Shown here: in pieces, positions 1-64,000 of the stretch | How positions within the stretch are numbered: position 1 is the first letter of the stretch | Layout of the letters: every line of letters begins with the position of its first letter | Assembly: GCA_963699165.1 (NCBI GenBank) | Contig: OY969413.1 | Span: 596,562 to 660,561, forward strand | Source: Candidatus Kaiserbacteria bacterium | Lineage (GTDB): Bacteria; Patescibacteriota; Minisyncoccia; Phycocordibacterales; Phycocordibacteraceae | Reading direction: 5' to 3' | DNA length: 64,000 nt | Translations under genes and position numbers: made by a program | Notes under the pieces: model-generated | Told to the model about the DNA's origin: nothing | Database searches by the model: none | What the model saw: only the letters and a program-made list of their open reading frames with translations

Positions 1-154
1 TGCGGAACTTCCGACCACGAACTGACGACCTCTTGAGCCAACAAGAGTCACATTTCTAAAATAAACCCATTCCTTGTTCGTGGAAATGTGGAAGTGGTGT
101 CAGGTAACGTTTCACTCGCCATATGCAAGAAGAGTACGTCTCAATTTCGAGACG

Positions 155-751
155 TCAAAGATCTTTTTCGGACAGAAATTGAGACGGCGGCCATTTTCCT
201 TGAAAGAGATTTCTAAATGAGGTGGCATGCGTGACCATAATACCAATCGAGACGATTGCAAAAGCCGCCGAGATCACAAACGCTACACTGTCCTTTTCAA
301 TCGCAAGTCCATTATTTGGAGAAATGAGAATGAGCAACATGGACAGCGGGATGAACCAGTACGCAAACCGTATCCAGGTCCGGAAAATATCTTTGCGTTG
401 GAAATAAGCCGCGACGGAGAAAATGAGGAGAGGTAATATAGGGAAAAAAGTAACTAGGGTGGAATCGAGATTTTGTATACAGACTATGTGTTGGCTACCC
501 CCGCACCATCGATCCACGCTGACATACGCAAGGAGCCAGTCGACTATAGGCCATACTATCCAAAAAGACAGAATACTGGCAGAACTTAATTCAGCCGTGT
601 AAAGCAACTTGGCCGTTTTTCCAAAATGAAAATATTTTGATGAAACCCGCGTTACATACAACACGAAGAAGCAAACCAGCCAGATACCCAATACTTCTAT
701 TGAGAAAAAAATAAGAATGTCGGACAGGGAAGGAAATCTTAATCCAAGCAT
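155..751 (-). CDS. hypothetical polytopic membrane protein
   Basis: 198-aa ORF with multiple hydrophobic helices; no recognisable motif. Confidence 0.4.
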   Translation of the reverse strand: MLGLRFPSLSDILIFFSIEVLGIWLVCFFVLYVTRVSSKYFHFGKTAKLLYTAELSSASILSFWIVWPIVDWLLAYVSVDRWCGGSQHIVCIQNLDSTLVTFFPILPLLIFSVAAYFQRKDIFRTWIRFAYWFIPLSMLLILISPNNGLAIEKDSVAFVISAAFAIVSIGIMVTHATSFRNLFQGKWPPSQFLSEKDL

Positions 752-1035
752 GAGGATGACGCTATGCTACTAATATGCAATCATAGAGCTTCCTGTTTTT
801 GTTGTGACATAAGGCACGACCATCCCGCTAACCTGCTTCACCACCTTACGCAACAACAATTGTACAGTCATTTTGGACAGATCGTCTAATAAGGTAACGC
901 TGCAATGCGCAAGGCATCGATTGTAGATAACCCCGCTCTTTAGCAAAAGATTAAATTGGAGAGACGCTTGTTGGAGGAGTGTGTTCGGAAACCGGTTCTC
1001 CTGGAACGACCGTGTTCGGTACCACTTATTTTAAT

Positions 1036-2550
1036 CTATATCCCGTCTTGCGTCATATCCAAATCGTTGGAGTCTGTACGGATGCCGGGTTCCCACAATT
1101 CGTCCGTGCCGCCGTTATAGTCCGGCCGATACAACCGACTCGCTTCGATTCCGGGGAGAAACATGACGTTTGAGACGCATGTGTTTGTGGCCGCGCATGC
1201 GTTGAGAACGGTGATTTCCTCCGAGCCGATGACAGCGGACCCGTCGTTCGCAGTTGCCTTTACGATTACGGTTCCCGCATTTCCCGCAGTCAGCACACCG
1301 AGAGGACTGATAGTTGCAGTGCCGGTTTCGTTTTCTACCGACCACGTAACGGTCGAGTTAGTTGCATTTGCCGGCAATACGGTGGCATTCATTTGCAATG
1401 TCTGTCCGCTCACGATTGTTGCTGTTGAACTCGAAGCCGCGACCGCGATGTTGGTAACCGGAATCGAGTTCACAGCTGTCCACACATAACCATTCGCGTC
1501 GGTTGCCGCAAGTTTTGTGCCGTCTGCGGATGAGGCAATCCCTGACCACGCTCGTGAACCTGTGCCGGTTTGTGCAACCCATGTAGCGCCGGAATCGGAC
1601 GATGTATAAATCTCACCGCTGGACATTCCTTCTCCATTTACTTCCGCTAATCCATCAGCCACCGCCAATTTTGAACCTTCGGACGACATTGTCACCGAGG
1701 TCCAGTCATGTACGCCTGTCCCGACACTGTGTTCAACCCACGTTGCACCTGAATCGGACGAGGTAAAAATATTGCCACCCATGACAGTCGCGGCCAATTT
1801 TGTGCCATCTGCAGATGAAGCCACGGATGTCCACGAACGCAAGCCGGCATTAACTTGATCGGTCCATGTTGCGCCTGAATCAGACGAAGTATAAATATCT
1901 CCACCGACTGCGAAACCATCACTATTTTCTGAAATTTGTGCCGCTGCAACTAGTTTAGTGCCATCGGCGGACGAGGCGACGGAATACCAGTAATGCCTAC
2001 CGGGACCGACTGCGTGTTCGCTCCATGTTGCTCCCGAATCAGCGGACGTAAAAATATCGCTGCTATCCGACCCCGCCACCAGCTTCGTTCCATCGGCAGA
2101 TGATGCCAGGGAATACCAGTCGCGATAACCCGCGCTCGATTGGTCGGTCCATGTTTCTCCGCCATCAGAAGATGTAAAAATATCACCACCGAATACTGCG
2201 GCTGCTAAGCTGTTCCCATCGGCGGACGAAGAAACCGTCCACCACCGATGAGATCCTGCGCCGAGTTGATTCCAAGAGGCACCGGAATCGGAGGATTTGA
2301 AAATATTACCGTCGTAGGTGCTGCCCATATCAATGGCTGCGATTAGTTTCGTACCATCGGCCGAAGACGCAATTGCCTTCCAGCCCCAAGCACCGCCACC
2401 CGGTGAACCCAGTTGTTCGGTCCAGTTCATTCGCGGCGAACCCGAAACCGACTGTGCAAACGCAGTGGGTACGGCGAAAAATACAAAAAGAAGAACGAAT
2501 GCAACGTAAACCCGAAGAGAAACTGCCCGCACAAGCGACGTGATGTCCAT
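1036..2550 (-). CDS. secreted BNR/Asp-box repeat protein with C-terminal Ig-like (Big_2-like) domain
   Basis: At least 8 S-x-D-x-G-x-T-W Asp-box repeats (SSDSGATW etc). Signal peptide begins at internal Met (MDITSLVRAV..., ATG at 2548-2550). The listed ORF start at 2745 would run through the terminator hairpin at 2724-2748, so the shorter start is used. Confidence 0.6.
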   Translation of the reverse strand: MDITSLVRAVSLRVYVAFVLLFVFFAVPTAFAQSVSGSPRMNWTEQLGSPGGGAWGWKAIASSADGTKLIAAIDMGSTYDGNIFKSSDSGASWNQLGAGSHRWWTVSSSADGNSLAAAVFGGDIFTSSDGGETWTDQSSAGYRDWYSLASSADGTKLVAGSDSSDIFTSADSGATWSEHAVGPGRHYWYSVASSADGTKLVAAAQISENSDGFAVGGDIYTSSDSGATWTDQVNAGLRSWTSVASSADGTKLAATVMGGNIFTSSDSGATWVEHSVGTGVHDWTSVTMSSEGSKLAVADGLAEVNGEGMSSGEIYTSSDSGATWVAQTGTGSRAWSGIASSADGTKLAATDANGYVWTAVNSIPVTNIAVAASSSTATIVSGQTLQMNATVLPANATNSTVTWSVENETGTATISPLGVLTAGNAGTVIVKATANDGSAVIGSEEITVLNACAATNTCVSNVMFLPGIEASRLYRPDYNGGTDELWEPGIRTDSNDLDMTQDGI

Positions 2551-2721
2551 ACCGAAGATAAAGAAATGGAGCGATAAAGCCCGAGTAATATAAAAACTGC
2601 GTCCAAAACGGCAACCCCTTGTTGCTTGGCCACACAATACTATTCGCGCGTTACACGTCAAGCCGAGTTCCCGGAACCGGAGTACATTTCTGAAATTTTT
2701 ACAATCGGAAATAGGCCGTAG

Positions 2722-2750
2722 CAAAAATGCCCCGAGTCGGGGCATTTTGC
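2722..2750 (-). terminator. rho-independent terminator hairpin (aaaatgcccc-gagt-cggggcatttt)
   Basis: perfect GC-rich stem with flanking A/T runs immediately downstream of the 2765..3544 gene. Confidence 0.6.
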
Positions 2751-2764
2751 CGTGTGCTGAATTC

Positions 2765-3544
2765 TTATTGAGCTGTCGTTGTCGTCGTTTTCGAACCGAG
2801 TGCCTTTAGCCCCTTAAGAATTGTCGTGATGTCTTTGCGCGCCGCCTGCAAGTCCTGCGTGCCCGTCTTGATGTTTGCGCGAGCCGCAACAAGCGCGGCG
2901 TGGTTTGAGGCCGCGACCGTCTTATTTCCCTGGTCGGGACTGAGTCCGGTAATTCCCGACTGCGCGGTTTGGGCTTGCGTTGTCGCGTCGGCAATCTTTG
3001 CGTTCATATCGGAGAGTGCTGCCGTAAGCGCCGACACGTCTTTGCCGTCGGTTTGATCGGCCGTAATGCGGGCTTGCAGTTTCGCACCAAGCGCTTGCAT
3101 CAGGCCGTTAATAACCGTGATGCGGTCTGCCGCCGCCAGGATTGCTCCGCGAGGCACAACGAGCGCGTAGATGCGAAATGTCGAGAAGATGGTCGCTTCA
3201 TCGGCCTTCGCCGTTGCCACGACCGTATCGGCATCGATTTTCGATTGCAAAGCGGTGAGACCTGCGATGTTTGTCTGCACTGCCGATGCAATGCTCGATT
3301 TCTCGGCATCCGATTCGTTCTTCATGTCCTGTACCCGGGCCGCGAGCTTATTGAGGTCGGCAATACGTGCGGTGATTTCCGTATTGCTGCGGGAAATAAT
3401 CGTGGCGAGTTTCTGCGCCGCCGCCGCGCCGTTAGTTGCCGCCGATGTCGTCGTTGTCTGCGCTGACGCGGGAAAAACTCCCGCAAACATCGCCGCTGCG
3501 AGAGCCGACCCGACAATCGAAATGCTGATTGAGTGTTTAAACAT
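2765..3544 (-). CDS. secreted Ala/Thr-rich coiled-coil protein, hypothetical
   Basis: N-terminal signal peptide followed by low-complexity A/T/Q-rich helical sequence. Confidence 0.5.
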   Translation of the reverse strand: MFKHSISISIVGSALAAAMFAGVFPASAQTTTTSAATNGAAAAQKLATIISRSNTEITARIADLNKLAARVQDMKNESDAEKSSIASAVQTNIAGLTALQSKIDADTVVATAKADEATIFSTFRIYALVVPRGAILAAADRITVINGLMQALGAKLQARITADQTDGKDVSALTAALSDMNAKIADATTQAQTAQSGITGLSPDQGNKTVAASNHAALVAARANIKTGTQDLQAARKDITTILKGLKALGSKTTTTTAQ

Positions 3545-3617
3545 AAATAGTTGGTTTGATATTCTCGTAATCTTCTACGTTCACTTAACGTTCTCTGCAA
3601 TGAAAGTGTGACAGGAG

Positions 3618-3947
3618 TTACTGACTGTTGAGTCCGTGGTCCGCGCTCGCATTATCGGAATCGAGACCGCTCAATTGCGAATCGATGGCATTTGCGTCTT
3701 GAGCCATGGAGTCATCGGAATTTCCCGTCGATGCTGCCGCGCCCGAGGCACTGCCCTGTGCAGTTTGCGTTTGCGTTCCGGCTTGAGCGGTTTGGGTTCC
3801 GCTACCGGAAGTGGGCTGGGTCTGCGCGCCGGCCTGACCTGACGGAGCCGGTGTGTTTGCTGAAGAATTGTTCACATACCACCACACGCCGCCGCCAATC
3901 GCCGCAAGAACGATGATTACTAAGATTATTTTTGTTACATTCGACAT
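3618..3947 (-). CDS. small single-pass membrane protein with Q/T/A-rich linker and conserved C-terminal IDxQLSxLDSDxAxADHxL motif
   Basis: N-terminal TM helix; C-terminal motif shared with the adjacent anti-sigma-like ORF. Confidence 0.45.
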   Translation of the reverse strand: MSNVTKIILVIIVLAAIGGGVWWYVNNSSANTPAPSGQAGAQTQPTSGSGTQTAQAGTQTQTAQGSASGAAASTGNSDDSMAQDANAIDSQLSGLDSDNASADHGLNSQ

Positions 3948-3977
3948 GCTTCGTAAGCTACTTGTAATACCTCCCGA

Positions 3978-4484
3978 TTATAACGCCTCGCCGCCCTGCC
4001 GGTCTCCGAGAGCATGGTCGGCTTGTGCAGTATCGGAGTCCAAATCGCTCAATTGGGCGTCAATCGCCGCAGCATCGCTCGCCAAAGCCGCATCTGAAGC
4101 ATCTGATTTATCCACAACTGCCGTCTGCTGTTGCGGATTTGAAGTGCTTGTCTGCGTTTCGAATCCGAAAAACGCCGTGCCGCCGACAACGAACAATGCG
4201 GCGACAAAAACAGCCGCGCCCGTCCGTCCGAAAAATACCGGCGAACGATACCAGGGACTTGGAATCGGAGTCGATATTTTTTTGAGCGTCGCCCGCAGAA
4301 GTTCTTCGGGCGGTCGGACATCCCGAGCCGCCTGCAAAGTCGCAACCGATTTGAAAAAATCGTTCAATGCCGCGCTCTGCTCCGGATACCGTTCGAGTAT
4401 CGAGGCCTTCGATGCTCCTTCATCCAGAAGCCGCAATGCTTCTTGAAGTATCTCTTCTTCGTTTTGGTTTTTCGCAGTGCTCAT
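3978..4484 (-). CDS. putative anti-sigma factor (single-pass membrane protein)
   Basis: 4-bp overlap (ATGA) with the upstream ECF sigma gene; cytoplasmic N-terminal domain, one TM helix, extracytoplasmic low-complexity tail. Confidence 0.5.
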   Translation of the reverse strand: MSTAKNQNEEEILQEALRLLDEGASKASILERYPEQSAALNDFFKSVATLQAARDVRPPEELLRATLKKISTPIPSPWYRSPVFFGRTGAAVFVAALFVVGGTAFFGFETQTSTSNPQQQTAVVDKSDASDAALASDAAAIDAQLSDLDSDTAQADHALGDRQGGEAL

Positions 4485-5044
4485 AAAATGTGTTCTTTGG
4501 TTTGTAATAATTTACGCAGGGCGCGCAAGCCGCGCGACTGGAGTTGTCGGACTGCCGTTTCGTTCTTTTTCAGCATAACGGCAATTTCCCGCGTAGAAAA
4601 CCCTTCGATAAAACGCAATACGACGGTGTCTTGCTGTTCTTGGGGCAACTTTGCAATGCACCGCCGGAGCATGTCGTTTTCATCTCTTTGTATCGCCGCT
4701 TCCTCCGCCGTATCGGCATCGTCGCGTATTCCCTCCAAAACTCCTTCGTCGGCAACCGGCATTTTTCGTTTGCGGTAATAATCAATCACGCCGTGGCGGG
4801 CAATCGTGTACAGGTACGCTAAAGGCGACCCTCCGGAGTGGGTATACCGGGGAAATGAGACGTACGCTTTCAGGAACGCTTCCTGCGTCAGATCATCAAC
4901 GTCGGACTTGTCCGTGACGCGGAAATAAATATACCGATACAAAGGCGTGAAGTACGCGGTATATAGTGCCGCAAACGCCTCCGCATCGCCCAAACGCGCA
5001 CGCCCGATAATCTCCTCAATGTTGTCCGGATCGGCTGGATGCAT
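4481..5044 (-). CDS. RNA polymerase ECF-type sigma-70 factor
   Basis: sigma70 region 2 (DLTQEAFLKAY) and region 4 HTH (FSTREIAVMLKKNETAVRQLQSRGLRALRKLL); start moved to internal Met (ATG 5042-5044). Confidence 0.8.
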   Translation of the reverse strand: MHPADPDNIEEIIGRARLGDAEAFAALYTAYFTPLYRYIYFRVTDKSDVDDLTQEAFLKAYVSFPRYTHSGGSPLAYLYTIARHGVIDYYRKRKMPVADEGVLEGIRDDADTAEEAAIQRDENDMLRRCIAKLPQEQQDTVVLRFIEGFSTREIAVMLKKNETAVRQLQSRGLRALRKLLQTKEHIL

Positions 5045-5214
5045 AGCCCATCGAGTATAACGAAGCGGAGGCGAAAGTGTGACACGTTGCATTCCGACCC
5101 GAAACCTTACATTTTTACATTCGGCATTCGCTCAAGGTTGCCGTCGTTGAAATTTTTCCGATTCCGGAACGAATCACGCGGTGTCACGGTCTGAACGTTG
5201 CTCAAACGCATGCA

Positions 5215-5746
5215 TTAAAATGTCATACCCTTTTTCATAGTGATCTCGTCTCGGTCGAGTCCAAACGTTTCCTTGGCGAAAGCAAACATCTCGTTCTGCA
5301 TTTTTTCCGCGTCGCCGTCGTCCACCACTTGCTCGATTTCTATAAAACTGCCGAGGCGCTCAACCTCGTCGAGAGTAATCGTGTACTTTTTATAGGTGCA
5401 GGTGCGGCGCGTCTTTTTTTACGGTCACACCCCGTATGTATCCGAACAGCTCCATCATCCCCTGCAATGCTTCGGCATCATCGATTTTGATCTCATACTC
5501 GACGCAATCCATCTCGTTGGTCAACGGTTTCTTTACCGTAAACTTGAAGGACGAATTGTCTTCGATGCGCAGGCGCGGATAACTCCACTCGCCATGCGCA
5601 GACTCAAACCATCGCGTGACATCCTTATGCACGAAGTTGATATCCTCCTGCGTTTTCGGCTTGGATAAGGTGCAACCGAGCGCTTCCAGCTTGGAAGCTA
5701 TTGCATTCAGATTAGGCGCCTTCAACTTTATTTCAATTTCTCTCAT
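5215..5746 (-). pseudogene. CYTH-domain protein (CyaB/class IV adenylate cyclase-like triphosphate tunnel enzyme), frame disrupted at a 7-nt homopolymer
   Basis: N-terminal EIEIKLK motif in ORF 5390..5746. The C-terminal part (LDEVERLGSFIEIEQVV...) continues in another frame down to the stop at 5215-5217. Reading one base fewer in the T7/A7 run at about 5414-5420 restores a single ORF. Confidence 0.6.
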
Positions 5747-5758
5747 GCGAAAGCTCCT

Positions 5759-6823
5759 TTAGCACGCGATGTTTTGGTCGACGGCGCTCGAATCCGCCTC
5801 GTATTGAATGAGCCAAATCGGGCTTCCGGAAATGAATCCATTTCGGGTTACGCACGCGTTTATCGCTTCGATTTGCGTCGCCGTGCCGATGGGAAACCAG
5901 TTTGGCGTGGTAACGGCAACTCCGTTAACCGACTGATTCGGAACGAACGCGGTGCCGGCAATGTCGTCCCACATATACGGAACGGAATAGATGCCGACGC
6001 GTATGCCTTTCGCATTCAGATAATCAATCGCGCCTTGAATCGTCGCATCGTTTACGCTCGTATCCGGCGACCAGCTGTTTGCCTCTTCAATATCAAGCCA
6101 CCATAGCGAAGTGTTTATGGAGTTCCCCGCTGCGTATGCAAAAGAGTGTGCGGCGGCGTTGTAGCCGTAGTTATAGCCCTGACACGCCGTCGGGTCGGTG
6201 CTCGTCGAAACGCTCGTCGGACACGACTTCGGGCCGCCGATATTTGCCGCGACGGTGCTGCCGTACGGCGCATTCAAATTCATGTACGCGGTCGGTGCGC
6301 GCGCCGAACTGACCTGCGCCCACGCGACTTCGGAGGAAAGGCGGGGATTGTCGACAAACGCCCTGCCGCCCGTAACGCCGATGACGCCGAAATTAAACAT
6401 CACACCGGGATATTGGGAGGTGCTATAGGAAAGGTCATAACCGAGATTGCTCGGTATGTACGGAGTGCCGACCGATGAGAGATGCGGAATCGCCTGTTGC
6501 GCCGAAGCCGGAGGGTTCACGACTGCCGGGTCTGCCGGCGCATCAACGGTAAAAGAAGTGAGCAAATCGACAAAGGCGGCAGCAGGCGTGCCGGGCGATG
6601 ACTGCACAACCCCAATGAGGGATGCGGCTTGGTTTGCGGTTATGTTCGAGAAAGCAATTATGAGAGGAACGAATGCGCTCGCAGCTGTGCCGGGAGACGA
6701 CTGCACGACTCCGATAATGCTGATTGATTGCTGCTCGGTAAGGGCAGCCGCAGATGATACTGCCGGCAGCGCGAATGCAATAAGGAATAGTACCGTCAAT
6801 GCAAATGTCTTAAATTTCTCCAT
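5759..6823 (-). CDS. secreted protein with N-terminal tandem repeats and C-terminal GH25/DUF1906-like glycoside-hydrolase-like domain
   Basis: signal peptide at internal Met (ATG 6821-6823); duplicated IGVVQSSPGT..AAFV repeat; C-terminal WWLDIEE...GIRVGIYS resembles Rv2525c/GH25-like fold. Confidence 0.4.
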   Translation of the reverse strand: MEKFKTFALTVLFLIAFALPAVSSAAALTEQQSISIIGVVQSSPGTAASAFVPLIIAFSNITANQAASLIGVVQSSPGTPAAAFVDLLTSFTVDAPADPAVVNPPASAQQAIPHLSSVGTPYIPSNLGYDLSYSTSQYPGVMFNFGVIGVTGGRAFVDNPRLSSEVAWAQVSSARAPTAYMNLNAPYGSTVAANIGGPKSCPTSVSTSTDPTACQGYNYGYNAAAHSFAYAAGNSINTSLWWLDIEEANSWSPDTSVNDATIQGAIDYLNAKGIRVGIYSVPYMWDDIAGTAFVPNQSVNGVAVTTPNWFPIGTATQIEAINACVTRNGFISGSPIWLIQYEADSSAVDQNIAC

Positions 6824-6980
6824 CACTGCTAAGTATACCGTGCGAAGCAGGGTTTTGTTGCTTTTGAATACATCGCTCACACGGGTCATTGACAGAGCGT
6901 GCTATAAAAGTAACCTGTCAGCAGAACTCGGGAGCGTTAGAAACCCGGGAATTGTTCATTTATATGGGAGGAAGGGCATC

Positions 6981-7553
6981 GTGCCAGGAATACCGGTAAT
7001 CGCCATCACCGGCGGACCGTGCGGAGGAAAATCAACCTTTATGGTCCGCGCGCTCGAGTGGCTCGCAAATTTCGGCTATCATACGCTCATCGTTTCCGAG
7101 ACGGCCACGGAACTCATTTCAGCAGGGGCTTCGCCGGCCGTACTCGGTCTCGACGCCTTTCAAGAACACCTGTTGCTCTACACAATCCGGCGCGAAGAGC
7201 ATTATCTGGAAATTGCACGAGCAATCACGGGTTCAGACAGACGAGTCGTCATTCTTTGCGATCGCGGGGTTCTGGATTGCGCCGCATACATGGGACCCGA
7301 GCCGTACCGAAAAATGATAGCGCGATTGGGTTATACGCAAGAACAGCTCAGGGCTCGATATCATCTTGTCGTACACCTTGTCTCTGCCGCCATTGGTGCG
7401 GAAAAGTTCTACACGCTCGCCAACAATGCCGCGCGGAGCGAATCGCCGGAAGAAGTGGAAGGTACCCCTTTCTTCGTACACTCATTCTATAAGTATAGGA
7501 TACTATGCTCTGCTCAGAGCAACAAACTCTCTTGGCGCCATACGCAGTGCTGA
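6981..7553 (+). CDS. P-loop ATPase/kinase (AAA_28-like)
   Basis: Walker A ITGGPCGGKST; GTG start at 6981 nine nt after GGGAGG; 3' end reads into the terminal inverted repeat of the IS3 element so the native C-terminus may be lost. Confidence 0.5.
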   Translation: MPGIPVIAITGGPCGGKSTFMVRALEWLANFGYHTLIVSETATELISAGASPAVLGLDAFQEHLLLYTIRREEHYLEIARAITGSDRRVVILCDRGVLDCAAYMGPEPYRKMIARLGYTQEQLRARYHLVVHLVSAAIGAEKFYTLANNAARSESPEEVEGTPFFVHSFYKYRILCSAQSNKLSWRHTQC

Positions 7554-8285
7554 GTGAATGCGAGCGGTATTGTGATAGTGGATGGTGAGGTAGATCTCAG
7601 CCACTAATTCACCTAACGTGTCGAATCGGTTCGGATCACCCAGGTCAATCTTGAACCCTTTGTAGAAGGACTCTTGGTAGCCATTCTCCCAGGGACATCC
7701 AGGACGAGACATAGATTGCTGTATGCCGATCGTTGCCACGAGCATCGCATAATCCTTTGAGGCATACTCGCTGCCTTGATCCGAATGGATGACACGAGGT
7801 GGCGATTTGTGATGCAATGCAGAGAGAAGTGCATTCATGATGAGTTGCGTGCTGTGGGTGGTGAGGACTGACACACCGACAATCTCTCGGGAATAGACGT
7901 CAAGGATGGTAGCGACGTATACCCAGTACCCGTGGTACTTGAGGTAGGTGAAGTCACTCGCCCAGATGTCACCGTCCTGCTCGGGAGTTTGATGGAGCAA
8001 GAAGTTCGGGAATATACTGTCTTTTGTCTTTAGCACAAATCGCTTCTTTGCGGTCCTCCGATATGGTTTGATACCGAACAATTTCATCACACGCAGAATG
8101 CGCTTTTTGTTGACTTTGAGGTAGAGTGCCAACCGTTTGTGCCCATAGGCGGGATGGCTATGCAGAGCTTCTTCGATGAGTTGCTTTGTGTGCCAATCCC
8201 TCCGAGCCTGCTTCGGCTCGTAGTACAGCGTACTGCGAGCAATACCGCTCTCGCGTGCAAGAGCACTCTTGTTTTCTCTCATCAA
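7503..8285 (-). CDS. IS3-family transposase OrfB (DDE integrase core)
   Basis: HSDQGSEY ... WENGYQESF rve-domain motifs. Confidence 0.8.
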   Translation of the reverse strand: MMRENKSALARESGIARSTLYYEPKQARRDWHTKQLIEEALHSHPAYGHKRLALYLKVNKKRILRVMKLFGIKPYRRTAKKRFVLKTKDSIFPNFLLHQTPEQDGDIWASDFTYLKYHGYWVYVATILDVYSREIVGVSVLTTHSTQLIMNALLSALHHKSPPRVIHSDQGSEYASKDYAMLVATIGIQQSMSRPGCPWENGYQESFYKGFKIDLGDPNRFDTLGELVAEIYLTIHYHNTARIHSALRMAPREFVALSRA

Positions 8286-8542
8286 GAGCCCCTTTTTTCT
8301 CCGTTTGAGAGTTTAAACGTCAATTCTCCGATGAGTGCTTTAAGGAGACCGTTCTCCTTCTTCACTCTGTTGTGCTCAATGATACTCACTCCTTTTGCAG
8401 AGGTGCCAAGCCAAGCATAGATAGTGACGGTACTGACTCCGTGTTCTTTCGCTGCCTCAGCGACACTGATGCCATCGTTTTTGATACGGTTGATAATCTG
8501 CTCCTTAATCTCAGGAGCAATACGGTATGCTTTCTTTGCCAT
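8282..8542 (-). CDS. IS3-family transposase OrfA (HTH)
   Basis: IS3/IS911-type N-terminal HTH (ISVAEAAKEHGVSTVTIYAW). Confidence 0.75.
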   Translation of the reverse strand: MAKKAYRIAPEIKEQIINRIKNDGISVAEAAKEHGVSTVTIYAWLGTSAKGVSIIEHNRVKKENGLLKALIGELTFKLSNGEKRGS

Positions 8543-8674
8543 AGGTACATTCTAAATTAGCTGCTGGTATTTAGAATGAGTGTCCGACGTTTGGGGTACC
8601 TTGCAAAATGATACAAGGGCTCTCTGTACGGGGAGTTAACTACAAATCCTTGATTTATATTTTCTTGCATATGT

Positions 8675-11179
8675 TTATAGTTTTTTGACTACCAGCATTT
8701 CAACACCACGATCATCAACAATTTTTACTGCAATCGTTCTTTTTTCACCTAATTCAAAAGGAATGGAAGTCGTTCCTGTATATTGCTCTAGTAATTCCTC
8801 GTCCACAGTACCATTTAACGCCTTTGCGAGTTTAGTCCAATCTCTTTTTTCATCTTGCATCGGAAAAAATATTTGTGATGGAAATAGAGATCTGTTGTCA
8901 TAATCGGTATCCAGCATCCATACAGCTATTTTGTCTGTACTGCCAGCCTTTAGTTCTTGTGTATGTGGATCATAATAATCAAATCCTTTAACTTCGATCT
9001 GATACTTGCCATCCTTCATTTTGTTTATTTCTATGTCAGGTTCACCGATGAGCCAAAATGGTCTGTTTGTATCTGTTTTTTTCTTTAGGTCTTTAGTAAG
9101 TAAATCAGTATTCATTTGTGCCTTAAGTATTTGAAGTCCAGGGATTTTTATATTATCAATATCTTTCGAGGCCTCTGGATCAAAAGCGTAAGAACAAAAA
9201 ATAACCATCTGTGGTTTTTCTGTCATTCCTCTAATTTCCTCCATAGTTCGTTCAATCTGAGTTTGTTCCATCGATGCATAGTCTGGACCAAATACTATTG
9301 CACACCTCTTAAACTCTCCATCTTTATCAATATTTCCGAAAGCGTGAATTTCGCTAAATCCTTCAGCAATTTCTACGCTGTTAAAAGTAATACCAACATT
9401 ATGATACGACCGAATTCCTGAAGCACGGATGTTATCTAAATAATCATTCAGTTTCTCTGAAATAATGTTCGTTGGATTTGTTTTGTCTGAAACATCCGGT
9501 AAGTTTCCATCAATAGGTTTAGTCCTAATACCAGGTACGGCTTCTACTGTGAATGGCCCAGTTACTCTAATTTTATTCTTTACAATAAAAGGTTGGTCGA
9601 AGATGGTCTCCTCCTTTGCGGGTTCATTATTTGCGATACTTCCAAGAGTAATATGTGAGACTGTTTTATATTTAAAACCAGAAGAAACGCCCTCTTCCTG
9701 TTGAGCCATTTCATAATAATCAAATCTTGCAGTCATTAATCTTTGCTTTGCTAGCTGTATAGCGACTCTAGAAGTGTCGCAAGTAATCCATCTGCGTCCC
9801 CATTGTTCTGCAACATATCCTGTAGTTCCTGAACCACAAGTAATATCTAAAACCAAGTCACCTGGATCTGTAGTCATTAATAAACACCTTTGGATAACAA
9901 GCTGATTTGTTTGTACTACATAAATCTTATTCATACCACTCCCAGAAACTGTGTCTTCCCAAATATTAACAAGTGGGCAAACTGGGAAATCGTCAATATA
10001 TCTTTTATACGAAATAGATTTCCCAGAAGACACAACTCTCTTTGCTTTAACGAGTTGTTCAAATCCTTCAATATCAGTTTTCCAGTGATTACCTGCAGAG
10101 GGCTTATATATATTCCCTTCAAATTCAAATTCTTGCGACTTAGCTGAAGCACCTTGAGACTCTAATGTTGATAAACGAAATAAACGACCTTCTTTAATCA
10201 CAGACCAATCAGAAGATTCTTCTTTTGTTAAATTTCTTATCGTTCCATCTTTTAATTCAATCTTGTTATAAGCCTGGTAGCCATCACTAGCAATTTTATT
10301 ATCATATAGTTGATGATATTTAATTACATCCTTATTCTTTCCATACCAAATTAAATAATCGGAAACGTTATCTAATGTTGTAGAAGCGAAACCACTCGTT
10401 TTTTTGAAGGATATTTGTGAAATAAAATTACTTACACCAAATATTTCATCCATTATTTCTCGTACATGGTGCACATTTTCATCTGATATCTGTACAAAAA
10501 CGCTTCCACTTTCGTGTAGAAGTTCTCTTGCCAAAAAAAGTCTGTCGCGAAGATGCGTAAGGTAACTATGAATACCCAATTCCCAGGTGTCCCTAAAGGC
10601 TTTTATCATTTCTGGCTCTGCAGGAATACTATCGTCATCCTTATCCTTAACTTCTTTTTTATTTGTAAATGGCTGAAAATTGGAATTATATTTAATTCCA
10701 TACGGCGGATCTATGTAAATCATCTGAACCTTCCCGGCCATTTTTTCCTTTTCTAGGAGCGAATTCATCACGAGCAAACTATCACCTGCGATAAGACGGT
10801 TAGACCATGGTTTAGTATGGCCATAAAAATCAAATTCTCGATCAAGATTTAGATTTTCACTAGGTTCCTCAAAAAGTGACGGCTGTATTTTAACTGGCTC
10901 TTTCGTTTTTTTAAGAACTTGTTTGATAATTCTTTTTGGATCAATTCTTTCGTGTATGTGTAGAGACACTGTGTCCACATCAAAAGACATCCCCTCTACT
11001 TTGCCAGTCCAAGATAGCGTCGGATCAATATAAGGATCGTGCTGATAGATCTTCTTTTTTGGCTTAGTATCCAATGAGCTACTGACAAGGCCTACCTGAG
11101 GATTATTACTTCTCTTTTCCTTGTGCTGATATTGCCCGATAGAAATATCTTTTGTTTTTGTGGCTTGTTTTTTGGGCAT
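8675..11179 (-). CDS. DNA amino-methyltransferase, beta-class (Mod-like), with about 300-aa uncharacterised C-terminal extension
   Basis: motif IV IYIDPPYG precedes motif I VLDITCGSGTTG (beta-class order) with a TRD-sized segment between; strongly AT-rich codon usage relative to flanking genes. Confidence 0.75.
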   Translation of the reverse strand: MPKKQATKTKDISIGQYQHKEKRSNNPQVGLVSSSLDTKPKKKIYQHDPYIDPTLSWTGKVEGMSFDVDTVSLHIHERIDPKRIIKQVLKKTKEPVKIQPSLFEEPSENLNLDREFDFYGHTKPWSNRLIAGDSLLVMNSLLEKEKMAGKVQMIYIDPPYGIKYNSNFQPFTNKKEVKDKDDDSIPAEPEMIKAFRDTWELGIHSYLTHLRDRLFLARELLHESGSVFVQISDENVHHVREIMDEIFGVSNFISQISFKKTSGFASTTLDNVSDYLIWYGKNKDVIKYHQLYDNKIASDGYQAYNKIELKDGTIRNLTKEESSDWSVIKEGRLFRLSTLESQGASAKSQEFEFEGNIYKPSAGNHWKTDIEGFEQLVKAKRVVSSGKSISYKRYIDDFPVCPLVNIWEDTVSGSGMNKIYVVQTNQLVIQRCLLMTTDPGDLVLDITCGSGTTGYVAEQWGRRWITCDTSRVAIQLAKQRLMTARFDYYEMAQQEEGVSSGFKYKTVSHITLGSIANNEPAKEETIFDQPFIVKNKIRVTGPFTVEAVPGIRTKPIDGNLPDVSDKTNPTNIISEKLNDYLDNIRASGIRSYHNVGITFNSVEIAEGFSEIHAFGNIDKDGEFKRCAIVFGPDYASMEQTQIERTMEEIRGMTEKPQMVIFCSYAFDPEASKDIDNIKIPGLQILKAQMNTDLLTKDLKKKTDTNRPFWLIGEPDIEINKMKDGKYQIEVKGFDYYDPHTQELKAGSTDKIAVWMLDTDYDNRSLFPSQIFFPMQDEKRDWTKLAKALNGTVDEELLEQYTGTTSIPFELGEKRTIAVKIVDDRGVEMLVVKKL

Positions 11180-11367
11180 ATTATTTCCTACTTATGACCT
11201 TGAAGAGTTATTCGAGGATTTCTTCATGTAATCTTAAATCTAGCATTTTTAGGCATATTTTTGAAGCATTAGTTACCAACTCCTAGGACCTCCGAGGCGG
11301 TCTGGACTCACAGCGCTGGTTGCGTCATCCATTGTGGTAGTGCGAATTAGCACATAACCACAATGCA

Positions 11368-12681
11368 ATGAACAAACCGGTATTCGAGGACACAGACAAG
11401 GTTCTTGGGCTGAAACCCGAGAATAAGGAAGCAGTTAAGGTGCGGTACTGCCTCTACGCCAGAAAGAGCACCGAGCAGGACGAAATGCAGGCTCTCTCTA
11501 TCGACTCGCAGATCAAGGAGATGTCGGCCCTCGCGGCTCGTGAGGGCCTCGAGATTGTAGTGATTAAGCGAGAGAGCCATTCAGCCAAGGAGGCCAGCCA
11601 GCGGCCAGTCTTCAACGAGATGATTGACGAAATGCGTGCCGGAAAGTTCAACGGGATTCTGACGTGGGCAGCGGATCGTATCAGTCGTAACGCAGGCGAT
11701 CTCGGAAGAGTAGTTGACCTTATGGACGCCGGAGTGCTCGTGCAGATACAGACGTATACGCAGAAGTTCTCCAACAATCCGAATGAGAAATTCCTGCTGA
11801 TGATCCTTTGTTCACAGGCAAAGCTTGAGAACGACAACAAGAGCATCAACGTGAAGCGCGGACTGCGAACGCGCGCCGAGATGGGAATGCTCCCCGGCTG
11901 GGCACCGATTGGCTACTTGAACGACAATCGGTCGGACCATAAGTGCGAATATCTACTCGACCCTATACGCTCCCCTATCGTAAAGATGATCTTCGAAAAA
12001 GTAGGGCGAGATAAGTGGAGCGGGGTGAAAATATATCACTGGCTCAAAGATGAAATAAAGTTCACAACAAGAAGCGGAAAGAGTATGAGTATCGGCACTC
12101 TCTACGAAATCCTAAAGAATCCATTTTACTGCGGCGTCTTTGAGTACCCGCGAGGGAGTGGCAACTGGTATGTCGGCAAGCACGAAGCACTTATCACGCG
12201 AGAGTTATTCGAAGAGGTCAGAAAAAAGATTGTTGAAGAAACGAATCCAAGAAAGAAACATACTGGGTTCGCATTCGTGAAGATGATGACTTGCGGCGAA
12301 TGCGGCTCCGGCCTTACTTGTCTCGAAAAAGAAAAGATACTACAGACCACTAAAGAATCTGTATTCTACCGCTACTACGTCTGCAGCCGAGCACGTGATC
12401 GGCGATGCAAGAATCCGTATATACGCGAGGATGCGCTCGTCGAGCAACTCTGCGGAATCATCGATGAAATCGAAATAGACCGACTCGGCGCTCGGGCTCT
12501 CATAGACAAGGAGGTGGCTCGGTTCAACAACATGCAGTCAAAGGTACTTGGCATACAGGGAAAGGAGAAAGCGCGGGATGTGGATATCAAACGTTATGCG
12601 AAATACCTGCTTGAAGAAGGAACGGTCGACGAGAAGCGACAACTGCTGCATAAGTTCAGATACATTTGGCAGTCCTCATAA
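11368..12681 (+). CDS. large serine recombinase; last 11 codons supplied by IS481 copy 1
   Basis: catalytic YARKSTEQ serine motif, resolvase N-domain, recombinase domain and Cys-rich zinc ribbon (CGECGSG...C). ORF runs 36 nt into the IS that begins at 12646, so the native C-terminus is probably truncated. Confidence 0.75.
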   Translation: MNKPVFEDTDKVLGLKPENKEAVKVRYCLYARKSTEQDEMQALSIDSQIKEMSALAAREGLEIVVIKRESHSAKEASQRPVFNEMIDEMRAGKFNGILTWAADRISRNAGDLGRVVDLMDAGVLVQIQTYTQKFSNNPNEKFLLMILCSQAKLENDNKSINVKRGLRTRAEMGMLPGWAPIGYLNDNRSDHKCEYLLDPIRSPIVKMIFEKVGRDKWSGVKIYHWLKDEIKFTTRSGKSMSIGTLYEILKNPFYCGVFEYPRGSGNWYVGKHEALITRELFEEVRKKIVEETNPRKKHTGFAFVKMMTCGECGSGLTCLEKEKILQTTKESVFYRYYVCSRARDRRCKNPYIREDALVEQLCGIIDEIEIDRLGARALIDKEVARFNNMQSKVLGIQGKEKARDVDIKRYAKYLLEEGTVDEKRQLLHKFRYIWQSS

Positions 12682-13727
12682 CCGAGGATATATGCGCATC
12701 AGAAGCAATTTCAGGGGTACGAAGGGCTGGTTGAGCATGTGGGAAAGGACGATACGATTGCGGCATATGCGGAAACCAAAGGAAGTCGACAGACGGGTGA
12801 AGATATTGGGATTCTGGGACATGCACGGGACGGAGGCCACATACGACGCCTTTGGCACCTCGGAGCGCACCTTGTATCGCTGGAAGGAGGAACTCAAAGC
12901 CCACGAGGGCCGCATTGATGCACTTGACCCGAAGAGCACTGCGCCGAAGGCGCGTCGAAGGAGGACTGTTCTGCCCGAGGTCGAGGATTTCATCATCCGC
13001 GAACGACAGGCGCATCCCCGGCTTGGGAAAGCAAAGCTTGCCGTTCTCCTGCGCGAAGAAGGGTACTCCGTGTCGGAGTCATACGTTGGGCGGGTCATTC
13101 TGGATTTGAAGAACCGCGGTCTGCTCCCGCAGCAGAGCCGGCTCTCGTTCCACGCACGTACGGGCAATCACACGGAAACACCGCAGAAACGCCGTACCAA
13201 GCTTCGCCGCACCGGCAAGCGCGGCATGGAGCTCGATACCGTCGTACGCTTCATCGACGGCGTGAAGCGGTACGTCCTCACGGCAGTGGACGTGGAGCGG
13301 AAGTTCGCCTTTGCGGGCGCGTATACGAACCACTCGTCGAGAAGCGCGGACGACTTCCTTCGCCGAGTCATCGAGGTTTGCCCCTTCGATATCGACGAGT
13401 TGCAGACCGACAACGGGAGCGAGTTCGCCAAACACTTCGAGGATGCCTGTGCCGAACTCGGGCTCACGCACTTTCACACCCGCCCCCGCACTCCCAAGAT
13501 GAATGCCCACGTCGAACGATTCAATCGCACCGTGTCCGAGGACTTCATCATGCTGAATCGGGGCCTGCTGCGGGACGATATTCATTCCTTCAATCTGAAG
13601 CTTGTCGACTGGCTGATCTGGTACAACACCAAACGCCCGCACCAGTCGCTCGGCATGGTGTCCCCCTTGCGGTATATTGTGTGTACATTAACCGTCGGGG
13701 ACTGCCAAAAGTACTGGACGCGTACAA
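12646..13727 (+). mobile_element. IS481-family-like insertion sequence, copy 1 (1082 bp)
   Basis: 99 percent identical to 60721..61802; single DDE transposase ORF; imperfect terminal inverted repeats containing TTGGCAGTCC. Confidence 0.75.
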
Positions 13728-13735
13728 CTGCTTGA
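12692..13735 (+). CDS. IS481-family DDE transposase (copy 1)
   Basis: rve integrase core (TDNGSEF, KRPHQSLG); ATG at 12692 matches the copy-2 start; stop codon lies 6 nt beyond the element end. Confidence 0.7.
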   Translation: MRIRSNFRGTKGWLSMWERTIRLRHMRKPKEVDRRVKILGFWDMHGTEATYDAFGTSERTLYRWKEELKAHEGRIDALDPKSTAPKARRRRTVLPEVEDFIIRERQAHPRLGKAKLAVLLREEGYSVSESYVGRVILDLKNRGLLPQQSRLSFHARTGNHTETPQKRRTKLRRTGKRGMELDTVVRFIDGVKRYVLTAVDVERKFAFAGAYTNHSSRSADDFLRRVIEVCPFDIDELQTDNGSEFAKHFEDACAELGLTHFHTRPRTPKMNAHVERFNRTVSEDFIMLNRGLLRDDIHSFNLKLVDWLIWYNTKRPHQSLGMVSPLRYIVCTLTVGDCQKYWTRTTA

Positions 13736-13808
13736 GCAATTGCGTGGCAAACTTATACTTAAAGACAAGGTAATTGCTTTGTGTTAATGCAGCGAGAGAA
13801 AACTTTAT

Positions 13809-16181
13809 TCAAGATACTCTTCTGCCCTGAACACTATTCAAATAGAGAAATCTTGAATTAACCGCCATCTCAGACATTCGCAATGCATATTGATAAGGAA
13901 GCTCCTTAAATCTGGGATTCTCCCAATAGGGCTGATAGGGTTCGAGTTCGGCATTTGCAAGCAGGATAAACGGAATATTCTCTGTTTCCAGAGTTCGGAA
14001 AAGGCCGAGTTCGGCTTCTGTAAATGTATCGGCGGTTTTAGCAAATATCAGATAGCAAGAGAAGCCCTTTGCGACCAATTTATCCCTAGCGACTTTCAAA
14101 TTATCGATATCATTCTGATCAATTTCTCCTCCCTCGTCCTTTGCTTCTCCAATTCCGATCTCAAACTCGTCACCCCTACTGTGCTGAAAGACAACGAAAT
14201 CCGTCTCGAATGCTCGATTGCCGACTTTCAGATTGAGAGCCATTGAGTACAGGAATTCACCGTGATTAAAGACTCTACTGAAAGCAAGAAGAGAAAGGAT
14301 AACGGGAATAGCACCTTCTTGATTATTGTTTTTCGCAAATAGACCAGCTTTTTGAAAGTTCCATATGCCTGGGCTATCTCTAAAAGATTGAACGATGAGT
14401 GGTCGAAGATTCTGCTCTTCAAAACAGAATGGACACGGCCATTTATCATTCTCGAAGTCAGAAAGCAGGACATTGGAAGCGAGGCCACATCCTTCGCACC
14501 GATATTCCTTTCGTTTCCGAAGAATCTTCTCGAGCCAACGTACTTTAGGTCGTAAGATATTTTTCTTAATGAGAAAATTGAAAGCATCACGCGGATTGAG
14601 ATTTTTAGACTCTCTCGACTCAAGAAATAAAGTTTGGAATCTCTTAAACCTCTCTTCGTCCCAAATGATTCTAAGTGCGTCATTCCACTTGATGAAAGTA
14701 TCGGCGGGCAAATCCTTTAGAAACTTTCTAACTCCTGTGATCTTGAAAACACGGCACGCCTCCAGCGGCGTGTATTCCCTCATACCCGTAACTATTTTCG
14801 AAGCAAGTCTCCCAGGTTGGCCAGTCTGTGCCTTGATTTCAGAATACTCCAGAATCTTCTCGATCAATTTCTGATGTGGAAGCGGGTATAGTGTCTCACT
14901 CTCATCGTGCACGTTAATCAAGAGCGCGAACCCTTCTCGCTCGACTCTTAACTTCCACGGATCAAAAACAATTTCTCTGCTGTAGAACTCGTTGAGGCCA
15001 GGTAGGCAAGGAATCTTCAGTGTGTGATCTGAGTAGCCAAAATCTCCGTAAGCATCGATGTTAACGGCTAGGATTTGCTGATCAACATGTCGTCGGTCAG
15101 TCGCCCCGTCGAGAAACTTCTTTTCAGGAAGTGACAAACTGACCTGATACCGATCAAACTGTTTCTCAACAGTGCCGTAACCTCGTTGCCATTCAAAGCA
15201 ATGATAGGCAGGATTCAACCCCCACGCGATGGCTGGAATGTCGGGAGAGAATGTACCAAGGGCTTTTGCTTTCTTCGTAGGGAAAGTCTCCAGGATTTTT
15301 TGAATCTCGTCGTTAGGCAGACTGTGATGAACCCCTATCCAGTCTTGAATTTCTGGATGTGAGTTTGGTATGCCGTCTAAGAACTTGAAGTATTTGGTAA
15401 TGAACGGTCTGAATCTCTCGATCTCGTCGATCGGGCAGAACATGAATGTCTTACCAGAAGCTCGCAAATTCCAAAAGTGCACTAAGTCATCGAAACTATC
15501 CTTCTTCCCGAAGAAGACTCCATACCCACCCCGCTGCCCACCGCCATACCCTTTAAGATCCATACTGGTCAATCCAATCGGGGGAACAGACAGTGCAAAG
15601 GAATCTTTTATCTTTTCGCCGTTCTTTATCTCTATGATCTTCGACCTCAAACCGCGCACGAATGCGTCTTCGAAATCGTCTTTGAGGTTGTAGGACTTTG
15701 GGAAGAAACCAAAATTCAGAGCAAAAACCGCATTTAGTGGATCGGCTTCGTCCCATTTAACTAGGACGCAATTACTTCTGTAGTTTTTCCGCTTGTGCTT
15801 GAAATCTTCCTGCCATAACTTCTCGATAATGTTGAGCACGTCGAGATAGGCAATTTCATTTTTCTTGGTGTGCCATTCTTGATGGAAAATCTGATCCGCG
15901 TAGTGACCTCTATCTCGAAGAAACGGGAACTTGTCTATGAACTCTTTAATCTCCTCAGACTCAGCGATTTTGTAAAAAGTATCGGGCAGGAAAACTCCTA
16001 CAAGATAATCAGCAAGAGAATTATCCTCACCCTTTGGAGCAACTGGAATGATTGGATTATGAATACCGCCCCAAAGCAATGAGTTTATTCCAGTGGCAGT
16101 CACAAGATCCTCAATGTGTCCTTTCCTGACGAGAAAGGCGACCTTGGCGGGCCGGTATTTAATAGAGAAATTTATGGACAT
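13809..16181 (-). CDS. large (790 aa) uncharacterised protein with CxxC...CxxC Zn-ribbon and C-terminal PD-(D/E)xK-like motif
   Basis: start moved to internal Met (ATG 16179-16181); AT/Lys-rich composition; CEGCG...CPFC; GDEFEIGIGEAKD resembles the D...ExK nuclease signature. Confidence 0.55.
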   Translation of the reverse strand: MSINFSIKYRPAKVAFLVRKGHIEDLVTATGINSLLWGGIHNPIIPVAPKGEDNSLADYLVGVFLPDTFYKIAESEEIKEFIDKFPFLRDRGHYADQIFHQEWHTKKNEIAYLDVLNIIEKLWQEDFKHKRKNYRSNCVLVKWDEADPLNAVFALNFGFFPKSYNLKDDFEDAFVRGLRSKIIEIKNGEKIKDSFALSVPPIGLTSMDLKGYGGGQRGGYGVFFGKKDSFDDLVHFWNLRASGKTFMFCPIDEIERFRPFITKYFKFLDGIPNSHPEIQDWIGVHHSLPNDEIQKILETFPTKKAKALGTFSPDIPAIAWGLNPAYHCFEWQRGYGTVEKQFDRYQVSLSLPEKKFLDGATDRRHVDQQILAVNIDAYGDFGYSDHTLKIPCLPGLNEFYSREIVFDPWKLRVEREGFALLINVHDESETLYPLPHQKLIEKILEYSEIKAQTGQPGRLASKIVTGMREYTPLEACRVFKITGVRKFLKDLPADTFIKWNDALRIIWDEERFKRFQTLFLESRESKNLNPRDAFNFLIKKNILRPKVRWLEKILRKRKEYRCEGCGLASNVLLSDFENDKWPCPFCFEEQNLRPLIVQSFRDSPGIWNFQKAGLFAKNNNQEGAIPVILSLLAFSRVFNHGEFLYSMALNLKVGNRAFETDFVVFQHSRGDEFEIGIGEAKDEGGEIDQNDIDNLKVARDKLVAKGFSCYLIFAKTADTFTEAELGLFRTLETENIPFILLANAELEPYQPYWENPRFKELPYQYALRMSEMAVNSRFLYLNSVQGRRVS

Positions 16182-16260
16182 AGATGCATTATCGCAGATA
16201 TAAGATTTCTGCAAAGCTGACCGACAGATTGTTGATACTTCTTGAAATGCTACATAACAG

Positions 16261-16292
16261 AAAAAGCGCCCTATGTATTTTAGGCGCTTTTT
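16261..16292. terminator. bidirectional rho-independent terminator (aaaaagcgcc-ctatgtatttta-ggcgcttttt)
   Basis: GC stem flanked by A5 and T5. Confidence 0.6.
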
Positions 16293-16365
16293 CTGGTGAA
16301 CACCCGGGTCGGTACTGTACTGACCTTGATGGGGGCCGGTACTGGTTCCTGGCGTCACAACCGTG

Positions 16366-16395
16366 TTGCGGGGGCCGGAATCGAACCGGCGTCTG
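16366..16395 (-). ncRNA. tRNA-like 3' fragment (T-arm GCCGG-UUCGAUU-CCGGC plus acceptor 3' strand); no complete tRNA found
   Basis: consensus T-loop on the minus strand; the matching 5' acceptor strand (GCGGGG) lies about 300 nt away at 16663-16668; no tmRNA tag ORF found. Confidence 0.45.
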
Positions 16396-16833
16396 GAGGT
16401 TATGCTTACCACTACAACTTTAATTGCCCAATTTGGTTTGTGGTCTGGACTATGCCTTCATCCGCATGCGTGGATGCCTACCGTCTAGTCTCTACACCTT
16501 CCCGCACGAAAGTTTTTTGAACTTTTTGTGCGGACTTGGCTCGGCGTTGCCGTGCGTCCGAAGACGCTAGGGTTTCACCGAATTTGGCAGGTAATCATAC
16601 GCGCAATTGCTCGCGCGCACGCCCGAATAATTCAAGCCTCCCGAGGTACCTCTCCTCTACCCCGCTAAATAAAAGTATACACTCAATAACCTTGTTGGCA
16701 ATCGCATGCGAAAAGCAAAAAATAATTCAAGATGCGCGGCGCGGGAAGCTGATTTTCTGAATCGTACTTTTCGGTACGTTGAAGAAAATCAGCGGGATCC
16801 GTAACAAAGCAGGTTGGATTTTTTTCTTCTCGC

Positions 16834-17379
16834 TCAAATGGCCTTAAGTTCGCGGAAAACATTTTCATAACGCTGTATGGTGCGCTGTGCAATCGTGTCG
16901 GACAGATTAAACGCCGAGCCCTCGTGCGCGATTTGATTTCTGACTTTGTGCGCCTCCCACGCGTCTTGCAATGTCGCAAGACCGGCGGCTCTCGGCGACT
17001 TCAATTTTTCGCCGACGCCGATACCCGTGCAGCCGTATCGGACCAGCTCGTCTTCGAGCATGATGTCCGCCTCGATAATCGCTTCGCGCCATTCGCTCGG
17101 CGACGTGCCGGCGGCAAGCGCGGTGATATGCTTCCAACGCGAGACCGACGCCTCTTCTTCTTCCGGCGTGGTGATGAGCGTCCGGTAATATTCTTCTTCG
17201 TTATGGCGCAATTCAAACAGGCGAACGCTGCAGTATATAATCGTGGCGAATCCCGCAACAGAAACCGTGTAGCCGACAAGCACAATCAAAGTCCAAATAT
17301 TATTGAGCGACGCGGAAAATCCACCCGAGCCGAAGCCGAAGAAAACGTGCCAGAGATTGATTTCGTTGCCGGACGACAT
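16834..17379 (-). CDS. membrane-anchored protein with HEPN-like Rx4H motif
   Basis: one TM helix; C-terminal AHKVRNQIAHEG contains R-x4-H. Confidence 0.45.
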   Translation of the reverse strand: MSSGNEINLWHVFFGFGSGGFSASLNNIWTLIVLVGYTVSVAGFATIIYCSVRLFELRHNEEEYYRTLITTPEEEEASVSRWKHITALAAGTSPSEWREAIIEADIMLEDELVRYGCTGIGVGEKLKSPRAAGLATLQDAWEAHKVRNQIAHEGSAFNLSDTIAQRTIQRYENVFRELKAI

Positions 17380-17405
17380 AGGTCCAGTATACGCGATGCG
17401 CGCGA

Positions 17406-18833
17406 CTACACGGACTTTTCAACTGCACGGGCGCCCGCAAACAAAACATCTTCGCCTCCGTGGGGCGCGGTCAAATGAATGCCGATCGGCAATTGCTTCC
17501 CTTCCCGTTCAACGCGGCCCATCGGCACGGAGACGGCTGGCACGCCGGTCAGATTTGCGGTAACGGTGAAGATGTCTTCGAGATACATCGAAACTGGGTC
17601 GCTTTTCTCGCCGAACTTGAACGCGGGCGAAAGCGTTGTCGGAAATGCGATGATGTCCGCTTTTTTGAAAGCATCAGCGTATTCGCGGCGAAGCACGACG
17701 CGCGCCGCTTCCGCTTTGCGGTAATACGCGTCGATGTAGCCGGAGGAAAGCACAAACGTGCCGAGCAGGATGCGGCGAAGCGTTTCCTCCCCGAATCCTT
17801 CGGTGCGCGAAAGAACATAATCATCAAGCAATGTCTTCCCGCGTTTCGCAAGACCGTAGCGCATGCCGTCGAGACGCGCAAGGTTTGTAGAGACCTCGGC
17901 GGGCATAATGACGTAATAAGCCGCAAGCGCATACGAACTGGTTGGCAATTCAATGTCGACAATGGTGTGCCCGTCTTTTTTGAGTTTTTCGAGCGTTGCA
18001 TTAAACGCCGCGAGCACATCCGGATTTACTTCTTTACCGAGAAAATGCCGCGGAATGCCGATGCGCAATTTCGCCGGTGCCTTTTGTGCCGGATACAATC
18101 CTTCCGGAATCGTCGTCGAATCCATCGCGTCCAGGCCGCGAATCGCATCAAAAAGGATTCGCGCATCCTCGACCGTTTTTGCGAGCGGACCGATTTGGTC
18201 GAGCGACGAACCCATTGCGATGAGACCGTGGCGGGAAACGGAACCGTAGGTCGGCTTCATGCCGACGAGGCCGGTGAGAGCCGCGGGCTGGCGGATGGAG
18301 CCGCCGGTATCGGAGCCGAGCGCGGCAATGACAAAATGTGCGGCGACGGCGCACGCGGAACCGCCCGAGGAGCCGCCGGGCACGCGGCTCGTGTCGTGCG
18401 GGTTCCGCGTCTTCCCAAATGCGGAATGTTCCGTCGAGGAACCCATCGCGAACTCGTCCATGTTGGAGCGGCCGAGGAAAAGCGCGTCCGCGGCTTTCAA
18501 TTTCTGCACGACCGTTGCATCGTACGTGGCGCGATAATTCTCGAGCATTTTTGAGCCCGCGCTTACCAACTTTCCGTCTATCAAAATGTTGTCCTTGAGC
18601 GCAAGCGGAATCCCGCACAAAAGCGGCGCCTTTTCGCCTTCCGTGTCGATGCGTTTTTGCGCCTCCGCGATAGCCGCGGCGTCGCGCGGAAAAATTTCCA
18701 GAAATGCGTGCAGCTCCGGATTGCGCTTTTGCGCTTCTTCGTAGCACGCATCAAAGAGTTGTGCGACGGTAAGTTCCCGCGCGCGGAGAGCGCGGGCTGC
18801 CTGCACGATGGTCATTTCATTCGGCCGATTCAT
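17406..18833 (-). CDS. gatA: Glu-tRNA(Gln) amidotransferase subunit A
   Basis: amidase signature GGSSGGSA and full-length similarity pattern. Confidence 0.9.
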   Translation of the reverse strand: MNRPNEMTIVQAARALRARELTVAQLFDACYEEAQKRNPELHAFLEIFPRDAAAIAEAQKRIDTEGEKAPLLCGIPLALKDNILIDGKLVSAGSKMLENYRATYDATVVQKLKAADALFLGRSNMDEFAMGSSTEHSAFGKTRNPHDTSRVPGGSSGGSACAVAAHFVIAALGSDTGGSIRQPAALTGLVGMKPTYGSVSRHGLIAMGSSLDQIGPLAKTVEDARILFDAIRGLDAMDSTTIPEGLYPAQKAPAKLRIGIPRHFLGKEVNPDVLAAFNATLEKLKKDGHTIVDIELPTSSYALAAYYVIMPAEVSTNLARLDGMRYGLAKRGKTLLDDYVLSRTEGFGEETLRRILLGTFVLSSGYIDAYYRKAEAARVVLRREYADAFKKADIIAFPTTLSPAFKFGEKSDPVSMYLEDIFTVTANLTGVPAVSVPMGRVEREGKQLPIGIHLTAPHGGEDVLFAGARAVEKSV

Positions 18834-19119
18834 GAGAAATGATTTGCTTCACCGAAAGCGCATTGCCTTCGCGCGCCGAAAATTGCTCCGCGAGTTTTTC
18901 GGTATAGATGCCCCCTTTGTGCGGAACGCCGTCTTCGCGCATCACATTGCGCAATGCCGGCACTTCTTTTGTTGCGTCAACGGGAAGATTGAGCTCTTCG
19001 AGCTGCCCGACGTATGCGAGAATCGCGTCGAATTCCTTCGTAAATTTCTCGAGCTCGGAGTCCTCGACTTTGATGCGGGCCAGCGCCGCAAGTTTTTTTA
19101 CGTCTTCAATCGTTGCCAT
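18817..19119 (-). CDS. gatC: Glu-tRNA(Gln) amidotransferase subunit C
   Basis: about 100 aa, MATIEDVKKLAALARI...; immediately upstream of gatA; start at internal ATG 19117-19119. Confidence 0.8.
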   Translation of the reverse strand: MATIEDVKKLAALARIKVEDSELEKFTKEFDAILAYVGQLEELNLPVDATKEVPALRNVMREDGVPHKGGIYTEKLAEQFSAREGNALSVKQIISHESAE

Positions 19120-19205
19120 AACTGCACTGTACCACAGCACCAAAAAGCTTCCACTTGCCCACGCGGCGAAACATTCTTGGGTACTGGCTTTTGATGCGCG
19201 GCAGG

Positions 19206-21203
19206 TCACGACCCTATCTTCTTTAAAAACTCCGCTTCGTCGATGACGGGAATGCCTAGCTTCTGCGCGGCGGCGAGCTTGCTGCCCGGATTTTCGCCCG
19301 CGAGCACAAACGATGTTTTCGATGAAACGGACGAAGCGGCTTTCCCGCCGGCATTTCTCACCCGCGCTTCCGCTTCTTCGCGCGAGAGCGTCGGCAACGT
19401 GCCGGTTACGACCGCCGTTTGCCCGGTGAGCGGACCCTTTGCGGGCGCTTCGACTTTCTGAATTTTAAGGTGCTTCAAAAGTCGAGCGAGGAGCTCTCGA
19501 TTATTTTTATCGCCAAACCACTCGAAGACCGAGCGGCCGATAATCGGCCCGATGCCGTCGATGTTCGACAACGCCTCTTCGCCTGCCGACTGCAATTTCG
19601 CGAGTGTGCCGAAATGCGTCGCAAGTAAAAACGCCGTCTCGTCTCCGACGTGCGGAATGCCAAGCCCGATAAGCAACCGGTCGAACGGTACTTTTTTTGC
19701 GACCTCGACTGCGGCAACGAGTTTTGCCGCTTTCGTATCCTCGAATCCCTCGAGCGGAAGCAACTCGTCCTTTGTCAATTCAAAAATGTCGTCGAAATCC
19801 GAGATGAGATTTTGCTCCATCAAAAGCCGTACCGTTTCGCGCCCCATGCCGGCGATATCAAGCGCGCTCTTGCCCGCGAAATGCGACAGTTTGCGCGCCT
19901 GCTGTTCAAACGAGCCCGACACGACACACCGATGCGCCGCCTCGCCTTTCACGCGCTCGATGCTTCCATCGCCGCCGCACAGATTCGAGTGCACCGGAAA
20001 TTTCCACGGCTTTGCGTTTTTTGGGCGCAGTTCGATAATCACCGAAACGATTTCCGGAATGACGTCGCCCGCTTTTTGCAAAATGACCGTGTCGCCGATG
20101 CGAATATCTTTTTCGGTTATGAAGTCCTCGTTATGCAACGTCGCGCGGGCGACAATCGAGCCCGCAACCGCAACCGGACGCAGATGCGCGACCGGCGTAA
20201 GTTTGCCCGTGCGTCCGACCTGGAGCGTGATGTCTTCGACGATTGTCTGCACCTGCTCCGGCGGAAATTTATACGCTATGCCGAAACGCGGCGCTTTGCC
20301 CGTATACCCGAGCGTTTGCTGCTGCGCATATGATTCGACTTTGAGCACAACTCCGTCGATTTGATAATCCAGTTTTCCGCGCGCGCTGCCGTTCCACTTT
20401 TCCCAATACGCAAAAATGTCGTCGAGCGTTTCCGCATGCCGATGCTCCGGATTGACCGGAAACCCGAGCGCGGCAAGATAGTCGAGCTCGTCGCTTTGCG
20501 TTTTCGGAAACGGCTCGGACGTTTTCGCGATGTCGTACGTAAAAACCCGAAGCGGACGCGAAGCGGCGATGTTCGGGTCGAGCTGGCGGATTGAGCCCGC
20601 CGCGGCGTTTCGCGGATTTGCAAATTCGAACTCGCCCTCTTTTTTCCGCACTGCATTCAGCTTCGCAAGACCGGAACGCGTGAGATACACTTCGCCCTCG
20701 ACGATGATGTCAATGGGGCGTGCCAGCCGCTGCGGCACCGCCGCAATCGTACGGATGTTGTGGGTCACGTCTTCGCCGATGATGCCATCGCCGCGCGTTG
20801 CCGCCGTGGCGAGTATTCCCTTTTCGTACGTGAGCACTATTTTTAAACCGTCGATTTTGAGTTCCAGGTCGTACGTTGCGGGAATGCCGCTTACTTTTCG
20901 CACGCGCTCGTCGAACGCGCGGATGTCGTCTTCGGTAAATGCATCGTTAAATGACCATTGCTCAACCGCATGCCGGACTTTTTTCAAAAAAGGCAAAGGA
21001 GCGCCCGCGACGACCTGCGTCGGCGAGTCCGGTGTCACGAGCTCGGGATATTCTTCTTCAAGCGAGGCGAGCTCATATTTAAGCGAATCCAGCGCCTCCG
21101 GCGAAATGGGCGAAAGGTCTTTCTCGTGCTGGAGAGCGCGGTATTTCGTTATGGTCTCGCGAAGATGCGCGACGCGCTCGCGTATTTCTTTTGTCGCTTT
21201 CAT
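19206..21203 (-). CDS. ligA: NAD-dependent DNA ligase
   Basis: adenylation motif ELKIDGLKI, Zn-finger cysteines, HhH and BRCT regions; start at ATG 21201-21203. Confidence 0.9.
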   Translation of the reverse strand: MKATKEIRERVAHLRETITKYRALQHEKDLSPISPEALDSLKYELASLEEEYPELVTPDSPTQVVAGAPLPFLKKVRHAVEQWSFNDAFTEDDIRAFDERVRKVSGIPATYDLELKIDGLKIVLTYEKGILATAATRGDGIIGEDVTHNIRTIAAVPQRLARPIDIIVEGEVYLTRSGLAKLNAVRKKEGEFEFANPRNAAAGSIRQLDPNIAASRPLRVFTYDIAKTSEPFPKTQSDELDYLAALGFPVNPEHRHAETLDDIFAYWEKWNGSARGKLDYQIDGVVLKVESYAQQQTLGYTGKAPRFGIAYKFPPEQVQTIVEDITLQVGRTGKLTPVAHLRPVAVAGSIVARATLHNEDFITEKDIRIGDTVILQKAGDVIPEIVSVIIELRPKNAKPWKFPVHSNLCGGDGSIERVKGEAAHRCVVSGSFEQQARKLSHFAGKSALDIAGMGRETVRLLMEQNLISDFDDIFELTKDELLPLEGFEDTKAAKLVAAVEVAKKVPFDRLLIGLGIPHVGDETAFLLATHFGTLAKLQSAGEEALSNIDGIGPIIGRSVFEWFGDKNNRELLARLLKHLKIQKVEAPAKGPLTGQTAVVTGTLPTLSREEAEARVRNAGGKAASSVSSKTSFVLAGENPGSKLAAAQKLGIPVIDEAEFLKKIGS

Positions 21204-21210
21204 CTTCACA

Positions 21211-21315
21211 GTATACCCAGCACCAACCCCGATGACGAGCGTCAATCGAGGCAGACACCCATCACATCCATTGGATGTTAAAGACGAGCGTTGCACCCGT
21301 TGGTGCTGGGTATAC
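21211..21315 (-). promoter_or_regulatory. large imperfect-free hairpin (17-bp perfect stem, about 70-nt loop with internal palindrome) in ligA leader
   Basis: gtatacccagcaccaac at 21211-21227 pairs perfectly with gttggtgctgggtatac at 21299-21315; internal acatccattggatgt palindrome. Confidence 0.5.
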
Positions 21316-21335
21316 CGAATTCGACCAACCCGCGG

Positions 21336-21845
21336 CTAATAGTGGACTTTGAGGCCGCGCGAGGAAAAGCGGGCGCCGTTTGGAGCATCCACCGTAGCGC
21401 ACGAGGTGCTGTACCCCTGCGAGAAAATGTCCGCGCTACGCGCTTTGCCGGATGCATCAACGTATCCGGACGGATATTTGTAAATCGTCACGTCCGCGCA
21501 GCCGGAATTGATTGGAATTCTCCATTCTTTGATAATCCACGTGCTCCCCGACTTGCTCGACGAAAAATAATGGGGATCGGGAGAAGCGCCGCCGCAGGTC
21601 ATCGACTGTGGAAGATTCGGATAATTCGAGTATGCGAAATAATTTAGCTGTTGGTCGGCATCCAGCGCGCATTCGAGCGCGGCATCGGCGGCGTAAAACG
21701 CATATTGGGATAGAACTGCCGTGGAGGCGAGCACTTCCTGCTTATAGGCGAGCGAGCCGAGCGCAAGTCCGAGCGCGAGCATGACCGACATAAAAATGAC
21801 GGCAATGAGAAGCGCAAATCCTTTTTTTGTATTTTTCATTGCCAT
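21336..21845 (-). CDS. type IV pilus minor pilin (PilX-like)
   Basis: prepilin-type N-terminal hydrophobic segment KKGFALLIAVIFM. Confidence 0.6.
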   Translation of the reverse strand: MAMKNTKKGFALLIAVIFMSVMLALGLALGSLAYKQEVLASTAVLSQYAFYAADAALECALDADQQLNYFAYSNYPNLPQSMTCGGASPDPHYFSSSKSGSTWIIKEWRIPINSGCADVTIYKYPSGYVDASGKARSADIFSQGYSTSCATVDAPNGARFSSRGLKVHY

Positions 21846-22456
21846 TCCGTTAAGTTATCGGCCATGACGACCTGATACTGAAAGCCGTGGAAACTCCACG
21901 TTGTAGTCGCAGTAATAAGTTCCTCGGCCCCCGAGACGGGGGTCGCCTGAACCGAACGGGTGAATGGCGTGGCAGTACCGGAGCTTTTCACATTATAGAT
22001 GCCGCTTCCGTTCACATACAGGACGGGACACGACGAGCTAAGTCCGCTCGAACATTGTGCGAGAGCATAGTTTGACCCGGACACACCCGTGCCAACGGGC
22101 TGACTCATATCAAGTGAACATGCATAGCCCGCACCGCCGGCACCGCCGGTACACATATAGATATTTCCCGGATAGGACGGTGAGGCCTTGGACGAAGAAA
22201 GAAAATATAACCAGGCATCGGCTGTCGAGACCGGCGCGCCCGAATCGACCTGATATGCGTGCAGATATTCGCTATCGCGCATGGCGCGCACGTATTCGAT
22301 GCCCTCCTGCGAAAGATACAGCGCGGTCAGCTGATTGGCTGCATTTTGCGCGGCGACAATCGCGCGGTCGGCGGAGTACATGGGCCCTGCAACCGCAATC
22401 GCCATAATGGAGACCGCAACCATTGTTTCGACGAGAGTGAATCCTTTCATACTCAA
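21836..22456 (-). CDS. type IV pilin-like protein (prepilin N-terminal methylation domain)
   Basis: KGFTLVETMVAVSI leader. Confidence 0.65.
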   Translation of the reverse strand: MSMKGFTLVETMVAVSIMAIAVAGPMYSADRAIVAAQNAANQLTALYLSQEGIEYVRAMRDSEYLHAYQVDSGAPVSTADAWLYFLSSSKASPSYPGNIYMCTGGAGGAGYACSLDMSQPVGTGVSGSNYALAQCSSGLSSSCPVLYVNGSGIYNVKSSGTATPFTRSVQATPVSGAEELITATTTWSFHGFQYQVVMADNLTEWQ

Positions 22457-22983
22457 AAGTCCGTGCCGCGCATCTCCGCGGTCGTTTCTATATTGAACGA
22501 TCTTGTTTTCCCGCCGGAACCGACGGAAACCGTTCCCTGCACGATTATGGTAACCCGCGGCGCCAACTGGTCGGTTTTTTTACCGCCTGTCGTCGTAAAC
22601 GACAAGTTATTAATCGTCACCGAAGGGTCCGTGAGAGCCACGGCGGTGCCGCCCGCCGTTCTTCTCAATGCGCCGGAAACCGGGTCTTTATCGTAGGCAA
22701 CGGTGGTTCCTCCATTGTTAGTGAATGTAAAAGAATTAGACGTCCCGTCTGTTGTCGGATACCCCGTGCCGGTGCGAATTTCGCGCGTCATCGTCTCAAG
22801 TGCGAACGATAGATTGTCGATGCCGGTTGTGATACCTTCCGCCTGGCGGTTCAGACCGATAATCATAAAATACGCGCCCGCCGCAAGCGTTGTGATAATC
22901 GCAAAGAGTCCAAGCGAAACGATAAGTTCGACCAGCGTGTAGCCGGATCGCATGCGTGAAGATGTTGTACGGGTTACGGACAT
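22453..22983 (-). CDS. type IV minor pilin (PilV-like)
   Basis: SGYTLVELIVSLGL leader; start at ATG 22981-22983. Confidence 0.65.
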   Translation of the reverse strand: MSVTRTTSSRMRSGYTLVELIVSLGLFAIITTLAAGAYFMIIGLNRQAEGITTGIDNLSFALETMTREIRTGTGYPTTDGTSNSFTFTNNGGTTVAYDKDPVSGALRRTAGGTAVALTDPSVTINNLSFTTTGGKKTDQLAPRVTIIVQGTVSVGSGGKTRSFNIETTAEMRGTDF

Positions 22984-23702
22984 GATGAAGTGGCAACGGT
23001 TATTTCCCCGGACGACAGCACCGAGACATAGCGGAAACCGCCTTGGGGCGACGTGAGCGTGATACATGCCTGCGTTACCGGCGTCGTCGTCGAATACTGC
23101 GCATTCACGGTCAGAAACGGATTCGGATTCGGGCGTGCATACACGATATCAAGTGTCGACAACGTACCTTTTGAAACGCACTTCCATGTTCCATTCTGGT
23201 TTGCGCAGAAATCGCTTATCGTTATGCCGTTCCCCAGCGTGTACGTCGAGGCCGGACTATCCCCGGCATCGTAGGTACAATTGCCGGGCTGATCATCCGG
23301 CTCTGCCACGGCGACATCCGGCGCCGGATGGCAGTTGGTAGGCGGCTGGGCATATGCGGCAGGCGGATTCGTGTCGGCATAAAAGACAAATGTTTTGGTG
23401 GGAAGCGGCGTTGTAAGATACACGCCATATCCGACATTTTGCAGAGAGCCCGTCTGCTGACTGTTCGCGATGCCGAAGGTCTCGGCGGAACGAAGCGTGA
23501 GCGCGACATCGTAGGCGGCATTTGCCAACGTGAGTGTTTTGTTAAAATTGGTTTGGCTGACTATCGTAAGAACGCTGATGACACCTATAATCGCGAGCAC
23601 GACAAGAAGCTCAATCAAGGTGAACCCCGTAGTATTCCGAGACGGAGCGGTAGCGGCTTTTATAGACCGGGAAAAGAGCGAAGGAGAATGAAGGGATTCC
23701 AT
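22974..23702 (-). CDS. type IV minor pilin (GspH/FimT-like)
   Basis: [16 protein letters not shown] leader. Confidence 0.65.
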   Translation of the reverse strand: MESLHSPSLFSRSIKAATAPSRNTTGFTLIELLVVLAIIGVISVLTIVSQTNFNKTLTLANAAYDVALTLRSAETFGIANSQQTGSLQNVGYGVYLTTPLPTKTFVFYADTNPPAAYAQPPTNCHPAPDVAVAEPDDQPGNCTYDAGDSPASTYTLGNGITISDFCANQNGTWKCVSKGTLSTLDIVYARPNPNPFLTVNAQYSTTTPVTQACITLTSPQGGFRYVSVLSSGEITVATSSCP

Positions 23703-24439
23703 TGTGTAAAGTAGGCAAGAAGGAAGCCGGCGGCGAGAAACGGCGCAAACGGCACCTCAACTCCCATTCTAGAGCCACGAGGCCTCCGTGCCAATATGCA
23801 GATGCCGATAACTGCGCCAACCCAGAACGAGAAAACAAAGCCGGGAATAGCATCCGGACCCGCAAAAAGCGAGAGTCCGAACGCGAGCGGCGCATCCGAA
23901 AAACCCATAGCCCTCCCGCGCGATGCAAAATGAATAATCGCAAGAAATCCGCCGATGGCCGCCGCGACGGAGATGGTTACCGCAAAGGAAGCTTGCGACG
24001 GCGAGAGAAGAAAGGCGGTTGCCGCGCTCGCAAAAACAAACAGGCCCAGAATCGAGAGCGGAAGTATCTGGTGCGCGCAATCATAGAGAACGAGCGCGAG
24101 CAGCAGTGAAAGAACGAGGAGCACAAGCGGCAACGCCGGCGTAAAACCGACCTGAAGATACGCGAGTAAAAACAGCGCCCCCAAAAGGAATTCCGTGAAT
24201 GGCGCGATAACCGAAATGCGCGCGCCGCAACAACTCGCGCGGCCTCGATAAAGGAAATAGGACAGAATCGGAACGAGCGCGAGAGGGGCGAGCGGGGCGT
24301 TGCACGCATCACAGTGCGAACGGCCGGCGAGGAAACTCGAGCCGGTGTTGAGCCGCGCGGCAACCACGCCGACAAAACTTGCGACGATTGCTCCAAGCGC
24401 GAAAAAGAAGAAATACGCTGCAAACATTGCAACTATCAT
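23660..24439 (-). CDS. pilD: prepilin peptidase (A24 family)
   Basis: polytopic; CDAC...CCGARI zinc-binding motif; conserved Asp-containing loops. Confidence 0.8.
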   Translation of the reverse strand: MIVAMFAAYFFFFALGAIVASFVGVVAARLNTGSSFLAGRSHCDACNAPLAPLALVPILSYFLYRGRASCCGARISVIAPFTEFLLGALFLLAYLQVGFTPALPLVLLVLSLLLALVLYDCAHQILPLSILGLFVFASAATAFLLSPSQASFAVTISVAAAIGGFLAIIHFASRGRAMGFSDAPLAFGLSLFAGPDAIPGFVFSFWVGAVIGICILARRPRGSRMGVEVPFAPFLAAGFLLAYFTQWNPFILLRSFPGL

Positions 24440-24490
24440 AGCAGAGTCCCGCAGCAAAACCGCGGGACGCTGCTTCGGCATTTTTCTTTT

Positions 24491-24937
24491 TCAACAACTC
24501 GGTCCTGAAATTGCGGACGCACGAGATCCGGCGAAGCCGCTTGAATCGATGCACCAAAACCTTCCGGTCGATAACAGCATCGAGATGGCGTATTGCTGAA
24601 CGCTCGGACCGACCGAGGTGTAACAATTCGCGGTTGCGTGGCCGATTTGTTGCGTGGTCGTAATTATGCCGCTGATTTTTGAATCGCTGAAAAAGAGAGT
24701 CCCCGGACGCGTGCAATCTCCGCTAGTTGCAGCGATTCCGTATTTATTGCCGTTATTCCCATAATACACCTCTGCTTGCGTTTGCAGCGTATTGAAATCC
24801 GACTGGATCGCCGCATCGTTTGCCTCCGAACGCGCCAAACTTAGCACGGCAATAATTATCGACGAAAGTATGCCGATGATAGCGACAACCACAAGAAGTT
24901 CTATGAGGGTAAATCCTCTTCTTTTCTTAAAGTGCAT
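24491..24937 (-). CDS. type IV pilin (major pilin paralog)
   Basis: [19 protein letters not shown] class III signal; C-terminal Cys pair. Confidence 0.8.
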   Translation of the reverse strand: MHFKKRRGFTLIELLVVVAIIGILSSIIIAVLSLARSEANDAAIQSDFNTLQTQAEVYYGNNGNKYGIAATSGDCTRPGTLFFSDSKISGIITTTQQIGHATANCYTSVGPSVQQYAISMLLSTGRFWCIDSSGFAGSRASAISGPSC

Positions 24938-25041
24938 ACTGATATCACTGAGTATATCGCAGAAAAAGAAATCCCCGTTTTGTAGCGGGGATTTCTTTTT
25001 TATTTTTCTGAAAATTCTCGGACGGACGCCTCAAAATTTTT

Positions 25042-25353
25042 TTACGGGCAAACTACTCCGCCAGCAAGGGGGCTTGAGGACGTGGAAGCCCTGTCGGTCG
25101 AATCGGTGCACCAATAAACCGTTCCCGACGGAGCGTTGAGCTGTGCTTGTATCGCATAGGACGATCCGCCCGGTCCCGTGTTGCAGGCGATATAACCGCC
25201 GTTTGAAAGCGTTTTGGCACTGACAACGGCAGCGGAGATTGTCGGATCATTCCACAAGGTGCCGGCCGTTCCCGTCGGACAGCTGCCACTATTGCTGGTC
25301 CCGGAACCGAAGTTGTTTCTGCCGTTTGTGCTGTAATAGACCTCCGCCTGCGT
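25042..25353 (-). pseudogene. pilin paralog, C-terminal fragment separated from its 5' part by the IS30 insertion
   Basis: TQAEVYYS... continues exactly where fragment 26414..26573 stops, compared with intact paralog [10 protein letters not shown]. Confidence 0.7.
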
Positions 25354-26413
25354 CGGCACCCAAACCCCTCAATTCGAACGACGGTTTTTTGCGCTCCTCT
25401 GAGCGCGTTGTTTCTTTTCCGCAGCATACGCCTCATCTGGCGTGAGTGAACCGAGCACATCCATGAAGCGGCGATTCATCTTTGCTTCGAGTTTCTGCAC
25501 AAATCTTTTTGAATACTTTGAAATATCCGAGCTTTTCGGGATGTACCGCCGCAAGTCCTTGTTCAGATTCTCGATTGATGGCTTCTCCCATGGCGCATGC
25601 ACATGACAGAAATATATCTTCACCCCAAGCACCTTCTCTAGCCGTTTGTGTTCGAGAAAGAGAATATCGTTGTCGAATGTGATGGTCTGCATCTCGGGAT
25701 ACCGCTTTTTCATTCTGCGAAGCGCTCGCTCCACGTTTCGCACTGACACTGGCAGGATCCGCTCCAGCAGGTTTTTGCGCACCCTGCGATCCCGCAGACC
25801 AAGAATGATGCCTTGACCGCTCTTGCCCGACACGATGAAGTCGCCCTCCATGTGACCCAATCCCCATCGCTTGTTGATTTTGCTCGGTCGTTTGTCGATC
25901 AGGCGCTTGTCGGCAATGTGTGGTTTCGATGGCCGAGAGCGTCGCCTCTTCTTGAATACCTTTGCTCGATGCGACTCGATCCGTCTGCCATACGGGCTCT
26001 TGATATATCGGCGTATAGCCGAGGATGAAGCATATCCGATATCCTTCTCGATCCGCTTCAATCGAAGTGAGATGTTTTCGGGCGACTGATCGTCGAAGAG
26101 ATGCGCCTCGATGAACTTCCGGAGCTTCGGGTCGAGAGCAATCATCTTGCCGACCGCTCGGCTGTATTTCCTTCGTACGTATGAAATGTGATGCGCATAT
26201 GCAGCATCATACGGCCGTCCCTTCCTCTTCTTTTGCGTCTCGTACCATATGACACTCTTCGGTCGGTCGAGTGCATCTCCGACATCTTGCAAAGAGTATC
26301 CCTTCGCTAACAGTATCTGTATTTCGTCTCGTTCGGACTTTGTGAAGTGCGCACCGCCGGAGGTTTTTTCATTCGCTCAATGTATCAAACGTTCGAATTC
26401 AAAAGACCAGTCG
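25354..26413 (-). mobile_element. IS30-family insertion sequence inserted in a pilin gene, 3-bp target duplication
   Basis: about 27-bp imperfect terminal IRs with AATTCGAACG core; CGT/ACG duplicated at 25351-25353 and 26414-26416; DDE transposase inside. Confidence 0.7.
25369..26372 (-). pseudogene. IS30-family transposase, N-terminal HTH out of frame (homopolymer frameshift)
   Basis: DDE motifs GHMEGDF, TFDNDILF, APWEKPSIENLNKDLRRY. ATG at 26370-26372 gives MKKPPAV...stop, while the HTH (HFTKSERDEIQILLAKGYSL) is in the +1 frame; an extra A in the A6 run would restore it. Confidence 0.65.
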
Positions 26414-26573
26414 CCGTCTGAATCGTGTGCAGATTGTCTTGGATGCCGGCATCGCTTGCTTTTGTGCGCGCCACACCGAGTGCCGCAAGCACGACCGCCG
26501 AGAGGATGCCGATGATGGCGATGACGACAAGAAGTTCGATGAGCGTAAAGCCGTGGCTTCTTTTTTGAATCAT
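26414..26573 (-). pseudogene. pilin paralog, N-terminal fragment (prepilin leader + alpha1 helix)
   Basis: [30 protein letters not shown]...HTIQT then IS sequence. Confidence 0.7.
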
Positions 26574-26679
26574 GAGCTTGTATAAATGACTATGCAGTAA
26601 AGTATACCGTACAAAAAAGAAATCCCCCGTTTGTATGGGAGATTTCTTTTTTGCACATCTGCCGTATTTCGCCGGATAA

Positions 26680-27147
26680 CTACGGGCAGCTGACTACGCC
26701 ACTCAGCAACTGGGTCGATGAAGTTGCAGCCCTGCCGGTCGAGTCAACGCACCAATATACAGTCCCCGCAGGTGCATTGAGTTGCGCCTGAATGGCGTAA
26801 TTCGATCCGGTGCTGTTACAGGTTATAGTCCCACCCTTTGCAATGGACGCTGCGCCGAGTACGGCATTCTTGATGGTCGTATCCGCCCACAGTCCGGAAC
26901 TATTTGGGCAGGTGTTCGAGTTTGCCGCGGGAGTATTGCTGACCGTAGCCCCATAGGAGTTTGCTCCGGTACCGCCATAGTAAATTTCCGCCTGGGTCTG
27001 GATGGTATTGAGGTCTGATTCTAGGCCTGCGTCGTTTCCTTTCGAACGTGCAGTACTCAAGGATGCGAGCACGACCGCCGAGAGAATGCCGATGATGGCG
27101 ATGACGACGAGGAGTTCGATGAGCGTAAAGCCGCGTTGTTCTTTCAT
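26680..27147 (-). CDS. type IV pilin paralog A
   Basis: [23 protein letters not shown]; variable C-terminal half. Confidence 0.8.
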
Positions 27148-28110
27148 AACCGTATTTTACAAGGTTGGATTAAAGAATAAAAACTATGGACACTGCGTTC
27201 CTGCACCCAAGAGAGAGGACGACGTTGCGGCCCTGCCGGTCGAGTCAACGCACCAATATACAGTCCCCGCAGGTGCGTTGAGTTGCGCCTGAATGGCGTA
27301 AGCCGATCCGGTGCTGTTACAGTCAATGTAACGGCTGTTTGAAAGGTTCACCGCGGCATTGACGGCGTTCTTAATAGTAGTGTCGGTCCACATACCTGTT
27401 GTGGTTGGGCACGAAGGAGCGGTGTTGGAGGTAGCTGCGCCATAGGAGTTTGCTCCGGTACCGCCATAGTAAATTTCCGCCTGGGTCTGGATGGTATTGA
27501 GGTCTGATTCTAGGCCTGCGTCGTTTCCTTTCGAACGTGCAGTACTCAAGGATGCGAGCACGACCGCCGAGAGAATGCCGATGATGGCGATGACGACGAG
27601 GAGTTCGATGAGCGTAAAGCCGCGTTGTTCTTTCATAACCGTATTTTACAAGGTTGGATTAAAGAATAAAAACTATGGACACTGCGTTCCTGCACCCAAG
27701 AGAGAGGACGACGTTGCGGCCCTGCCGGTCGAGTCAACGCACCAATATACAGTCCCCGCAGGTGCGTTGAGTTGCGCCTGAATGGCGTAAGCCGATCCGG
27801 TGCTGTTACAGTCAATGTAACGGCTGTTTGAAAGGTTCACCGCGGCATTGACGGCGTTCTTAATAGTAGTGTCGGTCCACATACCTGTTGTGGTTGGGCA
27901 CGAAGGAGCGGTGTTGGAGGTAGCTGCGCCATAGGAGTTTGCTCCGGTACCGCCATAGTAAATTTCCGCCTGGGTCTGGATGGTATTGAGGTCTGATTCT
28001 AGGCCTGCGTCGTTTCCTTTCGAACGTGCAGTACTCAAGGATGCGAGCACGACCGCCGAGAGAATGCCGATGATGGCGATGACGACGAGGAGTTCGATGA
28101 GCGTAAAACC
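26980..28110. repeat. tandem duplication, 489-bp unit (pilin gene plus spacer)
   Basis: ORFs 27002..27292 and 27491..27781 are identical; the conserved 5' pilin block occurs three times (about 26980, 27469, 27958). Confidence 0.8.
27184..27636 (-). CDS. type IV pilin paralog B
   Basis: N-terminal 66 aa identical to paralog A; divergent C-terminal region. Confidence 0.8.
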   Translation of the reverse strand: MKEQRGFTLIELLVVIAIIGILSAVVLASLSTARSKGNDAGLESDLNTIQTQAEIYYGGTGANSYGAATSNTAPSCPTTTGMWTDTTIKNAVNAAVNLSNSRYIDCNSTGSAYAIQAQLNAPAGTVYWCVDSTGRAATSSSLLGAGTQCP

Positions 28111-28131
28111 TTTGGAACGATTGTTAATCAT
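27673..28131 (-). CDS. type IV pilin paralog B' (tandem duplicate with different leader)
   Basis: mature region identical to paralog B; leader MINNRSKGF instead of MKEQRGF; start at ATG 28129-28131. Confidence 0.75.
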   Translation of the reverse strand: MINNRSKGFTLIELLVVIAIIGILSAVVLASLSTARSKGNDAGLESDLNTIQTQAEIYYGGTGANSYGAATSNTAPSCPTTTGMWTDTTIKNAVNAAVNLSNSRYIDCNSTGSAYAIQAQLNAPAGTVYWCVDSTGRAATSSSLLGAGTQCP

Positions 28132-28222
28132 AAATAATATGTAATACGTGGCTAATGCACGAATTGTAATCCATCCGCACCACAATAGGTGCGGATAACG
28201 GCAAGAGGTGTGGATAGCGCCC

Positions 28223-29428
28223 TTAGATGGCGCCCGCGAGGTTGTAAATAGGAATGAGAATCGCCGCAAGGAGGATGCCGACGCCGAGACCGAGGAGAAC
28301 AATCATGACCGGTTCGATGAGACCGACAAGCGTGTCCACGGCAGTACTGACTTCACGGTCGTAAAAGCGCGCGAGCGTCGTGAGAATCTTGCCGAGTTCG
28401 CCCGATTCCTCTCCGACTTTTATCATAGCTACAACAATGCCCGGAATCTCGGGATGCCGGCCAAATGCGTCCGAAATCGACGCACCGCCTTTCACATCCA
28501 CTCCGACTCGGGACAGCACATCCGCGTAGACCGCATTTCCGGTGACCGATTTTGAGATATCCAGCGCCTCGACAACCGAAACGCCCGAAAGAATCATGGT
28601 GGAAAAGTTGTCCGTGATACGCGCAAGATACAGCTTCTGGTACAAATCGCCGATATACGGGACTTCGAGCTTTACTCTATCGAGCACAATCTTTCCCCCT
28701 TCCGTTTTCCCGAGCCGCCACAAATAGAACATGAAGGCAAGGAGTGCAATGAGCAGGAAAATCCCGTATTGCACGAGAAAATTCGAGAAACCGATGACGA
28801 TGCCGGTGAAAAACGGCACCTGCTGGCCGGAGTCCGTAATTACGGCGTCGATTTTTGGGATAACGAGCGTAAGCATCAGGGTCATGACGGCAAAGAACAC
28901 CGCAACGACAAAAGCCGGGTAGATAAGAGCGTTCTCGGCTTTACTGACCAGATTGTACGAACGATCGAGGTAGTCGGCCAGGTAAATAAACGTCTCGGAA
29001 AGCTTTCCGGATTCTTCTCCGGCATGCACCATGTTTACATAAAACGGCGAAAATACCTGCGGATGTGCGGCAAGCGCCTTGCTGAGCGGGGCGCCTCCCT
29101 GGATGTCATCGCCGACTGCGGAGAGAACGTCCGCGAGGTTTTTATTTTCAACGTCGCCGGCGAGCAGGCGAAATACGCGAAGCGCCGAGACCTGCGCATC
29201 AAAAAGCGTCGCAATCTGCCGCGATACGATAACGATGTCTTTATTCGGAATATGATTAAAGAGCGGAATGTCGACATTCATCGCCGAACGTTTTTCGGCG
29301 GATTCGATGGACGAAATGATGAGGTTGCGGCGCTGGAGCGCGGAGACGGCAATGTCTTTCGAGGGCGCTTCAACGGTCCCGTCACGCTCGTGTCCGTCTT
29401 GGTCTATTGCGTGATATTTGAAAAGCAT
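28223..29428 (-). CDS. pilC: type IV pilus assembly platform protein (GspF family)
   Basis: two GspF repeats, three TM segments. Confidence 0.85.
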   Translation of the reverse strand: MLFKYHAIDQDGHERDGTVEAPSKDIAVSALQRRNLIISSIESAEKRSAMNVDIPLFNHIPNKDIVIVSRQIATLFDAQVSALRVFRLLAGDVENKNLADVLSAVGDDIQGGAPLSKALAAHPQVFSPFYVNMVHAGEESGKLSETFIYLADYLDRSYNLVSKAENALIYPAFVVAVFFAVMTLMLTLVIPKIDAVITDSGQQVPFFTGIVIGFSNFLVQYGIFLLIALLAFMFYLWRLGKTEGGKIVLDRVKLEVPYIGDLYQKLYLARITDNFSTMILSGVSVVEALDISKSVTGNAVYADVLSRVGVDVKGGASISDAFGRHPEIPGIVVAMIKVGEESGELGKILTTLARFYDREVSTAVDTLVGLIEPVMIVLLGLGVGILLAAILIPIYNLAGAI

Positions 29429-29431
29429 AGG

Positions 29432-30493
29432 TTAGAGATAATGCTCGAATGTTTTCGGGTCCATCGCATGCTCGTATGCGTGTTCAACGGTTATTTCGCC
29501 GCGGCGGGCTAGGTCCGCGAGCATGCGGTCCATGTCAATCATGCCTTCCTGCGATGCGGTCTGAATGACCGCATTTATTTCCTGCGTCCGCCGGTCGCGA
29601 ATGAGCGTGCTTACGGCATTGTTGTTGATAAGCAATTCATATGCCGGAATGAGGCCGCCCGACACGCGCGGAACGAGGCGCTGCGAAAAAATGCCCGCCA
29701 AACTTCCCGCGAGCTGCACGCGCACCTGATCCTGCTGTTCGGCCGGAAACATGTCGATGATGCGGTCGATGGTCTGCGCGGCGTCGTTGGTGTGCAGCGT
29801 CGAAAGGACAAGGTGTCCCGTTTCGGCGGCGGTTACCGCCGAAGAAATGGTCTCATAGTCGCGCATTTCCCCCACCATGATGACGTCCACGTCTTCGCGG
29901 AACGCGCTTTGGAGCGCCGTATGGAAGTCGGGCGCATCGATATACACCTCGCGCTGGTGGATGAGCGATTTTTTCGGCTCGAAGATGTATTCAATCGGGT
30001 CTTCTATGGTAACGATGTGCTGGGCGCTCGAGCTGTTAATGCTGTCAATCATCGTCGCAAGCGTTGTCGATTTGCCCTGCCCCACGGGACCGACGACAAG
30101 AAAGAATCCTTGTTTATGCTGAGTAAATACCTCAAGCACGGGCGGGAGATTAAGTTCGGCGAAACTCCGGATGGCGTGCGGCACGAGACGAAGCGCGAGC
30201 GCGGTCATTCCCTGCGCACGAAAGCCGTTTACGCGGAACCGTCCGCTGTCTCCGTGCGCATACGAAAGGTCGATGGTTTGATTTGCCAGGAACAAATTCC
30301 ACCGGTTGGGCGGCACGATGCTTTTCAGCATCGCCTCGGTTTCTTCCGAGGTAAGCGCGGGATACCTGCTGAGCGGAATCAATTCGCCCGAGATGCGAAT
30401 CATCGGCGAACCGCCCGCGAAAATATGCAAATCCGAACCGCCCTGAGCGATGACAACATCGAGAAGTTCTGAAAGTCGTTTGTCGGCAGACAT
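29432..30493 (-). CDS. pilT: type IV pilus retraction ATPase
   Basis: GGSDLHI N-terminus, Walker A GPVGQGKST, PilT-length 353 aa. Confidence 0.85.
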   Translation of the reverse strand: MSADKRLSELLDVVIAQGGSDLHIFAGGSPMIRISGELIPLSRYPALTSEETEAMLKSIVPPNRWNLFLANQTIDLSYAHGDSGRFRVNGFRAQGMTALALRLVPHAIRSFAELNLPPVLEVFTQHKQGFFLVVGPVGQGKSTTLATMIDSINSSSAQHIVTIEDPIEYIFEPKKSLIHQREVYIDAPDFHTALQSAFREDVDVIMVGEMRDYETISSAVTAAETGHLVLSTLHTNDAAQTIDRIIDMFPAEQQDQVRVQLAGSLAGIFSQRLVPRVSGGLIPAYELLINNNAVSTLIRDRRTQEINAVIQTASQEGMIDMDRMLADLARRGEITVEHAYEHAMDPKTFEHYL

Positions 30494-30508
30494 AGTGTGT
30501 AATTAATT

Positions 30509-30901
30509 TTATTTCTCCGAACCGCCCTCGATAATGCGTATGGTCTCCGCAAACACCTCCGACGGAATGGCGGACGCCTTCGTGATGTATCCGTCGGCGG
30601 AAAGATTTTTCGCCTTCTCGATATCTGAATCCTGGCCCTGGTTTGAAAGAATGATTATCTTCGCTCCCTGCGCCAGACGCTCTTTCCGCACCGCTTCAAG
30701 CGTTTCAAAACCGGTCATCCCGGACATAATAACATCAATAAGCACGGCATCCGGCACCGCAGCACCCTCTTTGCGAAGAGCGGCGAGCAAATCCTCTCCG
30801 CCGCCGAAGATGCTTACTTCGTGACCGGCGTTTTTAAATTTTATCGAATACAAATCGAGGAGAAATTTGTCGTCATCAACCAAGTATATGCGATAGGACA
30901 T
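30509..30901 (-). CDS. single-domain CheY-like response regulator
   Basis: receiver domain (DD...D phospho-acceptor context, KIIILS...K). Confidence 0.7.
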   Translation of the reverse strand: MSYRIYLVDDDKFLLDLYSIKFKNAGHEVSIFGGGEDLLAALRKEGAAVPDAVLIDVIMSGMTGFETLEAVRKERLAQGAKIIILSNQGQDSDIEKAKNLSADGYITKASAIPSEVFAETIRIIEGGSEK

Positions 30902-30978
30902 TGCGTTCAGTATACCGAGCGCAGACCGATTGGCATATAACCGTTATCCCCTGCCGCAGGCGCGGGCGATGCCGCGAA

Positions 30979-32745
30979 TCAAGCCGCTTCCTCCTCGGGG
31001 AAAAGTTCGCCGCCGAGCGTGTTGACCTCCTCGAAAGGAATTTCACCCGCGAGCGCCTTCAATATCGCATCTTCGCGCATGGTAATCATGCCTTCCTCGC
31101 GCGCCGCGGCATAAATCTTCTCTTCGATGGGTTCTTTGAGCAGCACCTGTTCGACATTTTTAGTCATGCGCAGTATTTCAAATACGCCCGTCCGGCCCCG
31201 CACGCCGGTCGGACATGTCTCTGTCGGACTCGCGTGATACAACTCTTTAAACGGCGGAAGTTTTGCGCGGTATTCGGCCGGCAAGTCGGCAAATTGCCGA
31301 TCCAAAAGCCCTTTGATGCTGTCGTCAATCGGAAAGGGCTTGCCCGCACCTTCGCACAGTTTCCGAACGAGCCGCTGTCCGATGACCGCCACCAAGGTCG
31401 GCGCAATAAGATACGGGTCGACGCCCATATCGATGAGGCGCGGAATCGCACCCGCCGCGGTATTGGTGTGGATGGTGGAAAACACGAGGTGCCCGGTGAG
31501 CGCCGCCTGCACGGCAAGCACGGCCGTTTCCTTGTCGCGAATCTCGCCGACCATGATGATGTCCGGGTCCTGGCGCAAAATCGAACGGAGTCCGCTCGCA
31601 AACGTGTATCCTATCTCGGGCCGCACCTGGCTTTGCGCAACGCCGGCAATTTCATATTCGACCGGATCTTCAAGCGAAACGACGTTTGCCGTCTCGCGAT
31701 CCAAACTGGAAAGCATGGCATACAGCGTCGTCGATTTTCCCGAACCGGTCGGACCCGAAAGAAGAATGATGCCGTACGACGCCTTCACCATCTCGCGGAC
31801 TTCGACAAGCTGCGCTTCGTTCAGTCCGACCGAATCGAGCGTCGCCGAAACATCCGACTGGTCGAGAATACGCATCACGACCTTCTCGCCGAATTCGGTC
31901 GGAAATGTCGACACGCGGAAATCAATGCGCCGCTTATCGACCATGGCGGAAAAGCGTCCGTCTTGCGGTTTCCGGCGCTCGTCGAGGCGGAGTTTTGCGA
32001 GAATTTTGATGCGCGCAACGACCGCATCGTGCACTTTCGCCGGAAGTTCGAGCGAGGTATGCAAATCGCCGTCCAAACGGAACCGGACTCTCGTTTTCGT
32101 CGGCATCGGCTCGATGTGCACATCGGATGAATGTCCTTCGATGGCGTATCGCAAAATACTCGACACGATTTTTGTGACCGGCGCGTCTTCTTTCAGCGTT
32201 TCGCTCGGGCCGGTTAGATTGAGCGTCTCCTCCAGGATGGCCTCGGAAGCGGTTGTCGTTTTTGCCGCCGCCGATGGTTTTGCAACCGTCTCGTATTCGG
32301 AAAGGGCTTTCCCGACCTCGCCGGAGATATTTTTATACGCATCAAGCACCCGTTCTAAGTCCTCATTCGTAATGAGAACGATTTTGTACGGCATGTCGAT
32401 TTTCCCCGAGATGAATTGCAGCGCGTCAAACGCCTCGATGTTGTCCGGGTCGACGATGCCGACTTCAAGCGCGCCGTCCGCAATATCGAGCGGCACAAAG
32501 CCGTAATGCCGCGCCGAATCAAGCGGAATATAGCTCAGCACCTCTTCGGAAACCGGCGGTTCTCCGAGAATGCGCGTCGGAAGTCCGTAAATCTTTCCCA
32601 CCTCGGCGAGCGCATTTGCAAGCGAGACCCCATGCGCCGAAAGAGCATCGGCGAGCGGATGCCGCTGCTCGATTTCCGATTCGACCGCCGCCCGGTCTTT
32701 TGCGGGAAGAATGCCTTTTTCAACGAGCAAGCCGAGGAAATTCAT
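30979..32745 (-). CDS. pilB: type IV pilus assembly ATPase (GspE family)
   Basis: N-terminal GSPII domains, Walker A GPTGSGKST, tetracysteine-less CPR-like variant. Confidence 0.85.
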   Translation of the reverse strand: MNFLGLLVEKGILPAKDRAAVESEIEQRHPLADALSAHGVSLANALAEVGKIYGLPTRILGEPPVSEEVLSYIPLDSARHYGFVPLDIADGALEVGIVDPDNIEAFDALQFISGKIDMPYKIVLITNEDLERVLDAYKNISGEVGKALSEYETVAKPSAAAKTTTASEAILEETLNLTGPSETLKEDAPVTKIVSSILRYAIEGHSSDVHIEPMPTKTRVRFRLDGDLHTSLELPAKVHDAVVARIKILAKLRLDERRKPQDGRFSAMVDKRRIDFRVSTFPTEFGEKVVMRILDQSDVSATLDSVGLNEAQLVEVREMVKASYGIILLSGPTGSGKSTTLYAMLSSLDRETANVVSLEDPVEYEIAGVAQSQVRPEIGYTFASGLRSILRQDPDIIMVGEIRDKETAVLAVQAALTGHLVFSTIHTNTAAGAIPRLIDMGVDPYLIAPTLVAVIGQRLVRKLCEGAGKPFPIDDSIKGLLDRQFADLPAEYRAKLPPFKELYHASPTETCPTGVRGRTGVFEILRMTKNVEQVLLKEPIEEKIYAAAREEGMITMREDAILKALAGEIPFEEVNTLGGELFPEEEAA

Positions 32746-32751
32746 TACGTG

Positions 32752-33069
32752 TCAGTTTCCGGTTTGGCTTTTCATGGCCTGTCCCGGGAACGGAGCGAAC
32801 GGATCTGTACGGCCGGATGCTTCGGGAGCAATCGGCGTTGCGAGGTCGGTCAAAGACGTAAAGCGGGGATCCGAAAAGATGCTCGTGTCGAATTTAATCG
32901 ACTGCAATTCGCCGACCAGCGACTTGAATTGGTCTTGCGCGCCGGTATCCGTCGTAGTCGTCGTGAGCGGCGGCTGGTTGCCGGTCTGAAGGAAAAAATA
33001 CCAATACGCGCCGGCAGCGATAACCAGCGTGATCACAACGAGGACTATGGAATTGATATCGAGTTTCAT
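32752..33069 (-). CDS. small membrane-anchored protein (possible PilP-like)
   Basis: position between pilO-like and pilB; one TM helix. Confidence 0.35.
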   Translation of the reverse strand: MKLDINSIVLVVITLVIAAGAYWYFFLQTGNQPPLTTTTTDTGAQDQFKSLVGELQSIKFDTSIFSDPRFTSLTDLATPIAPEASGRTDPFAPFPGQAMKSQTGN

Positions 33070-33076
33070 AGCAATA

Positions 33077-33607
33077 TTAATGCAACCAATAAATGCGTAC
33101 CTTCAATTGGTAGGTGTACACGCCGGTGTCCGAGCCCTTTACATCCACCTCCTGAACGTCGAGAAGCCGTTCGCTGTGTTCGATTCCGTTGAGGAATGTC
33201 TGAAAAGCGGTATAGCTGCCGCTCACCGAAAGCGACATATCGACCGAACCGAGCGGATTAGTATCCGCAGCGGTACTCGGGGGACCGGAAGAATCAACGT
33301 CGATATTCGACAATGCTACTCCCGAGCGCGCTGCAAGCGCATTCAAATCGAGAATGAGCCGCACATTGTCGACTGAATCGGGAAGAAACGTGGCCAGACG
33401 CGAAAGATTATCGGGGTCGATTGCCGACTGTGCCTGAGCAAGCGCATCCTGTTCCTTGTTGTATTCGCTTGCGGCGGCAAGCGCCTCATCGTCAGAAGCA
33501 ATAGCGGCTTTTTCAGTCGCTATCGGGCCCGACCATGTCGGTCCGACATACGCGAAAATCACGCAGAGACCGATGACGAATGCCGGAATGGGGAGAGCTC
33601 GGTTCAT
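33077..33607 (-). CDS. PilO-like pilus assembly protein
   Basis: TM anchor, coiled coil, position after pilN-like. Confidence 0.5.
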   Translation of the reverse strand: MNRALPIPAFVIGLCVIFAYVGPTWSGPIATEKAAIASDDEALAAASEYNKEQDALAQAQSAIDPDNLSRLATFLPDSVDNVRLILDLNALAARSGVALSNIDVDSSGPPSTAADTNPLGSVDMSLSVSGSYTAFQTFLNGIEHSERLLDVQEVDVKGSDTGVYTYQLKVRIYWLH

Positions 33608-34266
33608 GGCGAGGTTGAAGTCGCGGCCGGAGTGCTTGACGCCGCAGCAGCGGCTGCGGTTGCAGCAGCGGCCGGCGCCGCGTTTCCGGAATACGCCACA
33701 ATCTTAGGATCAAGCGAGGCCGACAAATCGAACGAAACGGTATTGTCCACGTCGTTAATGGTTATTTTTGAAAAGATTGCGTCCTTGATGCGCGGGTCGG
33801 TTGCAAATGCCGTGGAAACGACGGCAAGGGCGTTGAAACTTTTTGCGACGCCCGAGCCCGAAATTACCGGAGCGCCGGAGGTTGTGTCAAAGGAGATGCC
33901 CAGCGAGGAAAAGCGGACATTTTCCGGAAGCATCGGTCCGATGGCCGCGAAAAAGTTCGAAAACGCGACGTGTTTGTCCAAAAGCGACTCGCCGACGGTG
34001 AGCCGGTCGCGCAAATGCACAAAACTTTCCACCGTCGGCAGGTCGATTTTTGACTCCGCCTGCGCCAAATCGGCATCTTCCTTTGCCTGCTGCCGCGAAA
34101 GAATTTGACCGTAGATAAAAACGCCGGTGGCGAGCACAATCGAAATAATAAAAATGAAATAGGCGAAATAACTCAGGAGTCCGAAAAGATTTGACGACGA
34201 CCGCTGAACCCTCATACCCGAAGGATGCGGGACGAACGATGTCGGTATCGTTGGTGGGAGAGCCAT
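33604..34266 (-). CDS. PilN-like pilus assembly protein
   Basis: TM anchor, coiled-coil region, overlaps pilO-like by 4 nt; Ala/Thr-rich tail. Confidence 0.5.
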   Translation of the reverse strand: MALPPTIPTSFVPHPSGMRVQRSSSNLFGLLSYFAYFIFIISIVLATGVFIYGQILSRQQAKEDADLAQAESKIDLPTVESFVHLRDRLTVGESLLDKHVAFSNFFAAIGPMLPENVRFSSLGISFDTTSGAPVISGSGVAKSFNALAVVSTAFATDPRIKDAIFSKITINDVDNTVSFDLSASLDPKIVAYSGNAAPAAAATAAAAAASSTPAATSTSP

Positions 34267-34334
34267 TTCCGTTAAGTATACTCTACTCGCGCAAGCATTC
34301 TGCGCCGTGCATGTGCACTATGTGCATAGTGCCG

Positions 34335-35438
34335 TTAAATTTCATCCAGCTTGCGGAGCGCAAGACCGACGGCGACCGCGAACTCGGGACCGATTTCTTG
34401 CAGGACGGGCCGCATGAACGCGGGCGCCTCGGTTTTCGAGAACGGGTCCGCAACATGCACGTCAATCGAGAAGGTGTTCTTCGCGTATACGCCGAGTTCT
34501 TTCGTAACGCCGCCGCCGCCCGTGAAAATAATCGAGGTCACGGACTTTTTATGCGCCGTCTCGTACTGGATAAGCACGCGCCGGACTTCCGAGAAAATGC
34601 GCGAAAACACCAGTTCAAAACTCTCGATTTCATCGCTGCCGGCCATTCCTTCCCTCTTCTTCAGCGCCTCGGCCTGAACGATGGAAACGTTTTTCGATAC
34701 GGAAATCGCATGCGTAATGTCCTGGCTGCCAACGCTTATGGCATGCGAAAGCGCGACGACGCCATGTTCCACAACGTAGGTCTTCGTCGATGCGGCGCCC
34801 ACATCGATGACGATGACCGGTTTAATCGGATCCTCGACCACGGCGCGAATGGTGCTGAATATCTCTATTTCAAAAAAGCTTGCCGAAAGGCCGGAACCCG
34901 AAACGACGCTTTGGAGCAATCCGAGTTCGTCGTTATGCACCGCGACGAGCAACACTTCGACCGTTTCCGGCTTTTGCACAGCTGATTTCGGGACCGTTGC
35001 GTCTTGCGAAAACTGCGCCGGTTCCGCGTTCGGCACGACGAACCAATCGAGCTGCACCTCGCTCACCGGCACCGGAATGTATTTCCGCGCTTCAAGCTCG
35101 ATGACGGTCTTTTGCTCTTTCGGGTCTTTGCGGTACGGCAGCGTGACGAGCGTAAGGAGCGAACGCGCAAACGGTATCGAAACTCCGCAGCTCGTCGTCG
35201 TTACCTTTGATTCGCGCAAAAGGTCTTTGAGCGTTTCGGTGACTTGTTCGGTCGTAAGGTTTGTCGCCTGTCCGACCTCGAATCCGCCGTACGGTCCGAG
35301 TGCGAGCTCGCCGTATGTTTCGAGCACCGCTTTGCCGCGCTCTTTGCGCAACTGAACGACTTTGAGTGATGAGGAACCGATGTCGACGCCGAGAACGCTC
35401 TTTTCCTTTTCTTTAAAAAGATTGCCTAGGAAAGACAT
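34335..35438 (-). CDS. pilM: type IV pilus assembly protein PilM (actin-like ATPase fold)
   Basis: VLGVDIGSSSLKVV sugar-kinase/actin N-terminus. Confidence 0.8.
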   Translation of the reverse strand: MSFLGNLFKEKEKSVLGVDIGSSSLKVVQLRKERGKAVLETYGELALGPYGGFEVGQATNLTTEQVTETLKDLLRESKVTTTSCGVSIPFARSLLTLVTLPYRKDPKEQKTVIELEARKYIPVPVSEVQLDWFVVPNAEPAQFSQDATVPKSAVQKPETVEVLLVAVHNDELGLLQSVVSGSGLSASFFEIEIFSTIRAVVEDPIKPVIVIDVGAASTKTYVVEHGVVALSHAISVGSQDITHAISVSKNVSIVQAEALKKREGMAGSDEIESFELVFSRIFSEVRRVLIQYETAHKKSVTSIIFTGGGGVTKELGVYAKNTFSIDVHVADPFSKTEAPAFMRPVLQEIGPEFAVAVGLALRKLDEI

Positions 35439-35452
35439 GAGACAATACTACC

Positions 35453-36077
35453 ATGTGGTCATTGCAAAATTGTATTGATTTCCTCTTTCCGCCGCGGGAC
35501 GGCGAGTTGGCGCTGCGGGAATTCCCCACCGACGGGTTCTCCGCCCTCGTTTCTCCGTACATCGTACCGTTCACGAGTCCGGAAACGACCGCTCTGCTCG
35601 AAATCGCGCATCCGGTCGTGCGCGGCGCGCTCCATGAAGCGAAGTATCACGGAAACGAGAAAGGATTCAGCGTATTGAGTACCGCGCTCGCGGAGTATTT
35701 GCTTGACTTGGATACGATTGAAAAAATCTCGCGGGTTTCTCTCGTTCCCATCCCGCTTGGAAACAAGCGCCGAAAAAAAACGCGGATTTAATCAGACGGA
35801 GGAAATTGCGAATCGCGCGGCAAAACTTGCCGGATGCACCGTTGACCGGGCCCTTTTGATTCGAGCGCGCGAAACCGCTTCGCAGGTGTCGCTTCCAAGG
35901 CGCGAACGCGAAAAGAACATGCGCGGCGCCTTCGGCGCCGCGCACCCCGCCGACCCCTCCCGCACCTACATTCTCATCGACGATGTCGTCACCACCGGCG
36001 CAACGCTCCAGGCGGCCATCGATGCCCTCAAAGCCGCCGGAGCACGCCATATCATCCCGCTCGCCCTCGCGCATTAA
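35453..36077 (+). pseudogene. comF: ComF-family phosphoribosyltransferase, split in two frames at an A8 run
   Basis: PRTase motif ILIDDVVTTGATL in ORF 35703..36077; upstream half in ORF 35453..35791; removing one A from the A8 tract at about 35772-35779 joins LGNKRRKK to RGFNQTEEIA. Confidence 0.65.
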
Positions 36078-36240
36078 ATTTGATATTGTAGCCGTTAACG
36101 GAGACGTGGCTATGAAATATGAACTGCTTCATATTTCATCTGGTTCTGCCTTATGGCAGAACCGACCGTTGCCCCGGAAAGGGGGCAGGTCGGAGGGAAG
36201 CCAGGCGAAGCCACGTCTCCGATGGAACGAAGTGGAATAC

Positions 36241-36327
36241 GGAGACGTGGCTGAGTGGTCGAAAGCACCTCGCTGCTAATGAGGCAGGGGAGAAATCCTC
36301 TCGTGGGTTCAAATCCCACCGTCTCCG
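36241..36327 (+). tRNA. tRNA-Ser (anticodon GCU), class II long variable arm
   Basis: acceptor GGAGACG/CGTCTCC, 3-bp D stem, anticodon loop CUGCUAA, T-loop GGGTTCAAATCCCAC; CCA not encoded. Confidence 0.85.
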
Positions 36328-36328
36328 C

Positions 36329-36371
36329 AAAAATAACGAGCAAGACGCGAAGCGTCTTGCTCGTTATTTTT
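36329..36371 (+). terminator. rho-independent terminator
   Basis: aaaaataacgagcaagacgc-gaa-gcgtcttgctcgttatttttg perfect 20-bp stem. Confidence 0.8.
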
Positions 36372-36689
36372 GCGGTGAGATATTAGACTTTGCTCGAACC
36401 CACTTCGCACGCGCGGAGCGCGTGGTGGCTTGAAACTGCCTCGTACGCTCCGATTGCATGGGGAAACGAACCGATGCGCCTCGGACACGCTCGCGGACTC
36501 GCGTGTGCAAAAATCAAAAAATTTCCTTGCATTTTTCTCGCGCCTCCTCCCCCCACCCCTCCACCGCGAAGCGGAAAAAGAAATGGAAAGGAAATTTTTG
36601 GTTTTGCTTCGCCGTTATCATAAATCCAGTTTATCACAATAATCTAAAATGGTATATTCCACTTTCGACTATATTATGTTAATATCTAT

Positions 36690-36908
36690 ATGTCGAAGAA
36701 ATACCAAGCAAAATATCAAAAACTTACCGCAAAACTCCGTTCCGCTCGCCAAGAGGCAGGTTTAACGCAAGTAGAAGCAGGAAAACTATTGAAGAAACCT
36801 CAAGCGTATATTTCCAAGATAGAGCGAGGCGAGCGCGGAGTTGATGCGATAGAATTAGCAGAGTTTGCGAAGGTCTACAAAAAAGACATTAACCATTTTA
36901 TAAAATAA
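36690..36908 (+). CDS. XRE-family HTH transcriptional regulator
   Basis: LTQVEAGKLLKKPQAYISKIERGER Cro/C1-type HTH; AT-rich. Confidence 0.7.
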   Translation: MSKKYQAKYQKLTAKLRSARQEAGLTQVEAGKLLKKPQAYISKIERGERGVDAIELAEFAKVYKKDINHFIK

Positions 36909-36912
36909 CAAT

Positions 36913-37752
36913 ATGGAAAACGAACCAAAAATGAATAAATTTAAAAACTACAAAAGTTTAGTTTTGATATTAGTAATTATCGCCGTGATAGTTGGTTTGT
37001 ATTTGCACTACGCACAGCGAAACACGCCAACTAAAGCAACAAGCACTCAAACGACTTCAAGCGCGGAGCATACGGCTAGTTATATTTCTAGTGTAATAAG
37101 CGCGATTGCAAGTTATCGACAATCTACCCAAGAAGCAACTCTTGTGGCGAAAGAATATACTGACAAAGGCGTGGACATAAATAATCGGAGCGTTAAAACC
37201 GCCGAAGAACTTGCTGTGTTGATGAAAGTTGTAAATGATTTCAAAAATGGAAACTCGTATTTGGCACCATATCTTAATGATAGTAATTCTCTAATTAGTG
37301 TTTCTGCAAAGGCATTAGATCAGTCCGCAACTTCTATTCTCCAACCCAACGAGGATATGCTCGCCGCTTTCCAAACCGGAGACACGCAGAAAGAACAAAT
37401 CGCACTTGCATCCGTGACTGCCGCTCAAGACTCGGGGACAAACGACATGAACAATGTTATGCAGATAATTAGGGAGGGATTGATAATGGGACTTGGAGAA
37501 AACGATAATTTGCCGACAAGTGGAACTATACACACATCTCTTTCAGTGGAACAAAGAAATAATTTGTTGGCACAAATAAAAAGTGATTTCCCAAATGGAG
37601 TAAATAATTATTCTAACGATATTTATTCTTTGATGATCTATGGAATTCAGGCGGTCTTAGTGTCAGATACCTTTGAGCAATTTCGCAGTTTAGCAGGCAC
37701 AATGACCACAAACGGCGCGCAAGCGTTGCCGTTTGTGGTTTCAGAAAAATAA
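36913..37752 (+). CDS. hypothetical membrane-anchored protein
   Basis: one N-terminal TM helix; AT-rich; no known motif. Confidence 0.4.
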   Translation: MENEPKMNKFKNYKSLVLILVIIAVIVGLYLHYAQRNTPTKATSTQTTSSAEHTASYISSVISAIASYRQSTQEATLVAKEYTDKGVDINNRSVKTAEELAVLMKVVNDFKNGNSYLAPYLNDSNSLISVSAKALDQSATSILQPNEDMLAAFQTGDTQKEQIALASVTAAQDSGTNDMNNVMQIIREGLIMGLGENDNLPTSGTIHTSLSVEQRNNLLAQIKSDFPNGVNNYSNDIYSLMIYGIQAVLVSDTFEQFRSLAGTMTTNGAQALPFVVSEK

Positions 37753-38256
37753 ATGAGCTTATCAGATTTTATTTTACTAGCTACTGGAGTATTTATTGCT
37801 TGGCAAGCGTGGGAAACACGCCAGTTAGCGAAGCTAACAAGAATTAAAGACCAACCGCTTTTGGAAGTTGAATTTCAAAATAATGGGGCAAAAGTCCAAT
37901 TAAAAAATATCGGACAATCTCCCGCATATTCGCCATCAATTAGTTCGATTGAAATTGCAAGCAACGAGCATTTAGATTTTGACCCTTTGCACACTTCTCG
38001 CTTACCAATACAGCTCGGCGAAAGCCGAGAAGTGTGGATGCATCATCAGCGTGTGGATGAGAATTCGATTGGTGGTTTTGTTGAAAGTGCGCCAGTTTTG
38101 AAGAATTTTCTGCTAAACAAAACTACTCCCACAAAAATTACTCTAAAGTATTTTGATAAAGACGGCGTTAAACTTTGTCGCGATTTATATATAAAAGTTA
38201 GTGGTAATAAAATAAGTGGAAACCAGCAAATATATACAACCACGACTTGTGAGTAG
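37753..38256 (+). CDS. hypothetical membrane-anchored protein
   Basis: abuts previous ORF (TAA ATG); AT-rich. Confidence 0.4.
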   Translation: MSLSDFILLATGVFIAWQAWETRQLAKLTRIKDQPLLEVEFQNNGAKVQLKNIGQSPAYSPSISSIEIASNEHLDFDPLHTSRLPIQLGESREVWMHHQRVDENSIGGFVESAPVLKNFLLNKTTPTKITLKYFDKDGVKLCRDLYIKVSGNKISGNQQIYTTTTCE

Positions 38257-38263
38257 TGGGAGC

Positions 38264-38306
38264 AATCCCCACCGTTTTATAATTTCTCCTAAAAACGGCG
38301 GGGATT
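38264..38306. terminator. bidirectional terminator hairpin
   Basis: aatccccaccgtttt ... aaaacggcggggatt. Confidence 0.6.
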
Positions 38307-38800
38307 TGTGCGCGCACAGGGCGGGCGGGGTGAGAAGCGAATACATGGAGCTTCGCAAGACTCATTGAGGATTTTTACGAGCAAAGCGAAGTAAAAAGCC
38401 CAATGAGTGGACAGTTCCTGTAAGGAAAGCACATACAGATTTGTTTGTGCCTAGCACAATCCGCTTTATGAGTTACTACGACCCGTAAACGAAGCCACGA
38501 ACGATACCGATGTACGGCTAAGCAAGAGCCAAACAGGCCTGTATCTCGTTGTTGAGTGGCTGGCGATACATATGTCTGGAATGGAGGCGCGCATGCATAA
38601 AAAATTCGATGGAGCTCGAGCTTACCTGACTCAATTCATATCGCTGCCACTGCCTTCCGGAGCGAGTGATTCAGAAGAGCGTACTTTTATGAACAGCATT
38701 GAGCAAATTAAAAAATTCTTGCAAGGGGAGAATCTTGAAGAAGGTTCAGAGAATGCAATCCCTCCCTTTGAATAGCATTGCGAAATTCGCCCCAACCAAC

Positions 38801-38822
38801 AAACCCGCCTCTCGGCGGGTTT
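38801..38822. terminator. terminator hairpin (aaacccgcc-tctc-ggcgggttt)
   Basis: downstream of DUF378 gene on minus strand. Confidence 0.55.
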
Positions 38823-38844
38823 GTCCGATCGCACTTACCATGCG

Positions 38845-39087
38845 TTATGCCGCAGGCGTTGCCGGCACCGGCGCACACGACCGACAATCCCCTTTATGCG
38901 TAAAGAGGATAAGGATTGCCGAGAGGCCGACGAGCACATAGACGCTGTTCTCAAGAACGGGCCATGTACCGAGCAGAATACTCACCACGTTCCAGTTATT
39001 GCCGAGAAAATTTCCGAGACCGACCAAGCCCCAATTGAGGCCGCCGACGACGAGCAGAAGAAACGCAACCGCGTGAAGTACTTTCAT
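38845..39087 (-). CDS. DUF378-family small membrane protein
   Basis: GGLNWGLVGL motif, two TM helices. Confidence 0.55.
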   Translation of the reverse strand: MKVLHAVAFLLLVVGGLNWGLVGLGNFLGNNWNVVSILLGTWPVLENSVYVLVGLSAILILFTHKGDCRSCAPVPATPAA

Positions 39088-39222
39088 AGTGTGAAAGAGA
39101 TGATTATGAAGCGGTAAGGCCGCTGCTCATAGTATGAACCTTTTTTAGCGGCGGCGGGGATACCTCTGTGCAAAACATTTTACACTCGCCGTTTTACCTC
39201 GAACTTCGAGTATACTTTATCT

Positions 39223-39948
39223 ATGCTCTCCATCCCTTTTGCGGCGGGCCTTGTACTTGTGGTTGCCGACGTGTGCCTCGTATTTGCGTTGGTATTTTCA
39301 TTGATTCAGCCGCGGCGTTTTTATCTTGTGCGCCACGGAGAGACCTTGCTGAACGCGCAGCATGTCCGCCAAGGCGAGGAAGGCGCGCTTTCCGAGACCG
39401 GACGAATGCAGGCGGAACAGGTCGGGAAGTATCTCGCGCAATTCCCCATCGGACGCATCATTTCGAGCACCTATCCGCGCGCGAAGGAAACCGCGGCGAT
39501 AATAAACGAGCATCTGAAGGTGCGGACCGTGTATTCCCGGCTTCTTGTCGAGCGAAGGAATCCTAGCGAGATTATCGGCAAGCACACGAAAGACCCCGAA
39601 GTCATTCGCATCGTCGACCAAATGGACAATGCGTATCACGCCGACGAGTACCGCTTTTCGGACGAGGAAAACTTCGTCGATTTGAAACAGCGGGCGCGCA
39701 AAGCCCTAGCGCTTTTTACGAGGCCGGGAAGCGCCGAAACCGTTGTTGTAACGCACCATGTGTTTCTGAAAGTGCTTATCGCATACATGCTGTACCGCGA
39801 ACAGCTGCACGCCGGCGATTTTGCGAAACTGGCTTTTTTCAATTTTTCCGACAATGCGGGAATAACCGTGTGCGAATATCATCCGCTCAAAATGTTTTCA
39901 CGGACGCACGGTTGGGAGGTGCTTGAATACAACATGGTGCCGCAATAA
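39223..39948 (+). CDS. histidine phosphatase family protein (phosphoglycerate mutase-like) with N-terminal TM segment
   Basis: LVRHGET catalytic RHG motif. Confidence 0.65.
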   Translation: MLSIPFAAGLVLVVADVCLVFALVFSLIQPRRFYLVRHGETLLNAQHVRQGEEGALSETGRMQAEQVGKYLAQFPIGRIISSTYPRAKETAAIINEHLKVRTVYSRLLVERRNPSEIIGKHTKDPEVIRIVDQMDNAYHADEYRFSDEENFVDLKQRARKALALFTRPGSAETVVVTHHVFLKVLIAYMLYREQLHAGDFAKLAFFNFSDNAGITVCEYHPLKMFSRTHGWEVLEYNMVPQ

Positions 39949-39985
39949 AAAATGCCGCGCCCCTTCGGGGCGCGGCATTTTTTAT
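39947..39985. terminator. bidirectional rho-independent terminator
   Basis: aaaaaatgccgcgcccc-ttcg-gggcgcggcatttttt between convergent genes. Confidence 0.8.
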
Positions 39986-40015
39986 GAAGGTCTGAACCTT
40001 CACAGCTTCCCGAAA

Positions 40016-41656
<1,641 letters not shown>

Positions 41657-41965
41657 TTAGTTTTCGATAAGTAGAATCTCGGACTCGGAGAGCACGTAGT
41701 ACTCTTCCCCGTCGAGTTTGATGGGTTCGTCCCACGGCTTTTTGAAAAATACTTTGTCGCCCGCTTTGACTTCAAGCGGAATGCGCTCTCCTTTGTCGCT
41801 TCGGCGTCCCGCGCCGACGGCAACGACTTCGCCCGCAAATAGTTTCTCTTTATTGACCGTCTCGGGAATGATGATGCCCGATGCGAGTTTCTTCTCGCCG
41901 CCCGAGTCCGACGGTCGGACTACCACGCGGTCTCCAAGCGGCTTCAGTGAAAGCTTTTTTGCCAT
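41657..41965 (-). CDS. groES: co-chaperonin GroES
   Basis: 102 aa, LKPLGDRVVV motif. Confidence 0.95.
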   Translation of the reverse strand: MAKKLSLKPLGDRVVVRPSDSGGEKKLASGIIIPETVNKEKLFAGEVVAVGAGRRSDKGERIPLEVKAGDKVFFKKPWDEPIKLDGEEYYVLSESEILLIEN

Positions 41966-42557
41966 ATTCTATATATAAATTAATAAACGCCCTCGTAACG
42001 GGATTATAGGCAACGCGTCCGTTCTTCGCAACTGGGGATGGGTTGCCAATGTCCATTACTTGTGGCAAAATGAATTCCGGACACGTGAAGTCCAGAAAGG
42101 ACGGTTAATCTTGATTGAAAACAACACGTTTCAACGTACCCATCCATTTCCGGTCGCCGCACCGGAAATAGCAACGTTCTTTTTACTACTGCCAGTGCTC
42201 GGATATGCAAGTTCTCCGGCATCCTGCGTCTACGAGAAATCCGATAAAGACGGCTGTGTTTTCATCGGAGTCACCCGTAAGGGTGACTAATCAGATTTCG
42301 ACGTGCTTCTCGTTTCTCAAAATGGAGATGCGGACGCGGCGGACGCGGCTCTCGAACAAGCGTGCGAAGAGCTTGAGCGTGCGGGCGTCGACACCGGATG
42401 GCTCGGTGGCGACTAAACCATGACGGCGCGACGGATTCAAACCCGCCGCGCCGCTCACTTTTTATAGCCGCCATCGGCTGGGAAATTGCTTTTCTATAAA
42501 ATTTGTTGTAGTATATTTCCGGATGTCCCACCTATCGTGGGACTGGAAAGGTTTGTT

Positions 42558-42839
42558 ATGTCGAAAATCGAATCAACGAAGACCCGCACGTTCTTCGTTC
42601 CTCCGTGGATTCTGCTCCTACAGTCCAACCAGGACTGGTGGAAAAGAGACCTGAGCGGAGTACGTGCAACCACCCAAGAATACTGCATCGCGCCGGGAGT
42701 GAGGTTTTTGGGGACGATTCGTCTCGACATTCACCTGCTCTTCGGAACAGTCAAGGTGACGGCATCGTCACCCTTTGGAGTCGACAACTCGTCCGAGTTG
42801 TTCGACCGGGCGTGGTCGCACCTGTTCCCTCAGGTGTGA
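42558..42839 (+). CDS. hypothetical protein
   Basis: ATG preceded by aaagg and a 7-bp-arm palindrome gtcccacctatcgtgggac; followed by terminator. Confidence 0.35.
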   Translation: MSKIESTKTRTFFVPPWILLLQSNQDWWKRDLSGVRATTQEYCIAPGVRFLGTIRLDIHLLFGTVKVTASSPFGVDNSSELFDRAWSHLFPQV

Positions 42840-42851
42840 GGAAGGCACATC

Positions 42852-42888
42852 GGGGCGACAGCTTTGGCTGTCGCCCCGCTCTGTTTTT
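42852..42888 (+). terminator. rho-independent terminator
   Basis: ggggcgacagc-tttg-gctgtcgcccc followed by T run. Confidence 0.75.
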
Positions 42889-42941
42889 ATCCCAGCGACC
42901 CTCGGCTTGCGCGGCCATGCTCGCCCGTGCTATGCTGACCG

Positions 42942-42957
42942 GCAAGATGGAGGCACT
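42942..42957 (+). repeat. attL core (duplicate of secG start, ATGGAGGCACT)
   Basis: identical 16-mer to 46253..46268; encodes a 9-codon secG remnant. Confidence 0.65.
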
Positions 42958-43810
42958 AGTTGCGCTCCCCTCCTAAAGAACGAGACGAGACAGATTGTCC
43001 GCCGATTCCAGCCTTTAAAACCATGGGTTTTACTGGCTTTTGACTTTTTTGTGCAGTTTCTCTTGTATGTGCTTCCAACCATTGGTTGCCCACGGGTTGC
43101 CCAAAACCCTCAGAAAGTGCCCACGTTGGGTTAAGAAGGTCAATTGTCGTACGAAGTGTCGATGGTGCGAGATGAGCGTATCTCATGGTCATTTCAATGG
43201 ACGAGTGGCCCATCAGTTTCTGAACGGCCGGTACAGGGGCTCCAAGCATCACTAAGTGAGATGCGAACGTATGCCTTAGAGTATGCCAACCGATGTGACG
43301 AAGTCCGGCTTTTTGACAGAGGTTCGTCAATTTTCTGCCAAGACGATAGTGGTCGAAGTTCTTACCGTTGGCATCCAAGAACACGAATCCAGTGTCCTTT
43401 TTCATTCTGAAGAGCATCTCGTATAGGTCGGAGGTCATGTCTATGTGCCGCTCGCGGTTGCTTTTTGGCGATCCGAGCGCTTTTGCATAGTGGGACCAAG
43501 AATGTCGCACGATAATAAGCCTGTTGTGCCAGTCAATCGATGCCCATTGGAGACCTATGAGTTCTCCTAACCGCATTCCCGTCTTGAGACCGGTCAGAAT
43601 CAACTCTCGGATAACCCCGTCAGAGTGGAAGAGCAGCAGTTCGCTCTCGTCAAACGAAAGGTAGTCTGTAGAGGGCGGTGGACATTTGAGCCACGTAATT
43701 TCGGGTGGTGCCCCATCAAGCTGCAGCCATTTGTATGCTGTCGACACACAATGATTCAGGACTACCACGTGCTCATTGACTGTTCGCCTTGAGAGACCCC
43801 GTTTAAGCAA
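42956..43810 (-). CDS. tyrosine-type site-specific recombinase/integrase
   Basis: catalytic motifs R...HTLRHTFAS...MGHSSIEMTMRYAHL. Confidence 0.8.
   Translation of the reverse strand: MLKRGLSRRTVNEHVVVLNHCVSTAYKWLQLDGAPPEITWLKCPPPSTDYLSFDESELLLFHSDGVIRELILTGLKTGMRLGELIGLQWASIDWHNRLIIVRHSWSHYAKALGSPKSNRERHIDMTSDLYEMLFRMKKDTGFVFLDANGKNFDHYRLGRKLTNLCQKAGLRHIGWHTLRHTFASHLVMLGAPVPAVQKLMGHSSIEMTMRYAHLAPSTLRTTIDLLNPTWALSEGFGQPVGNQWLEAHTRETAQKSQKPVKPMVLKAGIGGQSVSSRSLGGERN
43084..43106 (+). repeat. tandem 9-mer GGTTGCCCA x2 (putative integrase arm-type site)
   Basis: same 23-mer (one mismatch) at 46087..46109 near the other element end. Confidence 0.55.
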
Positions 43811-43855
43811 GTGGACTTTGTATCTTTCAATGTCACTAACGGTTATGCTAAAAAA

Positions 43856-45163
43856 TCATTTAACCTCCCCCAACATCGGTATCGCTAATCGTCTTCGATT
43901 CGTTTCCCCCTTGAACAAGGTTGTGACGCGTTTCGCCACGTCTCCTCGTTCGCCCAAATGGGCTGCGTGCGTCATTGCGCCAAAACTAGAACCGAGAAAG
44001 ACGGTGTGCTTCCCATACTTCTCAGATACCTCATCGATGTTTTCAAATACGTGCTTAATAGCTTCCGACTTTTGCACTGACCCAAAGAGATCGAGTTGTG
44101 TGCCTCCTGTTTGCGAGAGTCCCATGAGGGTAATGCCGGTGGCACGGTAGAGGGTTCCCTTCTTAAATATTTTCGGAAAGTATCGGGATACTTCTTTCAG
44201 AATGTCTTGAGGGATGTTAGTCGGGTACGCGAGTTTGATTTCGTAGCCGTGGTACTTGAACTCCTGTGTTTTCAGAAAAAAGAAAATCACGGGGCTCGCG
44301 AGGTTCCACCTGCGCGCCTTGATGCATGCATTCTCGATGTTTTTTGAAAGCTGTGCAAACACAAACGCAGGGTTCGTTGATGGAGGGGTAAACGTTTTTG
44401 TTTTGCTGATGGATTGATATCCCTTCCTGCCCAACGTATCGAGCTCATTCGCCACAATGCCATTCAATTCCTGCCACGTTTCGAAGTACGGCTTTGCCAC
44501 GCGTTCTTTCACCCACCCCTCTGGCTTCTTTGCAAAGTCGAGCGCCGTTTGTATGCCGAACTTGTTTAGAAGTGCTGACGTGTTTGGACCGATTCCCCAC
44601 ACCGAACCAACGGGAGTCTTCCCTAAAAAGATTCCACTGTCTCGAAGCGGAATCATCGTGAGGCCAGATGGCTTCTTCCACTTCGAGCCAATCTTTGCGA
44701 GCGTCTTTGTGGCTGATACACCAATTGAAAAGGTCATTCCGAGTTCGGTATCAAGTTCGTGCTTCATCTTTTGAGCCATTTGCTCGTAGTTCATATGGAG
44801 ACGACTACGCAGACCAGTGAGATCAGCAAAACATTCATCAATGCTGTACTCCTCAACCGCGGGCGTGTACCTGCGCACGATCGCATACATGCGCTCTGAG
44901 AAGATGCTGTATGTTTCATAGTCGGACGGAAGAATGATGGCGTTGGGACATACTTTGCGAACTTCGCTTAAACGCATGCCACGCTTAACTCCAAGCGCTT
45001 TCGCTTCATAGGACGCTGCAGACACGATGCCACGTTCTTTTCCTGTAATGACTGGCTTCCCGCGAAGCGAAGGATTCTTTGCTACTTCGCACGAAGCAAA
45101 GAAGGAGTCTCCATCCACGTGCAGGATGGCTCGCGGATACGACCCTAGTGAGCCCCACGCCAT
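43856..45163 (-). CDS. Y-family DNA polymerase (DinB/UmuC-like)
   Basis: ILHVDGDSFFASCE N-terminal motif, SIDECF catalytic region, little-finger domain. Confidence 0.85.
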   Translation of the reverse strand: MAWGSLGSYPRAILHVDGDSFFASCEVAKNPSLRGKPVITGKERGIVSAASYEAKALGVKRGMRLSEVRKVCPNAIILPSDYETYSIFSERMYAIVRRYTPAVEEYSIDECFADLTGLRSRLHMNYEQMAQKMKHELDTELGMTFSIGVSATKTLAKIGSKWKKPSGLTMIPLRDSGIFLGKTPVGSVWGIGPNTSALLNKFGIQTALDFAKKPEGWVKERVAKPYFETWQELNGIVANELDTLGRKGYQSISKTKTFTPPSTNPAFVFAQLSKNIENACIKARRWNLASPVIFFFLKTQEFKYHGYEIKLAYPTNIPQDILKEVSRYFPKIFKKGTLYRATGITLMGLSQTGGTQLDLFGSVQKSEAIKHVFENIDEVSEKYGKHTVFLGSSFGAMTHAAHLGERGDVAKRVTTLFKGETNRRRLAIPMLGEVK

Positions 45164-45164
45164 A

Positions 45165-45734
45165 CTAGTATTTGCGCACGACTGCAGTTACCACCGCTTC
45201 TATGCTCAGCGTGTTCTCCGGATAGATTGGTTTGTACTTTGCGTTTGCTGGTTCAAGGAAATACCCTCGTGGTCCTTTGCGCAGATACTTGATCGTGAAC
45301 TCGCCGTCGACCGAGGCGATGACGATTTGCCCTTCTTTGTATGTTTGCTTGCGCTCGACAATCACCATATCGCCGTCTTGAATTCCAGCATCAATCATTG
45401 AATCCCCTTTCACACGGAGGGTGTAGCTCGACTCTTTGTTTGGAGTGAGGTATTCGTCAAAATTCATTACGTCGAGCAATTCCTCTTCCGCTGCTGAAGG
45501 AAATCCTGCTTCGACCAATCCCAATACACGTGTACCACCGATGAGGGCATTCGTCGGAGAGAGTTTGCCTCGTTTGTCCTTCTTTACGGACCCGTCATCC
45601 ACAAGTTTGCTGATAAGCTTGTACACCGCGTTCTTTGAGCGGAAGCCGGTGAGCTTCATAAGCTCCTCGTATCCAGGCATACGGCGATGACGAGCATAGA
45701 ATCCGGCAAGCTTGCTTCGATATGTTTCGTACAT
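45165..45734 (-). CDS. lexA: LexA-like repressor (winged-helix + S24 peptidase)
   Basis: VKGDSMIDAGIQDGDMVIVERKQ Ser-Lys dyad region; N-terminal HTH; own SOS box upstream. Confidence 0.8.
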   Translation of the reverse strand: MYETYRSKLAGFYARHRRMPGYEELMKLTGFRSKNAVYKLISKLVDDGSVKKDKRGKLSPTNALIGGTRVLGLVEAGFPSAAEEELLDVMNFDEYLTPNKESSYTLRVKGDSMIDAGIQDGDMVIVERKQTYKEGQIVIASVDGEFTIKYLRKGPRGYFLEPANAKYKPIYPENTLSIEAVVTAVVRKY

Positions 45735-45749
45735 GCCGAGAGTATAGGT

Positions 45750-45761
45750 GAACTATGGTTC
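45750..45761 (-). promoter_or_regulatory. Cheo-type SOS box GAAC-N4-GTTC overlapping lexA promoter
   Basis: tGAACTATGGTTCa 16 nt upstream of lexA ATG, next to TATACT -10-like hexamer. Confidence 0.65.
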
Positions 45762-46086
45762 ACCAGTCAAGTGGCGTCGGGTTTTGGCAAGTCGCTGCTG
45801 AAACTTACTCTGGATTATGACACTACTGAACTTGTAGATTTTTGAAGGCTACATCCATATAAAGTTTAGTCACTTTGGAAATCATCAACTTAATTAAGTC
45901 AGGAATCAATGCTTCCGTAATCGCAAAGGAAGTAACCACATAACAAAGAGCCAGAAAACTATTCCGGCCAATTGTAACCATTAAGGGAACAGCACAAACA
46001 CACTGTTCATCAGTGTGTTATTCCTTCCATCACTTTCGCCTGTACTGCTCTGGTTAGTAATACTGCGTGCAACAGATTCGAAAATC

Positions 46087-46109
46087 GGTTGCCCACCGGT
46101 TGCCCAAAA
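46087..46109 (+). repeat. tandem 9-mer GGTTGCCCA x2 (putative arm-type site, right end)
   Basis: matches 43084..43106. Confidence 0.55.
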
Positions 46110-46252
46110 AGTGATATTTGGTGATTAAGATTGATAGTCGGTGAGTACGATTGGTAATTTTGGTTATTCTGATAAATCCTTGTTTTATGCGGTTGAATTG
46201 CAATATATTCAGCTATCTTGCGCCTATTGGCCTCCCCGTGGTATCATCCCTA

Positions 46253-46268
46253 GCAAGATGGAGGCACT
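46253..46268 (+). repeat. attR core overlapping the secG start codon
   Basis: identical to 42942..42957. Confidence 0.65.
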
Positions 46269-46497
46269 CGTATCGGCACTGCCGTATGCGGAAATCATCC
46301 TCTCAATACTCCTCATCGTCGGCATCGTGCTCCAGCAGCGCGGTGCGACCCTCGGCGGAGCATTCGGAGGCGATAATTTCGCGTCAACGTTTTACAAGCG
46401 CAGAGGCGCCGAAAAATTCCTATTTAATGCGACCATAGTCATTGCAGTTCTCCTTATGCTCGCGGCAATAGCAAACTTCCTTCTCGCGGGGTCATGA
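46258..46497 (+). CDS. secG: preprotein translocase subunit SecG
   Basis: GGAFGG ... RRGAEKFL signature, two TM helices; ATG at 46258 inside att repeat. Confidence 0.8.
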   Translation: MEALVSALPYAEIILSILLIVGIVLQQRGATLGGAFGGDNFASTFYKRRGAEKFLFNATIVIAVLLMLAAIANFLLAGS

Positions 46498-46616
46498 ACG
46501 CCACGGAGGACAGTGCGACTCTAGCCCGAAGCGCCCAAAGCGAACGCTCCCGGGTATTGCGGAATGTTTTCGGACAGTCGCGGTCTCTTGGCCTCTCCGC
46601 GAAAATCGGAGGCCGC

Positions 46617-48263
46617 ATGAGGACTCTTTCATCCGGCGACCGGGTGCTTGCCGGCATTCTTGCGTGTTTCGTGGCAATCGCTTCTCTTGCGAGCATCTAT
46701 GCGCTCGAACAATCATTTTTGATTCAGGTCCCGGCATACGGCGGCACGCTGCGCGAAGCCGAGATGGGAAATCCGCAATACATTAACCCGCTGCTTGCCA
46801 TCAGCGATGCCGACAGCGACCTTTCCACGCTCGTGTATGCGGGACTCATGGGACTTTCGGGAACGGGACAGCTTGTGCCGGTGCTTGCGGAAAGATATAC
46901 CGCATCCGCCGACGGGAAAACATACACCTTTGTGCTGAAGAAAAATGCGGTGTTTTCCGACGGCACACCCGTCACGGCGGCAGATGTCGTATTCACGGTG
47001 CAAAAAGCGCAGAACGCCGCGATTAAAAGTCCGAAGTTTGCCGACTGGTCGGGCGTCGGCGTAACCGCTCTCGACGCGCGCACCGTGCAATTCACGCTTT
47101 CGAAACCGTACGCGCCGTTTTTGGAGCTCACGACGCTCGGAATTATTCCGTCGCGGCTTTGGCAAAATGTATCGAATGAAGAGTTTGCGTTTTCGACGCT
47201 GCAAACAAGCCCGATTGGCGCCGGTCCGTTTAAAGTTCAACGCGTATCGCGCGACGCGACCGGGCTCATCAAAAGCGTGTCGCTCGTTGAAAATCCCCGG
47301 TATGTGCTCGGCCGGCCGTACTTAAACGGCATCCGTTTCGACTTCTACTCGCAAAGCGAAGACATCGCGCAGGCGCTCGCAAGCGGGGCGGAAGACAGCG
47401 CATACGATGTCGGCACAAAAGGCGCGCTCACTGCGCCGTACGCCCGCGTCTTCGGCGTGTTTTTCAATCCGAGCGAGAACAAAGCATATGCGCAATCGGA
47501 AGTGCGCAAAGCGCTCTCGCTCGCGCTTGACCGGCAGGACATTGTGACGAACGTGCTTGGCGGCTACGCGACCCCGATTATGGGGCCCGTTCCACCGGGC
47601 GGCGGCGTGAATCAAACGGCGATTCCGGCATCGCAAGATCCGACCGTGGACGCGGCGCAGGTGCTTGAGTCGGCCGGATGGACGTACAGCGCAACCTCGC
47701 ACGTCTGGCAAAACGCGAAAGAAAAACAAACTCTGAGCGCCATCACGATTCGCACTTCGAACGTGCCCGAATTGAAAAATGTCGCGAGCGCGGTGAAGGC
47801 GGACTGGGAGAAGCTCGGCATTCCGGTCGACGTGCAGCTCTATGAACCGGGCGATCTTTCGCAAAACGTCATCCGTACGCGCCAGTATGAGGCGCTGCTC
47901 TATGGCATGGTCATCGGCCGCGACGAGGATTTGTATGCATTCTGGGATTCGCAGGAAATCAACGACCCGGGACTCAACATCGCGCAGTACGCAAACAAAA
48001 CCGTGGACGCATTGCTTGAAGACGCGCGATCCTCCGTCGATGCGCAGGCGCGCGCCGCCGATTTGCAGAAAATCGAAGACGATGTCTCGGCGGATTATCC
48101 GGCCGCGTTTTTATACGCTCCCGATTTCACGTACGCGGTTCCGAGCGATTTGCGCGGCGTCATTCTTCCGCAAATCATCACGCCGTCGGACCGATTCGCA
48201 ACCGTGGCGTCATGGTATCGGGAAACGGACGCGGTTTGGCCGATTTTCGCGCGCCGGCAGTAA
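46617..48263 (+). CDS. ABC-transporter substrate-binding protein, family 5 (peptide/nickel type), lipoprotein/secreted
   Basis: signal peptide after GGAGG-ATG at 46617; SBP_bac_5 length and motifs; no permease or ATPase genes adjacent. Confidence 0.7.
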   Translation: MRTLSSGDRVLAGILACFVAIASLASIYALEQSFLIQVPAYGGTLREAEMGNPQYINPLLAISDADSDLSTLVYAGLMGLSGTGQLVPVLAERYTASADGKTYTFVLKKNAVFSDGTPVTAADVVFTVQKAQNAAIKSPKFADWSGVGVTALDARTVQFTLSKPYAPFLELTTLGIIPSRLWQNVSNEEFAFSTLQTSPIGAGPFKVQRVSRDATGLIKSVSLVENPRYVLGRPYLNGIRFDFYSQSEDIAQALASGAEDSAYDVGTKGALTAPYARVFGVFFNPSENKAYAQSEVRKALSLALDRQDIVTNVLGGYATPIMGPVPPGGGVNQTAIPASQDPTVDAAQVLESAGWTYSATSHVWQNAKEKQTLSAITIRTSNVPELKNVASAVKADWEKLGIPVDVQLYEPGDLSQNVIRTRQYEALLYGMVIGRDEDLYAFWDSQEINDPGLNIAQYANKTVDALLEDARSSVDAQARAADLQKIEDDVSADYPAAFLYAPDFTYAVPSDLRGVILPQIITPSDRFATVASWYRETDAVWPIFARRQ

Positions 48264-48328
48264 TCACTATTTACGTACGGGTTTTGTGCTTTATTAATTT
48301 TACAATCCCGCTTAACTAACCAATCGTT

Positions 48329-50242
48329 ATGAACTCAGCACCAGCACCGGCTCCCGCACCTCGTTCCCCGGCTCCGGCCGCAGAACCGAGACCTTCTCAC
48401 GCGCGTCCTCCGCAAAAGCGCTTCGAGCGCGGCGGCAGACCCGCTTCCCGCGGCGGCGCTCGCCCCGGCGGAGCGTCAAGGAGAATACAACGCATCTTGC
48501 GACGCCCGACCTCTATGGGTACGCGCACAAACCGCACGGCCGACTATTACCCGGAACCGGCGGGTCCGACCACCGTCCGCATCATTCCGCTCGGCGGTCT
48601 CGAAGAAGTCGGCCGCAACATGATTGCGGTTGAAGTCGGCGCGACAGGCGATATTCTCGTCTTTGACGCGGGCTTTCAGTTCGTGTCCGAGGACTCCTCT
48701 CCGGGCGTCGATTATATTTTGCCGAATACGAAGTATTTGGAGAAAAATGCCGCGCGCGTGAAGGGCGTCATCATAACGCACGGCCACCTCGACCACATCG
48801 GCGGCATTCCGTTTCTCCTTCCCCGCTTCGGCACGCCGCCCATCTACACGCAGAATCTGACATCTATCATGATTCAGCGCCGGCAAGAGGAATATCCGGA
48901 TGTGCCGAAATCGGAAATGATTGTCGTCGAAACCGGGCAATCGATCACTATCGGCAGTACGCGCGTCAAATTTTTCCCGGTAACGCACTCGATTCCGGAT
49001 TCGATGGGCATTTCAATCGAGACGCCGCAGGGCAATGTCGTTATTTCCGGAGACCTCAAACTCGACCACGACAATGACATCCCGAGCGAGCGCGAACAGA
49101 AAACGTGGGGCGATCTCGAAAAAGACAATAATATCTTTCTCATCGCCGACTCGACGAACGCCGAGAAAGACGGTTTCTCGATTCCCGAAAAACGCGTCAT
49201 CCAAACGCTCGAAGACATCATTCGCACGGTTTCCGGCCGCCTCATCATCGGCACGTTCGCGTCGCAATTCGAAAGAATGATTCGCATCATTCAGACCGCG
49301 GAAAAACTCAATAAGAAAATCGTGACGGAAGGCCGCTCGATTAAAACTAACCTCGAAATAGCTGAGAAAACCGGCTTGCTTAAAATCGACAAGGGCACCA
49401 TCATCCCCGCGCAGGACATCGGGAATTATCCGCCGGACAAAATCGTCATCCTCTCGACCGGGGCGCAAGGCGAAGAGTTTGCCGCGCTTATGCGTATCGC
49501 GACCGGCCAGCATAAGAACATCACACTCACGGAGCGCGACACCATCGTGCTTTCTTCGTCGGTCATTCCGGGGAACGAAATTGCGGTGCAGAAATTGAAG
49601 GACAATCTCTATCGGCACAACGTATCGCTGATTCACTATCGTTCATCCGACGTGCACTCGACCGGCCACGGCAACACGGGCGAGCTCGTGTGGATTAATA
49701 AAAAAGTCCACCCGAAGTTCTTCATGCCGGGCTACGGCTACCGCTCGATGACCACCTGTCACGCAAAAGCGGTCGAACAATCGGGCTTCCCGCGCGAGAA
49801 CATTATCCTCGCCGATAACGGAACGGTTATCGACATCGAAGACGGTGTTCGCATGAACGTGCACAAGCAGAAAGTGCCGTCGGCGCAGATGATTGTGGAC
49901 GGATTCACTATCGGCGACATCCAAGAAGTGGTTATCCGCGACCGCCAGTCGCTCGCGAAGGACGGTATGTTCGTGATTATCGCGAGCGTGAACCTGAAGA
50001 CCGGCAAACTGCGCAAGTCGCCGGATATCATCAGCCGCGGATTTATTTATCTGCGCGAATCGCAGAACCTTTTGAACGAGGCGCGCGTGCTCATCAAGAA
50101 AACCATCGAGGACTCGACACACAATATGAATCCCGTCGACCTCGACTACGTGAAAAATAATCTGACCGACGTTATGGCCGGATTCCTCTTCGCGCGCACG
50201 AACAAGGCGCCGATGGTCATTCCGGTGCTCATCGGGATGTAA
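48329..50242 (+). CDS. rnj: ribonuclease J with about 90-aa Arg/Pro-rich N-terminal extension
   Basis: HGHLDHIGG metallo-beta-lactamase motif, beta-CASP, C-terminal domain. Confidence 0.9.
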   Translation: MNSAPAPAPAPRSPAPAAEPRPSHARPPQKRFERGGRPASRGGARPGGASRRIQRILRRPTSMGTRTNRTADYYPEPAGPTTVRIIPLGGLEEVGRNMIAVEVGATGDILVFDAGFQFVSEDSSPGVDYILPNTKYLEKNAARVKGVIITHGHLDHIGGIPFLLPRFGTPPIYTQNLTSIMIQRRQEEYPDVPKSEMIVVETGQSITIGSTRVKFFPVTHSIPDSMGISIETPQGNVVISGDLKLDHDNDIPSEREQKTWGDLEKDNNIFLIADSTNAEKDGFSIPEKRVIQTLEDIIRTVSGRLIIGTFASQFERMIRIIQTAEKLNKKIVTEGRSIKTNLEIAEKTGLLKIDKGTIIPAQDIGNYPPDKIVILSTGAQGEEFAALMRIATGQHKNITLTERDTIVLSSSVIPGNEIAVQKLKDNLYRHNVSLIHYRSSDVHSTGHGNTGELVWINKKVHPKFFMPGYGYRSMTTCHAKAVEQSGFPRENIILADNGTVIDIEDGVRMNVHKQKVPSAQMIVDGFTIGDIQEVVIRDRQSLAKDGMFVIIASVNLKTGKLRKSPDIISRGFIYLRESQNLLNEARVLIKKTIEDSTHNMNPVDLDYVKNNLTDVMAGFLFARTNKAPMVIPVLIGM

Positions 50243-50258
50243 ATCTTCCGGCAAGCAG

Positions 50259-50307
50259 GCACATGAAAAGTGCGGCTCGCCTTCGGCGAGCCGCACTTTT
50301 CATGTGC
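50259..50307. terminator. bidirectional terminator, 22-bp perfect palindrome
   Basis: gcacatgaaaagtgcggctcgcc-ttcg-ggcgagccgcacttttcatgtgc. Confidence 0.85.
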
Positions 50308-50321
50308 TATGCTCGTCAGCA

Positions 50322-51476
50322 ATGCCCTCGCGCGCAACCATCGTCGTCGGAAATTTCTTTTTCTCGGTTTGCGGAGCTCTCACACTCTATATTTTCCTCC
50401 CGTACCTCACGACATTTATGCCGGAAACGTACACCGGCCTCGCCATCGCGCTCGGCGGTTTGTTTGCGCTCATTCTCTTCCCTTCTCTTCCGCCGCTCGT
50501 TGCCCGCTACGGCGCGCAGCGGTTCTTTCTCGTATGCGCGGTTGCGGAAATGCTCGCGCTGTTCGCGCTTGCAACCATGCCCGGCGTCATCGCGAGCATC
50601 GTGTTCATCATCGTCACGATTTCATTGCAGTCCTTTCTATCGTATGCGCTCGATTTGCTTTTCGAGGCATCCCTGACGAAGCGCAGCACCGCCGGCGAAG
50701 GACGGGCCGCCTTTCTCACGATGGCAAATATCGGAACACTCGCGGCGCTGCTTCTCATAGGAAAACTTCTCGGGAATGCAAACGCCTACGGAAGCGCCTT
50801 TCTCGTCGCCGCCGCGGCTCTTGTGCCGGTTCTGGTGCTCTTTGCCGCACGAGAACTTCCGCGCGGGACGCCGCCGAAAATCTCGCACCTGCGGGATTCC
50901 CTGCTCGCGATTGCGCTTGACCGCGATTTTTCCGCCGTCACATTCGGCCACTTCGTTTTGTATTTGTTTTACATGTGGGTATCTCTTTATATTCCATTTT
51001 ATCTGCATTCGATTCTCGGATTGTCCTGGTCGGTTCTCGGTTGGTTGCTGGCGCTGATGCTCATCCCGCACATTCTGCTTGAATATCCGGCCGGGTGGAT
51101 TGCCGACCGGTTTCTCGGCGACAAGATGCTCATGTTCGCCGGATTCCTCGCCGCCGGCGCGGGACTTGCGGCGCTCAGTTTTCTTACGCCTGCGGCGTCG
51201 CCGCTGCTTATTCTCGGCATCTTGGTCATCGCGCGCGCCGGCACCGCGCTTATCGAAAGCATGACCGAGGCGCATTTCTTCCGCCGCGTTACCGATCAAG
51301 ATATCAACTCAATGAGCGTATTCCGAGGCATGTCGCCGCTTGCCTACATCGTCGCGCCGCTCGTTGGAAGCGTCATTTTAAGCTTTGGCGATTACCATAT
51401 CTTCTTTATAGTCACCGGCGCGTTCATCGCGATTGCGGGCGGCATCGCAACGCTTTTGGTACGGGACGTTCGTTAA
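50322..51476 (+). CDS. MFS transporter
   Basis: 12 predicted TM helices; start moved downstream of the terminator. Confidence 0.65.
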   Translation: MPSRATIVVGNFFFSVCGALTLYIFLPYLTTFMPETYTGLAIALGGLFALILFPSLPPLVARYGAQRFFLVCAVAEMLALFALATMPGVIASIVFIIVTISLQSFLSYALDLLFEASLTKRSTAGEGRAAFLTMANIGTLAALLLIGKLLGNANAYGSAFLVAAAALVPVLVLFAARELPRGTPPKISHLRDSLLAIALDRDFSAVTFGHFVLYLFYMWVSLYIPFYLHSILGLSWSVLGWLLALMLIPHILLEYPAGWIADRFLGDKMLMFAGFLAAGAGLAALSFLTPAASPLLILGILVIARAGTALIESMTEAHFFRRVTDQDINSMSVFRGMSPLAYIVAPLVGSVILSFGDYHIFFIVTGAFIAIAGGIATLLVRDVR

Positions 51477-51482
51477 CTCGGA

Positions 51483-52355
51483 CTATTCCGCGAGCGAATA
51501 TCGACCGCGCGCCTTGCGCACAAGGCCTTCACTGAGCAGCGCATCGAGCGCGGCGACGGCCTGTGGCTGCCTCGAAATACCAAGCGCGTTTATGAGACGG
51601 GCGCGCGTAGCGTCTCCTTTTGCGAGCTCGCGCAAAATTGCGCCGCGCGCTTCCCGATTCGAGCCGGCAAATTTCGATTGCCGGGCGTACGTGTCGCTCT
51701 TTGCGTTATGCGAAATGCCGGAACGCTTCAAGTGCGCGCCATAGTCCATAAGCGCCCCGTACCACTCTCGCGCGCGGCCTTTCGGCAACACGTTCCGAAG
51801 AATCTCTTCAATCTGCGAATCCGAAACACTACCATATATGGTAGTGTTTTCGGCAAAGAAATGGTGGATGATTGCCGTGCGAATGTTGGTCTCGACGAAA
51901 ATCACATCTTCGTTGTATGCAAACGCGGCGATTGCGCGCGCAGTGTACGGACCGACGCCGGGCAGAGATTCCCACTCGGCAATCGTTCTGATTTTTCTTG
52001 CGACAATTTCATGCGCGGCCTCGCGGAGCATTTTCGCGCGGCGATTGTAGCCGAGGCCCTGCCAACTTTTTAAAACTTCGGACAGCGGCGCATCGGCGAG
52101 CTTTTGCGCCGTGCCGAATTTTTTTATGAACACATTGTAAAAAGGAATGACGCGGTCAACCTGCGTCTGTTGCAACATCACCTCCGAAACGAGAATCCGG
52201 TACGAATTTTTTGTCTTGCGCCACGGCAAGGTGTGCCGCCCATGCGCATGGTAATATTTCCACACTATTGATCTGAATTTGGCAGGAGACATTACGCCGT
52301 ATCCTAGCCCAAATCGCGCAAAGAAAAAATGTTGACTAACCCCGACTGCCTTCAA
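51483..52355 (-). CDS. HhH-GPD base-excision glycosylase (MutY/EndoIII-like) lacking Fe-S cysteines, with C-terminal winged-helix domain
   Basis: LPWR, VSEVMLQQTQV, LPGVGPYTA HhH-GPD motifs; no Cys cluster; C-terminal 60 aa wHTH-like. Confidence 0.7.
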   Translation of the reverse strand: MKAVGVSQHFFFARFGLGYGVMSPAKFRSIVWKYYHAHGRHTLPWRKTKNSYRILVSEVMLQQTQVDRVIPFYNVFIKKFGTAQKLADAPLSEVLKSWQGLGYNRRAKMLREAAHEIVARKIRTIAEWESLPGVGPYTARAIAAFAYNEDVIFVETNIRTAIIHHFFAENTTIYGSVSDSQIEEILRNVLPKGRAREWYGALMDYGAHLKRSGISHNAKSDTYARQSKFAGSNREARGAILRELAKGDATRARLINALGISRQPQAVAALDALLSEGLVRKARGRYSLAE

Positions 52356-52379
52356 TCTTCGGAAAACTAACGTAAGGAG

Positions 52380-52940
52380 TTAATGTCCTTGATACGTGCT
52401 AATCAATTTCTCATCGGCTAAAACAAAATAGATATCAACATCATACGCGGTGGATTCTAACCATCGCTTAATTGCCGTCAATGCTACTTCCGCAGATTCC
52501 CTATGTGGCCAATTGTAAGCGCCAGTCCCGAGCGCGGGGAATGCAATACTTTTTGCCTTAAGCTCTCGCGCAAGTTCCAGAGAATTTACATAACAGGCCG
52601 CCAAAAGTTCTTCTCTCGGAACGGGATATGGTTTAAGAGTATAGAATCTGGGTGCGGTGGTATGGATGATATATCGTGCTTTTAGATTAAAACCGGAGGT
52701 ATGCACAGCTTCTCCCGTCGGACATTTACCGATTGCACGCTTGGCTAGCTCAATAGGAGTTCCAATTGTTTTACAAATTAGCCTATCAACGCCACCACCC
52801 GTTATCAACTCTTCATTTACAGGATTTACTATAATATCCGTTTCCATTTCCAGAATGCTCCCACAGACGGCTTTAATCATTTTGAGAAACGGGGGACAGC
52901 CACCATTATTTTCTTGATATAAAATCCCATTTATTTTCAT
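52380..52940 (-). CDS. macro-domain protein (ADP-ribose binding/hydrolase)
   Basis: DIIVNPVN ... GGGVD ... AFPALGTG; AT-rich. Confidence 0.75.
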   Translation of the reverse strand: MKINGILYQENNGGCPPFLKMIKAVCGSILEMETDIIVNPVNEELITGGGVDRLICKTIGTPIELAKRAIGKCPTGEAVHTSGFNLKARYIIHTTAPRFYTLKPYPVPREELLAACYVNSLELARELKAKSIAFPALGTGAYNWPHRESAEVALTAIKRWLESTAYDVDIYFVLADEKLISTYQGH

Positions 52941-53439
52941 AGTCCTCTACCGTGGGAGTTTGTACAAAGTACTGTTCACCCCTGAGACCCATTCTAAAAA
53001 TGCGTTGGTCGGTATTGTATTTTACTTTCTTCTTTTCTTTTTTCTTCTCATCAATCCAAAATTGATGCTCCTCTCGAATGTACTTTGCAACAATTTCACT
53101 AGGAACAACATAGAACTTGAAAAAACCAGTATCTTTAGAAATATTTACAAAGCAATAAAAGAGCGATTCGCTATAAATAGTTTCGTGCTTCTTACTCATC
53201 ATCCAGTCGCTTACAAACTTTCCGTGAATCTTAGAGACGGATGGCTCTTTCTTATCATTTTTGAAATTTGTCTTGACTTCGAGTTGCCATAGTTTGCCGT
53301 TATCCGGATCTAAAACAAGAATATCAACGCTTTTGGTATTGCCGAGCGTCAGGTTTGCATCGTACCCCCGCAGAGCTAATTGGGAAAGGACAGCAAACTC
53401 TCCCGCAATCGAAACTGAATTTGTATTAATGGATTTCAT
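52906..53439 (-). CDS. PD-(D/E)xK nuclease-fold protein, hypothetical
   Basis: GEFAV...VDILVLD...LWQLEVKT (E, D, ExK spacing); 35-nt overlap with macro gene; Lys-rich. Confidence 0.5.
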   Translation of the reverse strand: MKSINTNSVSIAGEFAVLSQLALRGYDANLTLGNTKSVDILVLDPDNGKLWQLEVKTNFKNDKKEPSVSKIHGKFVSDWMMSKKHETIYSESLFYCFVNISKDTGFFKFYVVPSEIVAKYIREEHQFWIDEKKKEKKKVKYNTDQRIFRMGLRGEQYFVQTPTVEDYENKWDFISRK

Positions 53440-53462
53440 TTTGCTGACCGTCCGAGACGATG

Positions 53463-53954
53463 TTAATCACAATCAACAATCCCAATAAATTTGAAACCTC
53501 TGAGAAGTTTATCCGCACGTTCCTTTTCTTCAAGATCTCGTTTAATTTGTGCTGGCGATTTTTTCCTATTTCCGACCTCGGCCACTGAGTCGGGTGATGC
53601 TGTCCCCCAAAAGATTTTGTCTAACCTTTCTCCACTCTTTAAATCTAGAATTTCCCACACGATTTCATTTTCCCAACCTTCTTCAGATTCCACTCGATAT
53701 TTGTACCGCCGAGCAATGAGACAATCCTTGGTTCGTGTGTCGAACTTTAATCCGAAGCCCTCAATCTCAACATCAGTAAAATCCTCGGATAGAGATTCTT
53801 CTTTTTTCTTACGCCAAATTTCAAAGTCGCTACGTGCAGTGATTCTATAGAGTAATTCTATTTGAGTATTATTGAAAAGCGACCATTCTTTCCAAAAGAA
53901 CAAAATCAATACAGTCAGTAATAACACCAGGAGAATTATAATAAGTATTTCCAT
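53463..53954 (-). CDS. membrane-anchored hypothetical protein
   Basis: N-terminal TM helix; AT-rich; first gene of the three-gene cassette. Confidence 0.4.
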   Translation of the reverse strand: MEILIIILLVLLLTVLILFFWKEWSLFNNTQIELLYRITARSDFEIWRKKKEESLSEDFTDVEIEGFGLKFDTRTKDCLIARRYKYRVESEEGWENEIVWEILDLKSGERLDKIFWGTASPDSVAEVGNRKKSPAQIKRDLEEKERADKLLRGFKFIGIVDCD

Positions 53955-54070
53955 GTCTCTAATTTTATCAGCAAAACAATTGGCAATAAAGGTCGTGACT
54001 CTAGCTCCTGAAGCACATCAACAAAGGAGGGGTGCCAGTCCCGGTTTTCAGAATTTTTTAGTTGGTAGTT

Positions 54071-54739
54071 CTATTTCGCTTTCGGCCAGCGCTTCGCCGC
54101 GGGCGGCCAGAGTTTCGTAAGCGGATGCTCCGCGCAATCGTGCGGACGCGCGGAACAGACATACCGCCCATACAATACGAGGCCGTTATTCACGTACTTC
54201 CAGTCTTTCTTGGGAATGAGTTCTTCCAGCTCTTTTGAAATTTTCGTAAGGTCGTCCGCATCGGCCAAATCAAATCGCTTGGCAAAACGCTTTACGTGCG
54301 TATCGGTCGCAATGCCTTCCCATACATCGAACAATTCCCCCAAAATGACATGTGCCGTTTTGTAGCCGATGCCGGGGAGCGCGACGAGCTCCGCTTCGGT
54401 GCGCGGCACAGCTCCGCTGTGCCGCGCTTCTATTTCCTTTGCCGCGCCGATAATCGCCTTCGCTTTGTTGCGGAAAAAAGTTACCGAGGAAATCTCTTTC
54501 GTGAATTGCGGCAATTTCGCTGCAGCAAAATCCTTCGGTGTTTTATATTTTTTGAAAAGCGCTGCCGTTAATTTGTTTACGGCCTTGTCCGTGCATTGCG
54601 CCGAAAGAATGACCGCAACCACAAACTGAAACGGCGTGTTGTATGCGAGCTCGCTTTTCGGTTTCGGGTACGCCTTTTTGAGATAGGCGACGATTTTCTT
54701 TGCGCGGGCCGCGCGTTCTTGTTCCTTTGCGGGCGTCAT
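54071..54739 (-). CDS. nth: endonuclease III
   Basis: HhH-GPD with C-terminal Cys cluster. Confidence 0.85.
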   Translation of the reverse strand: MTPAKEQERAARAKKIVAYLKKAYPKPKSELAYNTPFQFVVAVILSAQCTDKAVNKLTAALFKKYKTPKDFAAAKLPQFTKEISSVTFFRNKAKAIIGAAKEIEARHSGAVPRTEAELVALPGIGYKTAHVILGELFDVWEGIATDTHVKRFAKRFDLADADDLTKISKELEELIPKKDWKYVNNGLVLYGRYVCSARPHDCAEHPLTKLWPPAAKRWPKAK

Positions 54740-55218
54740 GCGGCAAGCATTTTAAGGTCGGCAATGACTTCCGCGGCATGCGTTTCGGGCTTCACTTTTT
54801 TATACACTTTTGCGATAACGCCGGACGGATCGATGAGAAACGACGTTCTGGTTGTTCCCATGTACGTCTTCCCCAGAAATTTTTTCTCGCCGAAAACGCC
54901 ATACCGTCCCACAACCTCCTTAAACTCGTCCGAAAGAAGCGTGAACGGCAAGTCAAAGGTGTTTGCAAATTTTTTGTGGCTCGCAACGCTGTCCGTCGAT
55001 ACGCCGAGCACGACTGCGCCGATAGTATTAAAATCCTGAAACTGGTCCCGGAACGAACACGCCTCGATGGTGCATCCGGGCGTATCGTCTTTCGGATAGA
55101 AATACAGCAGTACCCACTTCCCCGCGTAGTCGACAAGCGAATGTGTCTTGCCGTCTTGATCTTTAAGCGAGAAGGCCGGCGCCTTCGTATGTTCCTTCGG
55201 CATTTCCATGCGCGACAC
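54736..55218 (-). CDS. bcp: thiol peroxidase (Bcp-type peroxiredoxin)
   Basis: DDTPGCTIEACSF peroxidatic Cys motif. Confidence 0.85.
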   Translation of the reverse strand: MSRMEMPKEHTKAPAFSLKDQDGKTHSLVDYAGKWVLLYFYPKDDTPGCTIEACSFRDQFQDFNTIGAVVLGVSTDSVASHKKFANTFDLPFTLLSDEFKEVVGRYGVFGEKKFLGKTYMGTTRTSFLIDPSGVIAKVYKKVKPETHAAEVIADLKMLAA

Positions 55219-56384
55219 TATAACATTTCAGACGTGTATCCCTCGTGTGGAAATGCGAACGTAAAAAAGATCCGCGATAGCGCGCCGGCGGCAAATGTGG
55301 CGAGCAAAATAACGACAAGCAGCCCGACCACCGGGATAAAGGCAATGAGCGACAGCGCGAGCATGCCGAACGCGCCGTCGTGCCATACTATCGCCGTACG
55401 ATGCAAAAACCGCCGTGCAAACACTCCGCCGAGCAAAATGCCGGCATACATGAACGCGAGAAACGCGAGCAGCGCGTATAAAATGAAAAGCAGAATCGCA
55501 AGCCCGATGCCGACAAAGGTGAGTAGAAGTAAAATAATGAACACGGGCGAGGCAACCAACATCCCGAAACCGAGCAATGTCGTAAGCAGGATTCTGCCCG
55601 GTCGCTCGACCGCAGCATCAACCACCGATGCGGAAAAACGCGGGAAAAGTCCCGCAAGGAGTCCGGCGAGAATGAGCGCGCCGAGTATGCGCGCAAAAAT
55701 GAAAAATCCCAAACTCGCAACCGCAAGCACGCGCGAGGTTTGCACATCGGGCAGATACGAAGCGTTTTTATACGCCACGCCTCCAACAACTTTCGCGGAA
55801 CTCGAGATTTCCGCCGGCTCCGGCGCTTCATAGACAAGCTTGCCGCGTATAACCGTATTGTCCGCAATCCCAACGTGTCCGCTTGCGACAATGGTCACAT
55901 TGCCGGCGAAATCTCCGGACAGCGAAATATTATTTCCGTAAATCGTTACCGGTCCGTCGGCTCCGTTTGTCAGAGAGGTATTTGCGGCAACGATGAACAC
56001 GCTGCCATCGGTGCGCCCGCCATCGCGTACGGAAAGCCCGAACGCTACGAGATCGCCGCCGACCGCGTCGCCGACATCGACGGTGCCCGCAACCGCCCGC
56101 ATGTCGCCCGTGACTTGCGCCCGCGTATTCACCGAACCGGCGAAAAGAAGCGCGTCTCCCGAAACCGGCGCCGTCGTTATGATTGATCCGCCGACCGCGG
56201 AAAGGTCGCCCGCAACGGGAGCTGTTACGACAACCGAACCGCCGGTTGCATAGGCATTTCCCGAAGAAGAACTCGCAATCAAAAGCGAGCGCGCCGCGGA
56301 AAACGACGCCGGCTCGCTCGCGGCAAGCGCAATCGTCGGGAGAAGAAAAACGAGGGCAAGTGCGACGACCGGTGCGCGATTCAT
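55218..56384 (-). CDS. membrane protein with secreted bactofilin-like beta-helical repeat domain
   Basis: signal peptide, many GD/GS-x-x-AVGG-x-V repeats, four C-terminal TM helices. Confidence 0.45.
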   Translation of the reverse strand: MNRAPVVALALVFLLPTIALAASEPASFSAARSLLIASSSSGNAYATGGSVVVTAPVAGDLSAVGGSIITTAPVSGDALLFAGSVNTRAQVTGDMRAVAGTVDVGDAVGGDLVAFGLSVRDGGRTDGSVFIVAANTSLTNGADGPVTIYGNNISLSGDFAGNVTIVASGHVGIADNTVIRGKLVYEAPEPAEISSSAKVVGGVAYKNASYLPDVQTSRVLAVASLGFFIFARILGALILAGLLAGLFPRFSASVVDAAVERPGRILLTTLLGFGMLVASPVFIILLLLTFVGIGLAILLFILYALLAFLAFMYAGILLGGVFARRFLHRTAIVWHDGAFGMLALSLIAFIPVVGLLVVILLATFAAGALSRIFFTFAFPHEGYTSEML

Positions 56385-56393
56385 AGGACAGCG

Positions 56394-56882
56394 CTAAGTC
56401 GTGGGCGGCATCGACAGATGCAGCGGCTCCGCGGAAGATGCGGGACCGCGCGGCTTGCGGCGAAGCGGCTCAATGAGCGTCGCAAAAATAAATATCAGAA
56501 GCGTCGTGAATGTGGACGCGAGGCAATAAATACACAACGCTTTAATGACGAAAATCTGCAGCGACGTGAAATAAAGCGACGTAACGAGACCGATGAGCGA
56601 AAGGACCTGCAAAGCGCGGCGCAAACGGGAGTCGAGTGCAAGGATTTCGAGCGCGGCAATGATGAAAATGAGCCCGTAAAACAGCAAGCTGAGCTCGGCG
56701 ACGGGCACGTTGAAAATGCGAGAATACTGGCTGTTGGTCACGATATTGCAGCCCGAAAGGTTCTGAATATTGCACAAAAGCGGCGTGCTGTTGAGCTCGT
56801 TTTGCGTCAAATAGGTCGCATCGGCAAGGCCGCAGAAGGCAAGGATGAAAATCAGCACCGCGCCGAAACGTTTGAGGTTCAT
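56394..56882 (-). CDS. vitamin K epoxide reductase (VKOR) family protein
   Basis: loop Cys pair and CIYC active-site motif in TM helix. Confidence 0.65.
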   Translation of the reverse strand: MNLKRFGAVLIFILAFCGLADATYLTQNELNSTPLLCNIQNLSGCNIVTNSQYSRIFNVPVAELSLLFYGLIFIIAALEILALDSRLRRALQVLSLIGLVTSLYFTSLQIFVIKALCIYCLASTFTTLLIFIFATLIEPLRRKPRGPASSAEPLHLSMPPTT

Positions 56883-56911
56883 ACCACACAAGAATACGCG
56901 CAGATGTCTTC

Positions 56912-57301
56912 ATGTGCAAATGGTATACTTCCGCAATGAAAAAATTGACTCCCGAGGAATATCATGTGCTCGTCGAGGGCGGCACGGAGGCGCCCTTCAC
57001 GGGAGCGTACGTCGACAATCACGAGGCTGGTATTTACCGATGCAAGCAGTGCGGGGCCGAACTGTTTGACTCAAAAACGAAGTTTGAATCCGGCACCGGA
57101 TGGCCGTCGTTCACCGACCCTGCCGTCGCGGAACATGTCGGCACGCGCACGGACAACACGCTCGGCATGAGCCGCACGGAAGTGTTCTGCAAAAATTGCG
57201 GCGGGCATCTTGGGCACGTTTTTGACGACGGCCCCGCCGACAAGGGCGGTAAACGCTACTGCATCAATTCCGTCTGCCTCGATTTTGAGAAAGCGCCGTA
57301 A
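56912..57301 (+). CDS. msrB: peptide methionine (R)-S-oxide reductase
   Basis: CxxC x2 zinc site and GWPSF motif. Confidence 0.9.
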   Translation: MCKWYTSAMKKLTPEEYHVLVEGGTEAPFTGAYVDNHEAGIYRCKQCGAELFDSKTKFESGTGWPSFTDPAVAEHVGTRTDNTLGMSRTEVFCKNCGGHLGHVFDDGPADKGGKRYCINSVCLDFEKAP

Positions 57302-57310
57302 TTAGACGCG

Positions 57311-57778
57311 TCACACCACGCGGCCGGGATGCTTCTCGGCGTAGCGTTGGTGGTATTCTTCGGCTTTCCAGAACGTCTGCGCCGGTTCGATGGACGTTGC
57401 AATCGTTTTCGGAAGATACTGCGGCGAAAGTTCTTCCTTTACCTTTTCGGCAATCTCCCTTTGCTCGGGCGAGTGATAGAAAATCGCCGAGCGGTACTGC
57501 TCCCCCACGTCAGGCCCCTGCCGATTCATTTGCGTCGGATCGTGCATCCCGAAAAATTTCCGCACCAGCGTTTCGTATGGGACTTTTGCGGAATCGAACA
57601 GTACCTCGACCGCTTCGGCGTGTCCGGTCGTTCCCGAACAAACCTGCTCATACGACGGATTTTCGAAATGCCCGCCCGTATAACCCGATGCGGCATCGAG
57701 AACACCCGGCACGGTCAAAAACTCCGCTTGGACGCCCCAAAAGCATCCCGCCGCAAATGTCGCTTTTTCGTTTTTCAT
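57311..57778 (-). CDS. msrA: peptide methionine (S)-S-oxide reductase
   Basis: GCFWG active site; start at internal ATG 57776-57778. Confidence 0.85.
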   Translation of the reverse strand: MKNEKATFAAGCFWGVQAEFLTVPGVLDAASGYTGGHFENPSYEQVCSGTTGHAEAVEVLFDSAKVPYETLVRKFFGMHDPTQMNRQGPDVGEQYRSAIFYHSPEQREIAEKVKEELSPQYLPKTIATSIEPAQTFWKAEEYHQRYAEKHPGRVV

Positions 57779-57812
57779 GCGCCAATCATACTCGAAGTAA
57801 ATTAAAATCCTT

Positions 57813-58334
57813 TTAATTGCGCGCGGTTGCGGAATAGCGTCGGCGGTATTCGTGCGCGGTGAGCAAGAGCAAACAGAAGTCGAGTGTCGCAAGCACGTCA
57901 AGCAACAGCTCGGCGCGAATTTCGCCCAAAAACAGTTCATAGGAGCCGAACAGCGCGAGCGCAATCATGAACAGCGTATAAGCGTTGCGCCTTTTCTGAA
58001 AAATACCGCTCACGAGCACGACTTTGACCGCGCCGTGGAGCACGAGATACAGCGCGACGAAATAGTGCGTGTGCACGGCAAACGTGTGCGCGGCGGCGCG
58101 AATGTTCGTCGCGAAAAAATCATTCGGGTCCTCCGCAATTTCGCCGGACGTTACATATTCCGCAATCCGAAGCACCAACGACGACGGAATCACGAGAATA
58201 ACAAATGCCGCCAGCATTTCGAACACGCCGTTGATTATTTTCAATATGAGGGCTAAATCGAAGAGCCAGAGAACGTCTTTTTCGCGTTCCTGCTCATTTT
58301 CTATCCGCGCATGTTCCGGGGAAGGATGCACCAT
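57813..58334 (-). CDS. hypothetical membrane protein (DUF2127-like)
   Basis: four TM helices. Confidence 0.4.
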   Translation of the reverse strand: MVHPSPEHARIENEQEREKDVLWLFDLALILKIINGVFEMLAAFVILVIPSSLVLRIAEYVTSGEIAEDPNDFFATNIRAAAHTFAVHTHYFVALYLVLHGAVKVVLVSGIFQKRRNAYTLFMIALALFGSYELFLGEIRAELLLDVLATLDFCLLLLTAHEYRRRYSATARN

Positions 58335-58347
58335 TCCCCGTAGCGTA

Positions 58348-58881
58348 TCACGCGGCGCGATTCTTCAACACCTCGAGTCCTTTTGCAAGCAATTCCTTCG
58401 TCGGCATATGAGTGAGATTGCCTTTCTCGTCGAAAAGTTCCGAGGCGGGGCCGAGATACAATTCCGGCTGGCCGACAAGGTTGGCGTCGAGGTGCGAAAG
58501 CACCTGCCGCAAATGGCTTTGCGCGACCGCGGTTCCGATTTTCCCGACGGATACGCCCAACACCAACACCGGCTTCCCCGCAAAAGAATTTTGACCGTAG
58601 GGGCGGCTCATCCAATCGATGGTGTTCTTCAATACGCCCGGGATGGAGCGGTTGTATTCCGGCGTCGCAATGACGACCGCATCGGCGGCGGCAATTTTAT
58701 CCTTTAGCGCTTGGGCGCTTGCGGGAAACGGCGACTCGGTGTCCTGATTATAAAACGGAATGCCCTGTATATCCTCAATGGTTATCCGGACTCCCGCGGG
58801 AGCTATCTTTTGCAGGGCGCGTAAAATCGCGGTATTAAACGAGTCCTTTCTCAAACTTCCCGAAATGGCGACGATATTCAT
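58348..58881 (-). CDS. NAD(P)H-dependent FMN reductase (flavodoxin-like fold)
   Basis: MNIVAISGSLRKDSFN N-terminus. Confidence 0.75.
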   Translation of the reverse strand: MNIVAISGSLRKDSFNTAILRALQKIAPAGVRITIEDIQGIPFYNQDTESPFPASAQALKDKIAAADAVVIATPEYNRSIPGVLKNTIDWMSRPYGQNSFAGKPVLVLGVSVGKIGTAVAQSHLRQVLSHLDANLVGQPELYLGPASELFDEKGNLTHMPTKELLAKGLEVLKNRAA

Positions 58882-58955
58882 ATGGTGAATGCGTTATTTT
58901 ATACGGCTACACGGTAGAGCGTACCCTACGGTGCGTGGGGTTACCGTGTGGATAA

Positions 58956-59657
58956 CTAACGAAGCGTTTCTTTCCAGCGTTTGTAAAGCGCGGCGGTCGC
59001 GAAAAGGTCGCCGGCGTTGTAGCGCGCGATGTCGAGATACTTCCCTGTTTTATAGAGCGCCGCAACGTCATCGCCGGACGTTCCGGATGCTTTCGGACTT
59101 TCGATGCCGAGCGCGCGGCAAAACAGATGCAAACTTTTGCGAAAACGCGCGGCGCCGTAAAACGTGAGCTGGTCCATGAGGTCGACATGGACGGCGCCGC
59201 GCTGCAGCGACACGTAGCGATTGGAAAGAAGGTCTTTCGAGGGCCGAATATTGTGGACCATCGAGCGAATTGCGAGAAACGGAGCATCAAAGGAACGTCC
59301 GTTAAATGAAACAAACTCATTGCAGACGGCGGCGACTTTCCAAAACTGTTCAAGCATTCCCTTTTCGTCCATCGCCTCGTATTTAATCGGTCCTTCCTCG
59401 CTCGCTTTGATTTTCGCGCCGGGTGCGGAAAAATACACGGCACCCTTTTCGCGCTCGGTGTCGTACACGCCGATGGCGACGATGAATCCGGTCAGGGGCG
59501 AAAATCCCATTCCCTCTTTGAGCATTGCGAGCTCGTATTCGTATTCTTCGTTGTCCTTTGCGGACTCCCGAATCCACCGCGAAAGGTTGTGCTGTGTCGT
59601 TTCGTCGAACGTATCCCACGATTCCCCGACGGTTTCGATGTCGAATACAAGCGCCAT
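58956..59657 (-). CDS. DEDD-family 3'-5' exonuclease (PolB-exo-like/YprB-like)
   Basis: FDIET, NGRSFDAPFL, YNAGD motifs; start at ATG 59655-59657. Confidence 0.65.
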   Translation of the reverse strand: MALVFDIETVGESWDTFDETTQHNLSRWIRESAKDNEEYEYELAMLKEGMGFSPLTGFIVAIGVYDTEREKGAVYFSAPGAKIKASEEGPIKYEAMDEKGMLEQFWKVAAVCNEFVSFNGRSFDAPFLAIRSMVHNIRPSKDLLSNRYVSLQRGAVHVDLMDQLTFYGAARFRKSLHLFCRALGIESPKASGTSGDDVAALYKTGKYLDIARYNAGDLFATAALYKRWKETLR

Positions 59658-59776
59658 GCAAACAGTATATAATGCCGGGTGTATGAATGCCGTTAGAAAT
59701 CGCGGACATGAATGCGGGACCACGCAAGTGGTCGGTTTTACTATCGATAATCAAACAGACTGCGTAACCGACCGTT

Positions 59777-60715
59777 TTGGGTTCGCGTCCTATTTCTAAC
59801 GGTATGAATCAGAAACTCATTCGTGCGGCAGTTGTGGCAGTGCTCGCGGCGGCGGCGGGCGGTGCGGGCTATGTGGCCGGAGGAAACGCACAAACGCAAA
59901 CTCCGAACATCCCGGCAGAGACGGTCGCGGCGCCGCCCGCCGGTTCAGTCCGCGTTTTATACAGCTTGGACCAAAAACAAAATGACAAAGAAATCATCGC
60001 ACTTATAAATGGAGCGAGGGACCATATTTATTTCGCCATTTACGAATTCACGCTGAAAGACATTGCCGATGCTCTTGTCGCGGCGGAGAAGCGCGGCGTA
60101 GTCGTGCGCGGCGTCGTTGACTCGGGCGAAGCGGCAAAGAGCTACGACAAGCCGATTATTGACGAACTCATCGCCGCGGGCATTCCTGTTGAAACCGAAA
60201 AACATCCCGACGGAAACGGCATCATGCATATCAAAGCGATTGTGACCGATTCTGCGTACGCGCTCGGAAGTTACAACTGGACCGGTTCCGCGACGACCGA
60301 AAACGACGAGTTGCTCGAAATAGGAACCGACCCGACACTTCGCCAAACGTATGAAAATATTTTGAAACGACTCTTTGATGCCTACCAAGGCACCAGCGCG
60401 GCCGCGGGAGCGGCCGCAAGCGTTTCAATCGGCACCATCGACTACACCGAAGCCCCCGCGCATGTCGGCGATTACGCCTCCGTGCGCGGAACCCTCGTCG
60501 ACGCCTACACTTCCGCAAGCGGCACGGTCTTTTTGGATTTCTGCAAAAGCTACAAAACCTGCACATTTTCGGGCGTCATCTTCGCGGACGACGTCAAAAA
60601 ATTTGGCGACCTGTCCCGCTATAACGGCACGACCGTAACCCTCACCGGCAAGATTTCTTCCTATCAAGGCAAAGCCGAAATCGTCCTTTCCGACCCAAGT
60701 CAGCTTGCAAACTGA
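59777..60715 (+). CDS. secreted phospholipase-D-family nuclease (Nuc-like HKD) with C-terminal beta-rich domain
   Basis: signal peptide; single HKD motif MHIKAIVTD...GSYNWT; stop 5 nt before IS481 copy 2. Confidence 0.65.
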   Translation: MGSRPISNGMNQKLIRAAVVAVLAAAAGGAGYVAGGNAQTQTPNIPAETVAAPPAGSVRVLYSLDQKQNDKEIIALINGARDHIYFAIYEFTLKDIADALVAAEKRGVVVRGVVDSGEAAKSYDKPIIDELIAAGIPVETEKHPDGNGIMHIKAIVTDSAYALGSYNWTGSATTENDELLEIGTDPTLRQTYENILKRLFDAYQGTSAAAGAAASVSIGTIDYTEAPAHVGDYASVRGTLVDAYTSASGTVFLDFCKSYKTCTFSGVIFADDVKKFGDLSRYNGTTVTLTGKISSYQGKAEIVLSDPSQLAN

Positions 60716-60720
60716 AAAAA

Positions 60721-61802
60721 CTGCATAAGTTCAGATACATTTGGCAGTCCTCATAACCGAGGATATATGCGCATCAGAAGCAATTTCAGGGGTACGAAGG
60801 GCTGGTTGAGCATGTGGGAAAGGACGATACGATTGCGGCATATGCGGAAACCAAAGGAAGTCGACAGACGGGTGAAGATATTGGGATTCTGGGACATGCA
60901 CGGGACGGAGGCCGCATACGACGCCTTTGGCACCTCGGAGCGCACCTTGTATCGCTGGAAGGAGGAACTCAAAGCCCACGAGGGCCGCATTGATGCACTT
61001 GACCCGAAGAGCACTGCGCCGAAGGCGCGTCGAAGGAGGACTGTTCTGCCCGAGGTCGAGGATTTCATCATCCGCGAACGACAGGCGCATCCCCGGCTTG
61101 GGAAAGCAAAGCTTGCCGTTCTCCTGCGCGAAGAAGGGCACTCCGTGTCGGAGTCATACGTTGGGCGGGTCATTCTGGATTTGAAGAACCGCGGTCTGCT
61201 CCCGCAGCAGAGCCGGCTCTCGTTCCACGCACGTACGGGCAATCACACGGAAACACCGCAGAAACGCCGTACCAAGCTTCGCCGCACCGGCAAGCGCGGC
61301 ATGGAGCTCGATACCGTCGTCCGCTTCATCGACGGCGTGAAGCGGTACGTCCTCACGGCAGTGGATGTGGAGCGGAAGTTCGCCTTTGCGGGCGCGTATA
61401 CGAACCACTCGTCGAGAAGCGCGGACGACTTCCTTCGCCGAGTCATCGAGGTTTGCCCCTTCGATATCGACGAGTTGCAGACCGACAACGGGAGCGAGTT
61501 CGCCAAACACTTCGAGGATGCCTGTGCCGAACTCGGGCTCACGCACTTTCACACCCGCCCCCGCACTCCCAAGATGAATGCCCACGTCGAACGATTCAAT
61601 CGCACCGTCTCCGAGGACTTCATCATGCTGAATCGGGGCCTGCTGCGGGACGATATTCATTCCTTCAATCTGAAGCTTGTCGACTGGCTGATCTGGTACA
61701 ACACCAAACGCCCGCACCAGTCGCTCGGCATGGTGTCCCCCTTGCGGTATATTGTGTGTACATTAACCGTCGGGGACTGCCAAAAGTACTGGACGCGTAC
61801 AA
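60721..61802 (+). mobile_element. IS481-family-like insertion sequence, copy 2 (1082 bp)
   Basis: co-linear with copy 1 with a few substitutions (TEAT/TEAA, EGY/EGH). Confidence 0.75.
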
Positions 61803-61849
61803 TAAATTGCCTATTCCCTGCTTTTCGTGCTATACTCCGCTTACTACAA
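60767..61849 (+). CDS. IS481-family DDE transposase (copy 2), no stop inside the element; frame is open into infC
   Basis: same ORF as 12692..13735; beyond the IS end the frame continues into infC (the computed ORF runs to 62407). Confidence 0.6.
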
Positions 61850-62407
61850 GTGGCTACCGAACGACTTCGCATCAATAACGAGATACGCGCGCAGGAACTG
61901 CGCGTCATTGGCGCGCAAGGTGAAAATCTTGGCGTTATATCGCTTGAAGCCGCTCTGGCGGCTGCAAAGGCCGCCGGGCTCGACCTTATCGAGATTTCGC
62001 CCTCTGCGGTGCCGCCCGTTGCGAAGATCACAGATTATGGTAAATTCGAGTACGAGCGAAGCAAGAAGGAAAAGGTGGCCAAATCTAAGGTCAAAATATC
62101 CGAGACCAAGGAGGTCCAGATAAAGGTAGGCACGGGCGACCACGATATGGCGCTCAAGGCGAAAAAGGCCGCAGAATGGCTCGCCGAAGGACACCGTGTC
62201 CGCGCCGAACTCTTCCTCAAGGGCCGCTACAAGGGCATGGAGGAGGCATTCCTCAAGGAGCGCCTCCAAAGGTTCCTTTTGCGCATTCCGTACGCATACA
62301 AGGTGGCGGAGCCGGTCGCAAGAAGCCCGAAGGGCTTTGCGGGAGTTATCGAACGCGACCTTGTCGCCCAAGCAAAACGCGAAAAAGAACAGCCAAAAAC
62401 CACATGA
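61850..62407 (+). CDS. infC: translation initiation factor IF-3
   Basis: INNEIRAQELRVIGAQGENLGVIS ... conserved IF3 N and C domains; GTG candidate start at 61850 (infC commonly uses a non-ATG start). Confidence 0.8.
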   Translation: MATERLRINNEIRAQELRVIGAQGENLGVISLEAALAAAKAAGLDLIEISPSAVPPVAKITDYGKFEYERSKKEKVAKSKVKISETKEVQIKVGTGDHDMALKAKKAAEWLAEGHRVRAELFLKGRYKGMEEAFLKERLQRFLLRIPYAYKVAEPVARSPKGFAGVIERDLVAQAKREKEQPKTT

Positions 62408-62589
62408 AATCCAACAAATCCTATTTGAAGAGAATCCGCGTAACCCGCACCGGGAAGCTTATGGCGCGCACGCCGGGCCAGAACCATTTCAATGCGAAGC
62501 AGAGCGGTTCCGAGCGCTCCCAGAAGCGCCGCCCGAATGCGATTAACCTCACGGTTAAAGTCCGCCGCCGCTTCCTTCCGGGCACCTAA
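62404..62589 (+). CDS. rpmI: 50S ribosomal protein L35
   Basis: MKSNKSYLKRIRVTRTGKLMAR; ATGA overlap with infC stop. Confidence 0.85.
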   Translation: MKSNKSYLKRIRVTRTGKLMARTPGQNHFNAKQSGSERSQKRRPNAINLTVKVRRRFLPGT

Positions 62590-62617
62590 TTAATCTAACG
62601 CCGGCAATTATTTACGT

Positions 62618-62965
62618 ATGACAAGAATCAAAGGAGGAGTAATGGCGCAGAAGCGCCGCAAGAATGTTCTCGAGCGAGCCAAGGGATACCGCGGCATTCG
62701 TTCGAAGAAAGAGCGCTATGCCCACGAAGCGCTTATGCGCGCGGGCCGCTACGCATTTGCGCACCGCCGCGACAAGAAAACCGTCTTCCGCCAGCTTTGG
62801 ATTGTCCGCTTGAACGCCGCCGTCCGCGAAAACGGCCACAAGTCGTACAGCACGTTCATCGCCAAGCTGAAGAAGAACGGTTTTGCGCTGGACCGCAAAG
62901 TCCTCGCCGAGTTCGCCGCAACGAATCCCGAAATCTTCACTCGCATCGCAAAACAGGTCGTCTAA
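62618..62965 (+). CDS. rplT: 50S ribosomal protein L20
   Basis: full-length L20 (KRRKNVLERAKGYRG...). Confidence 0.9.
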   Translation: MTRIKGGVMAQKRRKNVLERAKGYRGIRSKKERYAHEALMRAGRYAFAHRRDKKTVFRQLWIVRLNAAVRENGHKSYSTFIAKLKKNGFALDRKVLAEFAATNPEIFTRIAKQVV

Positions 62966-62974
62966 TCAACCGGC

Positions 62975-63011
62975 CAAAGCAAAACCGCCCCGAAGGGGCG
63001 GTTTTGCTTTG
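62975..63011 (+). terminator. rho-independent terminator
   Basis: caaagcaaaaccgcccc-gaa-ggggcggttttgctttg. Confidence 0.85.
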
Positions 63012-63018
63012 GGTGCAC

Positions 63019-63663
63019 TTAGTTCATTGTCAGCGGACCGACGTTAATTGAAGGTATTCCCGGGGTTTGAAACGGCACGCCCGCAAATGCGGCGATTTTT
63101 TGGCCGATATTTGCTTCCCTGCCGGACCCGCTCATCTGGACTGCGTCCGCCATAAGTTGTGACGCCGAGAGATTCTCGGTATGCGCATTGTCGATAAATA
63201 TCTCCGTCCCGTTCTGCATCACAAGCACAAGCCGGAATTGTCTTTGCGGTGCCGTAGTGCGAACCGCCATGCCTGCTTGCGCATTTATCGTCGGACCCGT
63301 TGTGGTTGAATACGAATAGTTTTCCCGCATTTCTACGCGAACAATGTCGCCAAGGTTGAATGTGTCCGTTTTTTTACCTAAAATCCCCGCGCTGGTTATC
63401 GAACCCTGCCCCTGCTCCTTGTCTAAAACCGTTTCTTTGCTGCGCGCAGTGAAAAGGATAAGGAGACCGATTATAAAAAATATTCCGGGAATCAACCACG
63501 CGAACAGACTCGACTTTGACGAAGCCCCTCCCTGCAAATACGAATACAATGCTATGCCAGCAGTGGCAATCCCAACAACAAGCAGAATAAACCCGCCGAT
63601 GAAACTGCTTAAGCCGGAATCCCCCAAAACGATTTTATCGGACGAATCTTGAATGATTTTCAT
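63019..63663 (-). CDS. hypothetical membrane protein
   Basis: two TM helices, no motif. Confidence 0.4.
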   Translation of the reverse strand: MKIIQDSSDKIVLGDSGLSSFIGGFILLVVGIATAGIALYSYLQGGASSKSSLFAWLIPGIFFIIGLLILFTARSKETVLDKEQGQGSITSAGILGKKTDTFNLGDIVRVEMRENYSYSTTTGPTINAQAGMAVRTTAPQRQFRLVLVMQNGTEIFIDNAHTENLSASQLMADAVQMSGSGREANIGQKIAAFAGVPFQTPGIPSINVGPLTMN

Positions 63664-63698
63664 AGATAGAAAGTTAACATATAAATTGGCTTATTGCG

Positions 63699-64000
63699 CT
63701 AGGGACAACTCTTTATTTTCGAAGCAGCCGTAGGAAGGCCGCCTTCTTCGATTTTGGAAATGCCGAGGGAATCAATGCACCACCATTCGTTTGGGGAAAG
63801 AGTCACCCCGACCAAATAACCTTCTCCGTTTGCATAGCATGCAATCGAATTTTCATTTTTCGCGTCGGCTGCGGCCGCGATAATGGCATTTCTGACGGCT
63901 GTCTCCTGAAATACGCCTCCGGTGCATGATGCGGGGCTTCCATTTGTCCATGCTTGTTCTCCAAAAGAATTTGCGTGATTCACCGAATACAAATATGCCT
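63699..64000 (-). CDS. pilin-like protein, C-terminal part (runs off window)
   Basis: C-terminal ...WWCIDSLG...SCP resembles the pilin paralog C-termini (VYWCVDSTG...CP). Confidence 0.45.
   Translation of the reverse strand, partial: AYLYSVNHANSFGEQAWTNGSPASCTGGVFQETAVRNAIIAAAADAKNENSIACYANGEGYLVGVTLSPNEWWCIDSLGISKIEEGGLPTAASKIKSCP

Follow-up and report, generated by a model that had tools for sequence, protein, structure and literature searches.

A widespread, unnamed protein family with a PD-(D/E)xK nuclease domain: candidate stand-alone defence endonucleases carried on mobile elements

What does a gene of foreign composition, lying between a tRNA gene and an insertion sequence in a Candidatus Kaiserbacteria genome, encode, and does its product act in defence? 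The gene was found in a window of 64,000 nucleotides (the whole stretch of DNA analysed) and specifies a protein of 790 aa. A first-pass annotation, made from the letters alone, had described it as an orphan with a nuclease-like tail and proposed that it is a single-gene defence effector. The gene and its surroundings are as follows.

13809..16181, minus strand: coding sequence of the 790-aa protein (ATG at 16181, stop codon at 13809-13811)
16188..16215, minus strand: promoter-like sequence TTTGCA-16-(TG)GATAAT
16258-16295, minus strand: 14-bp hairpin between an A-run and a U-run
16365..16666, minus strand: tRNA-Met(CAU) gene split by a group I intron, upstream of the 790-aa gene
12661..13713, plus strand: IS481-like insertion sequence with an rve/rve_3 transposase and 15-nt inverted repeats, between the 790-aa gene and the recombinase
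11368..12681, plus strand: large serine recombinase
8675..11179, minus strand: 834-aa type III-like N6-adenine DNA methyltransferase (Mod) without a Res partner, 2.6 kb from the 790-aa gene
7503..8285: IS3-like transposase, following Mod

The open reading frame is intact and its product is 100% identical to a protein from a Minisyncoccia MAG at NCBI (P0001). The N-terminus fits the homologue consensus M-x-x-x-x-S-I-K-Y-R-P, and the start agrees with the alignment. A GTG start at 16412, which would give an ORF of 867 aa, was rejected as an artefact: such an ORF would take in the 3′ exon of the tRNA lying upstream, and it misfits the N-termini of homologues. The promoter-like sequence is a consensus match only, such sites being no commoner in the region than in shuffled sequence. 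As 6 nt lie between this site and the ATG, the mRNA may be leaderless. The hairpin (dG -21.9 kcal/mol, z -5.06) serves the upstream tRNA as its terminator and parts that tRNA from the 790-aa gene. The tRNA is itself interrupted by a group I intron of 230 nt (16405-16634; Rfam Intron_gpI, 48.6 bits, E 4.6e-10), and its exons, once joined, give a 72-nt tRNA-Met fold in ARAGORN.

The GC content of the gene is 44.1%, against 51.9% for the window and 55-58% for the flanking gatA/ligA region, and the low-GC island starts on the 3′ side of the tRNA-Met(CAU). At the other end of the gene, 95 bp separate the stop codon from the end of the right inverted repeat (13699-13713) of the IS481-like element. 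Both the foreign composition and the position between an insertion sequence and a terminator, as noted in the first-pass annotation, are therefore borne out. The last codons of the recombinase come from the left inverted repeat of the IS, showing that the IS clips the 3′ end of the recombinase gene. No att-like repeats, or direct repeat of the tRNA 3′ end, were found bounding the island.

Far from being an orphan, the protein has at least 300 full-length homologues at the 90% clustering level, and a profile search run to E<=1e-3 recovered 2,702 clusters (50% identity). Nearly all listed members are full-length, with a fixed length of 740-790 aa. The family ranges over more than 15 phyla and the DPANN archaea, with 79 loci in GTDB genomes, and members from Patescibacteria, Planctomycetota, Ignavibacteria and archaea are mutually 45-47% identical. 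Proteobacterial homologues include those of Roseateles saccharophilus DSM 654 and Bradyrhizobium barranii pCC829_2. It was found in 127 of 185,579 species-representative genomes, a lower bound as the scan was based on peptide patterns. The distribution is patchy and does not track taxonomy; the family is horizontally transferred. Frameshift-disrupted copies were seen at three loci (L076, L083, L084). A 758-aa hypothetical protein beside the copy on a Bradyrhizobium plasmid was considered as a paralogue and found to be unrelated (hhalign probability 0.1).

The earlier view that no recognised family is present has held. The family has no name in Pfam, NCBIfam, PADLOC or PHROGs; searches of the 790-aa protein against Pfam, NCBIfam and PADLOC returned only sub-threshold zinc-ribbon matches (residues 559-592), and sequence searches of the PDB returned no match. 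In PADLOC-DB v2.0.0 nothing matched the window protein at E<=0.1, and a set of 62 diverse members gave scattered single weak matches, none of them consistent. PHROGs likewise gave no consistent match among the 62 members. A phage origin was rejected: there were no tblastn matches in 50,697 phage records, no consistent PHROG, and only weak matches to predicted viral structures (BFVD). Some 2,700 clusters (50% identity) of ~770-aa proteins that share one fixed architecture, yet are missing from all four of these resources, constitute a clear annotation gap.

The AlphaFold2 (AF2) model of the protein is confident (pLDDT 90.3, pTM 0.88) and divides it into five parts.

15237..16181, minus strand: residues 1-315, two Rossmann-like alpha/beta lobes (D1, 1-135; D2, 136-315), pLDDT >90
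14877..15236, minus strand: residues 316-435, beta-rich domain D3, with invariant P391 and R412 and a near-invariant LNEFYSRE motif
14532..14876, minus strand: residues 436-550, helical winged-helix-like domain D4, with conserved basic R477, K480 and R485 (RVFKIxGVRKL)
14406..14513, minus strand: residues 557-592, Cys4 zinc ribbon, with sub-threshold Zn_ribbon Pfam matches
13812..14405, minus strand: residues 593-790, PD-(D/E)xK (restriction-endonuclease-fold) domain, assigned from Foldseek and conservation

The C-terminal domain carries the clearest functional signal. Its modelled secondary structure (helix 621-637, strands 643-653, 656-667 and 673-681, helix 689-704, strand 708-715) is the alpha-beta-beta-beta-alpha-beta core of the PD-(D/E)xK superfamily, as supported by both AF2 and Foldseek. 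The catalytic motif comprises E659-x-D661 on strand beta2 and E679-x-K681 on strand beta3, giving the Asp on the second strand and the (D/E)-x-K on the third that define the superfamily. Among the 62 members, E659 is kept in 61, D661 in all 62, E679 in 59 and K681 in 58. Further key residues are Q621-E622-G623 on helix alpha1, and E724, E745 and E747 are conserved too. The four ribbon cysteines (C562, C565, C583, C586) are invariant in 62/62 members, and catalytic residues and zinc ligands alike are kept across identities of 19-75%. Foldseek matches were confined to this C-terminal domain and included Cdn1, Card1, Can2, McrC, EcoT38I, TnsA, BsmI and Nt.BspD6I. The best structural matches were Card1, Can2 and Cdn1 (Cdn1 9u49: 149 columns, rmsd 3.7 A, prob 1.0; Card1 6xl1: E 9.6e-4), and small viral REase-fold proteins in BFVD also match, weakly. 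In Pfam, Card1_endonuc (PF09002) matched 2 of the 62 members below threshold (best E 0.15).

The nuclease-like tail of the first-pass annotation is accordingly a restriction-endonuclease fold rather than a non-nuclease one, and its Cys4 ribbon is real. Of its D-x8-EAK motif, E679-A-K681 stands, whilst the Asp was misassigned: D671 (in RGDEF) occurs in only 23/62 members and the invariant residue is D661. Ribbon and nuclease together take up ~235 C-terminal residues rather than 150.

Invariant residues in the two lobes are G38, G39, N42, D67, G158, G225, D232, L233, F236, W237, N238, R240 and A241. Foldseek against the PDB gave only generic bilobed alpha/beta proteins for the lobes (TM<0.2), and no convincing match for residues 1-435 as a whole (lobes plus beta domain). 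Adenylate-forming (ANL) enzymes such as NRPS A-domains, FadD32 and DltA top the Foldseek list for the N-terminus. However, the alignments (TM 0.13-0.17, rmsd 18-20 A, probability <=0.16) were treated as generic alpha/beta likeness, and ANL signature motifs were not seen on reading the homologue alignment; the identity was rejected. On the model, domain D4 probably binds nucleic acid. A profile match of residues 475-584 to the TFIIE-alpha winged helix and zinc ribbon was non-significant (E 0.17) and is kept as a description of shape only.

No partner gene common to all loci emerged when 1,158 neighbouring ORFs were clustered all against all. Within 5 kb, a DNA methyltransferase was detected in 13 of 64 loci, an SF2 helicase in 7/64 and a serine recombinase in 9/64, these being raw counts; in roughly two thirds of loci no restriction-modification (R-M) or recombinase gene was recognisable within this distance. 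The family is carried on integrative and transposable elements, often beside R-M genes. One member is cargo of a Tn7-like transposon, and others have ICE-like surroundings that include a TraG/TrwB coupling protein, DUF932, RadC, a primase and a Cas4-like PDDEXK_1 protein. In several loci, as in the window, a tRNA and a recombinase lie just upstream of the family gene. ThsB-TIR and an AAA_13 ATPase were found near one member, and Abi and toxin-antitoxin genes near the Bradyrhizobium plasmid copy. Plain housekeeping genes neighbour some members. However, homologues are not confined to such contexts, which would have spoken against a defence role, but occur in variable, mobile and R-M-rich regions.

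With moderate confidence, and arguing by analogy, we favour the reading that the family comprises stand-alone conflict or defence endonucleases, travelling as cargo of mobile elements and coupling N-terminal sensing or gating to Mg2+-dependent cutting of invader DNA. It is from genomic context that we infer the "defence effector" role. In this scheme the helical domain and zinc ribbon would hold nucleic acid, whilst the bilobed N-terminal module, with its invariant polar cluster (N42, D67, D232, W237-N238-x-R240, R412), would recognise a trigger and gate the nuclease. The trigger might be something that marks DNA as foreign, for instance a modified base, or else a small ligand held between the lobes. 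The nuclease would then cleave invader DNA in a Mg2+-dependent manner. As Foldseek gave no informative structural relative for residues 1-435, "sensor" is a guess and an enzyme is equally possible. Moreover, the very high conservation over the full length is unusual for sequence-specific restriction enzymes and counts against the defence-nuclease reading. Direct targets for mutagenesis are D661, E679 and K681, together with D67, D232, W237, N238, R240 and R412 of the N-terminal cluster.

A first alternative is that the family is the endonuclease subunit of an R-M-type system, working with a neighbouring methyltransferase that guards self DNA by host methylation. The partner in the window would be Mod, now split off by the recombinase and IS, and elsewhere a helicase-methyltransferase pair. 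Several loci fit this arrangement. The related Mod lies close by in the window, and type III Mod neighbours also occur in L018, L028, L029 and L036. Same-strand, tightly packed arrays run Mod, Res-helicase, family gene in L018 and family gene, Mod, Res in L029. A PLD-SNF2 helicase and an Eco57I-like methyltransferase lie immediately upstream in L005 and L089, where the order of the cassette is kept even though helicase and methyltransferase are only 28-29% identical. In L090 a type I-like R gene, an M-S fusion and GmrSD_N precede the family gene, which follows a helicase-methyltransferase pair in ~12% of loci (about 9). This makes "single-gene" likely rather than certain, and the protein may not always act alone. 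However, the association is far from constant, any methyltransferase being detected within 5 kb in only the 13/64 loci given above, whereas an R-M endonuclease should have its cognate methyltransferase beside it at essentially every locus. The methyltransferases also come from at least six unrelated families (N6_N4 type III, Eco57I/MmeI-like, DUF1156, DUF6094, EcoRI and HTH-MTase, the last in a cassette adjoining the gene in L013, L014 and L017) while the nuclease stays 40-50% identical, a misfit with matched sequence specificity. Furthermore, the adjoining systems already own a nuclease (PLD, Res, EcoRI or HsdR-like), and some are complete, such as the EcoRI R-M system in L015 and Mod plus Res in L018 and L029. 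We therefore regard an R-M subunit as unlikely.

Service to the mobile element instead of the host appears similarly improbable. On this view the nuclease would work for integrative or conjugative elements in DNA processing, exclusion or anti-defence, for example by degrading competing elements or the nucleic acids of host defence. A serine recombinase lies within 10 kb in 11/79 loci, and the ICE-like regions and Tn7-like cargo described above are in keeping with such a role. Against it, no recombinase, relaxase or transposase family is a fixed partner, many copies have no mobility gene recognisable anywhere near them, and, besides the absence from phage records, only 2 of 72,556 plasmids carry the family.

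A housekeeping nuclease of DNA repair or recombination, present in a variable region here by chance, is very unlikely. The sequence is indeed highly conserved over its full length and some loci have metabolic neighbours only, but the count of at least 127 in 185,579 genomes and a distribution off taxonomy speak against it, as do the foreign GC, the disrupted copies and the islands beside tRNA genes. We give very little credence to a Card1/Can2-type signal-activated nuclease whose N-terminus binds a cyclic oligonucleotide from type III CRISPR or CBASS elsewhere in the genome: the best PDB matches, the weak PF09002 hits and the Rossmann-like N-terminus point that way, but there was no CARF/SAVED domain among the 50 Foldseek matches listed for the model of residues 1-435, no CARF/SAVED Pfam match in the 62 members, and no Cas10, CD-NTase or cas family among the Pfam-annotated neighbours (the commonest families of the two nearest genes per side, and the fully annotated loci).

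Comparison with known systems helps to place the favoured reading of a stand-alone conflict or defence endonuclease. Card1, Can2 and Cdn1, the ancillary CARF nucleases of type III CRISPR, share with the family the PD-(D/E)xK domain and the order of a Rossmann-like N-terminus followed by the nuclease. However, the family N-terminus is not detectably CARF, no CRISPR association was seen among annotated neighbours, and the protein is about twice as long, adding the beta domain, the helical domain and the Cys4 zinc ribbon. Shedu (SduA, DUF4263) is a single polypeptide with a variable, regulatory N-terminus and a C-terminal PD-(D/E)xK domain, found in defence islands. The likeness lies in one polypeptide ending in such a nuclease; the family differs in its fixed N-terminal architecture and its zinc ribbon, and neither the window protein nor the 62 members gave a DUF4263 Pfam match or a consistent PADLOC match. 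Type IV restriction enzymes (Mrr, MspJI, GmrSD/BrxU) are found by R-M/BREX loci, and the family is likewise a solo nuclease with no methyltransferase of its own, recurrently beside R-M systems, a pattern compatible with a Type IV enzyme. Mrr combines a winged-helix-like DNA-binding part with an REase-fold catalytic domain, and the same pairing is predicted here, although nothing in the family matches Mrr_cat, SRA, DUF262 or DUF1524 in sequence or structure. With the type III Res subunit it shares the Mod neighbours and the PD-(D/E)xK motif, but the 790-aa protein has no SF2 helicase motifs or ResIII Pfam match, and L018, L028 and L029 encode their own separate ResIII helicase protein. By analogy, the closest working model would be a Type IV-like or Shedu-like single-protein nuclease travelling beside R-M systems.

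Going further, we tentatively suggest that the family may be a widespread and hitherto unrecognised single-protein immune system, in which a new N-terminal sensor or enzyme would detect a phage cue (for example DNA that carries modifications, or a small molecule lodged between the two lobes) and switch on a Card1-like nuclease via the winged-helix/zinc-ribbon unit; in the helicase-methyltransferase subset it might make up, together with that pair, a new three-component system of R-M type. To our knowledge, the defence genes of Patescibacteria and DPANN archaea are largely uncharted. If the family is indeed a defence nuclease, it would represent a new single-gene system present in both groups, and one in which a new fold, for sensing or catalysis, stands at the N-terminus of a Card1-like nuclease.

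The focal gene, 13809..16181 on the minus strand, is an unbroken ORF of 790 aa counted from the ATG at 16181; its coordinates and size agree with the first-pass annotation. The product matches an NCBI protein from a Minisyncoccia (Patescibacteria) metagenome-assembled genome at 100% identity, and the start agrees with the N-terminus of homologues (M-x-x-x-x-S-I-K-Y-R-P). A mechanically longer start, GTG 16412, was discarded as an artefact, as the reading would cross a tRNA exon. The foreign composition suspected earlier was borne out, with a GC content of 44.1% against 51.9% for the window and 55-58% for the adjacent gatA, gatC and ligA. The gene also sits, as proposed, between an IS and a terminator: 95 bp separate its stop codon from an IS481-like element's right inverted repeat, and a 14-bp hairpin accompanied by a U-run stands upstream (16258-16295; dG -21.9 kcal/mol, z -5.1). 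The region is a decayed low-GC island beside a tRNA gene, with the following features:

16365-16666, minus strand: tRNA-Met(CAU) with a group I intron (16405-16634)
Minus strand: terminator of tRNA-Met(CAU), between the tRNA and the focal gene
Minus strand: promoter-like site, 3′ end 6 nt before the focal ATG
12661-13713: IS481-like element, following the focal gene in minus-strand order
11368-12681, strand opposite to the focal gene: large serine recombinase, 3′ end clipped by the IS
8675..11179, minus strand: type III-like Mod methyltransferase, without the Res helicase subunit
7503..8285, minus strand: IS3-like transposase

The IS481-like element has its left inverted repeat (12661-12675) within the last codons of the recombinase ORF. 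The C-terminal end of the recombinase has therefore been replaced by the insertion, and the island may have lost the ability to excise. A search around it found no att repeats. The Mod protein is an 834-aa N6-adenine methyltransferase (PADLOC MTase_III, 2.7e-161) whose last ~330 residues match no Pfam family. It is directly followed by the IS3-like transposase, and this stretch has a GC content of 35-42%, below that of the focal gene.

The intron of ~230 nt lies in the anticodon loop of tRNA-Met(CAU) and scores 48.6 bits against Rfam Intron_gpI (gathering score 50, E 4.6e-10). The split tRNA is missed by ARAGORN on the raw sequence, but once the exons are joined a clean tRNA of 72 nt is recovered, with an initiator-like A1xA72 mismatch; the arrangement resembles the introns of cyanobacterial tRNA-fMet. 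An ARAGORN tRNA-SeC at 18221-18313 (plus strand) falls within the ORF of the gatA amidase (17406..18833, minus strand) and is a probable false positive. Further low-GC stretches at ~36000-39000 (40-47%), beginning exactly at tRNA-Ser(GCT) 36241-36328, and at ~52000-54000 (38-46%), against ~54%, are probably additional genomic islands.

An AlphaFold2 model of the full-length protein, built from a 40-sequence alignment (pLDDT 90.3, pTM 0.88), comprises the following domains:

Residues 1-135 and 136-315: two Rossmann-like alpha/beta lobes
Residues 316-435: beta-rich domain
Residues 436-550: helical, winged-helix-like domain
Residues 557-592: Cys4 zinc ribbon
Residues 593-790: alpha/beta nuclease domain

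Across 62 family members with identity down to 19%, the four cysteines of the ribbon are invariant, as are D67, G158, L233, F236, W237, N238, R240, A241, P391, G623 and D661, whilst G38, G39, N42, G225, D232, R412, R477, K480, R485, E659, E679, K681, E724 and E745 are at least 90% conserved. Our confidence in this architecture and in the nuclease fold is high.

When the full model was compared with the PDB using Foldseek, Card1 (6xl1, E 9.6e-4), Cdn1 (9u49, 149 columns, rmsd 3.7 Å, probability 1.0) and Can2 grouped ahead of other matches, followed by McrC, EcoT38I, TnsA, BsmI, Nt.BspD6I, a nuclease domain of Avs4 and a Hachiman structure. In a viral structure library the matches were all weak and to small PD-(D/E)xK proteins, and Pfam Card1_endonuc was weakly touched by 2 of the 62 members. 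The modelled order of elements (helix 621-637; strands 643-653, 656-667 and 673-681; helix 689-704; strand 708-715) is that of a canonical restriction-endonuclease core, with conserved residues at the expected positions: strand two carries E659-x-D661 and strand three E679-x-K681. The nuclease-like tail read from the sequence therefore survives the refuting condition set for it, a non-nuclease fold of the modelled C-terminus. The D-x8-EAK motif proposed for it stands in part: E-A-K is retained, but the aspartate is not, D671 occurring in just 23 of the 62 members. The protein is thus a predicted zinc-ribbon plus PD-(D/E)xK nuclease with intact and conserved catalytic residues.

The N-terminal 435 residues of the family have no recognisable relative. 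A separate model of them (pLDDT 90.8) agrees with the full one, and Foldseek found no convincing match in the PDB (best E 4.6e-3; probability at most 0.18 and TM below 0.25 for all matches listed). The matches listed were assorted bilobed alpha/beta proteins (adenylate-forming enzymes, LuxP, glutamate racemase, MurC, carbamoyltransferases and the isomerase domain of GlmS), with no CARF, SAVED, SRA or helicase protein among them. This module combines a Rossmann-like unit of two lobes with a beta domain and carries an invariant polar cluster, which may mark a ligand-binding or catalytic pocket.

The protein is not the orphan it was taken for. A first search recovered at least 300 full-length relatives (750-800 aa, 38-75% identity); of those bearing a name, most are called 'hypothetical' and some few 'RNA polymerase subunit RPC12/RpoP'. 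A profile search against 1.84 billion cluster representatives gave 2,702 clusters at E<=1e-3 (1,638 at <=1e-10, 663 at <=1e-30), nearly all matches listed aligning end to end. The family is missing from Pfam, NCBIfam, PADLOC v2 and PHROGs, checked with the focal protein and/or the 62 members; the focal protein itself had only sub-threshold zinc-ribbon matches (residues 559-592) in Pfam, NCBIfam and PADLOC, and none in the PDB by sequence. A GTDB scan of one genome per species returned 127 loci, of which 79 were kept, from Patescibacteria, DPANN archaea, Planctomycetota, Bacteroidota/Ignavibacteria, Acidobacteriota, Verrucomicrobiota, Chlamydiota, Nitrospirota, Gemmatimonadota and alpha-, beta-, gamma- and zeta-Proteobacteria. 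Cultured carriers include Bradyrhizobium elkanii WSM2783, Roseateles saccharophilus DSM 654 and Rhodanobacter spathiphylli B39. The proteins fall in a narrow length range of 740-790 aa, shorter ORFs being contig-end fragments or frameshifted copies (loci L076, L083, L084). No member was found in 50,697 phage records, and only 2 of 72,556 plasmids carried one. Focal-family genes form a large, horizontally mobile family of fixed architecture.

ORFs were called for the window and the 79 loci, and the 1,158 clustered neighbours included no universal gene. The commonest were large serine recombinases (11/79 loci within 10 kb), a second recurrent cluster, of ~317-aa proteins (8 loci), and DNA methyltransferases. 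Recurrent Pfam families among the two nearest genes per side were N6_N4_Mtase, Phage_integrase, ResIII, Eco57I/N6_Mtase/MmeI, SWI2_SNF2, Schlafen-AlbA_2/HATPase_c_4, RVT_1, nucleotidyltransferase pairs, KAP NTPase, and EcoRI with its methylase. Flanks of 5 kb or more were present at 64 loci; within 5 kb of the family gene, a methyltransferase occurred at 13 of these, an SF2 helicase at 7 and a serine recombinase at 9. At a minority of loci all neighbours were metabolic genes. The family appears enriched next to restriction-modification (R-M) genes and on mobile elements. Arrangements by locus (L numbers) were:

L018: Mod, Res helicase, family gene
L029: family gene, Mod, Res
L013, L014, L017: HTH-methyltransferase, 374-aa protein, family gene
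L015: EcoRI R-M immediately upstream of the family gene
L005 (1442-10295), L089 (467-9340): PLD-SNF2 helicase, Eco57I-like methyltransferase, family gene
L090: type I-like R, M-S fusion, GmrSD_N, family gene
L091 (1-9361): Tn7-like element cargo
L093: Thoeris ThsB-TIR and AAA_13 ATPase nearby
Bradyrhizobium plasmid: Abi, PrlF/YhaV, ATPase and S8 peptidase around the family gene
L088 (5895-6659), L093 (432-1196), L090 (9539-10300), L092 (1-394): Cas4-like PDDEXK_1 protein
ICE-like or integrative elements: TraG, DUF932, RadC, primase and a Cas4-like protein
Several loci: tRNA gene, then a recombinase, just upstream of the family gene

On both L005 and L089, two Patescibacteria-type contigs that are divergent, a serine recombinase gene immediately precedes the cassette. 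The helicase (~1,070 aa) and Eco57I/MmeI-like methyltransferase (~1,090 aa) of the cassette are only 28-29% identical between the two, against 44% for the family protein; the three genes may form a distinct R-M-like system. The L091 gene is assigned to Tn7-like cargo because it lies directly 3′ of TniQ/TnsD- and TnsE-like genes; it is also directly downstream of a 1,359-aa protein with no Pfam match. The ~254-aa Cas4-like protein occurs in 4 of 8 metagenome loci, adjoined in three by a 57-61-aa ORF. Between L088 and L093 it is 96% identical and the family proteins only 65%, which suggests that a mobile-element backbone is shared whilst its cargo has been exchanged.

A defence or conflict role as a stand-alone endonuclease appears the probable reading. 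Despite the adjacency to R-M genes, the protein is unlikely to be an R-M subunit: partner methyltransferases come from many unrelated families whilst the nuclease stays 40-50% identical, and neighbouring systems have nucleases of their own, which together argue against a matched-specificity function. A better parallel is offered by Type IV enzymes or accessory nucleases that accompany R-M or BREX loci, or alternatively by Shedu-type autoinhibited nucleases. Service to a mobile element is doubtful to a similar degree. A housekeeping nuclease is very improbable, and least probable is a cyclic-oligonucleotide effector.

For the stand-alone endonuclease, we tentatively favour a sensor-gated model. 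In the likeliest scheme, the N-terminal module would recognise a cue (a small ligand or some feature of foreign DNA), nucleic acid would be bound by the helical domain and zinc ribbon, and the Card1-like domain would then cleave. Single-gene nucleases are already familiar from defence islands; what is new is this unnamed family, a solid, testable candidate for a defence nuclease with corrected catalytic residues.

Follow-up and report, generated by a model that had tools for sequence, protein, structure and literature searches.

A probable deletion remnant of an integrative element at the secG start codon of a CPR bacterium, with a lexA-polymerase operon as cargo

Introduction

Elements that rely on lambda-type (heterobivalent) integrases include temperate phages, integrative mobilizable elements, and Prim-Pol-bearing elements like pSAM2. 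The family of elements considered here, located at the start of secG, resembles them in its tyrosine integrase, its HTH_17 excisionase, its short attP/attB core, and its repeated arm sites on both sides, and also in that the element would restore the displaced part of the target gene. It differs from them in targeting a protein gene at its 5' end, where those elements use the 3' end of tRNA or protein genes, in apparently restoring a promoter, and in having its int-side arm sites within the integrase coding sequence.

The individual block that we analyzed shares with the CIMEs of streptococci intact attL and attR sites with arm sites, the lack of a working recombination module and of transfer and replication genes, and a derivation from larger integrative elements using the same site. 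In contrast to CIMEs, it keeps a large in-frame integrase fragment, and its host (a CPR bacterium with a tiny genome) and its target (the secG start) are different. CIMEs mobilize by accretion, after a related element has integrated next to them; no helper was found for the block, and the window, the 64-kb stretch of DNA that was analyzed, contains no second integrase of the family.

The SOS system of Patescibacteria is reportedly the subject of work by Sanchez-Osuna, Barbe and Erill in 2017 (Environ Microbiol 19:3465, as cited in PMC8565304 and PMC7739468). Our locus agrees with that system in encoding a LexA whose own promoter contains an operator of the GAAC-N4-GTTC type, but here it is a mobile-element remnant that holds the intact lexA, the copy of native composition being truncated. 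Mutagenesis operons of the umuDC type, such as rumAB, mucAB, and the Tn5252 operon, are carried by mobile elements. A further mutagenesis operon on mobile elements is the streptococcal HdiR-regulated umuC cassette (PMC8565304). The operon described below resembles this group in having a gene for an S24 self-cleaving protein directly upstream of a Y-family polymerase gene on a mobile backbone, and control by DNA damage would be expected. It differs in that its S24 protein appears to be of the LexA type, with a putative N-terminal DNA-binding region and an operator, and is not a bare UmuD; in that the polymerase scores better on Pol IV than on UmuC models; and in that the operon is orthologous to an ordinary chromosomal SOS module of CPR bacteria. 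Likewise, the S24 protein is as tightly coupled to a Y-family polymerase gene as UmuD-like proteins are, but it aligns to LexA over nearly its full length and has a Gram-positive-type LexA box. The block is a fresh example of already known kinds of element. Our reading, to which we assign a probability of about 0.75 with its account of the cargo and of the replacement included, is that positions 42942-46268 are a deletion remnant of a site-specific integrative element family in Minisyncoccia.

Results

A repeat containing the secG start codon bounds the block

The ends of the block and its target comprise the following features.

42907..42936, + strand: candidate native secG promoter, left at attL (TTGCGC, N18, TATGCT)
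42942..42957, no strand: attL copy of the 16-bp repeat, with the orphaned secG ATG and codons 1-4
45780..46079, no strand: AT-rich spacer, GC ~0.38
46080..46252, + strand: right (secG-side) element arm, homologous to the right arms of related elements
46218..46247, + strand: candidate element-borne replacement secG promoter (TTGCGC, N18, TATCAT)
46253..46268, no strand: attR copy of the 16-bp repeat, which includes the start codon now used by secG
46258..46497, + strand: secG, the target gene, 79 aa (PF03840 at 3.5e-13; TIGR00810 above its cutoff)

A first-pass annotation of this DNA had reported a 16-bp direct repeat with the secG start codon at 42942 and 46253, and exact copies of GCAAGATGGAGGCACT are indeed present in the 64-kb window at 42942-42957 and 46253-46268. 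A repeat search extended the match to 37 nt at 78% identity (42924-42960 / 46235-46271). By arithmetic, exact 16-mer pairs are expected by chance ~0.003 times in a 5-kb region and ~0.5 times in the whole 64-kb window. The length of the repeat is thus weak evidence when taken alone, and its position and its conservation in relatives are what decide.

The same annotation had described a promoter-like TTGCGC-N18-TATGCT/TATCAT at the two repeat copies, and both can be read in the sequence. On the left, TTGCGC (42907-12), N18, and TATGCT (42931-36) are followed by 10 nt and the ATG at 42947; on the right, TTGCGC (46218-23), N18, and TATCAT (46242-47) are followed by 10 nt and the ATG at 46258. Both hexamer pairs fell below the threshold of a consensus promoter scan. 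A common layout, TTGCnn, ~18 nt, a TAnnnT-like hexamer, 9-11 nt, and ATG, recurs at the att sites of relatives. L007 has that of the native promoter at its empty site, and L010, L100, and L102 have it at attL; that of the replacement is seen at attR of L005, L098, and L100 and also in L013, which is in the attP form. This recurrence, and the look-alike promoter on the element side, are consistent with the earlier proposal that the element donates the secG promoter. Since the secG-side arm carries a candidate promoter and a start codon, secG stays intact and is presumably still expressed.

The right arm is 78-81% identical over ~160 nt to those of L100, L098, and L013 and 80% identical over 91 nt to that of L005. 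The adjacent AT-rich spacer gave no BLAST match to other lexA loci or other elements, and an Rfam search of it returned nothing above chance; the right-hand junction of the lexA-polymerase block falls within this spacer.

The same site is occupied, empty, or in attP form in relatives

At least five other Minisyncoccia loci have elements at the same groES/secG site. Full-length integrases, 73-81% identical to the one at our locus, lie between secG and groES in L010/L005, L098, L100, an ERZ1426847 contig, and L102. The cargo of these elements varies and includes type III restriction-modification, a Schlafen-like protein, and Prim-Pol or AAA_25 replication proteins, and a gene with an HTH_17 domain (PF12728, by Pfam), the excisionase, adjoins int in L010, L013, and L102. 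The related elements measure 7.7, 7.9, and 13.1 kb from core positions, versus 3.3 kb here; that of ERZ1426847 is ~9 kb from gene coordinates. The groES/secG site is empty in L007 and L008, and in L013 the right arm is joined through the core to the integrase 3' end, which is the attP arrangement. The core common to this family of att sites, ATGGAGGCAYTCGT, was found at the empty site of L007, at attL/attR of L098, L100, and L005/L010, and in the attP form of L013.

Six related elements were examined, and in none did the cargo include a lexA-polymerase operon; no full-length element is thus known to carry it. An int-dinB-lexA block fixed at this position in related genomes, with no empty sites, would have spoken for an old arrangement according to the first-pass annotation; what we found instead is that L007 and L008 are empty, that other loci hold other cargo, and that the block is absent from them. 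Within the species, two assemblies hold the locus and both are occupied, with neither an empty site nor an excised circle among them. At both junctions, the window has exactly the same bases as the NCBI MAG contig and the Logan contigs L109 and L002; the polymerase gene contains a break in the Logan assembly of SRR27973122. These comparisons support the view that true att sites of an integrative element, inserted at the secG start codon, form the ends of the block.

Candidate arm-type sites are conserved in both arms

Two further features lie inside the ends.

43084..43103, + strand: int-side pair of candidate arm-type sites, GGTTGCCCA-CG-GGTTGCCCA, 137 nt from the core ATG
46087..46106, + strand: secG-side pair of candidate arm-type sites, GGTTGCCCA-CC-GGTTGCCCA, 171 nt upstream of the secG ATG

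The 64 kb contain exactly four copies of GGTTGCCCA, at 43084, 43095, 46087, and 46098. Tandem 9-mers had been noted near each end, and the pairs are there, but the units are separated by 2 nt (an 11-bp period) and not by 1. The int-side pair sits within the C-terminal coding sequence of the integrase, where the peptide FGQPVGN is invariant in the integrase alignment. Pairs of this kind are present in both arms of every related element at near-constant distances, and in the L005/L010 element one variant, GATTGCCCA, is shared by the two arms. In these respects, the 9-mers behave as the arm-type sites they had been proposed to be, which would be bound by the N-terminal region of the integrase.

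The integrase lacks its N-terminal region

42956..43855, − strand: integrase remnant, from about residue 108 of the full-length protein onward, catalytic domain intact

The tyrosine integrase annotated at the left repeat copy exists as an open reading frame at 42956-43810 (− strand) with PF00589 (3.4e-30) as the only domain found, but it is a truncated remnant and not a complete integrase. Homologous integrases are 368-430 aa long and contain both PF14659 (residues 63-118 of P0017) and PF00589. Alignment and frame translation placed the start of homology to these full-length proteins at FSITVSDIERYK, 2-3 codons past the TGA stop of the polymerase gene. Since homology starts directly after that stop, ~107 N-terminal residues are gone; the deleted part comprises the N-terminal region together with the greater part of the SAM-like domain (PF14659). 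The catalytic residues R80, K116, H176, R179, H202, and Y211 occupy columns that are invariant in the alignment with full-length homologs, and the dN/dS of the remnant, 0.08-0.11, equals that among full-length genes. The open frame and unraised dN/dS suggest either that the truncation is recent or that the fragment is still functional. The left junction lies within a few nucleotides of the polymerase stop; a random deletion would seldom end so neatly, and a separate insertion would fit as well.

We found no other integrase of this family in the 64-kb window. The open reading frame list and a Pfam search revealed no excisionase gene between 42958 and 46252 and no replication or transfer genes within the 3.3-kb block. 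Of the earlier description as a 3.3-kb integrative element, the mobile origin is borne out by the empty sites and the attP form, whereas self-sufficiency is contradicted by the truncated integrase and the missing excisionase and replication genes. Among annotated phage and plasmid integrases, even the nearest show no more than 25-28% identity.

The cargo is a lexA-polymerase operon with an SOS box in its promoter

43856..45163, − strand: Y-family (DinB-like) translesion DNA polymerase, 435 aa (PF00817, IMS, 7.8e-48; PF11799, IMS_C, 3.5e-13)
45165..45734, − strand: LexA-like S24 repressor, 189 aa (PF00717, 1.3e-27), with its stop 1 nt from the polymerase ATG
45741..45770, − strand: predicted lexA promoter (−35 TTGACT, 45765-70; −10 TATACT, 45741-46)

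The translated polymerase contains the catalytic motifs HVDGDSFF and SIDECFADL. Its best NCBIfam matches are Pol IV models (~220 bits, below their cutoffs of 256-399), and it reaches 165 bits against the UmuC model, whose cutoff is 431. The S24 repressor scored 105.5 bits against TIGR00498 lexA (cutoff 110.95) over profile positions 25-201 of 203, with no match to Pfam LexA_DNA_bind at E ≤ 0.01. It aligns to residues 26-197 of E. coli LexA, starting from its own residue 19-20, and to UmuD. Against solved structures, its C-terminal domain matches UmuD (6e-20) slightly better than LexA (1.8e-17). The motifs LVEAGFPS (with the Ala-Gly site), KGDSMIDAG, and GEFTIKYL align with the UmuD and LexA structures, and the Ser/Lys dyad is present.

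An SOS operator, GTGAAC-N4-GTTCAC, is located at 45748-45763 between the −35 and −10 elements of lexA. The first-pass annotation had proposed a lexA-dinB-like operon with an SOS box over its own promoter, in agreement with the PF00717 and PF00817 matches and with the position of this box. A search for other GAAC-N4-GTTC boxes returned only GAACTATGGTTC at 45750-45761, which is the sole such box in the 64-kb window. The lexA mRNA is probably leaderless, the −10 element being only 6 nt from the ATG. Among CPR lexA loci, a box with ≤1 mismatch was found in 47 of 56 lexA upstream regions, mostly between −35 and −10.

We also inspected 80 metagenome loci with a related polymerase. Most have lexA directly upstream, in varied contexts and in some cases beside housekeeping genes. 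The integrase family of the remnant was found in none of the 80, L025 having only a weak, 29% integrase-like match, and secG was near the polymerase in a single locus, ~4 kb away. Elsewhere across CPR bacteria, the lexA-polymerase operon is thus an ordinary chromosomal module.

A second polymerase locus has host-like composition and a truncated lexA

The GC3 of the element polymerase, lexA, and the integrase remnant is 0.56, 0.56, and 0.52, respectively, whereas host genes (those for GroEL and for the solute-binding protein and RNase J encoded downstream of secG) have a GC3 of 0.68-0.71. As the operon is like the integrase remnant and unlike the host genes in GC3, we regard it as foreign.

A search for a second lexA, as had been suggested earlier, led to a second locus, L103, in the same assembly (GCA_049279115.1), with an intact polymerase paralogue and a truncated lexA. 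The element polymerase and the L103 polymerase are both recorded on a contig of 993,452 bp. They share 91.5% protein and 81.6% DNA identity (dS, 1.37; dN/dS, 0.037), and the L103 polymerase has a host-like GC3 of 0.727. The L103 lexA is cut down to its last 41 codons (residues 149-189), and no SOS box is present upstream at this locus. The truncated gene is known from a single short MAG contig of 6.6 kb with insertion-sequence copies at its ends, and an assembly error there is conceivable. In a search that covered the window and one other contig, the element-borne lexA was the only intact copy found; a further lexA, or a full-length integrase of the remnant's family, could be located elsewhere in the genome.

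Discussion

We propose that a full-length tyrosine integrase recombined the attP core with the first five codons of secG, and that its N-terminal region would have bound the tandem 9-mers, which lie 171 nt upstream of the core and 137 nt downstream of it. Integration would sever secG from its own promoter, and the secG-side arm would bring a like promoter and a start codon. In relatives, excision is presumably directed by the HTH_17 excisionase. One deletion, or an equivalent rearrangement, may then have extended from just past the polymerase stop to about integrase codon 107, taking the excisionase gene, the replication genes, and the integrase N-terminal region while both att sites and the four arm sites were kept. 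With those genes lost, the remnant should be unable to excise by itself; at most, it might be moved in trans by the integrase and excisionase of a related element, like cis-mobilizable elements.

The autoregulated lexA-polymerase operon would have come from a related, lower-GC lineage. LexA is predicted to bind the operator in its own promoter, and DNA damage would lead to RecA-stimulated self-cleavage of LexA at Ala-Gly and to derepression of lexA, the polymerase gene, and, by read-through, the integrase remnant. Of the compositionally native host lexA, only the last 41 codons are left and the operator is gone, while the native polymerase is intact. If the element LexA is the only intact copy, as found so far, there would be a selective reason to keep the stump. 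The anatomy of the block, the occupancy of the site in relatives, the truncation, the difference in composition, and the second locus are all observed, whereas binding at the arm sites, promoter activity, LexA cleavage, and the order of events are inferred. More tentatively, and with rather less than even confidence, we suggest that a mobile element has replaced the master SOS repressor of its host, the native lexA having been destroyed, that the only working LexA now sits with its own polymerase in a stump locked in place by the loss of the integrase N terminus, and that the stump belongs to a CPR family of integrative elements not described before, which targets the secG start and brings a copy of the promoter it displaces.

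Among other explanations, the least improbable, though still unlikely, is that the lexA-polymerase operon was never cargo and entered a resident element or remnant separately by illegitimate recombination, destroying the 5' end of the integrase gene. The operon is in no related element and is otherwise chromosomal, one junction falls exactly at the polymerase stop, and the 300 bp on the other side match nothing, all as expected from a separate entry. However, low-GC DNA would then have to have entered the same 3 kb twice, in independent imports, and with the operon (GC3, 0.56) near the integrase remnant (0.52) and unlike the host, joint arrival is simplest. That the block is instead an active, self-sufficient 3.3-kb element, whose own integrase excises it and reintegrates it at secG, we consider very unlikely, even with both att cores and the four arm sites intact, all catalytic residues present, and an open frame at a dN/dS of 0.08-0.11. 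Its integrase has lost ~107 N-terminal residues, including most of PF14659, along with any start codon in a normal context and its own promoter; the excisionase is absent; and the other members of the family are 7.7-13 kb long with integrases of 368-430 aa.

An assembly or binning artefact, in which sequences of two co-occurring strains were fused into the block or into the second polymerase locus, seems highly improbable. The source is a MAG, the Logan assembly of SRR27973122 breaks within the polymerase gene, and the 6.6-kb contig of the second locus has insertion-sequence copies at its ends; nevertheless, across both junctions the window is identical to the NCBI MAG contig and to two Logan contigs, the contig recorded for each polymerase has the same length (993,452 bp), and the GC3 of the second locus is host-like. 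We rejected an ancient fixed gene arrangement with repeats arising by chance, the least credible explanation of all: a chance pair of exact 16-mers is not unusual in 64 kb (~0.5 expected), but the empty sites, the other cargo at the site, and the attP form in relatives speak against it, as do the conserved arms and the foreign composition. A deletion remnant of an integrative element thus remains our preferred reading of the block.

One minor feature lies outside the block, on the side of attL.

42851..42888, + strand: intrinsic terminator of the upstream hypothetical gene (12-pair stem with 10 GC pairs, then a T run)

This terminator is also inverted repeat I1, and the native secG promoter region starts there.

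Anatomy of the insertion at secG

The window sequence is identical to part of the Minisyncoccia (CPR/Patescibacteria) metagenome-assembled genome GCA_049279115.1. At the start of secG, three minus-strand genes lie between two copies of a 16-bp direct repeat (attL on the left, attR on the right). The GC content is 0.48 over this 3.3-kb block versus 0.55 to 0.60 in the immediate flanks. The block contains the following features:

42942-42957 (attL) and 46253-46268 (attR), exact 16-bp direct repeat GCAAGATGGAGGCACT, extended by a repeat tool to 37 nt at 78% identity
42956-43810, minus strand, tyrosine-recombinase ORF
43856-45163, minus strand, Y-family polymerase
45165-45734, minus strand, S24 LexA-like protein
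45750-45761, SOS box GAACTATGGTTC, the only GAAC-N4-GTTC box in the window, between -35 TTGACT and -10 TATACT on the lexA strand
46253-46268, right repeat copy containing the ATG of secG (79-aa SecG)

The repeat, promoter-like hexamers, genes, tandem 9-mers, and SOS box listed in the first-pass annotation all stand, with two corrections. The 9-mers are present at both ends but spaced by 2 nt instead of 1 nt, and the tyrosine integrase beside the left repeat is truncated.

A family of elements shares the secG site

We searched for relatives of the locus by a scan with the downstream solute-binding protein. Two of them, L007 and L008, are empty sites: L008 has 258 nt between groES and secG, and L007 has 1.65 kb and no integrase in this interval. 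The L007 interval carries an ORF of no assigned function and a gene pair that we take, from our own reading of the translations, to be a likely HicAB-type toxin-antitoxin system. The left edge of the att core is also where two independent MAG contigs begin: L004 (1-40) starts 22 nt and L006 (1-25) 5 nt ahead of the secG ATG. Such starts would be consistent with assemblies that fork at a polymorphic site of insertion, and with presence and absence of an element within a population.

Roughly 25 integrases share 69% or more identity with the window copy, and homologs 73 to 81% identical to it are 368 to 430 aa long. Six of their neighborhoods were retrieved and five occupy the same slot, in the order RNase J, solute-binding protein, secG, element, int, groES, groEL, with a different cargo each time.

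Cargo and size of elements in the five occupied slots
Locus; cargo; size
L005/L010; type III restriction-modification, S49 peptidase, Prim-Pol, HTH_17; 13.1 kb, from core positions
L098; Schlafen-like protein; 7.7 kb, from core positions
L100; AAA_25; 7.9 kb, from core positions
ERZ1426847 contig; Prim-Pol-AAA_25, ArdC-like; about 9 kb, from gene coordinates
L102; methylase, helicase-type restriction subunit, AAA_25, HTH_17; >11 kb, contig ends before secG

In the sixth neighborhood, L013, the right-arm homolog runs directly into the core and then into the 3' end of the integrase gene. This is an attP arrangement, as expected of an unintegrated copy or of the junction between two tandemly integrated elements. 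The junction lies at 11024-11377 of a 186,880-bp contig (ENA ERZ25039471, contig_29272). In the 21 kb that we viewed, this contig also carries several genes resembling those for type IV secretion coupling proteins, along with DUF932, PDDEXK, and UDG, as well as a radical SAM gene. Such a contig may come from a large conjugative replicon or from a tandem array. The core common to the aligned att sites is ATGGAGGCAYTCGT, which corresponds to secG codons 1 to 5.

The first-pass annotation had set a mobile element against an ancient fixed arrangement, in which relatives would share the same block and lack empty sites. Since empty sites and alternative cargo exist and the int-polymerase-lexA block was found in no relative examined, the insertion is real and site specific: the block was inserted at the secG start by a site-specific mobile element. 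Within the same species, exact-protein look-ups with SecG and the upstream 93-aa protein gave occupied copies only, with no empty site or circle. There was no sign of a catalogued prophage, because alignment of the integrase to IMG/VR viral contigs gave only four distant matches (26 to 46% identity on the best segment); among annotated phages and plasmids, the nearest integrases are only 25 to 28% identical. Of the papers that literature searches listed, none concerned secG as an integration site, and those listed for mobile elements in CPR bacteria included no titles on the secG-site family. The mobile elements of CPR/Patescibacteria are poorly described, and this locus reveals a whole family that recurs at one chromosomal site in several genomes and has a defined attB (secG codons 1 to 5), an attP, arm sites, and cargo that varies. 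Its mode of action is like that of lambda-type integrative elements, and its integrase and att pair are a possible genetic tool for organisms that have none.

Arm-type sites

The 9-mer GGTTGCCCA has exactly four copies in the 64 kb, which form two tandem pairs (43084/43095 and 46087/46098; period 11 bp). A tandem pair is present in both arms of every element. Across elements, the secG-side pair is noncoding and lies 170 to 181 nt upstream of the core ATG, and the int-side pair lies 125 to 137 nt downstream of it, within the C-terminal tail of the integrase, where it encodes the invariant peptide FGQPVGN. The same bases thus look to be constrained at both the DNA and the protein level. This coding pair, at 43084-43103 in the window, has the same position in L010, L098, L100, L101, L102, and L013. 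In the SPRUCE_297 element (L005/L010), the first repeat is GATTGCCCA in both arms, which looks like covariation within one element. We infer that the arm pairs would be bound by the N-terminal region of the integrase.

The element carries a putative promoter for secG

The att sites have a common upstream layout: TTGCnn, about 18 nt, a TAnnnT-like hexamer, 9 to 11 nt, and ATG. It is found on the native upstream side (attL of the window, L010, L098, L100, and L102, and the empty L007 site) and on the element side (attR of the window, L005, L098, and L100; attP of L013). The native copy in the window comes after a strong terminator (42851-42888). An Rfam search of 41600-46600 gave nothing but a sub-threshold CsrC match on this terminator hairpin, which we regard as due to chance. 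Both secG hexamer pairs were too weak to pass a consensus promoter scan, so the proposal that the native and element-borne copies would each act as a secG promoter rests on the conserved layout and its position. Because the distance from hexamer to ATG is short, the secG mRNA would be leaderless or nearly so; the 6 nt between the -10 and the ATG of lexA imply that its mRNA may be likewise. The locus is a clear example of an insertion into the 5' end of a gene in an essential pathway, which the look-alike promoter on the element would render harmless.

The putative native secG promoter and the ATG left behind at attL now open a 9-codon ORF, MEALVALPS (42947-42976). This promoter points antisense into the integrase remnant, polymerase, and lexA, and no strong terminator follows it on the plus strand within the element.

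The window copy is a deletion remnant

The full-length integrase homolog P0017 has PF14659 (residues 63 to 118) and PF00589 (residues 178 to 335), whereas the window ORF has PF00589 only. Translation across the polymerase/integrase boundary reads ...IPMLGEVK*FFSITVSDIERYKVHLLKRGL, and integrase homology (..ISKITVSDVEKYKAHLLK..) begins 2 to 3 codons past the polymerase TGA. The matching frames raised the possibility of a polymerase-integrase fusion by TGA read-through, but such a match is a one-in-three event and TGA is a stop codon here, since secG itself ends in TGA. The element lacks about 107 integrase residues as well as an excisionase gene and any genes for replication, and the window contains no other integrase of the family. 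On the right side, element homology spans 46080-46252, and 45780-46079 matched nothing. The window copy is therefore a nonautonomous deletion remnant of a larger family. Of the first-pass reading as an integrative element, the insertion at the secG start, the promoter donation, and the SOS cargo hold, but the element lacks the parts that would make it autonomous. Anatomically, it matches the definition of a cis-mobilizable element in PMC6323972.

The 298 remaining integrase codons are open and all catalytic residues are present. Pairwise dN/dS is 0.08 to 0.11 between the remnant and full-length genes and 0.07 to 0.15 among full-length genes; relaxed selection was thus not detectable. Either the truncation is recent by this measure, or constraint still acts on the fragment.

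The cargo is an SOS module of foreign composition

Nearly the whole length of the window repressor aligns with the LexA equivalog model, at a score that falls 5 bits short of the cutoff. In comparison with solved structures, the C-terminal domain of the repressor resembles UmuD slightly more than LexA. With the Y-family polymerase as query, a metagenome scan retrieved 80 loci (52 to 73% identity), most with lexA directly upstream, in varied contexts. Some adjoin housekeeping genes, which we take from our own reading of the translations to encode SmpB, IF-3, L27, L9, and FtsH. The secG-site integrase family was in none of the 80, L025 giving only a weak 29% integrase-like match. The lexA-polymerase operon is not always compact: in L026, L030, and L046 a gene of one shared ORF family (about 160 aa in L026) separates the two, and in several other loci they are 0.3 to 1 kb apart.

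One GAAC-N4-GTTC box in 64 kb, versus 1.6 expected, is meaningless alone, so the SOS-box argument rests on position and conservation. The box (≤1 mismatch) was found in 47 of the 56 loci with upstream sequence, mostly between a TTGACA-like -35 and a TATACT-like -10, with two flank variants (GTGAAC..GTTCAC and TAGAAC..GTTCTA). The operon resembles the element backbone and not the host, because its GC3 (0.56 for both polymerase and lexA) is near that of the integrase remnant (0.52) and below that of GroEL, the solute-binding protein, and RNase J (0.68 to 0.71). By these sequence criteria, the cargo is an ordinary CPR SOS module that is foreign in this genome. It is similar to umuDC-type mobile mutagenesis operons and to HdiR/UmuDAb systems (PMC8565304) but differs in carrying a full LexA. 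The SOS system of Patescibacteria is the subject of a paper cited in PMC8565304 and PMC7739468. Each piece has precedent in better-studied bacteria, and no general principle is changed.

A second polymerase beside a truncated lexA

A protein search identified a 91%-identical polymerase, P0122; it and the window polymerase are each recorded on a 993,452-bp contig. Its 6.6-kb locus in the same assembly, L103, contains, in order, an IS3-type transposase, a PMT glycosyltransferase, a small ORF, a 43-codon ORF, the polymerase, DUF6629, and an ACT-domain gene. The 43-codon ORF corresponds to the last 41 codons of lexA (95% protein identity). The second lexA that the first-pass annotation had suggested looking for was thus found, as a truncated copy beside an intact polymerase. 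Upstream of it is a repeat-rich stretch unrelated to lexA, and no SOS box was found near the polymerase. This stretch (3540-3802 of JBAPNL010000033.1), which replaces the 5' part of the native lexA, contains a pair of ~45-nt direct repeats with 91% identity as well as inverted repeats of 20 to 27 nt, and has no copy in the window or any other fetched locus.

Among the top matches, each of the two polymerase genes has the other as its nearest relative (81.6% DNA identity, dN/dS of 0.037). A recent intragenomic duplication is ruled out by their dS of 1.37 together with a GC3 difference of 0.17, the L103 gene being host-like (0.727). We read the L103 copy as probably native and the element copy as one that would have diverged in a related lower-GC lineage and then been imported. 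We also read the host's own lexA as broken, on the basis of one short contig ending in insertion-sequence copies and a lexA search confined to the window and L103. A takeover of the host LexA by the imported copy is possible: the incoming lexA is intact and the resident repressor gene is broken. Such elements may be a route by which related lineages exchange a global regulator, LexA, along with a mutagenic polymerase.

Assembly support and other islands

Two Logan contigs from SRR27973122 match the window exactly where checked: L109 extends from groES to the polymerase 3' end, and L002 from the 5' end of the polymerase gene past secG. The assembly breaks within that gene, which fits an assembler confused by two paralogues. 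Assembly contigs also seem to break at insertion sequences. The end of a 307-aa ORF at 25369-26292 (minus strand), which by eye looks like an IS30-type transposase (no Pfam match), recurs at 97.7% identity at the end of L103 (6496-6633). In translation, the IS3-type transposase pair of L103 (31-1097) shares about 51% identity with window 7524-8534.

The window contains further low-GC regions. The island at 8675-16412 (GC down to 0.36) is probably another mobile element; it carries a large serine recombinase (11368-12681; Resolvase, Recombinase, and Zn_ribbon_recom domains), an 834-aa DNA methylase, and an 867-aa protein without a Pfam match. Another low-GC stretch (0.38 to 0.40) comes after the tRNA-Ser(gct) at 36241-36328 and carries an HTH_31 gene and two ORFs without Pfam matches; 36241-38256 could be a second integrated island. 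ARAGORN predicted a 93-nt tRNA-SeC (anticodon tca) at 18221-18313. Finally, a low-GC patch (0.37 to 0.42) at 52380-53954 contains a Macro-domain gene, a weak PD-(D/E)XK match, and an unassigned ORF.
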